Shown one piece after another: positions 1 to 46,867 of a stretch of DNA of 46,867 nucleotides. The notes beneath the pieces were generated by a model. That model worked only from the letters and a program-made list of their open reading frames with translations, did no database searches and was not told where the DNA came from. The translations under genes were made by a program, and so were the position numbers. Source of the stretch: an uncultured Gammaproteobacteria bacterium (GTDB lineage: Bacteria > Patescibacteriota > Patescibacteriia > 2-12-FULL-60-25); contig CAZXFK010000001.1 in NCBI GenBank assembly GCA_964640115.1, forward strand, positions 1 through 46,867. Direction: 5' to 3'. How positions within the stretch are numbered: position 1 is the first letter of the stretch; the number at the start of each line of letters is the position of its first letter.

Positions 1-74
1 CCCATTCGTAATTCGCGCAGATTTTAACCCTCCGAAGCTTTATGCGTAGGGGGTTCGTAATTCGTAATGTATTG

Positions 75-422
75 TTAGATTCCGAGATCCGCAAGATCTT
101 GATCGATCACCGAAGCTTCCTCGCTGCGAGGCGCTGTAGACTTTTGGTCTTGATGCGCTTGGCGAGCACCTTCCGGTTCGAAAATCTTGAGATTCACACG
201 AGCATTTTCTTTGGCTCCGACCGTTTTTAACAAAATACGGAGCGCGCGGGCGGTTTGACCTTGGCGGCCGATTACATAACCCATATCATCTTGATTGATG
301 TAAAGGGTAATGAGCACACCGCGCTCGTCAACTGTTCGTTCTGTACGAACATCATCCGGGTGATTCACAATGGACTTCACCAAGAATTCAATAAACTGCT
401 GGTCCTTAAACTCTTCTGCCAT
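75..422 (-). CDS. KH-domain RNA-binding protein (YlqC/UPF0109-like)
   Basis: The 115-aa ORF contains VIGRQGQTARALRILL, which fits the KH GXXG motif. It lies directly downstream of rpsP on the same strand, the conserved rpsP-KH order. Confidence 0.75.
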   Translation of the reverse strand: MAEEFKDQQFIEFLVKSIVNHPDDVRTERTVDERGVLITLYINQDDMGYVIGRQGQTARALRILLKTVGAKENARVNLKIFEPEGARQAHQDQKSTAPRSEEASVIDQDLADLGI

Positions 423-682
423 ATCGGCGAAATATCCGGACGTTCTATCGTATTCGCTGTTTCACAAATAACGACTACGCGCCTCGGATTCGAATTTTAC
501 AACTTGCTTTTTTTCACTTTTCATAAACCTCGCATGTTACATGTTACAGGTTCATTGATCATGTGTTAGTGCCGACAAGTTATTTTAAAGGTAATTAACT
601 TATTTTAAACAGCACCTATGTTTAAAATATAAGATCACTATACCGGCAAAACCGCAAAATGTCAATTGAAAGCCACAAAAGC

Positions 683-704
683 AAAAAAGAGCTTACGCTC
701 TTTT
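683..704 (-). terminator. Rho-independent terminator after rpsP
   Basis: Stem AGAGC/GCTCT with a 4-nt loop and an A/T tract, about 6 nt after the rpsP stop codon. Confidence 0.55.
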
Positions 705-709
705 ATTGT

Positions 710-1135
710 TTATTCTGTTGTTTCTTTAGCCTTTTCTTCAGCCTCCGGTTCGGTTTTAACTTCTTCTTTGGGTTCCTCTTTTACTTCTTCTTTCTTTTTC
801 GCGGCTTCAGCCTTAGCGGCTTCTTTGGCTTTATTGTTTTTAGCGATTTCTTCCCTGCGTTTGTTGGAAATCTTGATGGATTTGCGTTTTTCACCTTTCA
901 CAACTCCTTGATCAACCAATAAATTCCAAACCGTATTCGAACATTGCGCTCCCACGGAAATCCAATGAGTTATACGATCACTTTTTAAAGCAACGGTCGG
1001 TGGATTGGTTCTGGGATTGTAATGACCCAAAATTTCCAAAGCTTTACCCCAAGGATCACGTGATTTTTCGCAAACAATAAAACGATATTCAGGCTGTTTC
1101 TTTTTGCCGATACGGGTTAATCTAATGTGTAACAT
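710..1135 (-). CDS. rpsP: 30S ribosomal protein S16 with Lys/Glu-rich C-terminal tail
   Basis: The N-terminus MLHIRLTRIGKKKQPEYRFIV...HYNP is typical of S16. A low-complexity K/E/A tail of about 60 aa follows. Confidence 0.9.
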   Translation of the reverse strand: MLHIRLTRIGKKKQPEYRFIVCEKSRDPWGKALEILGHYNPRTNPPTVALKSDRITHWISVGAQCSNTVWNLLVDQGVVKGEKRKSIKISNKRREEIAKNNKAKEAAKAEAAKKKEEVKEEPKEEVKTEPEAEEKAKETTE

Positions 1136-1377
1136 TTTATTTATAATTATGAATTAAGAATTATGAATTAAGAATTATTAGTAGCCTCCGGCATTAAAAT
1201 ATATTAATATCACGAAGTGATACCTTCATTCATCATTCATAATTTATAATTTTTAATTGATCTTCTGTGTTACCAGGCACAAAAATCAAATTCGCGAGCA
1301 AGTGATGAGGCTTGACCGCCTCAATCGATGATTGCCACATCATAGTCAAAAACCCGTTTTTTGTCAATTCCCTTAGC

Positions 1378-1405
1378 AAAAAAGAGCAATTTTCTGCTCT
1401 TTTTT
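1378..1405. terminator. Bidirectional hairpin terminator downstream of trxA
   Basis: AAAAAAGAGCA-ATTTTC-TGCTCTTTTTT: a 6-bp stem flanked by an A-run and a T-run. Confidence 0.6.
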
Positions 1406-1431
1406 CAATACTAACGGCCGTAACTTACGTC

Positions 1432-1473
1432 TCGTGGCTAGTAGCTGGTGGCTAGTGGCTAGCAGCTAGTGGC
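1432..1473 (+). repeat. Heptamer tandem array, family A (TNGTNGC / CTRGTRG), 6 units
   Basis: tcgtggc tagtagc tggtggc tagtggc tagcagc tagtggc. The array abuts the trxA stop codon and lies between that stop and the terminator. Confidence 0.9.
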
Positions 1474-1791
1474 TTATAAGTTAGCCTCTATTTTAGCCTT
1501 AAGATCTTCTTTGGTCATTCCCCCAACAAATTGTTGAGCTACAGCACCGTTTTTAAACAATAACATAGTAGGAATGGACATAATACCGAATTGCCCGGCT
1601 TTGGCAGGATTTTCATCAACATTCAATTTACCGATTTTAACACGTCCTTCAAATTCACCCGCCAATTCGTCTATGATCGGAGCCATCATTTGGCAAGGTC
1701 CACACCAAGGAGCCCAAAAATCAACAAGCACAGGTATATCACCATTTAATGCTTCTTGGTCAAAATTATCGTCTGTAAATGCAAAACTCAT
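1474..1791 (-). CDS. trxA: Thioredoxin
   Basis: 105 aa with a WCGPC active site and typical thioredoxin length and fold signature. Confidence 0.92.
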   Translation of the reverse strand: MSFAFTDDNFDQEALNGDIPVLVDFWAPWCGPCQMMAPIIDELAGEFEGRVKIGKLNVDENPAKAGQFGIMSIPTMLLFKNGAVAQQFVGGMTKEDLKAKIEANL

Positions 1792-1800
1792 AAATTTAAA

Positions 1801-1828
1801 CGTATTTCGAATTTCGTATTTCGAATTT
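1801..1828 (+). repeat. Heptamer tandem array, family B (CGNNNTT), 4 units
   Basis: cgtattt cgaattt cgtattt cgaattt, located 10 nt from the trxA start codon. Confidence 0.85.
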
Positions 1829-1980
1829 CGCCTAACCTAAACTGATTCAATATAGTTATGGCAAAATACGAAATACTGTAAACAAAATACAAAATAATAA
1901 TCTTAATTCTCTAAGGATAGATAATCTTCAAAAAATACGCAACCCACTTAACAACAACTTATTAACAATAACCGAACCAT

Positions 1981-2046
1981 GCACAGATAAACACCCCGCA
2001 AAATTCACTTCGTTCATAAACGGGGCAAGTAAGGTTTATCCCTACA
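1981..2046. repeat. Hairpin element GCACAGATAAACAC...GGTTTATCCCTAC (copy A, with nested CCCCG/CGGGG hairpin)
   Basis: It shares both arms with the element at 27003-27031. Both copies lie upstream (on the plus strand) of a heptamer array: this one directly, the other about 55 nt away. Confidence 0.7.
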
Positions 2047-2052
2047 AATGAC

Positions 2053-2122
2053 CGTAATTCGTGGTTCGTGGTTCGTGGTTCGTAATTCGAGGTTTGTGAT
2101 TCGTGGTTCGAAATTCGAATTA
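2053..2122 (+). repeat. Heptamer tandem array, family B (CGNNNTT), 10 units
   Basis: cgtaatt cgtggtt x3 cgtaatt cgaggtt tgtgatt cgtggtt cgaaatt cgaatta. The array ends 2 nt from the infB stop codon. Confidence 0.9.
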
Positions 2123-2124
2123 AA

Positions 2125-4167
2125 CTACCTCGGTATTTCAACTTTTCTGGTTTTTGATTCTTCAGTGTAAATATCCAAACGATCTCCAACCTGAACTTTT
2201 TCTTTTCCATGATAAGAGATTCCGCATTCTTGACCGGCCATAACCTCTTTAACTTTTTCCTTGCCGATTTGCACAGATTCAATTTCTCCTTGGCCCATTG
2301 GCTGTTCTGCTTCACCATCTTTGCGCCAAACTATCAATTTTGCACCGGATTTTGCCATGCCATGTTTAATTTTGCATCCAAACACCATTCTGTCTTTCTC
2401 GGTTCTGAAAATGGCCACAACTTCAGCTTTTCCCAATTCGGTTCTAACCACTTCATCCGGAAGCATGGCATTTAATCTGACTAATACATCATCTATCAAT
2501 TCATAAATGATTTCATATGTCGCCAGTTTTACACCTTTCTCACGAGCCATCAAAGAAGCTTGAGTTGTTGCCACTGTGTTAAAACCGTAAATAACCGAAT
2601 TGCCATCCGTTTCCGCGGCTTCAATATCGCCTTCCGTAATATTTCCCAAACCTTTTTTAATCACTTCCACGGCAACCGCTTCATGTCTGATTTTATCCAA
2701 CATGCCCATGATAGCTTCGAGCGAACCCAGTACGTCGGCTTTTAAAATAATATTCAAAGTGGCTTTTTGCTTACTCTCACCATCATCTTCCTTAATGCTT
2801 TTAACCGACATGAATTGATTACCTGTTTGATAACCGGTTTTACCCTTGCGCTTCTCCAAATCTCGCCAATCAACCGGCACTTCAAAAACATCTCCGACCG
2901 AAGGCGCGGTTTTGAACCCCAAAACTTTCACCGGAGTTCCGGGTAATGCCGTTGCAACCGCATCACCTTTATAATCGCGCATGGCTTTTACTCTTCCGGC
3001 CAACTCACCACGCATTCCCAAATAGTCATTAAGCTTTAAAGTCCCGACTTGAACCAAAGCCGTTGCAACCGGACCGGTATTTTTATCAACGTGAGATTCA
3101 ATAATGGTTCCACTGGCCAACTGATCGGAATTACTGCGCAACGCCTCTTCGTTCAAATCGGCCAATAATAAAATCATTTCCAATAAATCATCTATACCTA
3201 TTCCTTCTTTGGCTGAAATTTTAACCATTGGCACATTGCCTCCCCAAGCTTCGGTTGTAACACCGGCTTCGGAAAGTTGCGCCAAAACACGATCCGGATC
3301 AGCCTCAGGTTTATCAATTTTATTTAAAGCGACAATAAATGGCAATTTGGCTGCTTTGATAATATCAATAACTTCTCTGGTTTGCGGTTGTACTCCGTCA
3401 TCGGCCGCTACAACCAAAATGGCTATATCGGCAACTTTGGCACCACGCGAACGCATAACCGTAAAAGCTTCGTGCCCCGGAGTATCGATAAAAGTTATTA
3501 AACGATTTTTACGAACAGCTTGATAAGCGCCAATATGCTGAGTTATTCCTCCGGTTTCTCCTTCAACCACATGCGTCCTGCGAATCGCATCCAAAGTTTT
3601 AGTTTTTCCATGATCCACATGTCCCATCACAACCACGACCGGCGGCCTTGGTGCGAATTCACCCTTGATATCATCTTGTATTTTGGCATGTAATCTATCT
3701 TCAGCCGCTTCGGCATCACGATTTTTTTCAACACCATCTTCTTTTAAGACAGCTTCAAAACCCAACTCATCGGCAATAATCGCCGCAGTTTCGAAATCCA
3801 ATCTTTCATTCTGCGAAGCCAAAATACCGGCTTTCATCAAAACCTGAATAACTCTGGTTACCGACAAATTCATTTTTCCGGCCAACTCACGCACAATAAT
3901 CACCGACGGAATTGTAATTTTCTTTTTTTGAATACCTGTTTCCGCATTGGTTCCCGGTTCATGAGCCAATTCCAATAATTGTCCGCGTAATCTTTCGCGT
4001 CTTTGCTCTTGCGTCCACTTCTTGAAAATCTGCTCGGCGGTTCGATTATCAAGCTTAACCGCGCGCGCACCGATATCAAAACCCAATTTGGGCAAACGCT
4101 CCAATAATTCTTGCGGCGTAACCTTTAAACGCCTGGCTAAATCACTTACATTCATAAAATGGAGCAT
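2125..4167 (-). CDS. infB: Translation initiation factor IF-2
   Basis: 680 aa with the GTPase motifs GHVDHGKT, DTPGH and NKID, plus IF-2 C-terminal domains. The true start could be the internal Met at 4155. Confidence 0.93.
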   Translation of the reverse strand: MLHFMNVSDLARRLKVTPQELLERLPKLGFDIGARAVKLDNRTAEQIFKKWTQEQRRERLRGQLLELAHEPGTNAETGIQKKKITIPSVIIVRELAGKMNLSVTRVIQVLMKAGILASQNERLDFETAAIIADELGFEAVLKEDGVEKNRDAEAAEDRLHAKIQDDIKGEFAPRPPVVVVMGHVDHGKTKTLDAIRRTHVVEGETGGITQHIGAYQAVRKNRLITFIDTPGHEAFTVMRSRGAKVADIAILVVAADDGVQPQTREVIDIIKAAKLPFIVALNKIDKPEADPDRVLAQLSEAGVTTEAWGGNVPMVKISAKEGIGIDDLLEMILLLADLNEEALRSNSDQLASGTIIESHVDKNTGPVATALVQVGTLKLNDYLGMRGELAGRVKAMRDYKGDAVATALPGTPVKVLGFKTAPSVGDVFEVPVDWRDLEKRKGKTGYQTGNQFMSVKSIKEDDGESKQKATLNIILKADVLGSLEAIMGMLDKIRHEAVAVEVIKKGLGNITEGDIEAAETDGNSVIYGFNTVATTQASLMAREKGVKLATYEIIYELIDDVLVRLNAMLPDEVVRTELGKAEVVAIFRTEKDRMVFGCKIKHGMAKSGAKLIVWRKDGEAEQPMGQGEIESVQIGKEKVKEVMAGQECGISYHGKEKVQVGDRLDIYTEESKTRKVEIPR

Positions 4168-4253
4168 AGTAAATTTTGGCTAAAAAGTCAAGAAAAAAAC
4201 CGCTGTAAAGCGGTAAGAGCCAAAAAGAACAATTTATCCTGAAATGATGTGCC

Positions 4254-4793
4254 TTAAGCCATTCGACAGTTTTCACCGTCCCAGATAAATGGCTTATCCG
4301 AGTGTTTTTTTCTGCCTTTCATGTCACAACAAGCCACCGCCCACTCTAGTTTGGCTTCAGTGATATACATCACTTTTGCCAAGCCCGACCAGCGTCTTTT
4401 ATCGGATTCTTTCAGTTCGAACAGATTTACCCGCGAACCCTTGCGGATAATCTTACGGCACACCGGACAAAGCGGACCAACTTCCAGTATCAACTTCTCG
4501 AAAAAACATTTTGGACAATTAAGTCTTTCCCTGTGTCCGTAGATTCTGGGATGCAAACCGTAATGATCAAAGACTACAACGTCTTCAAAGATACCGATAT
4601 TTGCCAGCAAATTTCTTTTTGCCAGCGGTGCCAATAAGACTCTCGGCGGACGATAAATGTTGACCAAATCTCCTCCATGTCCGCAGGAATACTTGGGTCG
4701 GCTTTTGCCGTTCATGTATTCCAAACGCGACAAAAGAACAAACAGTCCACCTTGCTTATCCAAACTATCCAATGCGGGGAAAACCGGTTTCAT
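4254..4793 (-). CDS. Hypothetical protein with CxxC...CxxC zinc-ribbon-like motif
   Basis: A strong AAGGAGG lies 9 nt upstream of the ATG. The motif is CPKCFFEKLILEVGPLCPVC. No family recognised. Confidence 0.45.
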   Translation of the reverse strand: MKPVFPALDSLDKQGGLFVLLSRLEYMNGKSRPKYSCGHGGDLVNIYRPPRVLLAPLAKRNLLANIGIFEDVVVFDHYGLHPRIYGHRERLNCPKCFFEKLILEVGPLCPVCRKIIRKGSRVNLFELKESDKRRWSGLAKVMYITEAKLEWAVACCDMKGRKKHSDKPFIWDGENCRMA

Positions 4794-4913
4794 CACGCAG
4801 AACCTCCTTAATTTAGGAATGCCCGCTCATTAAGACACAAATCACCAATCACGTCAACCCGCTAACTTTTCAAAAATCAACTACAAAAAAACAAATAATA
4901 AAAATTAACTACT

Positions 4914-5017
4914 CCACTCGCTTTATTATTTATTATTTTTTATTTGTTATTTAATGAAAGTACCACTCGCTTTATTATTTATAACTTTATTATTTGTTAT
5001 TTATGATTTGTTATTTA
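4914..5017 (+). repeat. 49-bp direct repeat (CCACTCGCTTTATTATTT...) filled with TTATTTG/TTATTTA heptamers (family D)
   Basis: CCACTCGCTTTATTATTTAT occurs at 4914 and 4963, followed each time by 7-bp periodic AT-rich units. Confidence 0.8.
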
Positions 5018-5247
5018 CTTCAGCATGAAACACTAAGCTCTATTTTCCATGTTCTAAACTACCTCCTGCGCCTAAGCTTCGGTGGGCACGCATGGTTCGA
5101 GGTTCATAATTCAAGGTTCGTGGTTCAATCTTTATTATTTGTTATTTATCCCGCATCAATTACTTAATATATCAAATGTATGCGGGATCCCGCCAAAGGC
5201 GGTGATTATTTGTTAATTGGTATTGTATATTTGTTATTTCCCGCTTA

Positions 5248-5931
5248 TTGTTCTATGCTTTCAATATTATGACACCGGAACTCGATTTATTATTACTCGT
5301 CAATAAACCCGCCGACATGACTTCGCATGATGTTGTAAATATCATCCGCAAAAAATACAATATACGCCGAGTTGGGCACGGAGGCACTTTGGATCCATTC
5401 GCAACGGGATTGCTTATAATCGGCATCGGCAAAGCGACTAAAAAACTCACAGACATAGTCGGTCTCGACAAAACCTACGAAGCAACAGCCATACTTGGTG
5501 CCACCTCTGACACTTACGATCTAACGGGGGAGATCGTCAAACGTCAAACGTCTAACGTCCCAAGTCAGGAGGAAATCGAAAAAGTGATGGAAAATTTCCG
5601 CGGTACCATCGAACAAAAAGCACCGGCTTATTCAGCCAAAAAAGTCGGCGGAAAAAAACTCTATGCACTCGCACGTGCCGGCGAAAATGTCGAACACCTG
5701 CGTCCAACCAAAAAAGTGGATATTACTGAACTTGTTATCACAGATTACAACTTCCCAACCTTAAAATTCCGTGTCACCTGCTCTTCCGGAACTTACATCC
5801 GTTCACTTGCCAATGACATCGGCGAAGCTTTGAGCTGCGGCGCTTATCTCTCGGAACTGAAACGAACCCGCATCGGACAATACAAACTCGAAGATGGTCT
5901 GAATTTTGACCAAGTCCCACGAAGCTTTTAG
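5248..5931 (+). CDS. truB: tRNA pseudouridine(55) synthase TruB
   Basis: VGHGGTLDPFATGLL contains the catalytic Asp motif. The start may be the Met at 5269. Confidence 0.88.
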   Translation: MFYAFNIMTPELDLLLLVNKPADMTSHDVVNIIRKKYNIRRVGHGGTLDPFATGLLIIGIGKATKKLTDIVGLDKTYEATAILGATSDTYDLTGEIVKRQTSNVPSQEEIEKVMENFRGTIEQKAPAYSAKKVGGKKLYALARAGENVEHLRPTKKVDITELVITDYNFPTLKFRVTCSSGTYIRSLANDIGEALSCGAYLSELKRTRIGQYKLEDGLNFDQVPRSF

Positions 5932-6046
5932 CGAAATGGGATACTCTCGATTCTCGATCATATTAACTTGATTATTACTCTACTTTTCGAAAATAAAATA
6001 ATAATCGTGTTAATCCGCCAAATCCCACAAATCATGGTTCAGACAG

Positions 6047-6075
6047 TTGACACTTAGCTCTTTTTCTGATATAAA
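6047..6075 (+). promoter_or_regulatory. Sigma70-like promoter (TTGACA-17-TATAAA)
   Basis: Consensus -35, a 17-nt spacer and an AT-rich -10, about 40 nt upstream of the GTG start at 6117. Confidence 0.5.
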
Positions 6076-6116
6076 AACAAATCCCGAACATTCACATTAA
6101 AACAACGAGGTGAAAC

Positions 6117-6692
6117 GTGAATACTCCTGAAAATTCACATAATTCAATACTCCCCCGTACCTGGGGTCGAGAGTGGTTCTTGATCCGCGATAAAGAAATC
6201 CAAAAGAAACTGACAGCATCCGATCTTTGGTTCTCTCTCGGAGTCTTGCTGGCAATCCTATCTTCTTTGGTGTGCGGTATCCAATCATTAATCAGATTGG
6301 ATGGCATTAGCGGAGAATTGTTTGCTTACATGTTTGCCATGTTCTCTGCAATGTTTACATTTATTTTCTCTTGTTCTTTAAAATGTATGAGTCGCGAAAT
6401 TCTCCGCCCCTTCTATTTCTCCCGTTTGGCAAAAAAAACAAACGGGGATCGCGATAGCAAGATGGAAGCCTTCAAAAATATCATTCCTGAAGCAAAATAC
6501 CGCGTCGCCTCGTTTCCGCCCCTTAATGACGCAAAGCAGATTCGCGCACTCCTTGATTCAAACCGCCCGCTCTCCCGCAAGCAAAAATCAGAAGCTGAAG
6601 CGGTTCTCGAAGCTCAAGCAAAAGCTGAAGAAGCTGAAGCTTACGCCAAGCTGGCCCAAGCTCAAATTCAGACCAACTCAGAAGCCTCCTAA
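6117..6692 (+). CDS. Hypothetical membrane protein with Ala/Glu-rich C-terminal helix
   Basis: GAGGTG Shine-Dalgarno sequence before a GTG start. Two hydrophobic segments. No family recognised. Confidence 0.5.
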   Translation: MNTPENSHNSILPRTWGREWFLIRDKEIQKKLTASDLWFSLGVLLAILSSLVCGIQSLIRLDGISGELFAYMFAMFSAMFTFIFSCSLKCMSREILRPFYFSRLAKKTNGDRDSKMEAFKNIIPEAKYRVASFPPLNDAKQIRALLDSNRPLSRKQKSEAEAVLEAQAKAEEAEAYAKLAQAQIQTNSEAS

Positions 6693-6805
6693 AATGGAGG
6701 TCTTTTAATTTCTGACAACAAAACAGTAAACAACAACAACTTGATTTTTCCGAGTAGTGTGCTATTTTGATAATAAACGCACTTTCACAGAAACGAGCAA
6801 AGAAA

Positions 6806-7111
6806 ATGACAAAAGAGAACAACAAACCAACAAGTACTAATCAGCAATTTCTCGACTTTCTATTAAATATTACATTATATATTACATTGTTTTCCGTAAT
6901 CATCGGTTTTATTGTTATTTTCAACCATACTGATATTTTTCAGAACATATTAATGACTGCATTTGGTTTATTATGGCCCATGATAACGATAATAAATGTA
7001 ATAATCATGGCATGCTGGACATTTCTGATAGTCAGCATTTTAATAAAATTCATTCTCAAAACCATCTTGCTTTTTGTAGAAAAATGGAAAATTTTCGCTC
7101 CAATAAAGTAA
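6806..7111 (+). CDS. Hypothetical small membrane protein
   Basis: Three hydrophobic helices, followed by a terminator. The start is uncertain (ORF opens at 6767). Confidence 0.45.
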   Translation: MTKENNKPTSTNQQFLDFLLNITLYITLFSVIIGFIVIFNHTDIFQNILMTAFGLLWPMITIINVIIMACWTFLIVSILIKFILKTILLFVEKWKIFAPIK

Positions 7112-7125
7112 ACCCATCATTCTCC

Positions 7126-7150
7126 AACTTCCTGCAAACGGAAGTTTTTT
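7126..7150 (+). terminator. Rho-independent terminator
   Basis: AACTTCC-TGCAAAC-GGAAGTT followed by TTTT. Confidence 0.65.
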
Positions 7151-7492
7151 ACTTTATTGCCAAAATCAAAGTTTCCTGCTACATTATTTGAGCAGTAATT
7201 AACGTTATTAACCGTCTCGGATGCACTTGTTCGCCTTGTAATCAATGAATCAATATTTACGGTTTCTCTAGATTGCGGCTGTTCGAAACCAACTTAACGA
7301 AATTCGAAATCATTCGAATATTCCGGAGATGAATATCTCCCAAATCCACAGAAGATGCAACAACCGCCAAACGCCAAACGGCGCATTGGCATCATTTTGG
7401 AAGAATTTGATGTATATTTGGCCACATAATCGTAAAGTAAAACCGTAAGATTTTTGTACAAACGAACAAACATTCCGAGCGTATAAATTATT

Positions 7493-9025
7493 ATGTACGC
7501 ATTTATAGCGTTGGCATTTGGTCTTGCGGCCGGATACGGCATAGCCGCATTCGTCTATCAGCAAAAAGCCAAATCAGCCAAGCTTTCCATTGAGGAAGCA
7601 CAAGAAAAAGCGCAAAAAATTCTTAAAGAAGCCGAAACCAAAGAGGCTGATGTCATGGTTCGCGCCAAAGACAAAGCCATCAAAATTTTGGAAGATGCCC
7701 GTGTAGAAGAAAAAAAAGCTTTAGAAGATCTGAAAAAACAACAAAAAGAACTGAACGAACGCGAAAATTCCGTATCCAAAAAAATGCTGGATATCGACGA
7801 CCTGAAAAAATCTTTGGATGTCAAAGCCTCGGATTTGGAAAGTAATCTCGCCGCGGTTGAAGTCATGAAATTGGAAGAGAGCAAAAAATTAGAAGAAGTG
7901 GCCGGCTTAACTCAAGAACAAGCTGTGGAACGCATGCTCTCTTTGGTTGAAGAACAACATCAAGATACTTTAATGAGCCGTGTTCGCAAATTGGAACAAT
8001 TGGAGTCCGACGAAATCGAACGCAAAGCTCGCAACATTTTGGGCGTTACCATTCAACGCATCGCCGCTTCACATGTTACCGAAACAACAACCACAAATGT
8101 CGAACTTCCCAATGACGAGATGAAAGGCCGTATTATCGGACGTGAAGGCAGAAATATCAAAACAATCGAACAACTTACCGGTTGCGAACTTATCATCGAC
8201 GACACACCCAACATGATCACGGTCGCCGGTTTCTCCCCCATCCGCCGACAAGTGGCCAGCCGTTCGCTCACCAAGCTTATTGCCGATGGACGTATCCACC
8301 CCGGGCGCATCGAAGAAGCTGTGGACGAAGCCAAAAAAGAATTACAGCTTGATATCAAAAAAGCCGGCGAAGACGCCTTGTTTCAACTTGGCATTTCCAT
8401 GGCCGGTATTGATCCCAAGCTTGTGCAAATTTTAGGCCGTCTCAAATACCGCACTTCCTACGGTCAAAATATTCTTCAGCACTCCATCGAGGTTTCGCTT
8501 ATAGCCACAGCCTTGGCCGAAGAACTTGGCGCTGATGTTGCGGTTTGTAAAAAAGGCGGATTATTTCACGATATCGGCAAAGCCGTAGATCACGATTTGC
8601 AGGGAGGCCATCCTGAATTGGGCGTACAAATTCTTAAAAAATTCGGTTTCCCCGAAGAAATCTGGTATCAATCCATCGGTCATCATGAAGATAAACCCAA
8701 AACCTTGGAAGCCGTCATTGTTAAAGCCGCGGATGCCATCAGCGGAGCCCGCCCCGGCGCACGCAAAGATACTTTGGAGCAATACGTTAAACGTTTGGAA
8801 GAATTGGAAAATGTCGCCAAAGGCTTCGAGGGCATCGAAAGAGTTTATGCCATTCAAGCCGGCCGCGAAATCCGCGTGTTCGTAAACCCCATGTCCATCG
8901 ATGATTTCAACGCCACATCTTTGGCCCGCAATATCGCCAAAAAAATCGAGTCCGAACTCAAATACCCCGGCGAAATCAAAGTCACCCTGATCCGCGAAAC
9001 CAGAATCACCGAGTACGCCAGATAA
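7493..9025 (+). CDS. rny: Ribonuclease Y
   Basis: N-terminal transmembrane helix, coiled coil, KH domain (IIGREGRNIKTIE) and HD domain (LFHDIGKA...GHHE). 510 aa. Confidence 0.93.
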   Translation: MYAFIALAFGLAAGYGIAAFVYQQKAKSAKLSIEEAQEKAQKILKEAETKEADVMVRAKDKAIKILEDARVEEKKALEDLKKQQKELNERENSVSKKMLDIDDLKKSLDVKASDLESNLAAVEVMKLEESKKLEEVAGLTQEQAVERMLSLVEEQHQDTLMSRVRKLEQLESDEIERKARNILGVTIQRIAASHVTETTTTNVELPNDEMKGRIIGREGRNIKTIEQLTGCELIIDDTPNMITVAGFSPIRRQVASRSLTKLIADGRIHPGRIEEAVDEAKKELQLDIKKAGEDALFQLGISMAGIDPKLVQILGRLKYRTSYGQNILQHSIEVSLIATALAEELGADVAVCKKGGLFHDIGKAVDHDLQGGHPELGVQILKKFGFPEEIWYQSIGHHEDKPKTLEAVIVKAADAISGARPGARKDTLEQYVKRLEELENVAKGFEGIERVYAIQAGREIRVFVNPMSIDDFNATSLARNIAKKIESELKYPGEIKVTLIRETRITEYAR

Positions 9026-9053
9026 ATCCCCCAATCCCGCCACGGCGGGATAT

Positions 9054-9077
9054 CCCCCTTTTCTAAAGGGGGTTTTT
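9054..9077 (+). terminator. Rho-independent terminator after rny (GC-clamp hairpin family)
   Basis: CCCCCTTT-TCT-AAAGGGGG followed by TTTTT. It is preceded by a second hairpin, ATCCCGCC-AC-GGCGGGAT. Confidence 0.75.
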
Positions 9078-9213
9078 AGTATTTAAGTATTAACTCACTC
9101 TAAATCTCTCTCTTAAAATAAGAGAGAGACTTGTTAACAAAGTTAACTTTAGTTAACTTGGCAATTTGCAGCCCCTCTCTTGCATTAAGAGAGGGGGAAG
9201 GGGGTGAGTTAAT

Positions 9214-9289
9214 CCGTTACACCGTTACGACGTTATAAACGTTACGACATGACGACGTTATTGCCGTTACTCCGTTACAACGTTATACT
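9214..9289 (+). repeat. Degenerate ~8-bp tandem array (CCGTTACN / ACGTTATN), family E
   Basis: ccgttaca ccgttacg acgttata ... ccgttaca acgttata. The array ends 9 nt before the TrmB-like start codon. Confidence 0.8.
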
Positions 9290-9297
9290 ATATCCAT

Positions 9298-10035
9298 ATG
9301 CGCAACATTATCCCCGTATTAAAATCCTTAGGACTTCTGGAAAGTGAAGTCAAAACTTATTTGGCCACGCTCGAACTTGGACCAAGCACTGTTTTAGAAA
9401 TCAACAAAAAAATCGGCCTCTCCCGCCAAGCCATTTACACTGCCATTGAGTCCCTGATAACCCTCGGCCTGATGAGCTCGGTGGAAAAAGGTAAAAAAAC
9501 CCTCTTCGCCGCCGAATCCCCCGAAAGATTACGATCCTTCGCGGAGACCAAACTTAAAAAAATGGAATCAACTGTCAGAGAGATAAAAGATATTACGAAA
9601 GATTTGTCACTTGTGCAACAGGGCGAAAAACCGATCGTCCGAATGTATGAAGGCAATGAAGGTATCAAAGCAATTTTTGAAGATATTATAAAAACTACAC
9701 CAAAACATATTGATGAATTCACTAATGAAAGACTCGTCGCGGAATACTACAGCGATCTGGATCTGGGTCCATTAAAAGAAAAACTCGATAAATTAGGTAC
9801 AACCACAAATTTATTAGCAATAGGCGATCCTGAAATTAAAACTCGTAAAACTACCAAGAAAAAATTAATAACCAACTCGGGCATAAAATTCAATGGCGAT
9901 ATTTCCATTTACGATTCAAAAGTATCGCTAGCATCTTTTAAAGGAAAAGCTGTGTCAGTCATCATCGAAAGCGAAGAAATCGCACAAACACTTAGAAGTT
10001 TATTTAAACTAGCTTGGGATAACGAAAAAAAATAG
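9298..10035 (+). CDS. TrmB-family winged-helix transcriptional regulator
   Basis: The N-terminus LGLLESEVKTYLATLELGPSTVLEINKKIGLSRQAIYTAIESL matches the TrmB HTH pattern. Confidence 0.6.
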   Translation: MRNIIPVLKSLGLLESEVKTYLATLELGPSTVLEINKKIGLSRQAIYTAIESLITLGLMSSVEKGKKTLFAAESPERLRSFAETKLKKMESTVREIKDITKDLSLVQQGEKPIVRMYEGNEGIKAIFEDIIKTTPKHIDEFTNERLVAEYYSDLDLGPLKEKLDKLGTTTNLLAIGDPEIKTRKTTKKKLITNSGIKFNGDISIYDSKVSLASFKGKAVSVIIESEEIAQTLRSLFKLAWDNEKK

Positions 10036-10071
10036 CCCGGAAAACAACAGATCGTGTCTTCCGAGCTTGAG

Positions 10072-10094
10072 CTCTCCTACAAGGAGAGTTTTTT
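10072..10094. terminator. Bidirectional terminator between convergent genes
   Basis: CTCTCC-TACAA-GGAGAG followed by TTTTTT. It lies between the TrmB stop codon and the stop codon of the 10094-10891 gene. Confidence 0.7.
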
Positions 10095-10891
10095 CATCCG
10101 AAGATGCCACCTCCGGTACGTCCGAAGATGCCACCACCTTCGAATCCGAAGATGCCACCTCCGGTACGTCCGAAGATGCCACCACCTTCTTGCGTCGCGG
10201 ATGCGTACATGAAGGCTCTGTGACTCTGCTTCATGCCGCCGAACATCGCTTGTGCGAGTCCATCGACGACTTGGTTCGCTGCGCTCGCGATCTCGTTGCC
10301 GAGTTCGCATGCTTCGCGCTTTACAAGCGCGAAAAGGCTTGTTCCAAAAGCAGATTTCTCGGGCTCGCAGATCAACTTGCCGGTTTCGACGTTGAACTCG
10401 AGCTCAATTTGCTCTCGGTGAGGTCGGCGGTAACAGGTGCCGTTCTTGGGGTTCTCGCAATCGGGACCGCAGTTGCATTCGTCGCCGCTTCCTCCGTTGC
10501 TGTCGCTATCATCGTCATCATCTTCGAAGCGGGCAACATCCAAAATCGACCTTCCATTCTTCTCCGCTTCGAATGCGACGGCGAGTACGAAAATAGCGGT
10601 GATGAGGAGTGCAATTCCAAGTACCGTCGCGAATCCTTGAAACTGCAAGGCAGCATTCATCATGAACACCGCACCGCCAAGAAAGACATAGGTGTTTACC
10701 ACCTTTGCATTCCGTCTACGCTTTGCGTATTCCGAGCTCTTCAACAAGCTCGAATCATAGCCCGGGATATTGAAAGCGTAAGCTAATCCAACTCGGCCGC
10801 ACCAAAGGAAGTCCTCGACTGAGTGCAAAAAACAAAAAACTCCGTTTTTCAAAAAACTATTTTCTTCCTTTTCGCTTTTCGATTTTTCCAT
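10094..10891 (-). CDS. Hypothetical GC-rich membrane protein with C-terminal (GGGIFG)x4 tail
   Basis: Two transmembrane helices, an acidic D/S stretch, the Cys cluster CNCGPDCENPKNGTC, and the ending GGGIFGRTGGGIFGFEGGGIFGRTGGGIFG. The stop codon abuts the terminator. The start is uncertain. Confidence 0.45.
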   Translation of the reverse strand: MEKSKSEKEENSFLKNGVFCFLHSVEDFLWCGRVGLAYAFNIPGYDSSLLKSSEYAKRRRNAKVVNTYVFLGGAVFMMNAALQFQGFATVLGIALLITAIFVLAVAFEAEKNGRSILDVARFEDDDDDSDSNGGSGDECNCGPDCENPKNGTCYRRPHREQIELEFNVETGKLICEPEKSAFGTSLFALVKREACELGNEIASAANQVVDGLAQAMFGGMKQSHRAFMYASATQEGGGIFGRTGGGIFGFEGGGIFGRTGGGIFG

Positions 10892-11004
10892 TTTCTCTTC
10901 TCCTTTTCATTTTGATCCCACAGCGAAGAGTTACCGCGGGAACGTGCGAAATTGCCGAAGTTTCTGCTCGGCGCAGGCCTCTGACACTTTTCAGAGAACC
11001 GAAT

Positions 11005-11033
11005 AATTTATCATATTTTTGGCATTTTGTCAA
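11005..11033 (-). promoter_or_regulatory. Sigma70-like promoter (TTGACA-17-TAAATT) facing the 10094-10891 gene
   Basis: Read on the minus strand, about 100 nt upstream of the ORF start. Confidence 0.4.
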
Positions 11034-11237
11034 GGGTAGCAAGACAAAAACCACAAACAACAATTATCAAAATGCTCTTAATGTCCAACTATTGATTTCT
11101 CTTTGACAAAATACCGGTAAAATAATTTTATCTAATTTTAGAGAAATAATTGATAATTAACACATTTTATTGATATTAATTATCCATTTTGTCCCCCATC
11201 CCTTGACAAAATCCGCTGGATGTGTTAGTGTCAAATG

Positions 11238-11291
11238 TCCACTAGACAAAGAGTCTCTTGGATACGCAAATCGAGCGTCCGCTCGATTTTG
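11238..11291 (+). ncRNA. Candidate small RNA (promoter TTGACA-17-TAGTGT at 11203-11231 plus terminator hairpin)
   Basis: A consensus -35 is followed about 35 nt downstream by AAATCGAGC-GTCC-GCTCGATTT and a T-run. No ORF is present. Not matched to any known RNA family. Confidence 0.25.
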
Positions 11292-11420
11292 TAAAACAAA
11301 ATACAAAAACCACAATCGCAAATTACAAATCAATATTTTTGACGCATCACATCGTTCTTGCCTTCCCCGCAAGCCACGATAAATGACTCTTCCGGCATGC
11401 TTGTCCGGATGAAACTTCTG

Positions 11421-11455
11421 CGAAATTCGAAATACGAAATTCGAATTTCGAATCA
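11421..11455 (+). repeat. Heptamer tandem array, family B (CGAAATT-like), 5 units
   Basis: cgaaatt cgaaata cgaaatt cgaattt cgaatca. Confidence 0.85.
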
Positions 11456-11747
11456 TGTCTGATTTCCCCGTCAGTAGCTCCTCACCAATTAAAGCGTCCG
11501 CTTGCGGACCAAAGAGGCGCGAACACGAATAATTGGAACTTGGATGCAAATCCATTTTAAACGATGCAATAAAAAACAAAGATCCGGATTAGCCAATCCG
11601 ATCTCTTGTAGAGTTCGTCATCCGAGGAGAAATGATGAGCTCTACTAGAGAACACACGTAATAAATTAAAAATAATAAATAACAAATAATAAAGGTAAAT
11701 ACATTCGCTCGCTATATTATTAATTGATTTATAAATTAAAACAAAAT

Positions 11748-12341
11748 ATGTTGGAAACATTATTCAGACCTAAAGCTGCCAAGGTTGAAGATCATCCGGA
11801 GTGGTTGCCGATAGAAAGCCCAAAAATACATCTTGATAAATTCCCCGAAGAAATACTAGAACAGACAACCGGAACTGAATATCATCACGAAGCTGGTGCA
11901 AAAGTGGAACAAAACGAATTAATCGAAATACAATTACCGGAAGTGGAAATCCCCGAGCATCTGCCGAACTGGTTTGATGTGATGGCTGAATCCATCGATG
12001 ACTTACAGAATGAATCGGCACTTGATACATTATCAGCTGTCGGTAAAATGGGCGCCCATGATCCGAATATCATTAAAAATTATTTGGAAAAAATCCCGCG
12101 CGCGACTCTTGAGCGCATACAAAAACATTGTATCGACATGGCTTGCGAACAAGCAAAAAAATTAAACGCTCATATCATGGGACGCGAAACTCTCGATCCG
12201 AAGACTCTGCAGGCCGAACAATATCAATTAAAAAAATTATTCAACATCGCCACAGTATTAACCGCCGGAGGTTGTGACGATTTAAGCCGAACACTGATTC
12301 AATTGGAATCTGCCCATCAAAGAGCGCGCCAAATTCAATAA
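11748..12341 (+). CDS. Hypothetical acidic protein
   Basis: 197-aa ORF counted from the ATG at 11748. No SD sequence. It is tightly spaced with the next two ORFs. No family recognised. Confidence 0.5.
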   Translation: MLETLFRPKAAKVEDHPEWLPIESPKIHLDKFPEEILEQTTGTEYHHEAGAKVEQNELIEIQLPEVEIPEHLPNWFDVMAESIDDLQNESALDTLSAVGKMGAHDPNIIKNYLEKIPRATLERIQKHCIDMACEQAKKLNAHIMGRETLDPKTLQAEQYQLKKLFNIATVLTAGGCDDLSRTLIQLESAHQRARQIQ

Positions 12342-12359
12342 ATATCTTAAATTAAAATT

Positions 12360-12869
12360 ATGTCAGAAAAATTTATACAAAAAAGTGAAAAATCAAACCA
12401 TATTAAAATCTTCGACGTCAATATTGATTTTCCGGAAAATACTGATGCGGAAATAATCGCTCAACTGCAAAAAATTCAAACGGATTCTTTACAGTCATAT
12501 TTAAAAGAAGTGGAAAAATATAATTTTTATCCTTCTTTAGTCGCCAGAGATGGATATGGAAAACTCATTGACATAACAATGCAACATGTTGAAGGCGGAT
12601 ATTCGGAAACGAATATTTTGGATATACCGCTCGCATACGTAGGTTATGCCGGACACAATTATGACGGTTATGCATTAATCAATGGCAACGGGACCGAATC
12701 AAGTGATTACGGAGGATTCTCGGAAACCGGTGAAACAGTTGCCGAAAAACAGCCTGATGGCCAATATGCTCATTTTATAGTCACGCAACAAAATCAATGG
12801 ACCAATTGGTATCCGGAAAACCGAGAAATAGAACGCGAAAGAAAACGCATCGCTGATAAAAAACAATAA
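12360..12869 (+). CDS. Hypothetical protein
   Basis: 169-aa ORF starting 18 nt after the previous stop codon. No family recognised. Confidence 0.5.
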   Translation: MSEKFIQKSEKSNHIKIFDVNIDFPENTDAEIIAQLQKIQTDSLQSYLKEVEKYNFYPSLVARDGYGKLIDITMQHVEGGYSETNILDIPLAYVGYAGHNYDGYALINGNGTESSDYGGFSETGETVAEKQPDGQYAHFIVTQQNQWTNWYPENREIERERKRIADKKQ

Positions 12870-12884
12870 AAATCTCAAAAGCTT

Positions 12885-13076
12885 ATGAAAAACGAATCAT
12901 TCAATAATCAATCGGCTAATGACAATGCTTATGCGCCGATTATAGAATTTAAATCAATCGCACGTCCACTTGAGAAAAACTCAAATGAGACCTCAAACGA
13001 AGCTCAAGTAATCGAGTTTCGCTCCATAGCCAATAAACCGACCAATTATAATCCCAGACCTCCGGAAGCAGCTTAA
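12885..13076 (+). CDS. Hypothetical small protein with duplicated (I/V)IEF(K/R)SIA motif
   Basis: 63-aa ORF starting 15 nt after the previous stop codon, with an internal repeat IIEFKSIARP / VIEFRSIANKP. Confidence 0.35.
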   Translation: MKNESFNNQSANDNAYAPIIEFKSIARPLEKNSNETSNEAQVIEFRSIANKPTNYNPRPPEAA

Positions 13077-13135
13077 AAACAACCAAAGGATTCGGGAACA
13101 ATATGTTCCTCTCTCCGCCATACTTCATGTACATA

Positions 13136-13163
13136 GCCGCTAGCTACTAGCTACCAGCTATTT
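13136..13163 (-). repeat. Heptamer tandem array, family A in inverse orientation
   Basis: gccgcta gctacta gctacca gctattt, which is the reverse complement of CTRGTAG units. Confidence 0.8.
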
Positions 13164-13204
13164 ACATGATGTACGGCGGGGAAAAACAAACAAAGGAGAT
13201 TCCC

Positions 13205-13705
13205 ATGAATAACATGACCGGGACAGTACATTTCACTTTCACCGACGATAGCGATTCCGAAGAAGTCGCTGAGTCAACCTACAAATTCCAGGAGTATGTT
13301 CATTGTTGTATCAAGGGCTGCCACGTTCAACTTGTGTACGACGTGATTGCGGTTGTGTGCTATAAAGAGCGCAAAACCAAAGTCATCGGGCGCAACTTGA
13401 TCGAGGCTTACGTTGACTCTCCCTGTGACAGAAAGAAATGCGGTCGTTACCGCGACAAGGAGGAACCCATTTGTTGGCACCAGTTTGAAAGAGATGGCGG
13501 CAATAGCGGGAGCCGGCTCATCTGCTTTGGAAACATGCATTTTGTTTTCAATTGCAGTGAATACGGTACGGGTTGGGACGCTGAACAAGCTCCAACTCCC
13601 TGCGACGGCTCTTGCGAACTCAAGGAGGTGACATTCACGGAAGAGGAAGAAGTGCTAATAACGTCGGTAATCGATGATTACAAGGAAAATAATCCCAACA
13701 CATAA
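13205..13705 (+). CDS. Hypothetical Cys-rich protein (GC-rich)
   Basis: AAAGGAG Shine-Dalgarno sequence 6 nt before the ATG. About 12 Cys residues, including CCIKGCH and CDRKKCGRY...ICWH. No family recognised. Confidence 0.5.
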   Translation: MNNMTGTVHFTFTDDSDSEEVAESTYKFQEYVHCCIKGCHVQLVYDVIAVVCYKERKTKVIGRNLIEAYVDSPCDRKKCGRYRDKEEPICWHQFERDGGNSGSRLICFGNMHFVFNCSEYGTGWDAEQAPTPCDGSCELKEVTFTEEEEVLITSVIDDYKENNPNT

Positions 13706-13727
13706 AAAGGAGGATAAAATAAATTTC

Positions 13728-13841
13728 ATGTTAATCGAAAAAAAGCAAATGATCTTCACCTCACTCAAGGTCATCGCGGTACTGTATGTACTGACAGGCT
13801 CGATGGCACTCACCCGGTTGATCCTCGACACATTCCTCTAA
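13728..13841 (+). CDS. Candidate 37-aa single-pass membrane peptide
   Basis: AAAGGAGG lies about 12 nt upstream. The peptide MLIEKKQMIFTSLKVIAVLYVLTGSMALTRLILDTFL is not in the supplied ORF track because it is too short. Confidence 0.35.
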   Translation: MLIEKKQMIFTSLKVIAVLYVLTGSMALTRLILDTFL

Positions 13842-13871
13842 CCCAAATCTAGCGACACCCTCTGTCGCAAT

Positions 13872-13949
13872 CTCCCCATGCCAAACAACTCAAATTGACG
13901 TTCGACGTTAGACGTTCGACGTTAGACGCTGTTTGTTTGCTACGGGGAG
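13872..13949. repeat. Imperfect inverted repeat enclosing a GACGTTN heptamer array (family C, 13897-13931)
   Basis: CTCCCCATGCCAAACAAC ... GTTTGTTTGCTACGGGGAG flanks gacgttc gacgtta gacgttc gacgtta gacgctg. Confidence 0.75.
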
Positions 13950-14294
13950 CTTGCATCTTTTAACAAAGTAATATAAGCTCGCCTTAGAGAGCCAAGGAAA
14001 TAATCGCTTCATTCATCCCTCGGGATGGATGTCCTTCGAAGCATCAGCGAAGAAGGATCCCCATTGGTCCTCATGCGAAAAAAACCACTTAAACAGCGGT
14101 TTTTTTGTTTATTAAGATTATTTTCTGCAAACCGCATCGATTACGTAAATCCACAGAGCTTATATTTTGGAGGGTGATCTCTCCTCTTCATTCTCCGTCT
14201 TAGGCGGATGCGCATAGGACGTAGAATAATTAACAATAGTAGACGTTGAATGTAGTGGAGATTTCTCACGTACGTTCGAAATGACAAACCTTAG

Positions 14295-14329
14295 CTGGTA
14301 ACTAGTGGCTAGTGGCTAGAAGCTAGTGG
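14295..14329 (+). repeat. Heptamer tandem array, family A, 5 units
   Basis: ctggtaa ctagtgg ctagtgg ctagaag ctagtgg, followed by cttaata and then the -35 box. Confidence 0.88.
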
Positions 14330-14337
14330 CTTAATAG

Positions 14338-14366
14338 TTGACATTTCATCTTAATAAGGTATATTA
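14338..14366 (+). promoter_or_regulatory. Sigma70-like promoter (TTGACA-17-ATATTA)
   Basis: Consensus -35 in the context ATAGTTGACA, about 35 nt upstream of the SD sequence and ATG at 14402. Confidence 0.55.
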
Positions 14367-14401
14367 CCCGAATCGCATTTTCGCGATAAAAGGAGGTTAA
14401 G

Positions 14402-15337
14402 ATGGCACTTTCAAACAAACATTGTTGGATCGGATTGTTTGACGCTGAAGGCAATCTTCGCGACAACTTTTTGATGTATACCGGAATAGAAAACGACGCG
14501 CATTACATGCGACAATTCAAAGCGCTTTGCGCATTGGGCCGCATTCGCACCGAACATCTGTTCCATTCCGGGTGCCAGCTTTTGGCGCAAACCGAATACG
14601 GTTTGGCAAACTTCGCTTCGGTCAAACCGTTTTCAATCGGCGATTTCTTCCGCATTATCGGTGAAACCGAGCATCGCACTCTCGTTGGAGATATGGAGCA
14701 TGCCAACGAACTCGCCGGTATTGAACGATTGCTGGCGCATAATGCCAATCACGAAGCCGATACGCCCATCTCCCCCGCCCATGATGACACACCAATCGAA
14801 ATTCCGGCACTGGACAATTTTTTGCCCAACTTGCAATCCGCGCCAGAATGGCTCAAAAACTATGCTTCATTTTGCATCAAGAGCAATTCTCCTTATGAAA
14901 TAGCGCAATTGGTTGGTCTATTCGCGCGCACCGGAAACAAATCCGCGCGCGAACTTGGCTCCAATTGGGCGAAAAAACTTTCTCACAAACAGCTGATTCG
15001 GCTGGGCAAGGCCAATATCGAGCAATTGTTTGCACTCACAGACGCGGCTTTGCGTTTGGAACCGGCAACCAATGCCATTCAAGAAAAACAATTAACCGAA
15101 ACGGTTGTAATGATTCTAGCCATGCGTGATCATTGCGAAAGCATTTTCTGGATCTTGGAAGAAGCAAATTATCCTCCCATGAGAGATCTTTTTGCCATCG
15201 AAGACAGTCTTCTTTCCAATCCGCTTTTGTTTACCACGCCTCTTACGAACAAAGGCAACTGGATGGTTCAGTTACTGGCTCATGTACGCGAACACAGCCC
15301 CGTTTGCTGGTGGGCTGTCCGCGCCAATCTGGTCTAA
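14402..15337 (+). CDS. Hypothetical protein (GC-rich ORFan)
   Basis: AAAGGAGG Shine-Dalgarno sequence, 311 aa, with its own promoter and terminator. No family recognised. Confidence 0.55.
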   Translation: MALSNKHCWIGLFDAEGNLRDNFLMYTGIENDAHYMRQFKALCALGRIRTEHLFHSGCQLLAQTEYGLANFASVKPFSIGDFFRIIGETEHRTLVGDMEHANELAGIERLLAHNANHEADTPISPAHDDTPIEIPALDNFLPNLQSAPEWLKNYASFCIKSNSPYEIAQLVGLFARTGNKSARELGSNWAKKLSHKQLIRLGKANIEQLFALTDAALRLEPATNAIQEKQLTETVVMILAMRDHCESIFWILEEANYPPMRDLFAIEDSLLSNPLLFTTPLTNKGNWMVQLLAHVREHSPVCWWAVRANLV

Positions 15338-15342
15338 ACCAT

Positions 15343-15365
15343 AAACCGCCAAACTGGCGGTTTTT
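15343..15365 (+). terminator. Rho-independent terminator
   Basis: AAACCGCC-AAACT-GGCGGTTT followed by TT. Confidence 0.7.
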
Positions 15366-15369
15366 ATAG

Positions 15370-15398
15370 TTGACAAGTATCGATATATATTATACTGA
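15370..15398 (+). promoter_or_regulatory. Sigma70-like promoter (TTGACA then TATACT/TACTGA)
   Basis: Same ATAGTTGACA context as at 14338. The -10 register is ambiguous within an AT-rich run. Confidence 0.5.
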
Positions 15399-15432
15399 AT
15401 TCATATAGGAAACAAACACCAAGGAGTTTTCC

Positions 15433-16056
15433 ATGGCTAATCCGCTAACCGCAGAACAAATCACCGAAATCGCAATTTCACAAAAAATCAAAAACATTAT
15501 TGTTTTTGATGATACTCCGGAAACTGCACCGTATTCAATGCACTGCAGTATCTCCGATCCGGTTCATGAAAATGCAGTCATGATCATTTACGGCTATGCG
15601 CGCGTTCATCATTTCATATCTTCCGTGGATTCAAGAGTTGGCAGACACGAATCAATTATCATCCCCCAAGAATCTTCGGAAGCCGAAGGCTTGGCGGTAA
15701 GCGGATTTATTTTTGGCAGGGTTCTTCCTCGTATAACCTGCGGATATCAAATACTAAATCCGCAAACCGGACAAACATCCCAATTTTCGCATCACGAAAT
15801 TCTCCCGGCTGAACACGAATCCGGATTAATCATAGTTGTCGATGAAAATCCCATTCAACAAATCAATTTGTATTTTGAAATAACAGCCATGCTCGAAACC
15901 GATACGGAAAAAATCACATTCGAAAATATCCCGCCCCTGCACACCGTACTCGATCAAAAAATCGATGAATGGTATCCCGACAAAAAACCGGTTCACAAGC
16001 TCACTGCCTTTGACAACCCGTTCGGACCATATACCAATTATATGGTTACACTCTAA
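15433..16056 (+). CDS. Hypothetical protein (ORFan)
   Basis: AAGGAG Shine-Dalgarno sequence, 207 aa, with its own promoter and terminator. No family recognised. Confidence 0.55.
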   Translation: MANPLTAEQITEIAISQKIKNIIVFDDTPETAPYSMHCSISDPVHENAVMIIYGYARVHHFISSVDSRVGRHESIIIPQESSEAEGLAVSGFIFGRVLPRITCGYQILNPQTGQTSQFSHHEILPAEHESGLIIVVDENPIQQINLYFEITAMLETDTEKITFENIPPLHTVLDQKIDEWYPDKKPVHKLTAFDNPFGPYTNYMVTL

Positions 16057-16060
16057 ACAC

Positions 16061-16084
16061 AATCTCCCTTCAGGGAGATTTTTC
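16061..16084 (+). terminator. Rho-independent terminator
   Basis: AATCTCCC-TTCA-GGGAGATT followed by TTT. Confidence 0.7.
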
Positions 16085-16089
16085 ATTTA

Positions 16090-16118
16090 TTGACTGCAAA
16101 CATCTCTGCATTTAAGAT
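16090..16118 (+). promoter_or_regulatory. Sigma70-like promoter (TTGACT-17-TAAGAT)
   Basis: Immediately downstream of the preceding terminator and upstream of the SD sequence and ATG at 16171. Confidence 0.5.
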
Positions 16119-16170
16119 AAAAGCAAGAGAAATGGCATCGCACATTATCATTACCAAAAGGAGTACATTC

Positions 16171-16356
16171 ATGACAGAGAACAATTTATTAACCGAATCC
16201 AAAAAAACCGAAATCGCCAAAGATCAAGTAAAACCCGCGATTTACAATCATTTGCATGTAAAACGCCGAATCTACTACGTGGATTCCAACGGATGTGTAA
16301 TCTTTGAACTATCTGAAGCTTTATCAGCCAAAGAATCAAATCTGCACAATACCTAA
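16171..16356 (+). CDS. Hypothetical small protein (61 aa)
   Basis: AAAGGAG Shine-Dalgarno sequence 7 nt before the ATG. The longer ORF from 16090 would begin inside the promoter. Confidence 0.4.
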   Translation: MTENNLLTESKKTEIAKDQVKPAIYNHLHVKRRIYYVDSNGCVIFELSEALSAKESNLHNT

Positions 16357-16462
16357 TCTACCCCTCTCAATCTGACTCTCTATCGCACAAGTCTTTCTTT
16401 GCCATATCTCTTGGCTTGTGCCCCTTCTTGAACGGAGATACAAATGTCCTTTCAAGAATTGT

Positions 16463-17275
16463 ATGTCAAAACTAAACATCCTCGTCTTTGGAGATATTGT
16501 CGGCAAAATCGGACGCCAAGCTCTTGCTGCCGTTCTTCCCGATTTAAAATTAAAATACAAAACCGACCTCGCAATCGCCAATGTCGAAAATCTGGCACAC
16601 GGCCGTGGTATCACCAAAAAAACTTTGCAAGAAATAAGCGATGCGGGCATCGATGTTTTTACATCCGGCCATCATGTTTTTGAAAACCAACAAGGCTTGC
16701 CTTTATTAAATGATCCGATCTGGTCACAACGATTGATCCGCCCGGCCAACGTCGGTCCAAACCTGCCCGGAAAAGGCTGGATCCATCTCAACATCAAAAA
16801 TACGCTAGTCAGTATTCTGAATCTTCAAGGTCAACTTTTCATGCCTCAAGAACCGGCTTCAATCTTCCTCTCTTTCGACCGATTTTGGAAAGAACAATGC
16901 CCTGAATCATCAAAACGCATGTTAATTGTTGATCTTCATGCCGAAACAACCAGTGAAAAAAACGCCTTCGCTCATTATGTCGATGGCAAAGCCAATCTGG
17001 TCTTTGGCACCCACACTCATGTACCCACTGCAGACCTAAAAATCCTGCCTAATGGAACTGTTCAAATTACAGACGTGGGCATGGTTGGCGCTCATGATTC
17101 TGTTATCGGATTTGAAAAAAATAGCTCTATTAAGCGATTTTTAGCCGAATCTACAGCTCCGTATAAAATCCCCGAATCAGGCGAAGTCGATATCAACGGC
17201 ATATTTGTCAGCTGGGATATTGAAGCAGGAAAAGCCGTAAAAATACAACAGATACGTGAAATAGTTGCAATTTAA
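16463..17275 (+). CDS. ymdB: YmdB-family metallophosphoesterase (TIGR00282-like)
   Basis: LNILVFGDIVGKIGRQA...ANVENLAHGRGIT...FTSGHHVF...GTHTHVPTAD matches the YmdB calcineurin-like motifs. Confidence 0.85.
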   Translation: MSKLNILVFGDIVGKIGRQALAAVLPDLKLKYKTDLAIANVENLAHGRGITKKTLQEISDAGIDVFTSGHHVFENQQGLPLLNDPIWSQRLIRPANVGPNLPGKGWIHLNIKNTLVSILNLQGQLFMPQEPASIFLSFDRFWKEQCPESSKRMLIVDLHAETTSEKNAFAHYVDGKANLVFGTHTHVPTADLKILPNGTVQITDVGMVGAHDSVIGFEKNSSIKRFLAESTAPYKIPESGEVDINGIFVSWDIEAGKAVKIQQIREIVAI

Positions 17276-17354
17276 GCCAAATTGTGCTATACTTAGAGCA
17301 TAATTACCTAATAGCCCATTTCAGGGCTCGCGTATAAATAATTAATCTTTTACT

Positions 17355-17720
17355 ATGAACAAAGCAGAACTCATCAATGTGATATCCGATCGCGTGGGTG
17401 TCACCAAAAAACAAGCCGAGGACATGGTCGAATCATTCGTTGATATCGTCACCTCCGAACTTGTAAACGATGGAGATGTTACCATCGCCGGATTCGGCCA
17501 ATTTACGGCCCGCACTCGTGCCGGACGCACAGGTGTTAACCCGCAAAATCCAACCGAACACATCCAAATTCCTCCGGTTCGTGTCGCCAAATTCAAACCG
17601 GGTAAAGGCTTAAAGGATGCTCTCAAGGCCCCTAAGAATCAAGCTCCGGCCATGCAAGCCCCCACACCGGCTCCCGAAATGCCCAGCCAACCCGAAGCAC
17701 CAACCTATCCATCAATGTAA
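17355..17720 (+). CDS. hup: HU-family DNA-binding protein with Pro/Ala-rich C-terminal extension
   Basis: MNKAELI...GFGQFTARTRAGRTGVNPQNPTE...PPVRVAKFKPGK is canonical HU, followed by a P/A/Q-rich tail of about 30 aa. Confidence 0.88.
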   Translation: MNKAELINVISDRVGVTKKQAEDMVESFVDIVTSELVNDGDVTIAGFGQFTARTRAGRTGVNPQNPTEHIQIPPVRVAKFKPGKGLKDALKAPKNQAPAMQAPTPAPEMPSQPEAPTYPSM

Positions 17721-17725
17721 CAATA

Positions 17726-17746
17726 AAACAGCCGCAAGGCTGTTTT
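17726..17746 (+). terminator. Rho-independent terminator after hup
   Basis: AAACAGCC-GCAA-GGCTGTTT followed by T. Confidence 0.65.
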
Positions 17747-17750
17747 AAAA

Positions 17751-17925
17751 TTGTCTGAACCTTGATTCCCTCCAAAGGCAAGCAGGCGCCTGATTAAATG
17801 ATTCCAAACCGATTTTCAAATTGTATAATTGTTCTTAAAATTTCTTTACATTTGACATTCGACGTTTGACGTTAGACATCAAATAATCAAGTTAATCAAA
17901 TAATCATGCGAATCAAGGTTCAGAC
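17751..17925. mobile_element. MITE-like element, TGTCTGAACCTTGATT family (copy 1)
   Basis: Termini TTGTCTGAACCTTGATTC and GAATCAAGGTTCAGAC are inverted. Inside are a GACNTTN heptamer array (17854-17881) and AATCAAGTTAAT motifs. There is no ORF. The right terminus overlaps the last codons and stop codon of the methyltransferase gene. Confidence 0.6.
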
Positions 17926-18650
17926 TTCTTCCTCACAACCGCAACCAAGTTCCTCCCCCAAAACCTGCCCGTCCATCCTTTACTGTCATAAGCTCCTATT
18001 TTTTCGATTTCCCAATCTTGTTTATCAAAAAGTGACACAAACTCCGGTAAGGTAAATGCATGCACATAACGATTCTTTGGAGTTTTGCCCGCCTTCCAGA
18101 TGTAATGCAAATCGCCTCTATCCCCTCCAATAAATCCGGGGATTCGAAACCATGCATGCTTTATCATGTTCCATGATAAAAACCTTTTGGCCCGCAAATT
18201 CCACACCGACAAAATCATAATCCCCCCGGGTTTTAAGATTCGATGCAATTCTTTAATCGATCTCAGACGTTCCTCATGAGATGGAACGTGATGTAATACG
18301 GCAATACAGGTAACAGCATCCGCAAAATCATCTTGCAAATCCAACTTAGGAAATCCACCATCTACAATCTTCGAGCCCTTGTGTTGCTCTAATCGACTCT
18401 CGGCAAATTCTCTAAGCGAGGCACTGGGCTCTACCCCCACATACTCGACTCCTTGAGGCACAACATCAAGCAACCGCGCATTCCCTGCCCCCACATCAAC
18501 CAAAGTTTGCCCGGGCTTTAAACGGTCCATAAAATCCAACATCAATTCCCACACATGATGCCTTGTGTGACCAAATGCGGTACCCTCGGATTCATAAAAC
18601 TCCGCAACCTCATTTTTAATCTGATCAATTGTTTCTTTTTCCATAATCAC
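17913..18650 (-). CDS. Class I SAM-dependent methyltransferase, Trm9-like
   Basis: SAM motif I is LVDVGAGNARLL. The segment CIAVLHHVPSHEERLRSIKELHRILKPGGIMILSVWN resembles the Trm9/ALKBH8-type signature (AVxHH..s..eR...i.E..R.LkPGG...i.vW). Confidence 0.7.
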   Translation of the reverse strand: MIMEKETIDQIKNEVAEFYESEGTAFGHTRHHVWELMLDFMDRLKPGQTLVDVGAGNARLLDVVPQGVEYVGVEPSASLREFAESRLEQHKGSKIVDGGFPKLDLQDDFADAVTCIAVLHHVPSHEERLRSIKELHRILKPGGIMILSVWNLRAKRFLSWNMIKHAWFRIPGFIGGDRGDLHYIWKAGKTPKNRYVHAFTLPEFVSLFDKQDWEIEKIGAYDSKGWTGRFWGRNLVAVVRKKSEP

Positions 18651-18740
18651 ATCCTACTTTAACCCGCGTCTTTGGGCAATATCAAGCCCTTGATTAAACC
18701 CGCTTTTTCTGTCATGATACACGTCTAGTCGTAACGCAAA

Positions 18741-18896
18741 TTGTCTGAACCACGATTCACTCGATTATAAGATTATCTTGATTATTCATTATATTTCGAA
18801 AGAATATTGCAATAATCCTGTCGTAGATCAAGAGCGCAGTCGAGTTGTTTAATCCTTGCGTGATAATCTTGTTAAGATTGGTTCAAGGTTCAGACA
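18741..18896. mobile_element. MITE-like element, TGTCTGAACC family (copy 2)
   Basis: TTGTCTGAACCACGATT ... CAAGGTTCAGACA inverted termini, about 155 bp, no ORF. It lies in the divergent intergenic region between the methyltransferase and Elp3 genes. Confidence 0.6.
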
Positions 18897-18922
18897 TTTG
18901 CTAGTGACTGATAGCTGAATTT

Positions 18923-21088
18923 ATGTTAATTAAACCTCCGTTGGAAATTGCCAAGACCGTGATAAAGACACTGGCTGATTTGGAATTGCCGACACGGAAG
19001 GATTTGATGATGGTTATACGCAAAACAATTAAAGATTCAAATTACGCTTTCCCAACTTCAATTCAACTTTGGGAGGCTTATCGCGATTTGCAATCTCAAG
19101 GATTTGCCAAAAATGAAAAAATTGAAAAAGTTTTAAAAGTTAAAGATGTGCGTACGGATAGTGGAGTGGCTCCGATAACCGTACTTACCAAACCTTACCC
19201 CTGCCCCGGTAAATGCGTTTATTGCCCCACCGAATACCGCATGCCCAAAAGCTACATCTCCAGCGAACCGGCGGCTGCTCGTGCTCTTAGCCTTGATTTT
19301 GACCCTTACGAGCAAGTTAAACAAAGAGTCCAAGCTTTGGAGCGTAACGGACATACGGCCAACAAAATCGAACTCATTGTGAAAGGCGGCACTTGGTCCG
19401 CTTACCCCAAAGATTACCGCGAGTGGTTCATAACCCGTTGCTTCCAAGCCGCCAACGACCTCGGTAACTCCCCCTCGTCAGAGGGGAGTTCAAGCCCTCT
19501 TGTCAAAGAGGGACATCCAGCGAATGCTGGATTGGAAGATTCCCAATCCATCAACGAAACCTCCGCTTACCGCATCATCGGCCTTACCATTGAAACTCGT
19601 CCCGACCACATCACTCCGGATGAAATCATCCACCTCCGCAAACTCGGAGTTACGAGGGTTGAACTCGGCCTGCAGATCATCAACGATAGAGTTTTAGAAC
19701 TCACTGGACGCGGAACAACCGTCGCCGACGCCGAACTTGCAATCACATTACTTAAAAACGCAGCCTTTAAAGTCGATGTACACATTCTCCCCGGCCAACC
19801 CGGCGCTTCTCGCGAGGATGATTTGGAATCTTTCAAAACTTTATTCGATGATCCCCGCTTTCGCCCCGACATGATCAAACTCTACCCTTGTGTTGTACTC
19901 CCCAACTCCGAATTGTACGAAATAACCAAACGCGGTGATTTCAAACCGCTGGAAGGAGAAGATCTACGCGAGTTACTTATAGAGATGCAAGCAATGATCC
20001 CTTATTATTGCAGGGTCTCGCGCCTTATTCGCGATTTCCCCACGGCCGACATTTCTCACGGCAATAAACAAACCAACTTACGCGAATCAATCGAATCCGA
20101 GATGAACAAGCGCGGTATCAAATGCAAATGCCTGCGTTGCCGTGAAGTCGGCCACGTTCCGGGCGATCATACGAACGACAAAACTCAACTCTTCGAAGAA
20201 CGCTACGAAAACGCCGGCGGAACCGAGGTATTCCTCTCGATCGAAAACCAAGATCGCAGTGCGGTTTTTGGTTTTTGCAGACTAAGACTGCCGAAAATCC
20301 CCCAATCTGACGATTCTCGTCAAATATCCCCCTTTGACAAGGGGGCGGGTTGCAAGGTTGATGAGTTAACCATACATGGCGAAACCCTTCCCTATAACAT
20401 ATTACTGAAAGAAAATGCAAATAAGCTGCGCAACAATCAAACACTTGCCGAAAAAAAACTTTGGTACGATGTTTTATCCAAAGATCAAACCGGATTTCGT
20501 TTTTTAAGACAGAAGCCTATTGATTCATTTATCGCGGATTTCTACTGCTCAAAACTCATGCTTATCATCGAGGTTGATGGTAAAATTCATGAAAAGCAAA
20601 AAGAATACGACGAATCTAGAACATATTGTTTAGAAGATTTAGGCCTAAAAATCATCCGTTACACAAATGAAGAAATTCTTCACAACCTCCCAGATGTAAA
20701 AAAAGATTTAGATCATCATATCCAAATAAGATTAAACGAAATTAAACAAGCAGCCGCCAAAAAAGCATCCATCGAAGCGCCCCCTCGTCAAAGGGGGATA
20801 ATTGCACAAAGTGCGATTTGGGGGATTTACGAAGCTTTCCCCATTCTCAAAACCTCCGCCCAAATCCGCGAGCTCCACACTTATGGGACAGCTTTAAACA
20901 TCAACCAACAAAATCAAGAAGCTTCACAACACAAAGGCTATGGCAGAACTTTGATGGCGAGAGCGGAAGAAATCGCTCAAAACGAAGGCTACGAACACAT
21001 GGCCGTCATCTCCGGCATAGGAGTTCGCGAATATTACAAAAACCTCGGATATCACGAACAAGATACTTACATGGTCAAAGAATTGTAA
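18923..21088 (+). CDS. Elp3-like radical-SAM/GNAT tRNA wobble-uridine modification enzyme carrying in-frame insertions
   Basis: Radical-SAM CPGKCVYCP, the GLTIETRPD and VELGLQ motifs, and a C-terminal GNAT region (IRELHTYG...QHKGYGRTLMARAEEIA...VISGIGVREYYKNLGY). At 721 aa it is clearly longer than I expect for a bacterial or archaeal Elp3, which I recall as roughly 450-550 aa. Confidence 0.82.
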   Translation: MLIKPPLEIAKTVIKTLADLELPTRKDLMMVIRKTIKDSNYAFPTSIQLWEAYRDLQSQGFAKNEKIEKVLKVKDVRTDSGVAPITVLTKPYPCPGKCVYCPTEYRMPKSYISSEPAAARALSLDFDPYEQVKQRVQALERNGHTANKIELIVKGGTWSAYPKDYREWFITRCFQAANDLGNSPSSEGSSSPLVKEGHPANAGLEDSQSINETSAYRIIGLTIETRPDHITPDEIIHLRKLGVTRVELGLQIINDRVLELTGRGTTVADAELAITLLKNAAFKVDVHILPGQPGASREDDLESFKTLFDDPRFRPDMIKLYPCVVLPNSELYEITKRGDFKPLEGEDLRELLIEMQAMIPYYCRVSRLIRDFPTADISHGNKQTNLRESIESEMNKRGIKCKCLRCREVGHVPGDHTNDKTQLFEERYENAGGTEVFLSIENQDRSAVFGFCRLRLPKIPQSDDSRQISPFDKGAGCKVDELTIHGETLPYNILLKENANKLRNNQTLAEKKLWYDVLSKDQTGFRFLRQKPIDSFIADFYCSKLMLIIEVDGKIHEKQKEYDESRTYCLEDLGLKIIRYTNEEILHNLPDVKKDLDHHIQIRLNEIKQAAAKKASIEAPPRQRGIIAQSAIWGIYEAFPILKTSAQIRELHTYGTALNINQQNQEASQHKGYGRTLMARAEEIAQNEGYEHMAVISGIGVREYYKNLGYHEQDTYMVKEL
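20387..20740 (+). mobile_element. DUF559 (Vsr-like endonuclease fold) module embedded in frame within Elp3
   Basis: LPYNILLKENANKLRNNQTLAEKKLWYDVL...FRFLRQKPIDSFIADFYCSKLMLIIEVDGKIHE...RTYCLEDLGLKIIRYTNEEILHN matches the full-length DUF559 pattern. It is flanked by the hairpins CCCCCTTTGACAAGGGGG (20328-20345) and CCCCCTCGTCAAAGGGGG (20780-20797). Confidence 0.75.
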
Positions 21089-21111
21089 AACAGCGCTCAT
21101 GCGCTGTTTTT
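21087..21111. terminator. Bidirectional terminator between the convergent Elp3 and GGDEF genes
   Basis: AAAACAGCGC-TCAT-GCGCTGTTTT. Confidence 0.75.
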
Positions 21112-21113
21112 GA

Positions 21114-23492
21114 TTATGCCAATTCTTTTCTCACTTTTAATATTTTATCTCTATCTTGTTCCGCATCTCTTAATCTTTGCTTCAAAGACAAAATTACATG
21201 CTCTTTGCTATCAGACTCGGATTCAGCTTTACGCAGATCTTGCAACAATCTGGCAATTTCCATTTCCTGCATCTCTTTGACCAAATCATTTCTTAGCAAA
21301 ATAAACTCCAACTCTTGTTGTTTTAATTTATCCTTACCTTTATCTTTAAGTTTCTTGGCTATAAACTCCATCATCTGCCTGTTTATTTCAGCCAAAGAAA
21401 CATTTTTGGATTTATACTCATTAGCCAGCTCCTCGATCAATCTGCGTCCTTCCAGTCCAAATATGGATTTGGATGAATATGAATACAAAACTTCCAAATC
21501 CGCGCCTTCTTGATGATCGGGTTTTGTTCTCATGATTTCTCTGTTAAACAAAAGCACAAATCTGTTAACCGTTTTATCACCTTCAACCAACGCATCCGCG
21601 GTATTGAGCAATTTATCCGGATCAGCCATTTCGGGATCCGAATTTTTTCCGTATGAGGATAATCCGAAATTAAATTGCAAAAATTCATCTTTATATCTCG
21701 TTCGGGCTCCGGAGTGTGGAGGAATACTTTCAACATCGTTTAATGCCGAAAAACGTATATCGTTTATTATTTGATGAACCGTTTCCAGATCATCCGAATT
21801 AACTGTTACAACAAATTCGTCCCCGCCTATTCGATAGGCTTGAGTTCCCAAATATTCGTATTTGCGAGCGATATTATCTAAAACTCTTCCCGCCGCCTTA
21901 ATTGCAGCGTCTCCGGTTTGTTTTCCGCCTTCTTTGTCAAAATATTTTAAAAACGCCATATCAATCGAAACAACGGAAACGGGCTGTGAATCTGCCAAAC
22001 GCGCACCCATTTCTTGAAACAACATCCCTCGATTTTTTAATCCTGTTAAAGTATCTTGTTTAAGCTTATTCACTTCCAACCGCAATTCAGCCAATTCTTT
22101 TTTCTTGCGAAACACTTGATTTTTTGGATCAACAGCTTCCGCTTCTTTTGCCAAGTCTAACTCATCTTCCAACTTTTTTGCCGATAATTCACCTCGCGAC
22201 TGACCCAGGCCATCTAAACGCTTTTTAAAATCATCAACTTTATTTATATCTTCTTTTGTTACTTCCTTTTTACGAGATTTCGAATCCATTTTACTTAAAT
22301 CTTCAACATTAACAACCATTCCTTCTCTCGCTGCTCTTTCGTGCAATTCGTCTATCAATTTTTTTTGCAAATCAATTTCCATCTTAACCGTCATTTCATG
22401 AGAATCTTGGAAATTCCTTATAGCTTCATCACGCGAAACCGTAAACTTAGTTTGATCCCATTGCAACTGATTATAATCCGCTCCCAAAACACCGGCACCT
22501 CTTTCTTGTAAGGCTTTTACAAATTCCGAATAATCAAAAGCTTCCGTTCTACCCGCTTCGGCAAACAATAATCCCAAAGATTTTTTTAAATATTTTTCGT
22601 ATAAATCATTCGGATTCAGTTCATCGGGATTATTTATTATATTCACCATTCTATCCAACCTTGTTTTTATTTTTACAAATTCTCCCAAAACAAACATCCT
22701 TTCCCGCAACAAAGTAATCAATAAATTTTTATCTTTACTTGATTGGTCATTCTCATCAACAGTTTCTTTATCCGCAGTCTCAAAATCAGTCAATTCTTTC
22801 AATAACTCGAAACTATTATTCAATGTGATGGCATGAGCCGCCAAAGGAACGCTTTCCACTTTATGATCAGTTTCAATTTGTATAAGTCCATTCAAACTTT
22901 CAACGATATTGTCAACAATTTCCTTATCAACATCTTTTACTATCACGGCAAAATCATTACCGCTCATTCGATACACCTCAAACATTTGCGGTATTTTTTC
23001 CTCAAGATTTTCATCCTGTAAATGCCGTCTTATATTACCTGCGAATTGCTGTTGAATTTTATCATAGGCCAAACCCAAACCCACATCTCCCAGCCTGTGC
23101 TCGCCTATTGAATTCAATCTGTCCAATTCTCCCATATTAACCAAAATCAAATGATTTTTGTGCAGACTTTCAGAATCTTCAACAAAAGGTTTATCGGATT
23201 CATTTCTGCCAAGACCCATTTCATCCAACAAATCACCCAATTCCAATCCGAAACGCTGACCTTTTTTAGCTCCCGTAATATCTCTTTCCCAAATATAAAA
23301 TTCCAACTCTTGCTTGGCAATTTCCAGATCCAAACTCAATACTTCTCGTTCTTCGTGCAATAACTTTTCCTCACCCGACTTTTCATCATCTGCGAGTAAC
23401 TTATTTTGCAACTCTGCAACTTTTCTATTCTTAACTGCCGTTTCATTTATATATTGCTCGGTTTTCAACCGGCGCATTTCTTGAGGAATCAT
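21114..23492 (-). CDS. Coiled-coil protein with tandem GGDEF-type domains (N-terminal degenerate SGNDF, C-terminal intact GGDEF)
   Basis: The second domain reads LTGLKNRGMLFQEM...VSIDMAFLKYFDKEGGKQTGDAAIKAAG...YRIGGDEFVV, which is canonical. The first reads LVNMGELDRLNSIGEHRLGDVGL...YRMSGNDFAVIV. No RxxD I-site is seen and there is no transmembrane segment. Confidence 0.7.
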   Translation of the reverse strand: MIPQEMRRLKTEQYINETAVKNRKVAELQNKLLADDEKSGEEKLLHEEREVLSLDLEIAKQELEFYIWERDITGAKKGQRFGLELGDLLDEMGLGRNESDKPFVEDSESLHKNHLILVNMGELDRLNSIGEHRLGDVGLGLAYDKIQQQFAGNIRRHLQDENLEEKIPQMFEVYRMSGNDFAVIVKDVDKEIVDNIVESLNGLIQIETDHKVESVPLAAHAITLNNSFELLKELTDFETADKETVDENDQSSKDKNLLITLLRERMFVLGEFVKIKTRLDRMVNIINNPDELNPNDLYEKYLKKSLGLLFAEAGRTEAFDYSEFVKALQERGAGVLGADYNQLQWDQTKFTVSRDEAIRNFQDSHEMTVKMEIDLQKKLIDELHERAAREGMVVNVEDLSKMDSKSRKKEVTKEDINKVDDFKKRLDGLGQSRGELSAKKLEDELDLAKEAEAVDPKNQVFRKKKELAELRLEVNKLKQDTLTGLKNRGMLFQEMGARLADSQPVSVVSIDMAFLKYFDKEGGKQTGDAAIKAAGRVLDNIARKYEYLGTQAYRIGGDEFVVTVNSDDLETVHQIINDIRFSALNDVESIPPHSGARTRYKDEFLQFNFGLSSYGKNSDPEMADPDKLLNTADALVEGDKTVNRFVLLFNREIMRTKPDHQEGADLEVLYSYSSKSIFGLEGRRLIEELANEYKSKNVSLAEINRQMMEFIAKKLKDKGKDKLKQQELEFILLRNDLVKEMQEMEIARLLQDLRKAESESDSKEHVILSLKQRLRDAEQDRDKILKVRKELA

Positions 23493-23571
23493 AATACGTT
23501 ACGATTATATCACGCCGTATTTAATATAAACAAAAAACCGCCCTATGAGAGCGGACAAAAAGCGCGTCAAA

Positions 23572-23835
23572 CTACGAACCAAGCATTTCCTGCAAGCGTT
23601 TGGATAAAGATGTCCGATCGAGCTTGTCGATAGCCGCAAGCACCAATTCCGCATCCTCATCACTCAATTTTTTTATGGATAGCGGGCTATGAAAACAAAT
23701 GTCTCTGTCATAAAGCCGAAGCATTACATCGTAAAGACGCATAATGCCAACCATATGGCTGATATTGGCTTCTCGCAAATATTCCATAAACTTGATAAAA
23801 GCCTGCTCTTGCTTGGACATCTCTTGCTTGGACAT
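23572..23835 (-). CDS. Hypothetical small protein
   Basis: The ORF extends to 23922, which would overlap proS by 29 nt. Internal Met codons at 23835 and 23820 lie within a 15-bp tandem duplication. A terminator-like hairpin lies downstream around 23535-23560. No family recognised. Confidence 0.4.
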   Translation of the reverse strand: MSKQEMSKQEQAFIKFMEYLREANISHMVGIMRLYDVMLRLYDRDICFHSPLSIKKLSDEDAELVLAAIDKLDRTSLSKRLQEMLGS

Positions 23836-23893
23836 AATCCCTCTCAAGGTGCTTGTTCCAACATGACGTATTTTTTGAATTTTGTCAAGAGGT

Positions 23894-25150
23894 TCAGTTG
23901 AATAATTGGAAAATTTCATCAAAAGCCACTATTTTCGCTTCATTTTCAACTCTGGCCTTAACCTCGACTCCGTTTTGATCTAAAGATTTTGGCGATACTA
24001 AAATCCGGAGTGGCAAACCCATCAAATCCGCGTCTCCCAACTTTTCTCCGGCCGAAGCATCCGTTCTGTCATCCCAAAAAACCGATTTACCCGCTCTTTG
24101 CAATTCCTCATATAATCCCTGTGCTGCAACTTGCACTTTTTCATTTACAGCTTCTTCTTTGGAATTCAAAGTTACCAAATGTACATCAGCGGGCGCGACT
24201 TCGATCGGCCAAATCATACCTTTTTCATCATGATGCGCTTCTACAATAGCCCCTACCAAACGTGTTGTACCGATGCCGTAGCATCCCATAATCGGAGTCT
24301 TCTGTTCACCGTTTTCATCATTATATTTTACTCCGAATGCGGACGTGAACTTTTCATGCAAATCAAAAATATTGCCGATTTCGATTCCTTTAACGGCTTC
24401 CAATTTGACTCCGCAGACAGGACAAGCATCACCCGCTTTCATTGTGGCTATTTCAATATTTTGTGCAAAAGTGCAGGCCGGACAAGCCAAAATATCATCC
24501 TCGCCCGCGGGCGTAATAACTTGAAACTCATGGCTGAATTTTTTGGTAAAATCCCCTCCCGATGACTCCACAACCTTGGCATCCAAACCGCATCTCTTAA
24601 AAATCTTCAAATAAGTATGCTTAACCGTTTCGTAATACTTTTCCAAATCTTCTTGCGTAGCATGAAACGAATACAAATCTTTCATACCAAACTCGCGCCC
24701 GCGCAAAATACCGGACTTGGCTCTAAGCTCATCCCTGTATTTTGTTTGAATTTGATAAACCGCGGTCGGCAAATCTTTATATGATTTTACATAAGATCCA
24801 ACCAAAGGCGTAACAACTTCCTCATGAGTCGCGCCCAAAGCATATTCACGCTCGGTCTGTGATTTTAATTTAAACAAAACATCAACTTTATCCCATCTGC
24901 CGGTTGTCTCCCAATTTTCTTTGGATTGCAATGCGGGCATCAGAATCTCTTGTGCTCCTATTGCATTCATCTCTTCGCGGATTATATTTTCAACTTTTCG
25001 TAACACGGTTAACCCCAACGGCAACCACGAATAAACACCCGCCATCTCTTGCCTTACAAAACCGGCTTGCACCAAATACTTGGCATTGGCCGAATCCGCG
25101 TCATGCGGAACATTCTTGCTGGGTTTGGAAATCAAATTGGAATATTTCAT
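23894..25150 (-). CDS. proS: Prolyl-tRNA synthetase, short form lacking the INS editing domain
   Basis: Class II core with a ProRS-type N-terminus (YLVQAGFVRQEMAGVYSWLPLG). Only 418 aa. A short CPAC...CPVC element occupies the usual INS position. Confidence 0.9.
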   Translation of the reverse strand: MKYSNLISKPSKNVPHDADSANAKYLVQAGFVRQEMAGVYSWLPLGLTVLRKVENIIREEMNAIGAQEILMPALQSKENWETTGRWDKVDVLFKLKSQTEREYALGATHEEVVTPLVGSYVKSYKDLPTAVYQIQTKYRDELRAKSGILRGREFGMKDLYSFHATQEDLEKYYETVKHTYLKIFKRCGLDAKVVESSGGDFTKKFSHEFQVITPAGEDDILACPACTFAQNIEIATMKAGDACPVCGVKLEAVKGIEIGNIFDLHEKFTSAFGVKYNDENGEQKTPIMGCYGIGTTRLVGAIVEAHHDEKGMIWPIEVAPADVHLVTLNSKEEAVNEKVQVAAQGLYEELQRAGKSVFWDDRTDASAGEKLGDADLMGLPLRILVSPKSLDQNGVEVKARVENEAKIVAFDEIFQLFN

Positions 25151-25309
25151 ATTGTTTATCAGTATTTTGTATCATCTTAATGCATTTTAAGCAAGACGAA
25201 ATTTCGCAATCAAAAAAACCGTTCATCATCAAAACAAACGGTATTCTCATTTCCCTTTACATTAAACACATAAAAGAAAAACCCTCGCTAAACCCACTGA
25301 TGACCGCAT

Positions 25310-25396
25310 CATCCGTATCAACCGGATAAGAATGGCGTGCCATCCGTATCTACCGGATAAGGATGGCGTGCCATCCGTAGCTTTAGCGAAGGATGG
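25310..25396. repeat. 31-bp tandem hairpin repeat (2.8 copies) abutting the tRNA-Leu 3' end
   Basis: CATCCGTATC(A/T)ACCGGATAAG(A/G)ATGGCGTGC twice, plus a partial third copy that runs into the tRNA CCA end. Each unit folds as CATCCGTATC/GATAAGGATG. Confidence 0.85.
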
Positions 25397-25480
25397 TGGG
25401 CAAGGAGGGACTTGAACCCTCATGACCTTGCGATCGCAGGATTTTGAGTCCTGTGCGTCTACCAATTCCGCCACTCGCCC
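25394..25480 (-). tRNA. tRNA-Leu (anticodon CAA)
   Basis: The reverse complement reads GGGCGAGTGGCGGAATTGGTAGACGCACAGGACTCAAAATCC...GGTTCAAGTCCCTCCTTGCCCACCA. It has a long variable arm, the T-loop GGTTCAAGTCC, and an encoded CCA. Confidence 0.9.
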
Positions 25481-25626
25481 TTATTCTTTAAATGTTGCAC
25501 CATATTATAACAATTAATATTTTTTTGCAAGTTAGCATCCCAAGAAATCCGGCATTTTCTCAAAAACACTGATAAATACCAAAAAGACATGAACAGTCAT
25601 TGACTTTTTACTCTAAATGTGCTTTA

Positions 25627-26223
25627 ATGATGCGGCAAATCACCCAAGGAGGAACAACGGGTCATCTAAGCAACGAAGATCGTGAGGCTTACAATCGTCT
25701 GCGCAAACAAGAAATACTGCTGGATGTGGACGCTCACCGTTTGAATCTGGCGGATGGTGTCATCTTGGTAGCCTGTTCGGACGGAGATCAACTGCCCGAT
25801 ATTTTCAGCAACATCTCCCACTCATTCGCCGGGCAAAGATCCTCTCCGCGGATTCACACCATCGCTTTAAACGGCGGTGCCCTGCTCCTTCCCGAAGACT
25901 CTCCTTTGGTCACCGCTCATCGCGAGGATGAAGTCTTGCTAGAACACATCAAAGTGGCGCGCGAGTTGAAAAACATTCACACCGTCGCCCTTTACACTCA
26001 CGCTCCTTGCGGAGCCGGCACTTTGGCCGGTCTCACCTTGGAACAAGAGCTGAATCTGCTTTTGGCCGCCAAAGTCAGAATCAAAGAACATCTTCCCGGT
26101 ATCAAAGCCGCCTGTTTCTGCCACATAGACAGAGGCGAAAGCAAACGCACCTATTTCGTATCCCGAAACAAATGGATTTTGCAACACATGTATCCTGATA
26201 ATCCGGATATGTGGCTTCCCTGA
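25627..26223 (+). CDS. Hypothetical GC-rich protein with beta-carbonic-anhydrase-like Cys/His spacing
   Basis: ACSDGD ... THAPCGAG resembles CxDxR...HxxCG, but with Asp in place of Arg and a longer spacer. The start is uncertain because a TTGACT-17-TTTAAT promoter overlaps the first ATG. A terminator follows. Confidence 0.4.
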   Translation: MMRQITQGGTTGHLSNEDREAYNRLRKQEILLDVDAHRLNLADGVILVACSDGDQLPDIFSNISHSFAGQRSSPRIHTIALNGGALLLPEDSPLVTAHREDEVLLEHIKVARELKNIHTVALYTHAPCGAGTLAGLTLEQELNLLLAAKVRIKEHLPGIKAACFCHIDRGESKRTYFVSRNKWILQHMYPDNPDMWLP

Positions 26224-26230
26224 ATTCACC

Positions 26231-26255
26231 ACCCGCAATCTTGTTGCGGGTTTTC
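26231..26255 (+). terminator. Rho-independent terminator
   Basis: ACCCGCAA-TCTTG-TTGCGGGT followed by TTTC. Confidence 0.7.
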
Positions 26256-26293
26256 TTTTTATAAAAATGCATCAATGGTAAAATACCATTAAC

Positions 26294-26869
26294 ATGAAAA
26301 ACATCCTTATCATTCAAGGTCACCCCGACTCTGACAGTTTTTGCGGAAGCTTGGCAAATGCTTATCAAAAAGGTGCCAAACAAGCCAAACACAAAATCCA
26401 GCGCATCAATCTTGGCGATATCAAATTCGATCCCATCCTCCATAAAGGTTACAGCCAAATTCAACCTTTGGAGTCTTGTCTTGTTCAAGCTCAAAAAGAT
26501 ATTCTTTGGGCCGATCATATTGTTTGGATTTTTCCAACTTGGTGGGGATCCTTACCCGCATTATTAAAAGGCTTTATCGATCGCACCATCCTGCCCGGCT
26601 TTGGTTTTAAATATACAGGCCCCAATACTTGGAAAAGTTTTCTTAAAGGCAAATCTTCCCGCATCATAACCACCATGGGAGGCAAAGCGTTTTTATACAA
26701 ACTCATCGGATCCCCCGGAGTCCGCGCCTTAAAATACCCGACTCTGATTTTTTGCGGGATCTCCCCTGTTCGCACCACAATGTTCGGAGGCATCCGCAAA
26801 AACACTCCCATTAAAAAACTGAACAAAATAATCAACAAAGTAAACAAACTCGGTGCAAAAGGAAAATAA
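26294..26869 (+). CDS. Flavodoxin-like-fold NAD(P)H-dependent oxidoreductase (quinone reductase family)
   Basis: ILIIQGHPDSDSFCGSLA...ILWADHIVWIFPTWWGSLPALLKGFIDR matches the Flavodoxin_2 / MdaB-KefF-like pattern. Confidence 0.8.
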   Translation: MKNILIIQGHPDSDSFCGSLANAYQKGAKQAKHKIQRINLGDIKFDPILHKGYSQIQPLESCLVQAQKDILWADHIVWIFPTWWGSLPALLKGFIDRTILPGFGFKYTGPNTWKSFLKGKSSRIITTMGGKAFLYKLIGSPGVRALKYPTLIFCGISPVRTTMFGGIRKNTPIKKLNKIINKVNKLGAKGK

Positions 26870-27002
26870 CCGGCTATAATCACTTTAAACTTCATTCTTT
26901 CCAAACTGTCTACCCGAAAACGAGCCAAGCGAGGTCTTCAGGGTTATCGACTAAATAAATTTTGCAAAATTCTCATCCACGAAAGTCAACAAAGTTAATT
27001 TA

Positions 27003-27031
27003 AGCACGGATAAACACGAGGTTTATCCCTA
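27003..27031. repeat. Hairpin element GCACGGATAAACAC-GAG-GTTTATCCCTAC (copy B)
   Basis: 8-bp stem GGATAAAC/GTTTATCC. Same arms as the element at 1981-2046. Confidence 0.7.
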
Positions 27032-27085
27032 CGAGTCATTTTAAGTGCATCTCTGTCAGCTGCAACTGCAACGTAGAAAGATGAT

Positions 27086-27162
27086 GGATTGGGATTAAGC
27101 TGGTGACTGGTGGCTGGTGGCTGGTGGCTGGTGGCTGGTAGCTGGTAGCTCGTAGCTAGTGG
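27086..27162 (+). repeat. Heptamer tandem array, family A, 11 units
   Basis: ggattgg gattaag ctggtga ctggtgg x4 ctggtag x2 ctcgtag ctagtgg, followed by cttaaaaattt and the polX ATG. Confidence 0.92.
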
Positions 27163-27173
27163 CTTAAAAATTT

Positions 27174-28901
27174 ATGAAACCAAGTAATGAATTATCGAAA
27201 ATTCTGTTGGAATTTTCCATCTATCACTCTATCAAAGGTGATGCTTTTAAGCCTCGGGCTTATGAACTGGCCTCCGAATCGGTTGCCGGCCTTGGAGATG
27301 ATATAAAACAAACTTGGCAAACCGGTGGAATCAAAGCTTTAACGGCTTTGCCGGGCATCGGCGAAAGTATTGCCGAAAAAATTGATGAGTTTTACCGCAC
27401 CGGAAAAATCAAGGCTTATCAAAAGATAAAAAAAGAAATTCCGGTCAACATGTACGAGCTTTCGCAAATCGAAGGACTTGGACCAAAACACATTGCCGAA
27501 CTTTGGAAATTTTTAAAAATCAAAAACATCAATGACCTCAAAAAAGCTTTGCAATCCGGAAAACTGAAAAATTTACCGGGCTGGGGCGCGAAAAGCGAAC
27601 AAAAAATTTCCCGTCGTCTCAATCTCTACGAGCAAGAATCCAATCGCATGCTGCTGGGAGACATTCTGCCGATAGCCGACGAAATCGTAGACTGTATTTC
27701 GCGCATCAAAGGTGTTAAACGCTGTTCATACGCCGGCTCGATTCGCCGCCGTCAAGAAACCTGCGGAGACATCGACATCATCGCCACTGCTGATAACCCG
27801 AAAAAAATAATCAACGCTTTTTGCGCACTCCCGCAAATCAAATCCGTACACGAACAAGGCGCAACCAAAGCCTCGGTCAGACTCAAAATCGGCATCGACG
27901 CCGATATTCGCGTTGTACAAGACCAAGTCTACGGCGCGGCTTTGCAATATTTTACCGGCGACAAGCGCCACAACGTTCTCCTTCGTCAGTATGCCCAAAA
28001 AAAAGGATTTACTCTTAACGAATATGGACTTTTTAAGAATAAAAACCGCGAACCGATCGCATGCAAAACGGAAGATGCTATTTACAAAAAACTCGGCATG
28101 CAAACTCCCCCGCCCGAACTCCGCGTCGGCGGAGACGAGATGGAAACCGCGCGAAAACATAAATTACCCAAATTGATCGATTACGGATCCGTTCAAGGCG
28201 ATCTTCAAGTACAATCCGATTGGTCCGACGGCAACACTTCCATCGCACAACTCGCCAAATCAGCCAAAGCTCTCGGCTTAAAATACATTGCCATAACCGA
28301 TCACACCAAATCACTCACAATCGCCAATGGCTTGGATGAAAAACGCTTGATGCAACAAGCACGTGAAATCGACAAGTTAAATAAAAAACTTCACGGTTTT
28401 AAAATCTTAAAAGGAACCGAATGCGATATACTGAAAGACGGAAAACTCGATCTCTCGGATACGTCTTTATCAAAATTGGATTTTGTCGGCATTTCAATCC
28501 ACTCTCATTTCAACCTCTCCGAAAAAGATCAAACCGCGCGCGTAATCAAAGCCATGAGCAACCCCCATGTCCACTGCCTCTTCCACCCAACCTGCAGACT
28601 CATCGGTAAACGCGAAGCCATTAAACTCAACATGGACGCCATAATCTCGGCCGCCAAAAAATATCACGTTCTCCTCGAAATCAACTCCATGCCCAACCGT
28701 ATGGACTTAAACGACCACTGGACCAAGTCCGCCATCGCTTCCGGAGTCAAACTGGTAATCAACACGGATGCCCACTCCCCCGAACATTTTTATCTTTTAC
28801 ATCTCGGCGAATCAATCGCCCGTCGAGGCTGGGCGAAACAAAATGATATTTTGAATACAAAATCAGCTAAACAGTTGTTAAGTTGGTTAAATAAAAAATG
28901 A
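27174..28901 (+). CDS. polX: Family X DNA polymerase with C-terminal PHP domain (PolX)
   Basis: HhH motifs (LPGIGESIAEKI, IEGLGPKH), the pol-beta-like palm GSIRRRQETCGDIDII, and PHP motifs ITDHT and HSH. Confidence 0.9.
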   Translation: MKPSNELSKILLEFSIYHSIKGDAFKPRAYELASESVAGLGDDIKQTWQTGGIKALTALPGIGESIAEKIDEFYRTGKIKAYQKIKKEIPVNMYELSQIEGLGPKHIAELWKFLKIKNINDLKKALQSGKLKNLPGWGAKSEQKISRRLNLYEQESNRMLLGDILPIADEIVDCISRIKGVKRCSYAGSIRRRQETCGDIDIIATADNPKKIINAFCALPQIKSVHEQGATKASVRLKIGIDADIRVVQDQVYGAALQYFTGDKRHNVLLRQYAQKKGFTLNEYGLFKNKNREPIACKTEDAIYKKLGMQTPPPELRVGGDEMETARKHKLPKLIDYGSVQGDLQVQSDWSDGNTSIAQLAKSAKALGLKYIAITDHTKSLTIANGLDEKRLMQQAREIDKLNKKLHGFKILKGTECDILKDGKLDLSDTSLSKLDFVGISIHSHFNLSEKDQTARVIKAMSNPHVHCLFHPTCRLIGKREAIKLNMDAIISAAKKYHVLLEINSMPNRMDLNDHWTKSAIASGVKLVINTDAHSPEHFYLLHLGESIARRGWAKQNDILNTKSAKQLLSWLNKK

Positions 28902-28923
28902 AGGAAAATCCTTCATTAACGAG

Positions 28924-30537
28924 TCACTTTTTTTCTTTATTTTGAATTTCATTCAAAACCGCATTCCAGCGATTATTGATGTATTCGGCGGCCGCATCGT
29001 TCCCGGCCCAACCAATGCTCGTGATAAGCCGAACATCACTATCGGCACCACTGTCTTCCCAAGCGGAGGGAACGTATCTGACACCGAATGTTGCAGTCAT
29101 ATCGTTGAAAAGAGCCAGCGAGCCGCCAAAACCACCCGAAAAACGCAAATGATCTATTGTATCATTAAACTCCGGTCTGTCGCCAAAAGCTACAGTCCCC
29201 GAGCCATCTGCAAAGACAGAGTAGATGCTGGCACCGTAGGAAAACTGCGACCCTAACTCAATAGGAAAGTACTTATTACCGGAAACGTATCTACCATTTA
29301 GTAAATACGCATTCGAATATGCGGAAATCGACGCACCTCTACCAAGCAAAAACTCAAATACGTAAGATGGCCGTAGCAGCACACCATTTGCGGTCGCAAA
29401 ATTAAGTGATGTTGCATACCTAGCTTGATTCAAACAAGTATCACGTAAGTCGATGAAATCAACCTCGGCTTTATTTGCATCGTTTGATGATTTCGTTTGC
29501 GTAGTAGCGAGTGCATCTTTAATACACTTACTCATGCCAGCATCTAAGGTTGGATCCAATTCATTTGCAAGATCCCAACCGATGGCTATTGCCTTATTCG
29601 TATCAGATCCTTCTTGATTCCATTTTGGACCTTGAGCCGCGCCAAAAGAAAACCAAAGCGCCCGCCAAAAATTCAATCCGCCTTCAATTGCCAGAATTGG
29701 TTGCTTCTTTCCTTGCGCCTTCTTCCAATCATCTTGCAAAGAAAGAAAATATGGCTTAATCCTGCCACCCACCGAAGCGTAAGCTGTACCACCATCCATC
29801 ACAATCGGCATTTGCAAACTCGTCATGCGAGTATCGCTTGGCCTGATGGCATTGGTAAGCCCGGCTGACAACATCGGTTCAGTTGGCACTTGCGGGGGAA
29901 CCGGAGGGTCAACTTTTGTTGGTGGTGTTCTGTCATCACCCGTGGGAGGTGGCGGTGGAGGCGGAGTGCAAGGCTGAGACGCGGTAGTTGTATGGGGTGG
30001 AGGTGGCACGGTGATACCGGGGCATTGCCCGGTTTGGCAACAATTGCATTGCAATTGCCCCTGCATATTCAATGTTATGTTGGCCGGTAATGGTACATCA
30101 AACCTCATAACACCGCACTCAACCAACCCCTCGCTTAGTGATGCCGCATACAAAGGAATCAGTCGCTCTGGCGTAAAACACAATTTAGGATCAATCAAAA
30201 TTTCATTCTGTTGGCCATCAATACCGGTTACAACAGACCTGAAGTTTTTTCCATAACACGACCTGGGATTACTACTGGTTCCATGATTTTGATGTTCAAC
30301 CACTTTCTGCGAATATTCTCGCACCTTTCGCAAAATCAGCCTATCCAAATCTTCTTTGGATTTTGGATGTTCAACCGCGTTACATTTTTCTCTGAGCTGT
30401 GCAGCCATCACATTTGCATATATATAGGCATTACTGCAACAATTTGCAGGCCTACCATCTTGTGCTTTAGCATCAATGACAAGCAAAGAAACTGCCGCAA
30501 AAACGATCATCATTTGTGTATTTATGTACTTTTTCAT
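28924..30537 (-). CDS. Secreted hypothetical protein: signal peptide, Cys-rich domain, poly-Pro linker, beta-rich C-terminal domain (GC-rich)
   Basis: MKKYINTQMMIVFAAVSLLVIDAKA looks like a signal peptide. PPPPHTTTASQPCTPPPPPPPTGDDRTPPTKVDPPVPPQVP is the linker. The C-terminal half has alternating hydrophobic and aromatic residues. Confidence 0.55.
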   Translation of the reverse strand: MKKYINTQMMIVFAAVSLLVIDAKAQDGRPANCCSNAYIYANVMAAQLREKCNAVEHPKSKEDLDRLILRKVREYSQKVVEHQNHGTSSNPRSCYGKNFRSVVTGIDGQQNEILIDPKLCFTPERLIPLYAASLSEGLVECGVMRFDVPLPANITLNMQGQLQCNCCQTGQCPGITVPPPPHTTTASQPCTPPPPPPPTGDDRTPPTKVDPPVPPQVPTEPMLSAGLTNAIRPSDTRMTSLQMPIVMDGGTAYASVGGRIKPYFLSLQDDWKKAQGKKQPILAIEGGLNFWRALWFSFGAAQGPKWNQEGSDTNKAIAIGWDLANELDPTLDAGMSKCIKDALATTQTKSSNDANKAEVDFIDLRDTCLNQARYATSLNFATANGVLLRPSYVFEFLLGRGASISAYSNAYLLNGRYVSGNKYFPIELGSQFSYGASIYSVFADGSGTVAFGDRPEFNDTIDHLRFSGGFGGSLALFNDMTATFGVRYVPSAWEDSGADSDVRLITSIGWAGNDAAAEYINNRWNAVLNEIQNKEKK

Positions 30538-30629
30538 ACCGGTTTCCCTTTCCAATGTGAATGTACCGCATATTTAATATACCCTTTCTTGTTCTATGTC
30601 AATACCAAAAACTTAACAATTAATAGTAT

Positions 30630-30658
30630 TTGACATCTATTTAGAGTAGTGTTAAACC
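30630..30658 (+). promoter_or_regulatory. Sigma70-like promoter (TTGACA-17-TAAACC)
   Basis: Consensus -35 about 60 nt upstream of the GGGGAG Shine-Dalgarno sequence and ATG at 30693. The -10 box is weak. Confidence 0.4.
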
Positions 30659-30692
30659 ATATTCATGCTCATTTCACACGGGGAGAAGTAAC

Positions 30693-31208
30693 ATGCCCGT
30701 CAAGGCATCGGATTTGTTGAAATACATACAAATCAGCGGTTACATGCACTCTTTCGAACCAAAACTGTTACGAAACGCAACCCGCTTATGGGATAATACC
30801 ACTCCGTACATCGTTCATCCGCTGTGGTGTGCCGTTACGATCGCATTCGAACAACGTCTAACTTCCGAAGTGCGAGCTCGCGGCATATTAATTTTACTGT
30901 TTCACGATATCTTGGAAGATACGTGCGGTGAAATTCCGCAAGATTTGCCTACTGAAGTCAAAGAAGGTATTAGGCGCATGACCTTCTATACAAGCAAAGT
31001 CGAACGAACCCGCATTTGGAGTCTTCCTCCCGAAATCAGATTGTTCAAATTGTACGACAAAACCTGCAATCTGTTGGATGCAATCGAAACAGACCCCGAA
31101 AAAATCAAAAAAAACAACGAGCTCGTCGTCGAGCTGATCGCTGATGTGGAGAAAAATTACGGCACTCTGAACATAACCAAAATCGCCCGTTCGCTGGTTA
31201 AATCATGA
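30693..31208 (+). CDS. HD-domain protein, RelA/SpoT-type (p)ppGpp hydrolase-like (small alarmone hydrolase)
   Basis: HPLWCAV...ILILLFHDILEDT...LFKLYDKTCNLLD parallels the H...HD..EDT...KLADRLHN hydrolase motifs. 171 aa with no synthetase domain. Confidence 0.65.
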   Translation: MPVKASDLLKYIQISGYMHSFEPKLLRNATRLWDNTTPYIVHPLWCAVTIAFEQRLTSEVRARGILILLFHDILEDTCGEIPQDLPTEVKEGIRRMTFYTSKVERTRIWSLPPEIRLFKLYDKTCNLLDAIETDPEKIKKNNELVVELIADVEKNYGTLNITKIARSLVKS

Positions 31209-31230
31209 TTATTTCATGATTCCATATCGC

Positions 31231-31253
31231 ACGCCTGACTCAAGGCGTTTTTC
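31231..31253 (+). terminator. Rho-independent terminator
   Basis: ACGCCT-GACTCA-AGGCGT followed by TTTTC. Confidence 0.65.
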
Positions 31254-31270
31254 TTTTTGATTTGCAAAAC

Positions 31271-31299
31271 AAAAAAACCTCCTTATTGATACGAGGAGG
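31271..31299 (-). terminator. Rho-independent terminator after tRNA-Lys
   Basis: On the minus strand: CCTCCT-CGTATCAATA-AGGAGG followed by TTTTTTT. Confidence 0.7.
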
Positions 31300-31300
31300 C

Positions 31301-31377
31301 TGGTGCACCAGCCGGGAATCGAACCCGGAACCTTGGGCTTAAGAGGCCCCTGCTCTAACCAATTGAGCTACTGATGC
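31301..31377 (-). tRNA. tRNA-Lys (anticodon CTT)
   Basis: The reverse complement reads GCATCAGTAGCTCAATTGGTTAGAGCAGGGGCCTCTTAAGCCCAAGGTTCCGGGTTCGATTCCCGGCTGGTGCACCA. It forms a full cloverleaf with CCA encoded. Confidence 0.9.
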
Positions 31378-31459
31378 TTAACGTAATTTTGTGGGTATAT
31401 TATGCAAAGATTCTCTTTTAGTCAAGCTATTTAAAAACTCGAATCGGTAGCGATTCGAG

Positions 31460-32146
31460 TCAACGAAGTATGAAGGCGCCTATTGAACAAATGTTCTCGC
31501 CTTGGTTGTTGGCCACAGCCCTGACCAAAACCGCTTTTCCGGGCAGATAAGCAACCGCAAACACGCGATCGCTTTGATCATCAGCCGGCATTTGTGTATT
31601 GGTACGCGCATACATGAGTTTGTCCATGGATTGTGACGCAAAGGGTATGTTTTTCTTGGCGTATTTCAATCCGCGATATTCGGCCAAAGCCAAAAGGTAC
31701 AATATTTGCACCAAGTTTGGCACCGTTAACACTTGGCGATAAAAACCGCTTTGCTTAACGTGTTCGCGATGCTCTTGCTCGTTTGCATAACACCGTTCCG
31801 CGGCCGATACTATCCAAGCATCTTTGCCCGCCTGAAGTCCCATTAGTACGTCTTCCGTTAAATCCGGACAATCAAACAATATGCTCCGTGAAACAAAAAA
31901 AGGATACAAGTGATGCATAACATTGACTGACTTTGGACACCAATCCAACCGTCTTTTGCCAGCATTGATTTGCGTCAGCAAATCCAATGATTCGGGCACC
32001 GTAACCGGCTTGGGCATGCTGTAAGGTATATTCCACTCCGCAAAAAACGGTTGGTATACCTGCTGCCACCTGAAACCGTAATTCGCGATAAATGCTTCGG
32101 AAGTGATCTGTACGGGCGTGCAATCCTCGGCAGCGTCCATTCTCAT
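31460..32146 (-). CDS. Hypothetical GC-rich protein (228 aa)
   Basis: The start is placed at the ATG preceded by GGAGG. The longer ORF to 32434 would overlap the divergent gene at 32240. No family recognised. Confidence 0.5.
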   Translation of the reverse strand: MRMDAAEDCTPVQITSEAFIANYGFRWQQVYQPFFAEWNIPYSMPKPVTVPESLDLLTQINAGKRRLDWCPKSVNVMHHLYPFFVSRSILFDCPDLTEDVLMGLQAGKDAWIVSAAERCYANEQEHREHVKQSGFYRQVLTVPNLVQILYLLALAEYRGLKYAKKNIPFASQSMDKLMYARTNTQMPADDQSDRVFAVAYLPGKAVLVRAVANNQGENICSIGAFILR

Positions 32147-32239
32147 GCTTAGGCCTCCATTTAATGTGCTGAATATATTATAGCACAACCGCACGCATGA
32201 TTCGCCATAATCCACTGACAGTGATATTATCCAAAAAAT

Positions 32240-33163
32240 ATGAAAACCATCATCTCCTGCGCCATAACCGGAGCCATCCACACACCCAGCCTTTCTCCTT
32301 ACCTCCCGGTAACTCCGGCAGAGATCGCAGAACAAAGTATAGATGCGGCAAACTCCGGCGCCGCCATCATCCATCTGCACGCAAGACAGCCTGAAGACGG
32401 CAAACCGACCAATAATCCGGATATTTTCCGTCAATTTTTATCAAAAATAAATTCCGCAAGTGATGCAATCTTAAACATCTCCACGGGCGTGGCCCTTGGT
32501 ATGACTCTTGACGAACGCTTGGCGGCCGTCAAAGAATTCCAACCCGAGCTCTGCTCGCTAAACATGGGCTCTATCAACTTCAACGTCTCACGCGCGGCTA
32601 AAGCCGATGTAAACTGGAAATACGATTGGGAAAAACAATTCCTGCAACAATCCGAAGATATTGTCTTCCGCAATACTTTCAAAGATATCGAGTACATAAT
32701 CAAAACAGTAAACGAATACGGCACAAAATTTGAATACGAATGCTACGATGTAGGGCACCTCTACAACCTCGCCCACTTTGCCGAACGCGGACTTATCAAA
32801 CCCCCATTCTTCATCCAATTCATCTTCGGTGTCATGGGCGGTATCGGCGCCGATGAACAAGCTTTCGCCATCATGAAACAAACCGCCGACAAACTCTTCG
32901 GCAATAACTACTTTTTCTCGGTCTTAGGCGCAGGCCGTCACCAATTCCCAATCGCCGAACTCTCCCTCAAATCGGGTGGCAACGTCCGAGTCGGCCTCGA
33001 AGACAATCTCTACCTCGATAAAGGCGTTCTCGCCAAAAATAATGCCGAGCAAGTCGAGAAAATAAAAAAGATGGCAATAGATCTTGGACGCGAGATAGCG
33101 ACTCCAAATGAGGCAAGGGAAATGTTGGGGCTGAAAGGGAAAAGTGAAACGAAACTTCCATAA
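32240..33163 (+). CDS. BKACE-family (3-keto-5-aminohexanoate cleavage enzyme-like, DUF849) protein
   Basis: IISCAITGAIHTPSLSPYLPVTPAEIAEQSIDAANSGAAIIHLHAR is the characteristic BKACE N-terminus. TIM-barrel length of 307 aa. Confidence 0.82.
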   Translation: MKTIISCAITGAIHTPSLSPYLPVTPAEIAEQSIDAANSGAAIIHLHARQPEDGKPTNNPDIFRQFLSKINSASDAILNISTGVALGMTLDERLAAVKEFQPELCSLNMGSINFNVSRAAKADVNWKYDWEKQFLQQSEDIVFRNTFKDIEYIIKTVNEYGTKFEYECYDVGHLYNLAHFAERGLIKPPFFIQFIFGVMGGIGADEQAFAIMKQTADKLFGNNYFFSVLGAGRHQFPIAELSLKSGGNVRVGLEDNLYLDKGVLAKNNAEQVEKIKKMAIDLGREIATPNEAREMLGLKGKSETKLP

Positions 33164-33274
33164 ATCTCCTAACCCTCAAAGCCTCATAGCTTCTGCGAAG
33201 TGGGTTAGCAAAGTTGATCGGCGAAGTGGATTAGCTTTATTATTTATTATTTATTATTTGTTGCTTTATTATTT

Positions 33275-33298
33275 TAAAATCGCCCTAAAGCGATTTTA
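33275..33298. terminator. Hairpin between the BKACE gene and tRNA-Arg (weak terminator)
   Basis: AAAATCGC-CCTAAA-GCGATTTT. The T-run is part of the stem, so its function is uncertain. Confidence 0.35.
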
Positions 33299-33300
33299 CC

Positions 33301-33377
33301 TGGTGCACCTCAGACGATTCGAACGTCTGACCTCTTCCTTCGGAGGGAAGCGCTCTATCCAGCTGAGCTAGAGGTGC
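33301..33377 (-). tRNA. tRNA-Arg (anticodon CCG)
   Basis: The reverse complement reads GCACCTCTAGCTCAGCTGGATAGAGCGCTTCCCTCCGAAGGAAGAGGTCAGACGTTCGAATCGTCTGAGGTGCACCA. It forms a full cloverleaf with CCA encoded. Confidence 0.9.
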
Positions 33378-33409
33378 TTGATCGAATAAATGTGATTTCG
33401 AGTTTTTTT

Positions 33410-33476
33410 GTCGATTCGAACATCTGGCCTGTCCGATGGACATCGGACCGCTCTATCCGGGCTGAGCTATGGGTAC
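33410..33476 (-). pseudogene. Truncated tRNA-like fragment (5' two-thirds, related to the adjacent tRNA-Arg)
   Basis: The reverse complement reads GTACCCATAGCTCAGCCCGGATAGAGCGGTCCGATGTCCATCGGACAGGCCAGATGTTCGAATCGAC. The D-arm and T-loop are recognisable. There is no 3' acceptor strand, the T-stem does not pair, and the anticodon arm is replaced by a 7-bp stem with a 4-nt loop. Confidence 0.4.
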
Positions 33477-33549
33477 GTGCGCAAACAACTATGCGCGATT
33501 TTTGCGGATTGGTCAACAACCGAATATGACTGCGGTAAATATAACCGAT

Positions 33550-36500
33550 TTAACCTATTTTTACGGCACTCATGATTTTATATTTACCATTTCTGACTCT
33601 TCCTCCACCGGCATCTGTGTAAACATATGGAGCCCTGCTGTTACGGCTGAATAAATCCATATTTTTAATTCCTTTATCTTCCGCCTCCATTCCTTCCAGG
33701 GAATGCGAATACAAACCCACCCCCATTTGCTTGGCTTTTTGACTCGCAAATTTAATAATGGCTTCATTGATCTTAATATGCGCGTTGGTGGAATATACTC
33801 TTTCCAAAAACAATTGCGGTTTTCCATGAGGATCCGCCAACAACCTCATCGCGGCGCGTGAGATGATTTTTCCGGCCTCATCGTAAATCTGAATCATCCT
33901 TACATTGGGATCTACGGAATAAGATAGTAATCCGTAATTCAAGCTCGAATCCGAATCAAAATTTTGACATGACGGCACGGGCTCGGAGCCGATTCTGATA
34001 TATCTGGTTGCATCAAATTTATCGGTAATGGTTAATTCGGCTTTGGCGATTTTTGATTTACCGTAGACTTTCTCAAAACCTTCAAAAACCGTTTCTTTCA
34101 ATCTTTGCAAATCTCCGCCAAAATCCGGATGCTCGTTGCCGTACACATCTTCCAACAATTTAAACACTTGCTTAAATGGTATTTTGGTTTTTTTATAAAT
34201 GATTGATTTGCTTTGCAATTCCTCGGCTGTTAAATCTCTCAATCTATACAGATAGATATACGCCTTTATCTTATCAATTTTTCTTTGATTTTCTTCCAAG
34301 TAATTTTTCAAATCTTCCCTCAATTCTTCAAACTCCCGCAACTCGTCATCCGCAACAAATCGTGCATTCGGATCATTTTTTACTTCTTTCTTTTGCTTTT
34401 CCATTTTCCTTCCTATTTCTTTTATTCTTGTATTAAGCGTTGTTATGGGCAGAATGGCTTTTTCATAATCTAAAACCACGGAGTCAAAAGGCCTTTCCAC
34501 ATCTTCTTTCTTTACGTGGGCGTCCGCAACAGCTTGCTGCAAAATCGCCTTCACTCCCAAACGAATATCATCCATATCGTATTGCAACACTTCATTCAAT
34601 TCTATTTCTTGATCTGTTGTCCAAACTTCATATTGAGGTAAAGTCATGTTTTCCGGTACCAATCCTTGTTTTTGCAAACTTTTGATTCTTTCTTCTTTTT
34701 CCGTATCATTTTCCGGCGCCAAACCATCCCAATTTCTCCACTCTTCAAAATTTCCTTGAAGCAATCTATGCACATAATTTGTAACCGCTTTCGCCATGTC
34801 ATCATCTTTCTTGCAGCGTCCGGTAAAATAAACAATAATCGCTTGTATGGCTTCCATATCCATAAAAATATTTCCCGAATCAAAACTCTGACGGTTTCTT
34901 TGTAAGGCAGCTTCATTTTTCTTGGATTTTTCGCTTTCACTCACTGTTAATTCATCCGATTCTTTACCCTCTATCTCGAATACTTTTTTCAAATAATCCA
35001 TAATACAAATGGATATTTGTTGCATAACTTCCTCCGGATCATCCGTTTCCAGATCAAAATCCAACTTTTTATCCAACTCATAGTAGGAAATAAATGCCAA
35101 CAAAGGCAGCATTGTTTTTCTTTGTTGTGCGTCCAAATTCAAAATTGCCGATTGATTTTTCCTGACAAGCGGACAAGCGCCAAGCAAAGAACATTCAATG
35201 CATAATTTTGCAAATTCATGATTTATGCCCGAATATCCGGCATCCATTCTTGGTCCGTTCAATTCATTTTCTTTATCGGCGATTTGGTTTAATCGCTTTC
35301 GGTACAATTCAAAAAACAAACCGCCCTCCATCAAGTCCAATACATATCTGTAAAAATCCTTTTCCAGAGTTAAACGATCTTGCGCTTCGGCCATTGGGTT
35401 CATCTTATATATTTGCGTTATGCAATCATCAGACATGACACTTTTTAAAAATCTGTAACGGTTTCTGCCTGTTTGTGTAAAAGCTATAATTCGCAAATGT
35501 TTTATTATATGTTTTTCCAATTGATCTTTATAACCCTCCTTGGTCCAAGAATTATGGCGCATTTTTACACTGCCTCTGAATCTGTTTAACAAATCGTTTA
35601 AAATTGCGGGATTTGTCGCCAATGCATCATCAATCACATCGTCCAAAATAGGTACGTTTTGTAAAGCTTTTACACCAAGGCCTTGAGAAGATACCAATAA
35701 TTTGGGATTGTCGGCGCATCTGTTTCCGACCACATCACTCAGTTTTCCGTTGGCAAAAGCCAATAATTTTACTTCATGTTTTTTTAAAATATATTGCCTG
35801 TGATACTGATCATCGTGCCATTTATTTTTAACCGCGTTTTTATTCTTCTCCTGAATTGTTTCTATGGTCGATAAAATAAATAATAATAAAGAATCCGATG
35901 CCCGTTTGGCAATCGCTGATAAAAATTTATTCAAATCTTTCTCTGATTCAATAAATAATAATATTATCTTCTCCGTTGCCCATTGATTATCCATCGTCAG
36001 CCTGTCAACATTTTGAATAATCAATTCTTTAAACTCAACTTTTGTATATATCAACGAATAACCGCTGAAATCTCTTTCAACAAATAAACCGAATGCATGT
36101 TTATCCGCCTCCAAAATTTGTCGGATTTCTTTTCTGTATTTTTCAGGCTTGTGTTTTTTATTCATTTGGCGCATTAAAGCGTTTATTAAATCCGGATTTT
36201 GACCGTTATGCAGGCTCTCGCGAATAATCCGCTCTTGTTCCGCCAAATCAAACACCAGGTCGGCTGTTTTTGAATAATATAAAATTTGCAAAGGATTGGA
36301 TAACATCATGCCTTGCACCATTTCCTTATATTTTTTCGCATCAAAATGAGAATCCAAACCGGCAGACTCCGCTTCTTGGGCTTTTTTTGTTATAACACCG
36401 TAATTTGTTAATAAAATATCTTCTTTTTCGGTTGCTTTTTCCGCCAACTCTCCAACCGTAAACAAATTATTGTCAACCGCATAATTGATGCGTTTTGCGT

Positions 36501-38070
36501 CATCGGTCCAAACACTCGCCGCTTGAAACTTTATCAAATTCAATAATTTTTCTTTATTTTCAGGCGTAAACCAATCAAAAACAACATTCGCATTTGCCGT
36601 CATCAGCTTCAATACCGGATCTTCGTTTTTATAACTAACAATATCGGTCATTAATATCTGCATCACTTCGGGTTCAAAACCCGCATCTATCAAAGCCTTC
36701 ATATCGGACAAATTACTTGCCAAAAAGACTCTCTCATTCAATTCATTTAATCTCTTCAATAATTGCCTCACAAAATCAGCGCTCGATTCTTTATAATTCA
36801 GGTATGTAAAAACGGGAAAACCCACTTCAATCAAATTCGTTAAAAATTTAATTTGAATTTTCAAATCAAAATGACGTTGAATGAACGAAAAATTTTGCAC
36901 TATATGCTCTGTTGCTCTGGCGCGCGAAGAATCCTGTATGGATAAATATTCTTCATAAGCATCTGGCATATCGCTTAAGACGTAAGAAATGGAATCCATG
37001 CTATTCTCATCTTTTCTCTTGGCAATGGCTTCCAATTTTTTGTAACCGCGGGATTCCTCTTCGGATCTGTAGAATGCATCGGCGTTAAAAAACCGCACCA
37101 TTTCCAAAATCTCATGCAATTCTTCCGGATCAATGATTTTAAGCTCAATCAATCTCGGCAGGTACGGCAGCAAAAAATGCGCATGATTCTTTAAGTACCA
37201 TTGATAATATTTCTGCAAATATATTAAACGAGCGCCATCATGCAAATCTCCCGTTTGTGCCGTTGTTTCATCCAAAAGCAGTTCAAACAAAAGTTTGGAT
37301 TTTTCAAAATTTCCGTAATATTTGGCCAAAAAAACCTCCGGCTTCATTTTCTTATCATTAAACTTGGCTTTAAGCTCTCTCAATTCATGAGGCGGTAAAT
37401 CCAAATCGCTGTTTTCTTTTTTAACCGATCGATATTCGTGTTTGGTGCCGGCTGTCATTTGACCGGATTTTGTTAAACGCGGTTGCACCGAAAGCCTCGT
37501 TCCGTCAACAAAGGGAGCGATAAAATGAAAATGCTCCGGCTCTTCTTTTATGAAATAATCAGTTAATTCATCCAAAATGGATCTGATTTTGCCGTATCGT
37601 TTTTCAGCCTTGGCCGAATCCGGAAATTGAAATCTCGATTTTTCCCAATCATGCTGAATATCAAAACTGTAATCATAAATATCGGCGTAGCAATAATGAA
37701 ACACTCTGACATATTTATCATCCAATAATACCTTGGCGATAAATAAACCGATTTTAGCCCTTTCAACCTTACCCATTTGGGCAAGCAGTGCCATAGCCTC
37801 TTCATCCGAAATCAATCTTGCGGTTAAAAACTTCTCCATCAATTCAATACGTTCCTGAGTTTCCATTGTCTGCATGCTTGAATTGAAACTTTTTAACAAA
37901 ATCTCACGTTTCTTTAGATCCAATTCCATCAAATCTCGATTTGCATACATTTTTAATACGTCAAAATCGAATAGATCATTTTTTTGTGGCAAAATTTGCT
38001 CTTCGTATTTAAAACTCTCGGGTCTCCTCTTTTCAAAAGGATTAACAGGTTGAAATGATGCTTCTGGCAT
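33550..38070 (-). CDS. Giant hypothetical protein (1506 aa), predominantly helical, no recognised domain
   Basis: Uninterrupted 4.5-kb ORF beginning 37 nt downstream of the FemAB-type gene on the same strand. I saw no P-loop, transmembrane segment, signal peptide or internal repeat. Confidence 0.7.
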   Translation of the reverse strand: MPEASFQPVNPFEKRRPESFKYEEQILPQKNDLFDFDVLKMYANRDLMELDLKKREILLKSFNSSMQTMETQERIELMEKFLTARLISDEEAMALLAQMGKVERAKIGLFIAKVLLDDKYVRVFHYCYADIYDYSFDIQHDWEKSRFQFPDSAKAEKRYGKIRSILDELTDYFIKEEPEHFHFIAPFVDGTRLSVQPRLTKSGQMTAGTKHEYRSVKKENSDLDLPPHELRELKAKFNDKKMKPEVFLAKYYGNFEKSKLLFELLLDETTAQTGDLHDGARLIYLQKYYQWYLKNHAHFLLPYLPRLIELKIIDPEELHEILEMVRFFNADAFYRSEEESRGYKKLEAIAKRKDENSMDSISYVLSDMPDAYEEYLSIQDSSRARATEHIVQNFSFIQRHFDLKIQIKFLTNLIEVGFPVFTYLNYKESSADFVRQLLKRLNELNERVFLASNLSDMKALIDAGFEPEVMQILMTDIVSYKNEDPVLKLMTANANVVFDWFTPENKEKLLNLIKFQAASVWTDDAKRINYAVDNNLFTVGELAEKATEKEDILLTNYGVITKKAQEAESAGLDSHFDAKKYKEMVQGMMLSNPLQILYYSKTADLVFDLAEQERIIRESLHNGQNPDLINALMRQMNKKHKPEKYRKEIRQILEADKHAFGLFVERDFSGYSLIYTKVEFKELIIQNVDRLTMDNQWATEKIILLFIESEKDLNKFLSAIAKRASDSLLLFILSTIETIQEKNKNAVKNKWHDDQYHRQYILKKHEVKLLAFANGKLSDVVGNRCADNPKLLVSSQGLGVKALQNVPILDDVIDDALATNPAILNDLLNRFRGSVKMRHNSWTKEGYKDQLEKHIIKHLRIIAFTQTGRNRYRFLKSVMSDDCITQIYKMNPMAEAQDRLTLEKDFYRYVLDLMEGGLFFELYRKRLNQIADKENELNGPRMDAGYSGINHEFAKLCIECSLLGACPLVRKNQSAILNLDAQQRKTMLPLLAFISYYELDKKLDFDLETDDPEEVMQQISICIMDYLKKVFEIEGKESDELTVSESEKSKKNEAALQRNRQSFDSGNIFMDMEAIQAIIVYFTGRCKKDDDMAKAVTNYVHRLLQGNFEEWRNWDGLAPENDTEKEERIKSLQKQGLVPENMTLPQYEVWTTDQEIELNEVLQYDMDDIRLGVKAILQQAVADAHVKKEDVERPFDSVVLDYEKAILPITTLNTRIKEIGRKMEKQKKEVKNDPNARFVADDELREFEELREDLKNYLEENQRKIDKIKAYIYLYRLRDLTAEELQSKSIIYKKTKIPFKQVFKLLEDVYGNEHPDFGGDLQRLKETVFEGFEKVYGKSKIAKAELTITDKFDATRYIRIGSEPVPSCQNFDSDSSLNYGLLSYSVDPNVRMIQIYDEAGKIISRAAMRLLADPHGKPQLFLERVYSTNAHIKINEAIIKFASQKAKQMGVGLYSHSLEGMEAEDKGIKNMDLFSRNSRAPYVYTDAGGGRVRNGKYKIMSAVKIG

Positions 38071-38106
38071 ATTAATTATTTCTTAATCGAATCTATCAAA
38101 CACCAC

Positions 38107-39135
38107 TTACATTGGCTTCATCAGTCTTCGGAAAAATACCAATCTGTACAACGGCAAATTCATTGGTAAATCCCATGTACCAACCAAACACTTGCGCTCC
38201 GCTCCCCAGCCCATTTTAAACCTCGTGATTCCCTCCCAACTTGCCTTATACAACGGCGTTGCCTTACTTTCCGGATTACATCCCCAAAAATCATACCACT
38301 TGGCACCTTCGGATTTAGCCTGTTTTATCGCCTCCCACTGCAAGGCATAAGGCGCCATAGCTTGGCGAATTTTAGAGCTGGATGCGCCGTATAAATAAGT
38401 CACCGTATTGCCGTAATTAACCTCCAGATTAGCCGCCAGCATGGCTCCATTTACTTCGGCAACTCTTAAACGCGCCATATGTGCGGCCGCCAAAGTATAT
38501 AAAGTCTTGGATAAATATGCCGAATCATGTTGCACGAATCCGTCACGTAAAGCCGTTTCATCCATCAATCTAATAAATTGATCCACATCTTTTGGATGAT
38601 TTGTGGTTCTGATGGCAACTTCGTGTTTTGCCGCCACTTTAATATTGTAACGCGTCTTTTGATGCATTGCCGAAAGCAAGTCATTTTCAGTTTTGGATAA
38701 ATCCAAAATAGCCGTACAAGCCGGATTCATAGCCGGCACTCGATTCATACGCGGAGGCAAAACTCTTACGTTTGATTTGGGATAAACAAGCGGTTCCATC
38801 CGCCAAAACAATGATTTCGGTATTTGATTCTTGCCATATAATTCGCGGATAAAAATTTTCAAATATTCTTTTCGCTCTTCCTCTGTTACCCGCGGATGAA
38901 ATTGCGGCCCGCGCGGTGTAAACCAATATCCCAATCCGAATCTTTTTGACCTGTACTCCCCCTGCGCCGCCATAATCCACCGTCCATCTTTATCAACCAA
39001 GGCAAACCGTTGCACCGGAAAACCCAAAGATTTTCTAAACTCCCCCCAAACCCAAGACTGCGGAAATTGCATCCAAGCCTGCTGTGATTGAAACGCCTCC
39101 CAATCCATTCTATCGGTTATTTCTTTTATAAGCAT
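38107..39135 (-). CDS. FemAB-family aminoacyl-tRNA-dependent peptidoglycan peptide-bridge transferase
   Basis: FPQSWVWGEFR...HQKTRYNIKVA...TYLYGASS...APYALQWEAIKQAKSEGAKWYDFWG matches the FemX/FemAB pattern. TATAAT lies 6 nt upstream of the ATG, so the mRNA may be leaderless. Confidence 0.85.
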   Translation of the reverse strand: MLIKEITDRMDWEAFQSQQAWMQFPQSWVWGEFRKSLGFPVQRFALVDKDGRWIMAAQGEYRSKRFGLGYWFTPRGPQFHPRVTEEERKEYLKIFIRELYGKNQIPKSLFWRMEPLVYPKSNVRVLPPRMNRVPAMNPACTAILDLSKTENDLLSAMHQKTRYNIKVAAKHEVAIRTTNHPKDVDQFIRLMDETALRDGFVQHDSAYLSKTLYTLAAAHMARLRVAEVNGAMLAANLEVNYGNTVTYLYGASSSKIRQAMAPYALQWEAIKQAKSEGAKWYDFWGCNPESKATPLYKASWEGITRFKMGWGAERKCLVGTWDLPMNLPLYRLVFFRRLMKPM

Positions 39136-39157
39136 AACTCGATTATAACATAAAAAA

Positions 39158-39190
39158 GTCGTAACGTTATAACGTTATAACGTCGTAACG
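39158..39190 (+). repeat. 8-bp tandem array (GTCGTAAC GTTATAAC), family E
   Basis: gtcgtaac gttataac gttataac gtcgtaac. Confidence 0.85.
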
Positions 39191-39194
39191 AAAA

Positions 39195-39411
39195 TTGTCT
39201 GAACCTTGATTATCAAACCGATTACCAACCTAATTAACTTGATTACTAATTGTCTGAACCTTGATTTAAAAACCGATTACCAACCTAATTAACTTGATTA
39301 CTAAAGGTAGAGATAATCATATACATATAGTAATCAAGTTAATATGAGCGTGAATATGAGCGGTAATCCCCCTTCGCCTTTGGCTACGAGGGACACGGTC
39401 AAGGTTCAGAT
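39195..39411. mobile_element. MITE-like element, TGTCTGAACCTTGATT family (copy 3, with 55-bp internal tandem duplication of the left end)
   Basis: TTGTCTGAACCTTGATT...ATTAACTTGATTACTAA occurs at 39195 and 39250. The right terminus is CAAGGTTCAGATA at 39400-39412. No ORF. Confidence 0.6.
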
Positions 39412-39416
39412 AATAG

Positions 39417-39458
39417 CTAGAAGCTAGAAGCTAGAAGCTGGTAGCTGGTAGCTCGTGG
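39417..39458 (+). repeat. Heptamer tandem array, family A, 6 units
   Basis: ctagaag x3 ctggtag x2 ctcgtgg, followed by ctgttaa. It ends 7 nt from the ruvA stop codon. Confidence 0.9.
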
Positions 39459-39465
39459 CTGTTAA

Positions 39466-40023
39466 TTATCGGCTTAGATACTTCAACGCAATCCTCACTC
39501 TTTCCGATGAATTGGTAATCTCCACCGGCACATTCTTGGCCGCTTCTTTTGCTTGCGCGGTTTTATAACCCAATCCTTTAAGCGCATCAATCAGTTCTGT
39601 ATCCATTTCCGATTCCGCGTCGATTTCTACAAGTTGACCCTTGAGCTCAAGAATGATTTTCTGTGCGGTTTTGTTGCCGATTCCCGGCAACGTGGCAAAC
39701 CAAGCCGCGTCACTCTTCATAACCCTCTCGCGCAATTCCGATGGAGTTGCCGAACCGCAAATTGCCAAACCGGCTTTTGGGCCTATGCCGTTAATACTGA
39801 TTAAAATTTCAAAAACCTCCAATTCATCCCTTGATGGAAAACCGTACAAATCATGGGCGTCCTCACGAATATGCTCGTGGATAAAAATCGTAGGTTCATC
39901 ACCCACCGTGAGATCCCCTAACAACCGCAAATGCGCCCGCACTTGATATCCAACTCCGCGTACATCCAAAATAAAAAAACTTGTTGTTTTTTCTATAACT
40001 TCGCCTCGTAACATTCCTATCAT
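39466..40023 (-). CDS. ruvA: Holliday junction DNA helicase subunit RuvA
   Basis: MIGMLRGEV...VGYQV N-terminal OB fold plus HhH motifs (INGIGPKAGLAI, LPGIGNKTAQKI). Confidence 0.9.
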   Translation of the reverse strand: MIGMLRGEVIEKTTSFFILDVRGVGYQVRAHLRLLGDLTVGDEPTIFIHEHIREDAHDLYGFPSRDELEVFEILISINGIGPKAGLAICGSATPSELRERVMKSDAAWFATLPGIGNKTAQKIILELKGQLVEIDAESEMDTELIDALKGLGYKTAQAKEAAKNVPVEITNSSERVRIALKYLSR

Positions 40024-40102
40024 ATAAACATAGATTAAATGCCAAACAACTTACTGGCAAGTTTTGTAATATAAAACCCCAAGCGAGCGCCTGGGGTTGC
40101 CA

Positions 40103-41689
40103 TTATTGGCCGATGACTCCGGGAATGTAATCCATTCCTGGAATGGGTTGAGAAGAATATCCGGTTTTGGTTGAATGAGGTTTTGTCTTCGACCGCTTTT
40201 CCGCATCGGCTTTTACCGTTCTTGAATCAGCCGTCTTCTTCACAGCCTCCTCATCCAAAATCTCTCCCGCATCTGCGGACGATTCCGGTGAAGCGGATGA
40301 CTTTGACACGGCGGATACGGTGACCAATCGTCGAGACTCATCGATTCCCGCTGACTTCACGGGATCAGTCTTAACCATTGGCATTTTTTCGGTTTGAGCG
40401 TTGTCGAAAAACGGCAACGCACGAACGCGAAAGTGAAAAATCGCGGTTCCCGAAACCATCAAGACAATAAGCGATGCAATCAGCAATATGCTGAAATTTG
40501 CAGATGAACGTCGAGCTTTCTTGCCTTCATTCGCAACTTCCGGGACCGGCTTTTTAACCGTCGGCTTCTCGAACATGATTTTGGGATCCATGTTCAAATG
40601 GCTGACGCGCGGCATATTTACGGGAATCGGCTTCGGAGGAGTGGAAGGCGCGGCCATTGTCGCCGCCTCCGGGTCTGTGAGCATTTCTTCGGGTTGCAAT
40701 GAAGCCGGAGGAAACTCGCTCATGGAAACATGCGGCAAACGCAATTCCATACGGTTCAATTCCTCCAAAATCTCATCCATGCTCTCGGGACGCTTGGCCG
40801 GATCGTGCTCCATGCAATGCATCGCCAAGGCTGCCAGCAAAGGATCAACGCCCAAACAATAAGTATCAATCGACGTGGGTTTAACGTCGCCGAAAGTCAC
40901 TTTGGAAAGCACGCTCATGCGGTGCTCATCCTCAAAATCAAACGGCGAAACACCGGTGATCATTTCGTAGAGAACGACACCGAAAGCCCAAATATCCCCT
41001 TTCACATCAGGCCCGCCTCCGCGCGCCTGTTCGGGGCTTAAATATTCGGGCGTGCCTCGGAAAAATCCTTGTACGGTGAGCTTTGAATGCTTGGCATCTT
41101 GTTCTTTATCGAAAAATCTCGCTATGCCAAAATCCATCACACGGACAAATGCATTTCTGCCGTTGCCCGCGATCAAAACATTGGCCGGCTTAAAATCCCG
41201 ATGCTGGACTCCGCGCATATGGGCGTCGCGCAATCCACTGCCCATCGATATGGCGTAATACAACAAATCACCGAAAGGAATGCACGTGCCTCTATGCAAA
41301 GCCGCGACCGGCATCAACTTTCTGGATTCGTTGATTATGTTTTCCAAAGTCCTGCCCCCCGAGATAAACGGAAACACGAAATACGGATAACTGTCATTGC
41401 CATCCATATAAATTCCTGCATCTTCTAGAGGCAAAATATTCGGTCCCTTAACGGTTCGCAGGATATGCTCTACCCGGCGAAACCTCTTCATCTCCAAAGG
41501 ATCTTCGATCACGTAGTGTAACTTGATGGCAACCAAATGACCGTCACCCAATGACTTGGCTTTGTACACCACAGCTTCACCGCCGGAATTGATTTGCTTT
41601 TCCAGCTCATATTGACCTTTTCCGGCTTCACCGATTCTTGTACCACTCGGAAAAATCTTAATCACACTTTCTTTTGGATCCGTTGTCAT
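40103..41689 (-). CDS. Hanks-type Ser/Thr protein kinase with one transmembrane helix and low-complexity extracellular tail
   Basis: VAIK, HRDFKPANVL, DFGIA and GTPEYLSPEQ motifs. Transmembrane helix FSILLIASLIVLMVSGTAIF. No PASTA repeats seen. The start is set at the Met preceded by AAAGG. Confidence 0.85.
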   Translation of the reverse strand: MTTDPKESVIKIFPSGTRIGEAGKGQYELEKQINSGGEAVVYKAKSLGDGHLVAIKLHYVIEDPLEMKRFRRVEHILRTVKGPNILPLEDAGIYMDGNDSYPYFVFPFISGGRTLENIINESRKLMPVAALHRGTCIPFGDLLYYAISMGSGLRDAHMRGVQHRDFKPANVLIAGNGRNAFVRVMDFGIARFFDKEQDAKHSKLTVQGFFRGTPEYLSPEQARGGGPDVKGDIWAFGVVLYEMITGVSPFDFEDEHRMSVLSKVTFGDVKPTSIDTYCLGVDPLLAALAMHCMEHDPAKRPESMDEILEELNRMELRLPHVSMSEFPPASLQPEEMLTDPEAATMAAPSTPPKPIPVNMPRVSHLNMDPKIMFEKPTVKKPVPEVANEGKKARRSSANFSILLIASLIVLMVSGTAIFHFRVRALPFFDNAQTEKMPMVKTDPVKSAGIDESRRLVTVSAVSKSSASPESSADAGEILDEEAVKKTADSRTVKADAEKRSKTKPHSTKTGYSSQPIPGMDYIPGVIGQ

Positions 41690-41860
41690 TTTCCGACCTT
41701 TCGTTTGTAAAGAGCAAAACCTTGCGCCATTCGCGCAAAGTTCAGGTTCATCCGAATACATCAATCTAACTCATTTTAGCGATAATGTCAATATCTTGGC
41801 TTAACAAAGACCAAAAAACGCGCCATATAGACGCGTTTTAAGTGTTTTTCAGATCTGAAC

Positions 41861-44794
41861 TTATTTGATGATTGCGATTTTAATGCTATTGCCCTCATAA
41901 ACCAACTCCGCATCAGCCTCTTGATTCAGCTCCGATCCGATATAAATTTCATCAGCTTTTACCTCTTTGGCCAAATCTTGTTTCATCTCATTCAACGTTT
42001 CCATCAAACTCAAATCATCAATGGCCAAATTAACTTTAATTCTGTCTTCCGGAGTATATTCATTTTTCTTGCGCAATTGCATAATGTGACGCACAACTTC
42101 GCGAGCCAAACCTTTGCGTTTTAATTCCGGAGTCAACTCCGTATCAATTTTCGCTTCCCAGGTTTCCATGGTTGCCGTATCGGCTTTGGTGATGATTACT
42201 TTTTCAACATTCAATTCTTCGGCAATCAAACGATGCAAATCCTGTTTCTCTATCACTCTGCCATAAAGCTTCTCATCACGAATCATGACTGCGATAGAGG
42301 CTAACGCTTGTCTGACCGGTAACTTGGTTGCAACTCTTTGTTCCAAACCCGCATTTACAACATCCCTAACCCATTGCATGTCACTCAATAAACCTTGATC
42401 AACAGCTGATTCATCGGCCTTGGGCCATTTATCCAAATGCACCGACATTTTTTCGCCTTCCAAATCTTGATACAATTTCTCCGCAAAAAACGGCGCAAAC
42501 GGAGCCAACAATTTGGAAAAGGTCAACAATACTTCGCGCAATGTCCTCACCGCATCGGCCACGTCATCAAGATCTTCGGTCTGCTTCATGCGCTCACGGG
42601 ATCGTCTAAGCCACCAAGTTGATAAATCATCAACAAAAAGTCTTATCGGTCTAAGCGCATTCGCGAATTGATAATCATCCATCTCGCGTGTGATGTGCAA
42701 TGTCAATTCATCCAATCGCGAAAAAATCCATCTGTCCAACACATGCAAACTGCGCGGAGTCGCACCCGAAAGCTCAACATCCTTGGAATACGTCAGATAA
42801 AACTGGCGCACATTCCACAATATGCCAAAAACCGATCTCTGAATTTGCCTGCACTCATCATCTTTAAAACTTAAAGCCTCGGCTTGCATAATCGGCGACG
42901 CAAGCATGTACAACCGCAACGAATCCGCGCCGATAGTTTCCATCAATTCATACGGATCCGTATAATTCTTTTTCGATTTGGACATTTTCTTGCCATCCTC
43001 GGCCAGCATCATGCCCGTAACCACGATATTTTTTGCCGCCGGCTTTCCCATCAAACCCACAGCCAAAACATGCATGGTATAAAACCAACCGCGAGTTTGA
43101 TCTTGAGCCTCACCGATAAAATCCGCCGGAAAACGATTCACAAATTTTTCAGCATTTTTAAAAGGGTAATGAACCGAGGCATAAGGCATGGCACCCGATT
43201 CAAACCAACAATCAAAAACATATTCGACCCGTTTCATCTTGCTTCCGCATGCGCAAGGAACTTCCACTTTATCAATACCCGGGCGATGCATATCAAAACC
43301 TTCCGGAAATTCTCCGCCTACCGCTTCTTTAAGCTCGGCCATTGAACCGAATACACGCCTCTCTTGGCACTCATCACAAATCCAAACCGGCATGGGAGCC
43401 CCCCAATAACGCGTACGTGAGATATTCCAATCGGGCGCCATTTCCAATCCTTTGCCAAAACGACCTTCTTTAATATGCTCGGGTACCCAATGAATTTTTT
43501 TATTGGCTTCAATGAGCTTGGTCTTCAATTTTTGCACGTCCACAAACCAAGCATCTTGCGCGCGATACATTAGCAAGGTACTGCACCTCCAACACTCGGG
43601 AACGGAGTGAGTGATGGTTTCGCGTTTCAACAACAAACCGCGTTTTTCCAAATTATCCATCACCAACGGATCCGCATCTTTGATTCCCATGCCTGCAAAC
43701 TCTCCCAACTCGGGCATCATTTTACCGTCCGCATCAACTGTCAACAGCACCGCCAAATTATGAGTCTTGGCCGCTTGAAAATCCTCTTCACCGAAAGCCG
43801 GCGCCGTATGCACCAAACCTGTTCCGTCTTCCGCGCTCACATAAGGCATGGCAACAACCTTATACGCAATCTTTCCTTCGGGTACGGGTACAAAATCAAA
43901 TAAAGGCTCATACTCCAAACCTTCCAGCTCGAATCCCAATACACGCTTCTCGATTTTCGCATTCAACAAATCATCCCCCAAAACTTCCTTAATACGATCT
44001 TCCGCCAAAATCCAAGTCTCACCGTTATTTTGCATCTTGAAAATCAAATACCACATCTCCGGATTCACGGCAATGGCCGTATTGGCGGGCAATGTCCAAG
44101 GAGTCGTTGTCCAAGCCAATAAATATTCATTGTCTTTACCTTTGATTTTAAATTTGATGGTAATCGAAGGATCTTCCGCATCACGATACGAGTGCCCCAT
44201 GGTTATTTCGTGATTGGATAAGGGCGTCGCACACCGCGGACAATACAAAGAAACGCGAAAATCTTTATAGACCAAATCTTTTTTGTACAATTCCGCAAAT
44301 GCCCACCAAACCGATTCGATATAATCATCGTTCATGGTCATATACGAATTATCCATATCCACCCAACGCCCTATTCTGCTGATATATTTTCGCCAATCTT
44401 GATCGTATTTCAAAACCGAAGCTCTACAAGCATCATTGAATTTATCAATACCGTATTCCAAAATATCTTTACGGGATTTTAATTCCAAATCTTTTTCAAT
44501 CAAATTCTCAACCGGCAACCCATGACAATCCCAACCCCAAACTCTCTCAACTCTGTAACCTTTCATTGTCCAATATCTGGGGATGGCATCTTTAATCGTG
44601 CTTTGCAAAAGATGGCCGGGATGAGGCAAGCCGGTTGCAAACGGCGGACCATCGTAAAAAGTAAAAACTTTATTCTCGGATTTTTCTTCAATCGATCGCT
44701 CAAAAATATTCTTTTTTACCCAAAATTCTTGGATTTCCTCTTCCATTTTCGGAAAATCCGGTCGATTGGATGGTGTTGGTTGTGGGTTGGACAT
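41861..44794 (-). CDS. ileS: Isoleucyl-tRNA synthetase (type 2-like)
   Basis: FYDGPPFATGLPHPGHLL (HIGH region), GWDCHGLPVE and KMSKSKKN. The start is set at MSNPQPT, although the ORF opens at 44842. Confidence 0.9.
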   Translation of the reverse strand: MSNPQPTPSNRPDFPKMEEEIQEFWVKKNIFERSIEEKSENKVFTFYDGPPFATGLPHPGHLLQSTIKDAIPRYWTMKGYRVERVWGWDCHGLPVENLIEKDLELKSRKDILEYGIDKFNDACRASVLKYDQDWRKYISRIGRWVDMDNSYMTMNDDYIESVWWAFAELYKKDLVYKDFRVSLYCPRCATPLSNHEITMGHSYRDAEDPSITIKFKIKGKDNEYLLAWTTTPWTLPANTAIAVNPEMWYLIFKMQNNGETWILAEDRIKEVLGDDLLNAKIEKRVLGFELEGLEYEPLFDFVPVPEGKIAYKVVAMPYVSAEDGTGLVHTAPAFGEEDFQAAKTHNLAVLLTVDADGKMMPELGEFAGMGIKDADPLVMDNLEKRGLLLKRETITHSVPECWRCSTLLMYRAQDAWFVDVQKLKTKLIEANKKIHWVPEHIKEGRFGKGLEMAPDWNISRTRYWGAPMPVWICDECQERRVFGSMAELKEAVGGEFPEGFDMHRPGIDKVEVPCACGSKMKRVEYVFDCWFESGAMPYASVHYPFKNAEKFVNRFPADFIGEAQDQTRGWFYTMHVLAVGLMGKPAAKNIVVTGMMLAEDGKKMSKSKKNYTDPYELMETIGADSLRLYMLASPIMQAEALSFKDDECRQIQRSVFGILWNVRQFYLTYSKDVELSGATPRSLHVLDRWIFSRLDELTLHITREMDDYQFANALRPIRLFVDDLSTWWLRRSRERMKQTEDLDDVADAVRTLREVLLTFSKLLAPFAPFFAEKLYQDLEGEKMSVHLDKWPKADESAVDQGLLSDMQWVRDVVNAGLEQRVATKLPVRQALASIAVMIRDEKLYGRVIEKQDLHRLIAEELNVEKVIITKADTATMETWEAKIDTELTPELKRKGLAREVVRHIMQLRKKNEYTPEDRIKVNLAIDDLSLMETLNEMKQDLAKEVKADEIYIGSELNQEADAELVYEGNSIKIAIIK

Positions 44795-44842
44795 ATGGCT
44801 CTTATATTGGCGGAAAATTCGGGATTGGTCAACTAAACACAT

Positions 44843-44878
44843 TCTTAACGTTGATAACGTTCTTAACGTTTATAACGA
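44843..44878 (+). repeat. 9-bp tandem array (NNTAACGTT), family E
   Basis: cttaacgtt gataacgtt cttaacgtt tataacgag. Confidence 0.8.
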
Positions 44879-45130
44879 GTTAAGCGGTTAATTTGGCACA
44901 ACCTCCTAAATCCCTGTCCGCAACACATTGCTTGCGAGGCAGGCGGGTTCTTATCAGAAGAATTTATCCATTTAGTCTTCATGGCAAAGCTCAGCTTAGC
45001 TGATGAATTTAGGGTTGCGCTAAAACAACCAGTAACACCCCCTTTAATAAAGGGGGACATTTTTGTCGCACGGTAATTATTTGAACTGCGACAAAAATTG
45101 GGGGAATCCTCCGAAACAACGTATTCAAAA

Positions 45131-45157
45131 ACAAAAACCCCCGAAAGTTTTCGAGGG
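45131..45157 (-). terminator. Rho-independent terminator after the 45196-45927 gene
   Basis: On the minus strand: CCCTCGAAA-AC-TTTCGGGGG followed by TTTTTGTTTTT. Confidence 0.7.
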
Positions 45158-45195
45158 CAGAAAAAAATAAGGTAAAAAGAAGTAAGGAACAAGAG

Positions 45196-45927
45196 TTAAA
45201 GTGCGGTGCGGGCGCGGAGGGAATCGCCGGCAGCGACGAGGTTGTAGCAGTCGACAGAGAGCTTGTCGCCGCACCAGCGTACGCTAGGCACGCCGCCGTA
45301 AGAAGCACGCGAGCCGGCACAGAGCGTAACGTTCTCGATATCGAGATGCTCACCTGTCTTCCAGTGATACCACAACTCCATCAACAAGCGCTCAAGCAGG
45401 ATGATGCTTTGTGCCTCCCGCCTCGCAAGAGCATCAGCCGAGAGGTTTTTGTTTTCCTCGTCAGCTTCCACGCAATCGCGGAAACGCTTGGCGTAGGCCG
45501 CAGACGACGTGCGATCATTTGTGGGTATCGCCTTATCCAAGTCATCGCCAATGTACGAATACGCACGGAAACGCTCCCCGCACTTCGCCCACGCCTGATT
45601 CAATGTCAAACCCCGCGCGACCATCACTACCCAGCCAAAACCGGGCTGTTCGGGCGGAATCTCAACATCTGCGAGATTCACTTCGAGGTCGAAAACATCT
45701 TGATAGAAACGCTGCCACTCGGCGACCCAACCATCAGAGGGAATGAGGGAAGTTGCAGACTTAGGAGTATCGAGAATTCTCACAAAATCTCTCATCTCGA
45801 TGATCTTCTGCATGTAGCGCAAGACCTCTTCCGGATCTCGCTGTCGATGCTCTGCATCACCAATAGTCATAGCACTGATCGACGCCCACGCCTTGAACAA
45901 CTTTTCGTACACATTGCCACTGCTCAT
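45196..45927 (-). CDS. Hypothetical GC-rich protein (243 aa)
   Basis: AAGGGAG Shine-Dalgarno sequence and its own terminator. GC content is clearly above the flanks. The overlapping plus-strand ORF is an antisense shadow. No family recognised. Confidence 0.5.
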   Translation of the reverse strand: MSSGNVYEKLFKAWASISAMTIGDAEHRQRDPEEVLRYMQKIIEMRDFVRILDTPKSATSLIPSDGWVAEWQRFYQDVFDLEVNLADVEIPPEQPGFGWVVMVARGLTLNQAWAKCGERFRAYSYIGDDLDKAIPTNDRTSSAAYAKRFRDCVEADEENKNLSADALARREAQSIILLERLLMELWYHWKTGEHLDIENVTLCAGSRASYGGVPSVRWCGDKLSVDCYNLVAAGDSLRARTAL

Positions 45928-46207
45928 GGCTCACTCCCTTCTACGAACAAACTCAACACTCTCTACTCAAGAGCGACCGTCAAACACCATGTTTGAAAAC
46001 GGCTTAGCTGGCGCAACCCTCTAAATCTCACTTATCAAGGAGACTTGCGTATCTGGTTTTTAGCCCCTGATAAGGGGTTGGGGTTGTGCTAATTAAGCCG
46101 TTTTCAAATCACAATTTCAAGGTTCAAATTTAACGAAAGTTACCATAAATAAAGCATTTTGTCAATGCTTTAGCCATAAATGCTTAAATGCGCTAAAATG
46201 TCATTAT

Positions 46208-46648
46208 ATGCAACTCTTCCTCGCATCCGACCATGCCGGTTTTAAACTCAAAGAAGCCATCAAAAAAGAACTCGGCAAAACACACAACATCATCGACGTA
46301 ACTCCCGTTTTTAATAAAGACGACGACTACCCTTTAGTCGCCAAAAAACTCGTTAAACATCTTCGACGTGGGACAAGCGACGCGGGACGAGCGACGATGT
46401 CAGTTTTCATCTGTGGCTCCGGTGTTGGTGCGGCAATAGCCTCAAACAGATACAAAGGCATTCGCGCCGCCCAAGGCTACGACAAAAAAGAAATCCAACT
46501 CGCCCGCGAGCATAACGATATCAATGTCCTCACTCTCTCCGGCTGGAACACAAAACCAAAAGAAGCTCTTGCATTAATCGACGTCTTCCTCAAAACCCCA
46601 ACATCCAAAGCCATTCGACATAAGAGACGGATAAAACAACTGTCTTGA
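46208..46648 (+). CDS. rpiB: Ribose-5-phosphate isomerase B
   Basis: LASDHAGFKLKE...ICGSGVGAAIASNRYKGIRAA...AREHNDINVLTLSG is the RpiB/LacAB signature. Confidence 0.88.
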   Translation: MQLFLASDHAGFKLKEAIKKELGKTHNIIDVTPVFNKDDDYPLVAKKLVKHLRRGTSDAGRATMSVFICGSGVGAAIASNRYKGIRAAQGYDKKEIQLAREHNDINVLTLSGWNTKPKEALALIDVFLKTPTSKAIRHKRRIKQLS

Positions 46649-46867
46649 ACCACGATTCGCATGATTTCCGCTCACAATTATCATGATTATTTTATTGTCT
46701 GAACCTTGATTATCCCGAACTAGTGGAAAGTTCATCAAGTCTAAAGTTTATCAAGAGAAGCTTAGGTTACTCTTGATGAACTTGTTACTTTTAACTTGAT
46801 GAACTCATCTAGTAATCAAGACACGTCGTTCGCGAACGACAGTGTCAAGTTAATCAAGGTTCAGACG
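46641..46867. mobile_element. MITE-like element(s), TGTCTGAACC family (copy 4, runs to the window edge)
   Basis: TGTCTTGAACCACGATT at 46641 contains the rpiB TGA stop codon. TTGTCTGAACCTTGATTA is at 46695, and the inverted terminus AATCAAGGTTCAGAC is at 46852-46866. Confidence 0.55.

Follow-up and report, generated by a model that had tools for sequence, protein, structure and literature searches.

The rny and ymdB genes reportedly form an operon in Bacillus subtilis, and the operon is said to occur in other Firmicutes as well. In the DNA analysed here, a stretch of 46,867 nucleotides (the window), the two genes have the same order and orientation as in B. subtilis, but they are split by 7.4 kb, a terminator follows rny, and a new small gene and a putative promoter for ymdB itself lie upstream of ymdB. 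Bacterial chromosomes contain hotspots between core genes that do not depend on an integrase and are exchanged by homologous recombination in the flanks. The island in the window resembles such hotspots, or 'regions of genome plasticity', in its fixed position at core genes, variable cargo, mosaic dS values, allele replacement and lack of mobility genes. It differs from them by a stable internal core (regulator, promoter region, structured RNA and small terminal gene), by the lack of recognisable defence, metabolic or surface genes, and by its location in a reduced CPR genome of only about 1.2 Mb.

The host genus consists of tiny Patescibacteria that are Ca. Uhrbacteria-like, and the host genome is reduced to 1.22 Mb. 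The island is delimited by the following features.

7493-9025, plus strand: rny, left conserved flank, encoding RNase Y with the Pfam domains RNase_Y_N, KH and HD
9054-9077, plus strand: intrinsic terminator of rny, an 8-bp GC stem and then a T-run
16463-17275, plus strand: ymdB, right conserved flank, PF13277 at 2.6e-83

The boundaries given in an earlier note on this DNA (rny end at 9025, ymdB start at 16463, about 7.4 kb between them) agree with the Pfam assignments, and the interval (9026-16462) measures 7,437 bp. YmdB, which is listed as a 2',3'-cyclic-nucleotide phosphodiesterase (PMC4993169), has 270 residues when started from the ATG at 16463, matching the length in relatives; the GTG at 16418 would add an upstream extension and was rejected as the start. 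The rny terminator is predicted to separate rny from the island at the level of transcription. In all 12 genomes from other genera of the class in which one contig carries the two genes, they lie no more than 476 bp apart (0-125 bp in 11 genomes and 476 bp in one), and adjacency is regarded as the ancestral state. Inside the genus, the gap varies from 18 bp up to 9.9 kb: it is short (18-214 bp) in G005, G010 and G013, and expanded (2.6-9.9 kb) in 13 genomes. Since the two genes are neighbours throughout the class, and also in several members of the genus, the intervening DNA represents an insertion into a conserved gene pair, as had been proposed.

The interval contains a TrmB-like regulator, a convergent protein with two transmembrane helices (2-TM), and nine ORFs without a family. 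The 13 genomes with an expanded gap all contain the TrmB gene and the divergent promoter pair, with a TTGACAAAA box on each strand; 11 of them also have the convergent membrane gene next to TrmB, and seven or eight share a backbone of the genes o205, o63 and o88, in this order. Within the subclade that has this backbone, part of the content is therefore conserved lineage content, which partly bears out an outcome that the earlier note had named as speaking against its reading. The remaining content turns over gene by gene through recombination. The island is not the one accessory module that had been suggested, and it is not a recent arrival.

The patchy presence of the island within the genus could also be explained by the recent integration of a mobile element bearing the cargo ORFans, such as a prophage remnant, satellite, ICE or transposon. 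The many small, acidic, homologue-less proteins, as in phage early regions, the repressor-like HTH gene at one island end, and the break inside the island in the assembly of the closest relative would fit this explanation. Nevertheless, we regard it as very improbable. There is no integrase, transposase or recombinase in about 15 island versions, no tRNA, att site or boundary direct or inverted repeat at the island, and no similarity to PHROGs, phages, plasmids or IMG/VR. The GC content of the island (0.425) is close to that of the genome (0.438). RNase Y is 72-98% identical across the genus, orthologous islands are present in species over this whole range, and they are collinear in species with RNase Y only 72-90% identical. 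In a tree of rny and ymdB, the island is patchily distributed and deep nodes are weakly supported; one gain and several losses, or spread by recombination, may account for the pattern.

The left part of the island contains the regulator, its convergent neighbour and a bidirectional promoter region.

9215-9289, unstranded: three direct repeats of 25 nt (CGTTAC type) that overlap the putative promoter of TrmB
9261-9289, plus strand: putative TrmB promoter TTGCCG-17-TATACT
9298-10035, plus strand: TrmB-like regulator, 245 aa, PF01978 at 7.5e-13
10034-10067, minus strand: terminator-like hairpin (13-pair stem and T-run) where the TrmB and membrane genes converge
10094-10891, minus strand: gene for the hypervariable 2-TM protein, with two hydrophobic helices
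11024-11049, unstranded: inverted repeat ATTTTGTC-N10-GACAAAA, including the minus-strand -35 box of the membrane gene
11033-11024, minus strand: -35 box TTGACAAAAT of the membrane gene promoter, kept in all 13 TrmB-bearing relatives
11186-11231, plus strand: palindrome ATTTTGTC-N11-GACAAAAT, overlapping the plus-strand promoter, candidate operator
TTGACA(11203)-17-TAGTGT(11226-11231), plus strand: putative promoter with TG extension, from consensus and position

Arrays of heptamers or octamers like the CGTTAC repeats are found throughout the window and are therefore not specific to the island. The Pfam match upholds the TrmB assignment made in the earlier note. Like the TrmB proteins of Pyrococcus and Thermococcus, the regulator has an N-terminal winged helix and a dimerisation helix (residues 10-151 of 3QPH aligned). 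However, it is shorter (245 aa instead of about 340 aa), the match to P. furiosus TrmB (PDB 3QPH) is limited to its residues 7-146, and its last ~100 residues show no match to the sugar-binding domain of TrmB and are hypervariable between sibling species. In an alignment of 13 genomes, the conserved wHTH N-domain (residues 1-80) is 91-96% identical in the subclade of the window and 62-82% identical to more distant members of the genus, whereas the C-domain (residues ~141-245) is only 42% identical to that of the sibling species. The C-domains of the non-sister species G001 and G007 are 73% identical, and G004 and G012 share 99% identity in the N-domain and 46% in the C-domain. The DNA-binding half thus appears to track the species tree, and the C-terminal half appears to be swapped between species, in several species pairs together with the adjacent convergent gene. 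A TrmB paralogue encoded at another site in the genome also has a more variable C-domain (84% identity between siblings, 46% between G007 and G021), so that the pattern is partly a family trait. Relative to the sibling L042, the dS of trmB is 0.93, compared to 0.08-0.44 for neighbouring genes.

The convergent gene is GC-rich (0.519) and encodes a membrane protein, as previously noted, with hydrophobic segments at residues 64-82 and 87-105 and an acidic, Cys-rich C-terminal region with four final GGGIFG repeats. Only the minus frame still matches distant relatives, which identifies it as the real one. Within the gene, 48 nt are exactly duplicated in tandem (10096-10189). Proteins of 200-400 aa with equal position and architecture are found in 11 relatives; in these a unit of 6-8 residues is repeated 2-5 times in tandem, and the unit varies with the species (GGGIYG, GGYGRT, GGYDR, GGPFGR, GGFSK, GGxWG). 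The gene is deleted in G017, which retains its promoter, and in G019 only an antisense-frame ORF with the repeat signature was detected, so that the gene may or may not be present there. The tract of the TrmB C-domain and membrane gene (9720-10859) cannot be aligned to L042, although its flanks are 88-96% identical, and the membrane-gene tract, with or without the C-terminal half of TrmB, is also unalignable between G016 and G006 and between G002 and G018.

Gram-positive quorum-sensing pherotype loci include agrBDCA, comQXPA, PlcR-PapR and Rgg-SHP. The island shares with them a conserved DNA-binding or output part, a hypervariable specificity part, a hypervariable partner gene beside it, alleles that cross species lines, and an adjoining regulated operon. 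By analogy, the TrmB C-domain could recognise the species-specific C-terminal GG-aromatic repeats of the membrane protein, either set free as peptides or bound inside the cytoplasm, and so switch on the RNA-led operon. The replacement of C-domain and membrane gene as one tract, and the partial match between repeat classes and C-domain classes, would be in line with this idea: G001 and G007 both have GGY[DG]R repeats and the C-domain identity mentioned above, and G021 and L045 both have GGGIYG repeats and C-domains that are 93% identical. However, the two partners co-vary weakly overall (Mantel rho 0.33, p = 0.015) and each correlates more strongly with phylogeny than with the other, G012 departs from the pattern, and G017 keeps the regulator without the membrane gene. 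Moreover, the membrane protein is too long for a small propeptide, its C-terminus is predicted to be cytoplasmic by the positive-inside rule, and the island shows no sign of a secreted propeptide, of a peptidase or other processing enzyme, or of exporter or Opp genes. The receptor fold is neither TPR nor histidine kinase, and the paralogous TrmB has a somewhat variable C-domain without such a partner. Altogether, a pherotype-like pair seems rather unlikely.

In the promoter region, the palindrome ATTTTGTC-N11-GACAAAAT occurs only once in the 1.22-Mb genome. Of the 24 genomic copies of TTGACAAAAT, three are found there within 190 bp. The palindrome and promoter columns are invariant in the alignment of relatives. 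Their proximity to the TrmB gene and their conservation suggest that TrmB may bind the inverted repeats. However, the boxes include the -35 hexamer, and their conservation may simply reflect the promoter role.

The 856-bp stretch downstream (10892-11747) was correctly described as not coding for protein, since it has no conserved ORF, but it encodes a structured RNA that had been missed.

11238-11655, plus strand: structured leader RNA or ncRNA of ~420 nt, from covariation and fold z-score
11268-11290, plus strand: early terminator-like hairpin of the RNA
11421-11452, plus strand: variable heptamer-repeat insert
11455-11651, plus strand: multi-helix 3' domain

The RNA carries an invariant CCGG hairpin and ends in a 19-bp hairpin with a GGAGGAG loop. 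MAFFT/RNAalifold analysis identified 12 compensatory pairs, and in the model-fitted alignment 22 of 52 pairs are compensatory. Pairing reaches 96.8%, compared to 34-42% when slid, none of 500 shuffles reached an equal score, and the fold z-score is -5.85. G-U pairs fix the plus strand. A search of Rfam yielded no matching family, and the RNA is previously undescribed. Our model (R1) finds a single site per genome, always inside the rny-ymdB island, and no site in 299 other genomes of the class. The RNA heads the cargo operon whichever gene is first, be it o205, a 352-aa ORF (G004), fam31 (G012) or o207 (G017), and among the island's elements it is second only to TrmB in conservation. Like structured 5' leaders and riboswitch-like cis-regulators, it has its own putative promoter and a terminator-like hairpin early in the RNA, its multi-helix domain covaries, some single-stranded stretches are invariant, and it lies directly before the first ORF. 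Unlike those, it contains the heptamer-repeat insert, is followed by an AT-rich spacer of ~100 nt, and has no clear terminator or SD-sequestering expression platform beside the o205 start. No RNA run was found to contain the locus. The promoter, transcription start and leader status of the RNA are putative, judged from consensus and position, and it may instead be a stand-alone ncRNA.

Downstream of the RNA, the tight three-gene cluster (gaps of 18 and 15 nt) and the five further ORFs of the earlier note were all recovered, as was the promoter of the last ones.

11748-12341, plus strand: o205, first gene of the cargo operon
12360-12869, plus strand: o169, single-gene cassette present only in the genome of the window
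12885-13076, plus strand: o63, small acidic backbone protein with internal [IV]IEF[KR]SIA repeat
13205-13705, plus strand: o179, acidic soluble Cys-rich protein (11 Cys)
13728-13841, plus strand: 37-aa single-helix membrane peptide with hydrophobic segment, ribosome-binding site AAAGGAGG
14338-14365, plus strand: near-consensus promoter TTGACA-16-TATATT ahead of o311, 11/12 consensus positions
14402-15337, plus strand: o311, soluble protein of two domains, the N-terminal one alpha/beta and the C-terminal one helical
15343-15363: terminator-like hairpin
15433-16056, plus strand: o207, acidic soluble protein, dN/dS 0.05
16061-16080: terminator-like hairpin
16090-16118, plus strand: putative promoter of o88
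16171-16356, plus strand: o88, small basic protein ending in HN, immediately 5' of ymdB

A terminator hairpin had also been placed behind the first three genes, but we found no convincing one there. Except for TrmB, no island ORF matched Pfam, PHROGs, PADLOC or NCBIfam, and the nine ORFs had no match in the PDB, so that the content is indeed uncharacterised. The label 'ORFans' fits o169, the sole true singleton, whereas most others have orthologues, confined to the genus. The o205 protein has a disordered acidic N-terminus, an invariant LPxVEIPEHLPNWFD motif and a six-helix bundle; its 16 homologues among 5.8e9 proteins are all from the host lineage, and its dN/dS is 0.13-0.26. Orthologues of o63 occur in at least seven genomes (dN/dS 0.06-0.16). 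The o179 orthologues in L042 and L045 are 89% and 44% identical (dN/dS 0.24-0.55), and the 37-aa peptide is kept in L042, L045 and L058 (dN/dS 0.05-0.41). For o311 (dN/dS 0.15-0.19), a word search found three homologues, and HMMER found four strong and eight weak matches among 1.84e9 representatives. AF2 models of cargo are of moderate confidence (pLDDT 67-69): the o205 model (69 overall, 85-93 in the helix bundle) had no match in Foldseek, and the o311 model (67) had none among PDB and viral folds. An o88-like ORF precedes ymdB in 10 of the 13 expanded-gap genomes; an HMM of seven orthologues detects the G009 ORF at 7e-8 and those of G002 and G018 at 0.04. The protein probably starts at the ATG at 16171 (61 aa) rather than at 16090, as relatives align only from residue ~24-28 and the L042 orthologue is called as 61 aa, and it appears to belong to the ancestral core.

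The lack of homologues beyond the genus, the many short ORFs and the simple heptamer repeats in spacers could be taken to indicate an inert expansion of decaying or spurious ORFs at a permissive site. This is hardly credible, because every ORF with an orthologue is under purifying selection (dN/dS 0.05-0.55), motifs are invariant across 16 o205 sequences, AF2 predicts confident helical domains, and the RNA covaries strongly. Moreover, streamlined 1.2-Mb genomes seldom retain 7 kb of junk.

The variable cargo between conserved flanks is also reminiscent of a defence island, with uncharacterised anti-phage or toxin-immunity genes exchanged by flank recombination. The island has a local regulator, evolves faster than its flanks, and exchanges cassettes gene by gene. 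The singleton o169, which matches only itself among 5.8e9 proteins, has a deviant GC3 (0.29, no higher than the genome's 2.5th percentile), is precisely missing from L042 and also from L058, a genome with a 100% identical o205, and has its slot occupied by other genes in other species. Nevertheless, PADLOC had no match for nine proteins of the window and ten cargo proteins of relatives, no fold of a nuclease, ATPase, methylase or toxin could be recognised, the recognisable cargo of relatives is a HAD hydrolase and DUF5680, and the backbone (o205, o63, o88) is stably inherited, unlike typical defence cargo. A defence hotspot is therefore unlikely.

With moderate confidence, we favour the view that the island is a genus-restricted, chromosomally inherited variable region that grew in the ancestral rny-ymdB junction and has been remodelled by homologous recombination without the integrase of a mobile element. 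Its conserved core comprises the TrmB-like gene, the membrane gene with GG-aromatic repeats, the TTGACAAAAT bidirectional promoter, the structured RNA, and the small pre-ymdB protein. The TrmB-like protein would bind the inverted repeats and gate the two divergent transcription units, the membrane partner gene and the RNA-led operon, with the signal entering via the membrane protein, the variable C-domain, or both. The leader RNA, with its early terminator-like hairpin and long terminal hairpin exposing the GGAGGAG loop, could provide a second checkpoint after initiation. The cargo between the RNA and o88 encodes small soluble proteins, most of them acidic, that are restricted to the genus, and its genes are singly exchanged, gained and lost. 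This fast turnover, the lineage restriction and the cassette behaviour point to a possible role of the cargo in conflict or interaction rather than in housekeeping.

The genes for RNase Y (rny) and YmdB enclose 7,437 bp in the window, which confirms the split gene pair described in the earlier note. The host is a Patescibacteria MAG of 1.22 Mb, and the source records of homologues give Candidatus Uhrbacteria. A TrmB-like regulator gene is followed by a convergent membrane protein gene, an 856-bp stretch without conserved ORFs, and nine plus-strand ORFs. When all island proteins were searched against Pfam, PHROGs, PADLOC and NCBIfam, the TrmB-like protein alone matched a family, in agreement with the earlier impression that the other genes belong to no recognised one.

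Features of the rny–ymdB interval and its borders
7493-9025: rny, RNase Y (RNase_Y_N, KH and HD domains)
9054-9077: strong terminator 3' of rny
9298-10035: TrmB-like regulator, 245 aa (PF01978; PDB 3QPH)
10094-10891, minus: convergent membrane protein, 265 aa, two hydrophobic helices
Plus: putative promoter, TTGACA-17-TAGTGT with TG extension
About 11238 to about 11655, plus: structured RNA
11268-11290: early hairpin of the RNA, 9 bp and a short U-run
11748-12341, plus: o205
12360-12869, plus: o169
12885-13076, plus: o63
13205-13705, plus: o179, Cys-rich
13728-13841, plus: 37-aa membrane peptide
14402-15337, plus: o311
15433-16056, plus: o207
16171-16356, plus: o88, likely in a 61-aa form
16463 (start ATG): ymdB, 270 aa (PF13277, 2.6e-83)

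Synteny was compared in 40 relatives in which both rny and ymdB could be located, as the earlier note had proposed, and the comparison bears out an insertion into a conserved pair. Outside the genus, the two genes are adjacent in all 12 genomes that carry both on one contig, with a gap of 0-125 bp in 11 genomes and of 476 bp in one. Within the genus (genomes G000, that of the window, to G021), the gap falls into three ranges.

Gap between rny and ymdB within the genus
18-214 bp: G005, G010 and G013
About 540-730 bp: five genomes
2.6-9.9 kb: 13 genomes

The gap sizes across class and genus imply that rny and ymdB were ancestrally adjacent, and that the interval is a lineage-specific expansion by which this adjacency was split. 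At least 15 distinct cargo families are found between the same flanking core genes (21 genomes, gap 18 bp to 9.9 kb). In a concatenated tree of RNase Y and YmdB, the expanded genomes form three groups with unexpanded ones between them; nodes deep in the tree are weak. The island may have been gained once at an early stage and subsequently lost in places, or may have spread laterally through recombination in the flanks.

Plasticity hotspots flanked by core genes are already known as a type of locus. The rny–ymdB island shares their defining traits, namely variable content between the same core genes and mosaicism by homologous recombination. It differs from known hotspots in having an inherited regulatory core of its own, in a reduced CPR genome, and in adding an undescribed structured RNA and a domain-swapping regulator/membrane protein pair. 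The earlier reading as an inserted module stands only in part: an ancestrally adjacent pair was indeed split, but the core is conserved and inherited, and signs of a mobile element are missing. The island is not a mobile element, because it lacks an integrase or transposase, a tRNA, boundary repeats, deviant GC content, and similarity to phages, plasmids or IMG/VR sequences. As the earlier note had observed, integrases and transposases are absent from the island of the window, and so are recombinases (Pfam, PHROG and NCBIfam searches). The islands of relatives likewise gave no integrase or transposase (Pfam only, for selected cargo or from precomputed matches). No att-type repeats were found at the island boundaries, the nearest tRNA is at 25394, and the GC content (0.425, genome 0.438) is not indicative of foreign composition.

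The conserved core consists of the regulator, its membrane partner, a promoter with inverted repeats, the structured RNA and a small terminal gene. The TrmB-like gene lies directly 3' of rny in 13 of 13 expanded genomes, and the convergent membrane protein has the same architecture in 11 of them. In the window, the C-terminal region of this protein is acidic and Cys-rich, and its last part carries four GGGIFG repeats, which arose by exact 48-nt duplication. The repeats vary by species (GGGIYG, GGYGRT, GGYDR, GGPFGR, GGFSK, GGxWG), and in G019 the signature is seen only in an antisense-frame ORF. Minus- and plus-oriented TTGACAAAA boxes are located between the membrane gene and the downstream genes in all 13 expanded genomes. 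An o88-type ORF of about 60 aa directly precedes ymdB in ten of the 13; at the syntenic position, the o88 HMM scores E = 7e-8 for G009 and 0.04 for G002 and G018. The island of G017, which no longer has the membrane gene and most of the cargo, retains o207 besides the TrmB gene, promoter region and RNA. A plus-frame ORF (10067-10786) was considered as the true gene of the GC-rich segment, and was dropped because distant relatives keep only the minus frame.

The supposedly non-coding stretch is the best-conserved part of the island. An alignment of 10892-11750 with six relatives contains long invariant runs, although identity in the neighbouring proteins is only some 60%. Three exact TTGACAAAAT boxes are present inside 190 bp of the promoter region, compared to 24 in the whole 1.22-Mb genome, and two of the three form inverted repeats. 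The arrangement ATTTTGTC-N11-GACAAAAT (11186-11212) occurs once in the genome and overlaps the -35 element of the putative plus-strand promoter.

The RNA that follows is composed of the early hairpin, an invariant CCGG hairpin, a variable insert of heptamer repeats and a 3' domain of about 195 nt. The latter consists of a junction of four helices, two hairpins and a last hairpin of 19 bp whose GGAGGAG loop is invariant. When an unbiased MAFFT alignment was given to RNAalifold, 12 pairs showed compensatory changes. In a model-fitted alignment of 12 sequences, which leans towards the model, double changes affect 22 of 52 pairs, 96.8% of cells are paired against 34-42% in slid controls, and none of 500 shuffles attains the observed values. 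G-U pairs in helix 7 fix the plus strand, and folding of the window sequence gives z = -5.85. A short peptide ORF was considered for the terminal hairpin and rejected, since the substitutions track base pairing and not codons; the constraint in this hairpin is therefore the RNA structure.

At the gathering threshold, Rfam recognises only tRNAs in the window, and thus no family for the structured RNA; below threshold, the best matches in 10850-11800 are miRNA hairpins (22 bits versus 91). Of the 22 genus genomes, 11 match the covariance model R1, built for the roughly 420-nt RNA. Each of the 11 has a single site, which in every case lies in the island and 5' of the plus-strand cargo, irrespective of the first gene. 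The model has no match in 299 genomes that represent 236 further genera of the class. When GTDB and JGI contigs were scanned for exact motifs, the full RNA was likewise confined to this lineage; the few other matches (L051, L059, L053/L054/L056/L057) stop at the motif of about 25 nt.

The candidate leader RNA tolerates lineage-specific insertions. The sibling-species locus L042 (5245-5275) and the close relative L058 share a GC-rich palindrome of 31 nt (CTTCGCCTCAGGCGTATGCGCCTCAGGAGCA), inserted in the heptamer region, and L047 (G007) has a hairpin insert of about 55 nt, which lies after the first hairpin and before the A-rich tract. These inserts resemble GC-clamp palindromes elsewhere in this genome. 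Tandem arrays with a period of 7 nt (sometimes 8-9 nt) and differing units, among them GTGGCTA, TTCGTGG, CGAAATT, GACGTTA and CTAGTGG, occupy many intergenic spacers window-wide (for example 1145-1178, 1434-1474, 2053-2118, 5535-5559, 9215-9287, 11421-11452, 13140-13160, 13897-13928, 14302-14331, 39414-39453 and 44842-44877). Relatives have other heptamers at the same places, also within the candidate leader. The arrays are a genome-wide feature, and because they are found throughout the window, a role as island-specific operators was rejected.

The regulator matches PF01978 with E = 7.5e-13 (48.6 bits, cut-off 25.6) and PDB 3QPH with 8.9e-7, the latter over residues 7-146 only. In comparison with the TrmB family (3QPH), it has the N-terminal winged helix but not the C-terminal sugar-binding domain, as there is no Pfam match past residue ~76; for NCBIfam TrmB equivalogs it reaches 37 bits, where the cut-off is 600. 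In an alignment of 13 genomes, the N-domain (residues 1-80) tracks the species tree (G004/G012 99%, G000/G001 96%), whereas the C-domain departs from it (G004/G012 46%, G000/G001 42%, G001/G007 73%, G007/G012 61%). A TrmB paralogue elsewhere in the genome likewise varies more in its C-domain, which is 84% identical between G000 and sibling species G001, and the island copy is therefore more extreme. In all, there are four further TrmB-like paralogues of about 245 aa (contig C13:118-873; contig C22:360-1163, 2694-3422 and 6096-6839). The C13 copy adjoins huge Gly/Thr/Ser- and Cys-rich secreted proteins, and switches C-domain allele between G007 and G021 (N-domain 97%, C-domain 46%).

Recombination mosaicism is present in the island. 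The window and L042 are 88-96% identical in the alignable parts of the region, and 9720-10859, comprising the TrmB C-domain and the whole membrane gene, cannot be aligned. Alignment of this tract also fails for G016 with G006, and that of the membrane gene alone for G002 with G018; in each of the three species pairs, the flanks of the unalignable tract align well. The dS against L042 is 0.93 for trmB, 0.08-0.19 for the cargo and 0.44 for rny. The regulator C-domain would act together with the membrane protein as a functional pair. Their co-replacement as one tract argues for this, whereas the weakness of their co-variation (Mantel rho 0.33, p = 0.015) argues against it; some repeat classes of the membrane protein match C-domain classes, with G012 and G017 as exceptions.

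The cargo is under selection yet rapidly exchanged. Every island ORF has a dN/dS of 0.05-0.55 against L042 or L045 orthologues (rny 0.02-0.06, ymdB 0.07). Seven or eight expanded genomes have a common backbone of o205, a slot, o63, a block of genes and o88. The slot 3' of o205 holds o169 in the window, is empty in the two closest relatives, and contains fam31, fam49 or other ORFs elsewhere. The o169 gene, absent from L042 and L058, occupies exactly the space from the o205 stop to the o63 start, and o205 of L058 is 100% identical to that of the window. The GC3 of o169 (0.29) lies near the bottom of the genome-wide distribution, as for no other island gene. Kinship of o169 with fam31, from the same slot in other species, was not significant (probability 2.5%) despite a common 'PLAxVG' motif.

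The later block has varying sets of o179 or another Cys/His-rich protein, a HAD hydrolase with a 330-aa protein, o311, o207, and a DUF5680 protein with a 95-aa partner. The HAD-family hydrolase (~301-306 aa) and its overlapping 297-331-aa partner are inserted as a pair in G007, G021 and L045 (for example L045:7930-9806). DUF5680 with its upstream 95-aa partner precedes o88 in G007 and G021, and DUF5680 alone is found in G004, G012 and G019. In some species, o311 is fused to an N-terminal extension of about 240 aa, for a total of 550-558 aa (G007, L047:1329-3000 minus; P0020/P0021); in G019, the extension is a separate 209-aa ORF at the o207 position.

Some observations concern the records themselves. 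The GTDB representative G001 is broken in the island between o179 and o311 (ends of contigs C30 and C28), at the repeat-rich 13842-14300 spacer; L042, another assembly of that species, spans the break. The G006 record CAYFST010000029.1 (L050), in which the membrane gene is partly N-masked, is titled 'uncultured Gammaproteobacteria bacterium' and is probably mislabelled, because it bears the rny-TrmB-RNA-o205-ymdB island of the Uhrbacteria-like genus. A stretch encoding '...PLVLMRKK...' in spurious-looking ORFs (window 14025-14100; G007, oriented L023:5242-5445) lies at different island places in the two species, occurs once in the window's genome, and could represent a conserved DNA or RNA element of small size.

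The proteins of the cargo are soluble, acidic for the most part and without evident signal peptides, and have no paralogues within the window's own genome. Among 5.8e9 proteins, o205 has 16 homologues, with invariant motifs such as LPxVEIPEHLPNWFD, and o169 matches only itself. For o311, a word search found 3 homologues, and exhaustive HMMER against 1.84e9 representatives gave 4 strong and 8 weak matches, the remote ones without an informative Pfam domain. Structure prediction and Foldseek, suggested earlier for all island proteins, were run for o205 and o311. The AF2 models show a disordered N-terminus and a confident six-helix bundle for o205, and an alpha/beta N-domain with a helical C-domain for o311. 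Neither had a match below E = 0.2 in the PDB, nor had o311 in BFVD (viral). PDB sequence searches with o205, o207, o179 and o169 gave no match, and kinship between the C-terminal helical domains of o205 and o311 was rejected (hhalign probability 0.3%). Pfam and PADLOC searches of 10 cargo proteins from relatives recognised only the HAD hydrolase and DUF5680, the sole Pfam matches among cargo genes. PADLOC detected no defence system in the cargo of the window or of relatives; the TrmB-like protein gives weak HTH-level CasR/Csa3 matches only. Turnover and lineage restriction suggest a role of the cargo in interaction or conflict. From position alone, a role tied to the RNA metabolism of RNase Y and YmdB is possible.

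The TrmB-like protein would bind the inverted repeats and control both divergent promoters. The structured RNA, which is always 5' of the first cargo gene, may be the leader of the cargo operon and add a control step after initiation; a search for expression data yielded no RNA run with this locus. A more far-reaching proposal, which we consider improbable, is that the regulator, its hypervariable GG-aromatic-repeat membrane partner and the genus-specific leader make up a new specificity-switching module (pherotype-like or for partner recognition) under whose control a swappable cargo operon of episymbiotic CPR bacteria would stand, with the RNA as a cis-regulator or ncRNA of a new class that has a functional tie to RNase Y/YmdB.

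Patescibacteria have tiny genomes, most of their lineage-specific genes cannot be annotated, and their regulation is almost unstudied. The locus is a clean natural experiment, with 18 bp to 10 kb between the same core pair in one genus. It supplies a covariation-supported structured RNA without an Rfam family, and small proteins under purifying selection that are found nowhere else among 5.8 billion sequences. The sensor half of the regulator and the adjoining membrane protein are reshuffled between species, while the DNA-binding half and the candidate operator are fixed. If the logic of regulator, RNA and cargo is true, it would be among the first CPR-specific regulatory circuits to be described, and would offer a handle on how accessory functions diversify without mobile elements in CPR bacteria.

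Follow-up and report, generated by a model that had tools for sequence, protein, structure and literature searches.

A DUF559 nuclease cassette with hairpin ends, open in the reading frame of a Patescibacteria Elp3 gene and probably mobile

Described systems and the Elp3 cassette

The EDxHD/Vsr-fold homing endonucleases, exemplified by I-Bth0305I (Dassa 2009; Taylor 2011, PMC3239194), have been grouped with DUF559 and Vsr (PMC3424549). I-Bth0305I, which lies in a group I intron and has relatives in inteins, including split inteins, cleaves its pseudo-palindromic site in dimeric form (PMC3239194). The element described here is a cassette lodged in the Elp3 gene of a Patescibacteria (CPR) bacterium, within the stretch of 46,867 nt that was analysed (the window). 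Its nuclease has the superfamily and fold of I-Bth0305I (PDB 3R3P, TM 0.80), and it shares with this type a fixed site in a conserved housekeeping gene and a patchy presence and absence; a dimer acting on a pseudo-palindrome would also fit the palindromic repeats of the cassette. However, the cassette has no splicing element, hairpin terminal inverted repeats mark its ends, and its nuclease is the ~120-aa catalytic core alone between linkers, whereas I-Bth0305I has an additional N-terminal DNA-binding region.

The ShiLan domain and 'hidden HNH' insertions in phage DNA methylase genes (Arsenault, Gosselin & Gogarten 2025, PMC11855218) are, as far as the available part of that account goes, open in the host frame with no detectable intron or intein, homing-like and predicted to protrude from the host protein as a loop, as is the case here. 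There the nuclease is an HNH enzyme whose reading frame differs from that of the host gene and has a GTG start and a TAA stop of its own, and the host is a phage; here it is a DUF559 enzyme in the host frame, which could be made only together with Elp3, on a bacterial chromosome. The available part of the ShiLan description makes no mention of hairpin terminal repeats, unlike the Elp3 cassette.

The REP/REPIN-RAYT and IS200/IS605 systems also comprise a small nuclease gene with inverted GC-rich hairpins on both sides and dispersed solo copies, the hairpins being conserved in structure with covarying stems. Their enzyme is an HUH (Y1) transposase, while that of the cassette is a Vsr-fold PD-(D/E)xK nuclease; the flanking hairpins are present but a Pfam search found no HUH (Y1) domain. 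Unlike REP/RAYT, copies of the Elp3 cassette lie in frame inside ORFs, and solo copies in TatD genes are decay products of full cassettes. REP/REPIN copies are dispersed in their hundreds, whereas here repeats were counted in the window only, which holds few.

Rickettsia palindromic elements (RPEs), in-frame MITE-like insertions and mitochondrial GC clusters or double-hairpin elements are short palindromic repeats. RPEs and similar repeats persist in coding genes without breaking the frame and add tolerated surface peptides, a feature in common with the cassette. RPEs are not known to have an associated autonomous nuclease gene, whereas the short in-frame hairpin segments described below trace to a nuclease-bearing parent; the likeness to RPEs is by description only. 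Inteins are similar in being in-frame, nuclease-bearing selfish elements of conserved enzymes that are translated with the host and pass through cycles of gain, decay and loss. Unlike inteins, the cassette lacks a Hint domain and splice-junction residues and would have no space for them, and judged from its sequence it evidently stays in the mature protein.

The host gene and the inserted element

The features of the Elp3 locus are listed below, with the evidence for each in parentheses.

18923..21088, + strand: Elp3 host gene including the element, 721 aa (ORF; TIGR01211; Pfam; PDB matches; purifying selection left and right of the insert)
20295..20828, + strand: whole inserted element, 534 bp or 178 codons, in frame with Elp3 (shared termini; terminal inverted repeat comparison; 480 bp absent in L001)
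20295..20345, + strand: left terminal inverted repeat, encoding KIPQSDDSRQISPFDKG (DNA fold -11.7 kcal/mol, z=-3.8; covariation)
20295-20306, + strand: left leader AAATCCCCCAAT
20305-20325, + strand: left hairpin B ATCTGACGATTCTCGTCAAAT, with one mismatch
20328-20345, + strand: left hairpin A CCCCCTTTGACAAGGGGG
20375..20770, + strand: DUF559/Vsr-fold (PD-(D/E)xK) domain, aa ~485-616 (PF04480; PDB 3HRL; AF2/Foldseek; dN/dS)
20780..20828, + strand: right terminal inverted repeat, encoding PPRQRGIIAQSAIWGI (DNA fold -9.7 kcal/mol, z=-2.2)
20780-20797, + strand: right hairpin A CCCCCTCGTCAAAGGGGG
20800-20818, + strand: right hairpin B AATTGCACAAAGTGCGATT, with one mismatch
20817-20828, + strand: right trailer TTTGGGGGATTT

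Elp3 is the tRNA U34 cm5-modification enzyme, comprising radical-SAM and KAT/GNAT domains. A preliminary description of the locus had proposed an Elp3-like ORF open for 721 aa with a complete DUF559 module in frame in its GNAT domain, and both points hold. The ORF matches TIGR01211 with 538.5 bits (cutoff 350, E=1.5e-161), the insert dividing the match into two stretches, and Pfam identifies Radical_SAM, Radical_SAM_C and Acetyltransf_1 (the C-terminal piece of GNAT). A PDB search matched the solved Elp3 structures 6IAZ and 5L7J (6e-113). Among 68 homologues, the window copy included, there is no variation in the Fe-S cysteines C94, C98 and C101 or in the KAT acetyl-CoA motif (R649 E650 H652 ... 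Q669 H670 G672 G674).

The insert is bounded by FGFCRLRLPKIP and AQIRELHTYG. Residues 405 and 416 of 6IAZ (Elp3 of M. infernus) correspond to 460 and 647 of the query, so that the insertion site is a loop of ~10 residues, in agreement with the short variable loop that had been suggested before AQIRELHTYG. The cassette occupies aa 458-646 of the KAT domain, 8-10 residues upstream of the region of catalytic E650 and H652, which correspond to E386 and H388 of DmcElp3 (PMC6367351). It lies one loop before the acetyl-CoA blocking loop; insertion in the blocking loop itself was rejected, since DmcElp3 390-406 lies after E386/H388 and is equivalent to window aa ~654-668. Structure prediction of the fusion by AF2, based on an alignment of Elp3 only (A3), gives a confident Elp3 core with the DUF559 domain folded separately, and low confidence only at the hairpin-encoded linkers.

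The DUF559 domain matches PF04480 at aa 496-597 (nt 20408-20713), covering profile positions 4-105 of 109 with E=1.8e-31 and a score of 108.6 bits (gathering score 20.6); NF007294 also matches (E=1.3e-18), and PADLOC and PHROGs gave weak nuclease matches only. All 16 of the family-invariant, putatively catalytic residues are kept in the window copy (E27 W31 R46 Q47 D56 F57 Y58 C59 E67 D69 G70 H73 D80 R83 R96 N99, numbered as in A4, an alignment of 47 sequences). Some copies lack an invariant acidic residue (IIGVDG in P0005, IKIDE in P0007), so the putative activity would not be universal. The domain matches PDB 3HRL (5e-16), and its AF2 model (pLDDT 86) retrieves 3HRL in Foldseek with TM 0.88 and E=4e-7, followed by I-Bth0305I (3R3P, TM 0.80) and weakly by Vsr (1VSR); 3HRL and the homing endonuclease are thus its nearest solved structures. 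A search with the 173-aa insert found free-standing proteins of ~125 aa as the nearest relatives, in keeping with the earlier remark that DUF559 is usually a small free-standing ORF, and returned no Elp3 fusions, which its word-index prefilter may miss. Branches of a neighbour-joining DUF559 tree are long and poorly resolved, and pairwise identities were therefore used in place of its topology.

The element has neither start nor stop codon of its own. Its termini are AAATCCCCCAAT (20295-20306, +) and AAATCCCCCAAA (20817-20828, -). The two GC-clamp hairpins that had been noticed at 20328 and 20780 are present as hairpins A, the inner parts of a 27-nt inverted repeat that is 93 % complementary (20321-20347 / 20778-20804). 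As in a transposon or MITE, this repeat extends further, into terminal inverted repeats of ~50 nt, each comprising a leader at the conserved terminus, a variable hairpin B and the conserved hairpin A. The motif CCCC-N9-GGGG occurs seven times in the window, with 0.29 expected from shuffles. Across 18 repeat units a covariation test found 96.4 % of cells paired, compared with 76 % when shuffled and ~50 % when slid. Double (compensatory) changes occur at 9/9 pairs of hairpin B, and stems vary in a compensatory manner, for example CCCCCT..AGGGGG and CCCTCT..AGAGGG. A single hairpin is read in different frames according to lineage (SPFDKG in the window, LPLTRE in L011/L012), and the hairpin-encoded linkers have dN/dS of 0.4-2.5 at low dS. 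These patterns show that the element ends are selected at the level of DNA, and that the linkers are not under purifying selection as protein. There is no visible target-site duplication, the flanks (TGCCG before, ACGAA after) having no common direct repeat, and no transposase of known family in the insert, where DUF559 is the only domain.

Alleles, further sites and the wider family

All related sequences found are metagenome assemblies. The Elp3-DUF559 architecture is present in at least 12 independent assemblies (ENA, NCBI, JGI, Logan) with conserved synteny, while most Patescibacteria Elp3 have no DUF559 domain. The site is fixed in a conserved gene, with sporadic presence of the cassette and an intact empty allele in close relatives. 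The insert-free allele and the hairpin-flanked DUF559 cassettes elsewhere that the preliminary description had pointed to were both found. The insert-free allele (L001) is 98.2 % and 99.7 % identical on its two sides to a filled one (L002) and is missing exactly 160 codons (480 bp). It carries a scar, retaining the right terminal repeat only, with the sequence CTGCC-ACAG-CCCCCTCG. Filled and empty Elp3 alleles are interleaved as sister pairs on the host tree, with L001 nested among the filled. Solo-repeat empty alleles were considered as naive target sites; this was downgraded, given the position of L001 and the origin of TatD solo hairpins by decay.

L001, L002 and L005 are mutually mosaic. 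L002 and L005 are 98.5 % identical in the host gene and 99-100 % in the left half of the cassette, but 71.8 % in the right half. The window and L002 are 93 % identical in the host and 99-100 % in the right half, and L002 and L007 are 83 % identical in the host and 95-98 % in the left part. Cassette halves are thus swapped laterally, and this exchange outpaces the divergence of the host gene.

Among insert-bearing lineages dN/dS is 0.04-0.12 at dS 0.7-1.5 for Elp3 on both sides of the insert and for the DUF559 core, and 0.05-0.12 for the core alone, indicating that host and nuclease are both under purifying selection. Despite many independent indels, at least 10 diverged alleles have stayed in frame, and scars of 6-25 codons stay translated in many alleles.

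Further members of the family lie within the window.

19466..19543, + strand: in-frame relic, in the loop of the radical-SAM domain, of an element of this family (NSPSSEGSSSPLVKEGHPANAGLED; fold -22 kcal/mol, z=-5.4)
19466-19490, + strand: relic hairpin 1 AACTCCCCCTCGTCAGAGGGGAGTT
19495-19512, + strand: relic hairpin 2 CCCTCTTGTCAAAGAGGG
19515-19532, + strand: relic hairpin 3 ATCCAGCGAATGCTGGAT, followed by a trailer
9024..9072, + strand: intergenic solo terminal repeat unit, AAATCCCCCAAT-CCCGCCACGGCGGG-ATAT-CCCCCTTTTCTAAAGGGGG (fold -15.4 kcal/mol, z=-3.6)
45038..45056, + strand: lone intergenic A-type hairpin CCCCCTTTAATAAAGGGGG, a possible further member

The relic segment is missing in archaeal Elp3, and aa 184-199 are predicted to be disordered. 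In the lineage of L094/L095 the same radical-SAM loop is the site of a full DUF559 cassette (L095). The solo unit at 9024 begins inside the stop codon of the RNase Y gene (ORF end 9025) and is followed by TTTTT, so this intergenic copy may double as a terminator. That the hairpins are mere terminators was rejected for the intragenic copies, which have no T-run, lie inside ORFs and are inverted on both sides of the nuclease.

The KAT-loop cassette occurs in several Elp3 lineages, including the distant L018. Scans of genome and metagenome loci revealed other host genes. In TatD the cassette is again in frame (L019, P0242), and this site provides a series of alleles, namely naive, filled, internally deleted and with a solo hybrid-hairpin scar; the TatD solo hairpins trace to full cassettes through intermediates with DUF559 fragments. 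Further hosts are a 378-aa partial ORF with no other Pfam match (L100) and a Type ISP-like RM enzyme (L111). Copies are therefore found at non-homologous sites, as for a transposon: two in Elp3, TatD, the intergenic 9024 and the other hosts. A perfect GC-rich hairpin lies within 200 nt of 63 of the 77 non-Elp3 DUF559 loci, C-arm-first hairpins being ~20-fold more frequent near DUF559 genes (3.30/kb) than elsewhere (0.16/kb), and at other loci the left and right hairpins are reverse complements, loop included. Hairpin flanks are thus a general property of this DUF559 subfamily, its free-standing genes included, in many bacterial phyla. The preliminary description had missed the covariation of the terminal inverted repeats, the second Elp3 site and the other genes, the family-wide hairpin flanks and the scar in the empty allele, as well as the hairpin cluster at 19466-19532 and the intergenic solo copy at 9024-9072.

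Mobility, alternatives and implications

The insert is probably a mobile, selfish cassette that is read through with its host. A DUF559 (Vsr-fold, PD-(D/E)xK) nuclease gene bounded by hairpin terminal inverted repeats would have lodged in the KAT loop of Elp3, and since the cassette is open in the host frame the ribosome would read through it. The hairpin DNA would then be translated into disordered linkers, with the nuclease folding apart and Elp3 staying functional. The preliminary description had envisaged that a mobile nuclease cassette has come to rest in a loop at the protein surface, and this is supported by the insert-free allele (98-99.7 % identical in the flanks), the interleaved tree and the structure prediction that it had named as a check. 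The nuclease may recognise and cut either the repeat, as a palindrome or hairpin, or the site that has no insertion, after which recombinational repair from a filled copy would spread the cassette as in homing. Homing-like spread would explain the mosaic alleles and the re-occupied sites; a homing mechanism specifically is proposed tentatively, its probability being a little below even. Either an internal deletion or slippage involving the C-runs in the hairpins at its two ends would remove the cassette, leaving short in-frame hairpin scars such as that in the radical-SAM loop of the window. The empty Elp3 allele is no clean product of simple recombination between repeats, and this counts against a mobile cassette, as do the lack of a visible target-site duplication, the small number of repeat copies in the ~47 kb of the window and the copies that have lost an invariant acidic residue.

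An organization like that of REP/RAYT is unlikely but is the strongest alternative. A trans-acting DUF559 would make, spread or maintain dispersed hairpins, the mobile unit would primarily be the ~50-nt double hairpin, and the Elp3 copy would lie in an ORF by chance. Solo repeat units away from DUF559 (9024-9072 and the radical-SAM loop) and hairpins around DUF559 genes in many phyla are consistent with this, and variants of hairpin B are common to different sites and genomes, as expected of a dispersing repeat family. Hairpin B is moreover kept in structure rather than sequence, as in the recognition of REP by RAYT/TnpA on single-stranded DNA. But the TatD solo hairpins are remnants of full cassettes, so that independent mobility of solo units is not needed; the DUF559 gene itself relocates and is polymorphic, and the enzyme is a Vsr-fold nuclease and no HUH transposase. 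Strong purifying selection on the fused nuclease would also fit a domesticated, host-beneficial domain, for example a nucleic-acid-binding or tRNA-handling module co-opted by an Elp3 clade. Such a domain would explain a dN/dS equal to that of the host, retention across lineages with dS above 1, the intact invariant residues of the window copy and the insertion immediately upstream of the KAT catalytic region. Nevertheless it is improbable, because close relatives have lost the domain and keep insert-free genes that are open and full-length, most Patescibacteria Elp3 are without it and some copies have lost invariant residues. The same cassette with its repeats is present in the unrelated TatD and at the other Elp3 site, its halves are swapped laterally, and a plain fusion of domains would have no use for terminal inverted repeats.

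Excision at the level of RNA or protein, with the hairpin clusters marking its borders and a mature Elp3 free of the insert, has a very low probability. The conserved, covarying border hairpins would form in mRNA too, and CPR bacteria are known for unusual intervening sequences in their rRNA genes. Against this, no Rfam match at E<=1, and hence no curated group I or II intron model, was found in 18500-21500, and Pfam revealed no Hint or intein domain in the ORF, as expected from the earlier reading that intein splice motifs were lacking. The junctions are variable (K/E/Q-I-P ... and ...G-I/T-I/S) with no intein splice-junction residues or conserved nucleophiles, and the sole HN (ILHN-L) lies within DUF559 and lacks conservation; the ~50 non-nuclease residues of the insert are too few for a Hint fold. 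An intron would require neither a frame kept through indels nor a nuclease under protein-level selection in the host frame, and the hairpin scars are translated in many alleles. A pseudogene or assembly chimera staying open by chance, equivalent to the newly disrupted gene that the preliminary description had offered as its alternative, is effectively refuted. The window is presumably a metagenome assembly, like all the relatives found, but the recurrence of the architecture with its synteny in independent assemblies, the purifying selection on all parts and the frame kept in diverged alleles exclude this.

More broadly, DUF559 genes with hairpin terminal inverted repeats could form an unrecognised, phylum-spanning mobile class, although this is rather less than an even proposition. 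The ~120-aa nuclease would mobilise its cassette by structure-specific recognition of its own hairpin ends, and the read-through lifestyle would have evolved in the compact genomes of CPR bacteria. If so, this lifestyle would allow the element to spread into loops of essential enzymes, and decay of cassettes would be a source of short hairpin-encoded peptide insertions in CPR proteins; for such GC-hairpin-encoded insertions the scars directly visible at TatD and Elp3 offer an origin. DUF559 (PF04480), a very large family of 'unknown function', would gain a concrete role open to testing, that of nuclease for a selfish element with hairpin ends. The literature searched yielded no account of DUF559 elements that are flanked by hairpins or lie in frame, an absence that is no proof of novelty. 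Translation through a tolerant loop would be a third mode of residence for an endonuclease gene in an essential gene, besides introns and inteins; the single precedent in that literature, as far as its available part goes, is ShiLan/HNH of 2025, a phage case with an out-of-frame nuclease. With its compact nuclease and covarying double hairpin, the cassette is a simple model for the recognition of DNA by structure, and the nuclease, if site-specific, might serve as a small scaffold with programmable target. Current annotation pipelines label such proteins just 'Elp3' or 'TatD family hydrolase', overlooking the element.

The cassette and its Elp3 host

The insert within the Elp3 gene is a discrete, repeat-bounded and nuclease-encoding element. 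The features of the locus are as follows.

17913–18650, − strand: SAM-methyltransferase gene adjoining Elp3
18923–21088, + strand: Elp3 open reading frame, open for 721 aa
20295–20828: inserted element, 534 bp (178 codons), lacking its own start and stop codons

Elp3 neighbours genes for a SAM-dependent methyltransferase and for a GGDEF protein, a synteny kept in all relatives, and its homologues are annotated Patescibacteria or Candidatus Uhrbacteria. Such Uhrbacteria-like organisms are present in the samples ERZ724078 and SRR28264341, among others. The match of the host to TIGR01211 (538.5 bits, cutoff 350) is broken into two stretches, and Pfam identifies Radical_SAM, Radical_SAM_C and the C-terminal portion of the GNAT domain. 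The preliminary description had placed a complete DUF559 module in frame within this gene, and Pfam locates it at aa 496–597 (E=1.8e-31, profile positions 4–105 of 109); this part of the protein independently matches the DUF559 structure 3HRL (5e-16). The domain as a whole covers aa ~485–616, with E550 and D552 as putative catalytic residues. Residues 68–460 and 647–721 align to residues 22–405 and 416–492 of Methanocaldococcus infernus Elp3 (6IAZ), and therefore ~186 residues stand in for a KAT-domain loop of ~10 residues. Directly downstream of this loop is the conserved R649-E650-x-H652 segment, the counterpart of E386/H388 in DmcElp3; the acetyl-CoA blocking loop (DmcElp3 390–406) is downstream of those residues (PMC6367351). 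The insertion loop comes before the segment and is therefore not the blocking loop, an assignment that was considered and rejected.

The cassette is bounded by inverted repeats with a core of 27 nt that is 93% complementary (20321–20347 and 20778–20804). Two hairpins reported at 20328 and 20780 are present at exactly those positions, and are the inner parts of this core. The left end reads AAAATCCCCCAATCTGACGATTCTCGTCAAATATCCCCCTTTGACAAGGGGGCGG, and the right end, as its reverse complement, GTAAATCCCCCAAATCGCACTTTGTGCAATTATCCCCCTTTGACGAGGGGGCGC. Each end comprises four pieces: a terminus, a hairpin B whose sequence varies, two bases, and hairpin A (CCCCCTTTGAC[A/G]AGGGGG). The terminus AAATCCCCCAA(T/A) is located at 20295–20306 (+) and 20817–20828 (−), and has six near-matches in the window compared with 0.81 expected. 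As single-stranded DNA the ends are predicted to fold into both hairpins, at −11.7 and −9.7 kcal/mol (z = −3.8 and −2.2 respectively). The predicted peptides of the linker regions are FCRLRLPKIPQSDD..., ...SPFDKGAGCK... and ...PPRQRGIIAQS....

The AlphaFold2 model of the 721-aa protein (68-sequence alignment, pLDDT 80.6, pTM 0.72) is in keeping with the earlier suggestion of a module housed in a surface loop, having a confident Elp3 core with the insert as a separately folded alpha/beta domain. pLDDT falls below 50 at 184–199 (a relic in the radical-SAM domain), 461–496 and 617–623 (the hairpin-encoded linkers) and 657–662 (the blocking loop). All 16 invariant residues of the subfamily, from an alignment of 47 members, are present in the window copy; the invariant Glu is lost in the homologues P0005 (IIGVDG) and P0007 (IKIDE).

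The frame is intact in every allele, despite numerous independent indels in the linkers. Codon-based comparison of eight filled alleles (those carrying the cassette) gave dN/dS of 0.04–0.11 for the host on both sides of the insert and 0.05–0.12 for the DUF559 core (dS 0.7–1.5). Judged from its codons, the element is translated together with its host and is under purifying selection. The hairpin-encoded linkers have dN/dS of 0.4–2.5 with an unusually low dS of 0.3–0.7, values that indicate constraint on the DNA, not the peptide.

Filled, empty and decayed alleles

Near-identical genomes differ in whether they carry the element, which also recombines laterally. A DUF559 insert occupies the KAT site in nine of the best Elp3 homologues (the window, P0001–P0005, P0007, P0010 and P0011), and is missing from the very close relatives P0006 (95–96% identical), P0009 and P0008; P0016 represents a naive Elp3 site. 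A search of related genomes for an insert-free allele had been proposed; one was found at locus L001, whose DNA matches that of the filled locus L002 at 98.2% identity on the upstream side and 99.7% on the downstream side. The two differ by exactly 480 bp (160 codons), and the empty allele retains the right-hand repeat (...CTGCCACAG|CCCCCTCGTCAAAGGGGGATAATTGCACAAAGTGCGATTTGGGGG...). Filled and empty genes intermingle on a neighbour-joining tree of the host part alone, where four sister pairs have one of each (P0001/P0006, P0003/P0009, P0010/P0031 and P0011/P0027). The same architecture is present in independent ENA, NCBI, JGI and Logan assemblies, and an assembly artefact is rejected.

L001, L002 and L005 are mutually recombinant, since their differences cluster in blocks. 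L002 and L005 are 98.5% identical in the host and 99–100% in the left half of the cassette, with 71.8% in the right half, where synonymous sites are saturated. The window and L002 are 93% identical in the host and 99–100% in the right half of the cassette, while for L002 and L007 the values are 83% (host) and 95–98% (left part of the cassette). L007 lies on the 1.39-Mb contig Ga0377235_000001. By these identities, pieces of the cassette evidently move laterally. The window nuclease is 62% identical to the free-standing protein P0121, with close relatives P0130 and P0138 that their sources name Leptospiraceae. Its identity to the same-site nucleases of P0007, P0010 and P0011 is only 48–56%; their Elp3 hosts are 66–74% identical to that of the window.

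The repeat unit of the cassette ends is seen three more times in the window, where no second DUF559 was found by tblastn.

9024–9072: solo repeat copy, beginning inside the RNase Y stop codon
19466–19543: in-frame relic in the radical-SAM domain, with three hairpins (z = −5.4)
45038: lone A-type hairpin, a possible further copy

The element occurs at several non-homologous sites, and decays into in-frame hairpin scars. A search for hairpin-flanked DUF559 cassettes elsewhere had been proposed, and scans of genomes and metagenomes located cassettes in five further contexts.

L018: distant Elp3, same KAT loop, hairpins exactly reverse-complementary
L094/L095 (L095, 1907–4021): Elp3, cassette in the radical-SAM loop, where the window has its relic
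L019 (2120–3418): TatD hydrolase with in-frame cassette (Pfam), same MAG as the P0003 Elp3
L100: cassette within a 378-aa partial ORF, no other Pfam domains found
L111 (530–4174): 1215-aa Type ISP-like restriction-modification protein (N6_Mtase, Eco57I, Type_ISP_C)

In L094/L095 the cassette splits the radical-SAM domain, not the KAT domain, and the KAT loop has a solo double hairpin only. In L111 the methylase and specificity regions are separated by the DUF559 domain, with GC-rich hairpins after it; the arrangement may be an inserted cassette or a true fusion of a nuclease domain.

All stages are found at one TatD loop among related Patescibacteria (P0241–P0257; L019, L157 and L158). Naive alleles read GLDYHYFSENPNL..., and P0241 and P0242 are filled. 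In P0249/L157 (105–1049) the cassette is internally deleted, and what is left comprises the left hairpin, ~10 codons from the start of DUF559, a fragment of its C-terminus and a pair of right hairpins. P0250/L158 (301–1179) retains one hybrid hairpin as a scar, its 5′ arm matching the left repeat and its loop and 3′ arm the right; such a product is expected if the flanking hairpins recombine, or slip, at their C-runs. L158 and the filled Elp3 of L014 share one MAG.

Cassette ends, movement and affinities

The inserted domain has its nearest relatives among free-standing DUF559 proteins of 105–211 aa (about 40–60% identity), and the called ORFs of many start or finish with hairpin-type peptides such as PPAPFGKG and SPSLDKGRVGEG. 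We surveyed 77 loci other than Elp3, taken from GTDB species representatives (Bacteroidota, Clostridia, Gammaproteobacteria, Chloroflexota, Spirochaetota, Cyanobacteria and Patescibacteria) for perfect GC-rich hairpins (6 bp or longer) no more than 200 nt from the gene. These are present at 63 of the 77, on both sides in 34. Hairpins occur at 4.27/kb close to the gene, compared with 0.78/kb elsewhere in the same loci, and those with the C-rich arm first at 3.30/kb compared with 0.16/kb. Left and right hairpins are typically mutual reverse complements including the loop (L062, L108, L129 and others).

Lineages differ in the frame in which a given hairpin is read. The left hairpin is TCC CCC TTT GAC AAG GGG (SPFDKG) in the window and CTC CCT TTG ACA AGG GAG (LPLTRE) in L011 and L012, while the right is translated as PPRQRG, PSCQRG or SPLTKG. 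Eighteen repeat units, drawn from both Elp3 sites plus the intergenic copy, give a good alignment; under an imposed two-hairpin structure 96.4% of its cells are paired, compared with 76.3% for column shuffles (0/500 reach the observed value) and 48–58% with the partner slid. Compensatory double changes occur in nine of nine pairs of hairpin B, and hairpin A has a C-G to U-A swap. Variants of hairpin B are shared across sites and genomes; ATCCCGCC...GGCGGGAT is found at window 9024, the radical-SAM site of L002, the left end of L006 and the right end of L007. On this comparative evidence the cassette ends are evidently nucleic-acid elements.

No Rfam family matched across 18500–21500 at E<=1, and PADLOC and PHROGs gave weak generic nuclease matches and nothing more. 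Intein splice motifs are absent, as originally stated: no Hint domain was found in the ORF, there are only ~50 non-nuclease residues, and no conservation is seen at the junction residues. I-Bth0305I, which cuts a pseudo-palindrome as a dimer (PMC3239194), suggests by analogy that the DUF559 nuclease may target either the uninterrupted site or the palindromic or hairpin repeats, and the element would then spread by repair from a filled copy. Its freedom from stop codons, together with flanks encoding flexible linkers, would be what lets the cassette persist within essential genes of compact CPR genomes. Allelic homing, transposition and a REP/RAYT-like process are candidates for the movement, but none fits cleanly with the missing target-site duplication and the imperfect junction of the Elp3 scar.

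Full-text literature searches returned DUF559 only as a Vsr-like or EDxHD-related family, and found no account of DUF559 elements that are flanked by hairpins or lie in frame. The closest parallel is ShiLan, a 'hidden HNH' insertion of phage methylases whose nuclease is out of frame (PMC11855218). The finding is classed here with the homing-endonuclease-like selfish elements, as a variant, and there is a substantial chance that hairpin-ended DUF559 cassettes are a new class of mobile element.

Other repeats in the window

Two further perfect hairpins, TCTCTCTCTTAAAATAAGAGAGAGA and CCCCTCTCTTGCATTAAGAGAGGGG, lie at 9105–9196 downstream of the solo repeat, so that hairpin elements are clustered in the intergenic region between the RNase Y and trmB-like genes. 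A 44-nt inverted repeat (82% complementary, 17882–17925 and 18743–18786) flanks the SAM-methyltransferase gene beside Elp3. Many intergenic regions have short tandem arrays of heptamers (GTGGCTA/GCTGGTG, TTCGTGG, ATTTCGA, GACGTTA and TTTATTA), and certain arrays return as inverted partners at distant sites. A motif of ~25 nt, AAATTGTCTGAACCTTGATT, occurs five times, including a 55-bp tandem duplication.

1434–1474, 1801–1830, 2053–2118, 4922–5017, 5535–5559, 11421–11452, 11659–11693, 13897–13928, 14302–14331, 17845–17877, 27099–27164, 33236–33274, 39414–39453: heptamer arrays
9215–9287: 8-mer array, CGTTACGA
17748–17772, 18738–18762, 39192–39304, 46692–46716: motif AAATTGTCTGAACCTTGATT

A perfect 48-bp tandem duplication with a 24-bp sub-repeat (10096–10189) lies within the ORF 10094–10891 (−), and encodes GGGIFG-type repeats in the C-terminal ~31 aa of a hypothetical protein.

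Follow-up and report, generated by a model that had tools for sequence, protein, structure and literature searches.

Heptanucleotide arrays in the window

We analyzed a stretch of 46,867 nt (the window, by which we mean this whole stretch; its GC content is moderate, at 43%) and found that its housekeeping genes infB, trx, rpsP, khpA, truB, ileS and PolX neighbor short tandem arrays. About 25 such degenerate arrays lie within the window, and their period is nearly always 7. The array just upstream of PolX (27086-27164) begins with GGATTGGGATTAA, which is followed by nine 7-nt units (GCTGGTG, GCTGGTA, GCTCGTA or GCTAGTG); TRF delimits it at 27099-27164, with period 7, 9.4 copies and 89% matches. 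The arrays and their adjoining features are as follows.

53-68, unstranded: TTCGTAA x2.1, 6 nt past the khpA stop codon
533-552, unstranded: CATGTTA x2.9, downstream of the khpA promoter and upstream of the khpA start codon
1145-1177, - strand: AATTATG/AATTAAG x4.7, forming the 3' arm of the rpsP leader hairpin, 9 nt before the ATG
1226-1258, - strand: inverted partner array; 5' arm of the rpsP leader hairpin
1432-1473, + strand: family A, 5.9 units, directly after the stop codon of trx (- strand) and preceding a terminator hairpin and the rpsP promoter
1801-1830, - strand: family B, four units of CGAAATT/CGAAATA as read on the mRNA strand; the trx ATG follows after 9-10 nt
1862-1896, - strand: UAUUUUG/UAUUUCG array in the trx leader, complementary to 1801-1830; predicted 5' arm of a long hairpin
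2053-2122, unstranded: family B, about 10 units (TTCGTGG/TTCGTAA, with 14- and 28-nt super-periods), starting 2 nt past the infB stop codon
4922-4953 and 4971-5017, + strand: two family D arrays (TTTATTA/TTTGTTA) in the divergent region upstream of truB, with an inverted partner at 4872-4902
5091-5128, + strand: degenerate (CATGGTT/CAAGGTT) x5.3, family B in the scheme of the original prediction
5131-5149, + strand: family D x2.7, interrupted by a palindromic element of about 45 nt (ATCCCGCAT...ATGCGGGAT)
5206-5239, + strand: family D x4.9, just upstream of truB
5535-5559, + strand: CGTCAAA x3.6, in a variable loop of the truB coding sequence
7361-7380, unstranded: CAAACGC x2.9, upstream of the RNase Y gene
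9214-9289, + strand: 8-9-bp CGTTAYNN array with a 25-nt super-period, overlapping a promoter-like TTGCCG-17-TATACT and ending 8 nt before the ATG of a TrmB-family gene
11421-11455, + strand: family B x4.7, 26 nt of which match the trx leader array exactly, though inverted
11659-11693, - strand: family D inverted, x5
13136-13163, - strand: family A inverted, about 3-4 units; the ATG at 13166 follows after 2 nt
13897-13931, + strand: family C, (GACGTTC GACGTTA) x2.3, that is 4.6 units
14295-14331, + strand: family A, about 5 units, directly adjoining the -35 box in the promoter of the gene at 14402, which is strong and sigma-70-like (TTGACA, 16 nt, TATATT)
17848-17881, + strand: family C x4.3, inside a MITE-like element (17753-17925)
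27086-27164, + strand: family A, about 9.4 units, ending 9 nt before the PolX ATG (27174) with no intervening Shine-Dalgarno sequence
33236-33275, + strand: family D x5.4; the 3' end of tRNA-Arg is 25 nt away
39158-39190, unstranded: 8-bp TAACGTTA array, adjoining the -10 box of the - strand gene 38107-39135, whose ATG is 22 nt downstream
39414-39460, + strand: family A (AGCTAGA x3, AGCTGGT x2, AGCTCGT), 5 nt past the stop codon of the - strand gene 39466-40023 and abutting the end of a MITE-like element
44843-44878, unstranded: 9-bp TTCWTAACG x4, abutting the predicted IleRS start codon (44842, - strand)
46364-46396, + strand: 14-nt (2 x 7) CGACGCGGGACAAG x2.4, in an rpiB-like coding loop; same family as an array inserted in the PolX gene of a relative (locus L003)

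The original prediction had sorted these repeats into families A to D plus related 8-9-bp arrays with an AACGTT core, and we found the repeats present at every position given for them. As it had also stated, three of the four plus-orientation family A arrays share the end CTAGTGGCTTA. Clustering of consensus units returned families GCTRGTR, ATTTCGA, CGTCAAA/GACGTT and TTTATTA, which match that scheme, and yielded at least eight unrelated unit families, a handful of which recur at non-homologous sites. Family A itself is found in either orientation with respect to transcription, 5' of genes, 3' of genes and upstream of promoters. CTAG, TTCGAA, ACGT or CATG is present in many units, and arrays account for 14 of the window's 34 CTAG sites.

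We compared the number of repeat segments at each period with that in dinucleotide shuffles. A strict detector found 11 segments at period 7 and seven at period 14, with one each at periods 8 and 15, zero at the remaining periods from 2 to 13, and 0.0 in the shuffles. With a lenient detector there were 20 period-7 segments, compared to 0.05 in the shuffles, and period 14 (2 x 7) was also prominent, while the other periods from 2 to 13 gave 0-3 segments, the level expected by chance; TRF likewise reported dozens of period-7 rows in the window. In autocorrelation, noncoding DNA in the window peaked at lags 7 (0.310), 14 (0.294) and 21 (0.291) above a background of about 0.27, and coding DNA displayed period 3 only. 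This signal comes from discrete arrays, which make up about 15-19% of noncoding DNA: once they were masked, the lag-7 signal was gone, leaving no decayed-array residue in the remaining intergenic DNA of the window. We conclude that the period-7 arrays are confirmed as real, non-random, discrete and almost exclusively of period 7 or its multiples.

Units within an array match at 60-90% (TRF), and TRF also detected super-periods of 14, 21 and 28 nt, which are to be expected because misalignment by whole units would produce them. The earlier statement that a period of 7 fits neither codons nor the helix needs a correction: three units make 21 nt, which is both two helical turns and seven codons. 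Folding of arrays that have no pairing partner gave weak structure and diffuse ensembles, so that most arrays are predicted to be unstructured as single strands.

Three known types of element were considered and set aside. A restriction-site or palindrome explanation finds no support in the frequency of CTAG, which is not specially avoided given trinucleotide frequencies (observed/expected 0.84). The (GCTGGTG)n tracts include the E. coli Chi octamer GCTGGTGG, but its fourth base is freely A or G when the window is compared to L003, and thus there is no constraint on the octamer. A CRISPR array has repeats of about 24-48 nt and unique spacers of similar length, whereas the units here are 7 nt, contiguous and free of spacers.

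Placement of the arrays relative to genes

The original prediction placed arrays in most intergenic regions, which is an overstatement: they occur in 14 of the 35 gaps of at least 50 nt, although the share rises to 11 of 15 among gaps of at least 250 nt. Its companion claim, that arrays are excluded from coding sequence, stands in part. Noncoding DNA is 18% of the window and coding DNA 82%, and 17 of the 20 period-7 segments lie outside ORFs of at least 100 aa, but arrays are also found in protein loops of truB, rpiB and the L003 PolX gene.

Arrays are concentrated at the ends of genes, with 10 of 24 lying within 12 nt of a start or stop codon, compared to 2.1 expected. Seven of 25 arrays are within 10 nt of a predicted start, at genes without a Shine-Dalgarno sequence, although start codons are longest-ORF predictions, and arrays that close all frames could shrink the apparent distance from array to start; four abut stop codons and the rest lie elsewhere. 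The starts of trx, rpsP and PolX are supported by alignment and the others are predicted. A Shine-Dalgarno sequence is absent at the array-adjacent genes trx, rpsP, PolX, 13166, IleRS and 9298, and is clear at other genes in the window.

Turnover of the arrays among relatives

Exact matches to the window's PolX, trx and 13166 proteins were looked for and not found. We reached relatives through homologs of KhpA and RNase Y, and the comparison covers the 47-kb window and about 85 kb of relatives' DNA. Array density per 10 kb is 10.5 in L029, 7.4 in L155, 4.6 in L150, 4.3 in the window and 1.4 in L154, and all array-rich loci fall in one clade. Among unrelated loci that bear PolX, 21 of 25 have no arrays and four have one to four. 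On these counts the 7-nt bias appears to be a property of the clade and not of particular sites.

Individual arrays differ between relatives. Copy number varies: the array 3' of trx (1432) has 5.9 units in the window and 11.7 in L029 and is absent in L155; the array at 14295 has about five units in the window compared to 4.6 plus 12.4 in L150, where the array and about 140 nt of flank have been locally duplicated; and the family C array at 13897 has 4.6 units in the window and 3.6, reordered, in L150. Relative to L003, the 39414 array is a clean 42-bp (six-unit) insertion beside a native GGCTGTT. At the 5206 family D site there are at least 15 units in L150/L151, the L151 contig ending within the array, and at the 33236 site L003 has 2.7 units and an inserted palindromic element. 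Whole arrays come and go as well: the 17848 array is found in the window only, being absent in four of the four relatives that cover the site, and the L003 PolX loop carries an additional 51-nt in-frame array.

Unit sequence also changes. The site downstream of khpA has TTCGTAA x2.1 in the window and ACATGTA x6.7 in L029; the array downstream of infB (2053) is absent in L029, has another unit in L155 and is decayed in L154; and the truB loop unit is CGTCAAA in the window, CGTCCCA in L150 and CGTCCTA in L155, with an 8/15-nt repeat in L029. The PolX array is of equal length in L003 but has seven differences in 63 nt, compared to two in about 100 nt of flank, and these fall mostly at the same unit position and in runs of adjacent units. 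The inverted family A array at 13136 is kept in L150 with unit changes, and the 9214 array is conserved there (three differences in 76 nt). These comparisons show that most arrays turn over fast, by unit gain and loss, concerted unit change, birth and loss, and swaps of family, a pattern that fits slippage with a 7-nt bias.

Conserved arrays beside start codons

A few arrays behave differently. The trx leader array (1801) keeps four units in all four lineages of alignment A7. Its sequence in the window is the same as in L155, although identity at 4-fold synonymous sites is just 31-41%; L029 and L154 have identical trmD arrays. Copy number in the perfect (ACGATGT)x4 and (CGAAATT)x4 arrays is preserved across large divergence, from which it follows that either slippage is not fast or selection is strong.

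Two leaders contain inverted partners. In rpsP, an inverted repeat (I1) with 31-nt arms is 81% complementary (fold z = -3.5), and the hairpin is retained in four lineages; in the relatives the arms are TTTATTA-family arrays, whereas in the window both arms have been swapped to another family. In the predicted trx leader hairpin, four pairs show compensatory changes among four sequences. Neither leader corresponds to a known RNA family: Rfam at the gathering threshold found three tRNAs only in the window, and at E ≤ 1 over positions 1-2200 it found nothing credible. Because they are conserved despite saturated synonymous sites, the few four-unit arrays beside the trx, trmD and rpsP starts are probably functional leader elements.

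Origin of the arrays

We favor, as the probable explanation, heptanucleotide repeats of the long SSR/STRR type in Candidatus Uhrbacteria-like Patescibacteria, with an origin of the slippage type and a minority captured by selection. Arrays would be born and remodeled through slipped-strand mispairing or unequal recombination, in a lineage where this process strongly favors 7-nt registers, and would build up where frameshifts and stop codons do no harm. Such places would be the stretch from a stop codon to the terminator, the stretch from a promoter to the start codon, the DNA upstream of promoters and, in rare cases, protein loops in which the total length preserves the frame. The arrays in protein surface loops (truB; L003 PolX) show that coding DNA is affected by the same process. 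The captured minority would be the four-unit arrays upstream of trx, trmD and rpsP, which keep both sequence and copy number; two of these are predicted to pair with an inverted partner array to form hairpins, and they would most likely be parts of 5' leaders that lack a Shine-Dalgarno sequence, acting in translation initiation or mRNA stability. Pure slippage leaves two things unexplained, and these count against it: identical families at unrelated loci, and the preference for 7 over 5, 6 or 8 nt. For instance, the unit GCTAGTG recurs at unrelated loci despite containing CTAG, which is rare elsewhere, and a GC-rich 12-mer, GCGACGCGGGAC, is found in two unrelated genes in two genomes (rpiB in the window and PolX in L003).

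We considered that the arrays might instead be selected cis-regulatory platforms, offering multivalent sites on the UTR or promoter side to a periodic RNA- or DNA-binding protein; by analogy with the TAACTGA repeats, candidates would be ribosomal protein S1 and cold-shock, CsrA-like or KH proteins. The strong enrichment at gene ends, the missing Shine-Dalgarno sequences at array-adjacent genes when others in the window have one, and the retention of the trx and trmD four-unit arrays and the rpsP hairpin despite synonymous saturation all speak for such platforms, and published systems offer parallels (PMC4679880; bioRxiv 10.1101/2022.06.06.494920). However, such platforms sit poorly with at least eight unrelated unit families, with family A in both orientations and at 5', 3' and promoter-upstream positions, with arrays arising in protein loops too, and with the variation of most arrays in copy number, unit or presence between genomes that are about 90% identical, and we consider platforms rather unlikely as a general account. 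A more elaborate version, which we regard as unlikely, would make the arrays a modular cis-regulatory "alphabet" that replaces Shine-Dalgarno-based initiation regions and 3' UTR elements, with a 7-nt-periodic reader factor and a lineage-specific repeat-generating activity, working in a 7-nt register, whose steady supply of new arrays selection would capture; the core genes concerned would be trx, rpsP, trmD, infB, PolX and ileS, with four-unit arrays, some of which would form a long hairpin with an inverted copy. Phase variation, in which gain or loss of 7-nt units would switch neighboring genes, has a precedent in the 7-bp promoter repeats that control the HMW adhesins of Haemophilus influenzae (PMC8262952; PMC12721329), and relatives do differ in copy number at several sites. 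Yet we judge it very unlikely that the arrays are contingency loci of this kind, since their neighbors are housekeeping genes, their degenerate units (60-90% matches) suppress slippage, none falls within a promoter spacer (from -35 to -10) or within the 5' portion of an ORF, and the perfect arrays are precisely those whose copy number is conserved.

The recurrence of the same families at non-homologous loci, which includes 26 nt of identity between 11420-11445 and 1806-1831, could also reflect copy-and-paste spread by small mobile (MITE-like or palindromic) elements or by ectopic gene conversion. The occurrence of the GCGACGCGGGAC array in both rpiB and the L003 PolX gene, the location of the 17848 array within a MITE-like element and of the 39414 array beside one, and the duplication in L150 of an array and about 140 nt of its flank are consistent with this idea, as is a palindromic element with a family D array (window 5127-5192) whose counterpart at another locus, L003 14385-14450, shares 92% identity with it. 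But most arrays have neither terminal inverted repeats, an associated element nor common flanks past a partial unit. Units are all that the arrays have in common, whereas MITE- or REP-type repeats disperse as complete copies that have defined ends and either a palindromic unit or terminal inverted repeats. Moreover, the palindromic element looks inserted into an existing array and not like the carrier of one, the native GGCTGTT could have seeded the gain at 39414, and no transposase or reverse-transcriptase gene was found among the 20 ORFs scanned against Pfam. Copy-and-paste spread is accordingly quite improbable, and an origin from MITEs or target-site duplications was rejected, as the MITE-like elements differ in their ends and most arrays lie away from any element. 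The window does contain a MITE-like family (TIR GTCTGAACCTTGATT) and the palindromic element, but both are features distinct from the arrays. Finally, the contigs of L151, L152 and L156 end inside arrays, which indicates that arrays break assemblies and might raise the suspicion of assembly or sequencing artefacts. Mis-assembly had been named as a possible refutation of the arrays, but orthologous arrays occur at the same sites in independent assemblies (L003; L150/L151/L152; L029; L155 versus L156) from different samples and pipelines (NCBI MAG, ENA, JGI and Logan), and their differences are of the kind expected from evolution; an artefact is hardly conceivable.

This lineage could serve as a small natural test system, perhaps roughly 1 Mb in size, in which array-rich (window, L029, L155) and array-poor (L154) sisters can be compared for the replication and repair genes that would set the 7-nt bias. 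The data also separate, for the first time in such an organism, two classes of array, one of fast turnover and one strongly constrained; the constrained class, with four units beside start codons, points to possible Shine-Dalgarno-independent translation leaders in Patescibacteria. The arrays break short-read CPR assemblies and could possibly serve as strain markers.

Comparison with known heptanucleotide repeats

The original prediction knew of no described function for such arrays, a fair remark, but intergenic heptanucleotide repeats are already a described class, although our literature searches found no reports of them in Patescibacteria. In the long SSRs (LSSRs) surveyed by Mrazek, Guo and Shah (2007, PNAS 104:8472), as cited in PMC4679880 and PMC4692102, heptamers are the commonest unit and polymerase slippage favoring about 7 nt was proposed, and the survey is said there to link LSSRs of 5-11 nt with large, GC-rich, free-living genomes. 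As far as those accounts describe LSSRs, the window arrays share their head-to-tail 7-nt units beyond chance (11 or 20 segments compared to 0.0 or 0.05), the dominance of heptamers, an over-representation in intergenic DNA with the few coding arrays in protein loops, a sporadic distribution across lineages, and variation of sequence and length among close relatives, here by whole units (5.9/11.7, 5/12.4 and 4.6/3.6); the slippage proposed for LSSRs is also the mechanism that we adopt. They differ from LSSRs, so described, in belonging to a small-genome, moderate-GC (43%) member of the Patescibacteria, in being short (3-10 units) and degenerate, and in having a subset that is conserved and hairpin-paired.

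The small dispersed repeats found inserted in STRR arrays of Nostoc, reportedly described by Elhai and colleagues in 2008, resemble the palindromic element inside the window TTTATTA array. The STRR are heptamer repeats of heterocystous cyanobacteria, including Calothrix (Mazel et al. 1990, as cited in PMC4692102), and, to the extent that they are described there, they too comprise several heptamer families dispersed in the intergenic DNA of one genome. Their units are different and the phylum is unrelated, so no homology is implied; a search of both strands of the window for three units of CCCCAGT, TTGGTCA or CAACAGT with up to two substitutions gave no match.

Three further systems resemble the window arrays in their position near genes. 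The TAACTGA direct repeats of marine Beggiatoaceae, some Cyanobacteria and Bacteroidetes adjoin start codons (MacGregor 2015, PMC4679880), with two to six copies a few nucleotides upstream of housekeeping genes, including those for ribosomal proteins, and occasional copies within ORFs (PMC4679880). There, however, one unit is dominant and related heptamers are rare, whereas the window has many families and many arrays 3' of genes, and a TAACTGA array is absent from it. The G-quadruplex-forming GGGNATC and GGGGAYT repeats of Xanthomonas and Nostoc (Rehm et al. 2015, PMC4692102) likewise lie between genes, are concentrated within 50 bp of ORF starts and stops, differ widely in length among close relatives and have no link to surface or virulence genes (PMC4692102). 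For a quadruplex to form, G3 tracts are required and four units preferred (PMC4692102), whereas a GGG tract is present in none of the window units, which fold weakly as single strands. The TTTTGAA/TTCAAAA repeats of Nostoc PCC 7120 lie near starts or promoters and affect expression of recF and recO (bioRxiv 10.1101/2022.06.06.494920); the trx-leader array of L154 has the same unit, TTTTGAA, and both systems have contiguous heptamers near starts or promoters, but the experimental evidence for an effect on expression concerns recF and recO of Nostoc.

The GCTRGTR unit is common elsewhere, and we conclude nothing further from this. Four tandem copies occur in at least 120 unrelated metagenome contigs with GC contents of 0.31-0.72, none of which is related to the window, and in 45 viral contigs compared to 5-6 for two permuted control units; this viral excess is largely due to long perfect (GCTGGTG)n tracts of 10-22 copies in contigs of similar GC (0.54-0.59). 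The phenomenon itself is already known from cyanobacteria, Xanthomonas and sulfur bacteria, and the window is a new example of it.

Array content of the window

The window (GC ~43%) codes for three tRNAs and for core proteins including IF-2, RNase Y, S16, KhpA, thioredoxin, TruB, a PolX-PHP polymerase, IleRS and a class II aminoacyl-tRNA synthetase, and its best named RNase Y homologs are labelled Candidatus Uhrbacteria or Patescibacteria. GC skew is negative along the whole window, which thus holds no replication landmark by this measure.

The repeat described at the focal site of the original prediction (27086-27164) was confirmed in the sequence, the predicted repeats were present at every other coordinate it gave, and its array families were recovered independently by clustering of consensus units. 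Three arrays recur below:

27086-27164, PolX array: nine 7-nt units (GCTGGTG, GCTGGTA, GCTCGTA, GCTAGTG), the last 9 nt before the PolX ATG; TRF reports 27099-27164, period 7, 9.4 copies, 89% matches
1432-1473, array after the trx stop
1801-1830, trx leader array

A strict detector found 11 period-7 and 7 period-14 segments, one match each at periods 8 and 15, and none in dinucleotide shuffles, while a lenient detector found 20 period-7 segments versus 0.05 expected and 0-3 for the remaining periods from 2 to 13. With both detectors, the predicted excess over shuffled controls was therefore found in the window, and the signal is far above chance and specific to period 7. Autocorrelation peaked at lags 7, 14 and 21 in noncoding DNA and at lag 3 only in coding DNA. 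The arrays make up about 15-19% of noncoding DNA, and masking them abolished the lag-7 signal; thus, they are discrete features rather than a diffuse property. TRF also reported super-periods of 14, 21 and 28 nt, as expected from whole-unit misalignment of existing arrays.

Mis-assembly does not explain the arrays: identical copies were recovered in independent assemblies of relatives (L155 and L156; L150, L151 and L152), although some relatives' contigs terminate within arrays. We conclude that the arrays are real and robust. Two predicted generalities held less well. Rather than most intergenic regions, just 14 of the 35 gaps of at least 50 nt contain arrays (11/15 of those ≥250 nt), and exclusion from coding sequence is incomplete, since arrays also occur within genes (loops of truB and rpiB; PolX of the relative L003).

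Position relative to genes

Ten of the 24 arrays lie ≤12 nt from a gene end, compared to 2.1 expected for random placement in the same gaps (P < 0.001). With the window-edge array at 53-68 included, seven lie against predicted starts and four against stops; several start codons are longest-ORF predictions only, which may affect the array-to-start positions. On the transcribed strand, the order is:

infB to trx: infB stop, array, intergenic stretch (second array at 1862-1896 and a putative promoter), array, trx ATG
trx to rpsP: trx stop, array, terminator hairpin, promoter (TTGACA-17-TATGAT), leader with two inverted arrays, rpsP ATG

Thus, arrays occupy 3' UTR-like or 5' leader-like DNA or, at 14295, directly precede a -35 box. 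Family A (GCTRGTR) occurs in both orientations with respect to transcription, and unpaired arrays have essentially no structure as single strands. Genes adjoining arrays have no Shine-Dalgarno, whereas other window genes have clear ones.

We also note four genes (38107-39135, 46208-46648, 9298-10035 and 21114-23492) in which a -10-like hexamer precedes the ATG by only 6-11 nt and a Shine-Dalgarno is missing, suggesting leaderless mRNAs; other window genes have a strong AAGGAGG. An identical 14-mer, AGGTTTATCCCTAC, at 2032-2045 and 27019-27032 is part of a GGATAAAC/GTTTATCC hairpin, adjoins two different arrays (infB 3' and PolX 5') and may be a shared terminator-like motif.

Distribution in relatives and beyond

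Relatives were retrieved via PolX, KhpA and RNase Y homologs.

Array density per 10 kb in the window and in loci of relatives
Window: 4.3
L029: 10.5
L150: 4.6
L155/L156: 7.4
L003: 0.9
L153/L154 (same contig as L001): 1.4

Among 25 more distant bacterial and archaeal PolX-bearing loci, 21 had no arrays and four had 1-4; thus, array abundance is clade-specific. The notable exception is an Elusimicrobia contig (L024) with four period-7 arrays in 13 kb, which shows that the phylogenetic distribution is sporadic. Its arrays at 2369-2507 include an inverted pair, CAGAAGA and TTCTGAT.

The family A unit is widespread, and we draw no functional inference from it: at least 120 metagenome contigs, all unrelated to the window (GC 0.31 to 0.72), contain GCTRGTR x4, as do 45 viral contigs, compared to 5-6 for two permuted control units. 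The viral excess is mainly long perfect (GCTGGTG)n of 10-22 copies in contigs of similar GC, 0.54-0.59 (L158, L159, L170, L186 and others), many of them ~40 kb and often with the tract at a contig end. Although (GCTGGTG)n, as at 27099-27135, includes overlapping E. coli Chi octamers (GCTGGTGG), a Chi-like role in the window lineage is unlikely, as the fourth base is freely A or G.

Turnover between relatives

Arrays turn over between relatives. The window and L003 share ~91% nt identity and 9.4 units in the PolX array, but 7/63 array positions differ compared to 2 in ~100 nt of flank; the differences mostly repeat one unit position across runs of adjacent units, which is concerted unit turnover. 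For the array after the trx stop, the unit number is 5.9 in the window and 11.7 in L029, while L155 has no array there. At 14295, five units in the window correspond to 4.6 + 12.4 in L150, which also has a local duplication. The 39414 array is as a whole a clean gain of 42 bp (six units) over L003, beside a native unit-like GGCTGTT; the 17848 array is missing in all four relatives covering the site; and downstream of khpA, TTCGTAA x2 in the window is replaced by ACATGTA x6.7 in L029.

Similar dynamics appear inside genes. A single truB loop carries CGTCAAA in the window, CGTCCCA in L150 and CGTCCTA in L155; in L029, it has an 8/15-nt repeat. In L003, a variable loop of PolX carries an in-frame insertion of 51 nt made up of (GCGACGCGGGACAA)n; this 12-mer recurs as a period-14 array in the rpiB loop of the window. 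Units of the GCTAGTG type close all six reading frames, and each 7-nt step shifts the frame. Together, the intergenic and coding dynamics fit a mutational process acting everywhere and filtered by selection.

Further features were noted along the window. In a 721-aa Elp3-like radical-SAM/GNAT protein (18923-21088), the radical-SAM and GNAT parts are separated by a DUF559 (Vsr-like endonuclease) domain; the L150 ortholog has DUF559 and those of L153 and L155 (552-558 aa) do not. The domain may be an endonuclease module that was inserted. A 543-aa ORF without Pfam match (28924-30555) is cleanly missing in L003, which is otherwise syntenic and 91% identical. At 25310-25396, a 31-bp tandem repeat (2.3-2.8 copies) adjoins the 3' end of tRNA-Leu(CAA) and may be what is left of an integration site. 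The overlapping ORFs 10094-10891(-) and 10067-10786(+), both without Pfam match, contain a 48-bp tandem duplication (10096-10189) that is perfect, has a 24-bp sub-period and codes a Gly/Thr/Ser-rich stretch.

Conserved leader arrays

A subset of the arrays is conserved. The trx leader array, (CGAAATT/CGAAATA)x4, retains four units across the window, L029, L155 and L154, and is identical in the window and L155, although these two share only 31-41% identity at the 4-fold synonymous sites of trx, infB and rpsP (saturated). Likewise, (ACGATGT)x4 upstream of trmD has the same sequence in L029 and L154. The rpsP leader holds a hairpin of two inverted AU-rich arrays in 4/4 lineages; in the window, both arms are swapped to another family, AATTATG, with complementarity kept (31-nt arms, 81% complementary, fold z = -3.5). 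A predicted pairing joins the trx leader array to an upstream UAUUUCG array, with compensatory changes in four pairs and a score reached by 6/500 shuffles; with only four sequences, this pairing is suggestive only. Pairing is a minority feature, as 7/47 clade arrays have an inverted partner within 200 nt (0 in shuffled flanks).

The ~190-nt region upstream of trx (1789-1975, -) and the rpsP leader (1136-1370, -) are conserved across the clade above synonymous sites, and neither matched an Rfam family. From sequence, both are candidate novel cis-regulatory leaders with array-built hairpins.

Origin of the arrays and relation to known repeats

We infer that the arrays originate and turn over through slippage by whole units or through unequal recombination, with a 7-nt bias at the level of the lineage, and that a few have been co-opted into 5' leaders, where they would be functional. 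This mechanism does not account for the same families at unrelated loci or for the preferred length of 7. A partial rival is copy-and-paste of arrays via small mobile elements or ectopic conversion. Two mobile-like elements were noted:

17753-17925, 18743-18895, 39197-39414 and 46697-46866, with a solo end at 6030-6044: MITE-like family, ~150-220 bp, terminal inverted repeats GTCTGAACCTTGATT...AATCAAGGTTCAGAC
5148-5192, and 14406-14450 in L003: palindromic element, ~45 nt, ATCCCGCATCAATTAyTTAAwATATCAAATGyATGCGGGATCCCG

The MITE-like family (9 matches versus 0.06 expected) also has copies in L003, L150 and L029, with the orthologous site empty in L001; one copy has a 55-bp internal tandem duplication (39193-39304). 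The palindromic element is inserted within TTTATTA heptamer arrays at two non-homologous loci, and the window ortholog (33236-33275) of the L003 site is without it. Small dispersed repeats have been reported from the heptamer arrays of cyanobacteria, and the palindromic element resembles them.

The most useful new points are the array-rich and array-poor genomes in one clade, and the fast-evolving arrays versus constrained four-unit leader arrays. Our literature search found no report of heptamer tandem repeats in Patescibacteria. The arrays belong to a known, poorly understood class, the bacterial heptanucleotide long SSRs; Mrazek et al. 2007, as summarised in PMC4679880 and PMC4692102, found the heptamer to be the most abundant long-SSR unit and suggested that slippage by 7 nt is favoured because of the DNA length that the polymerase holds. 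Among the described cases are the cyanobacterial STRR and, in Beggiatoaceae, TAACTGA repeats directly before start codons (PMC4679880). Xanthomonas and Nostoc have GGGNATC repeats close to ORF ends (PMC4692102), and TTTTGAA repeats in Nostoc influence the expression of recF/recO (bioRxiv 10.1101/2022.06.06.494920). None of these units occurs here; thus, the window arrays differ from them as families by sequence and are repeats of the same kind.
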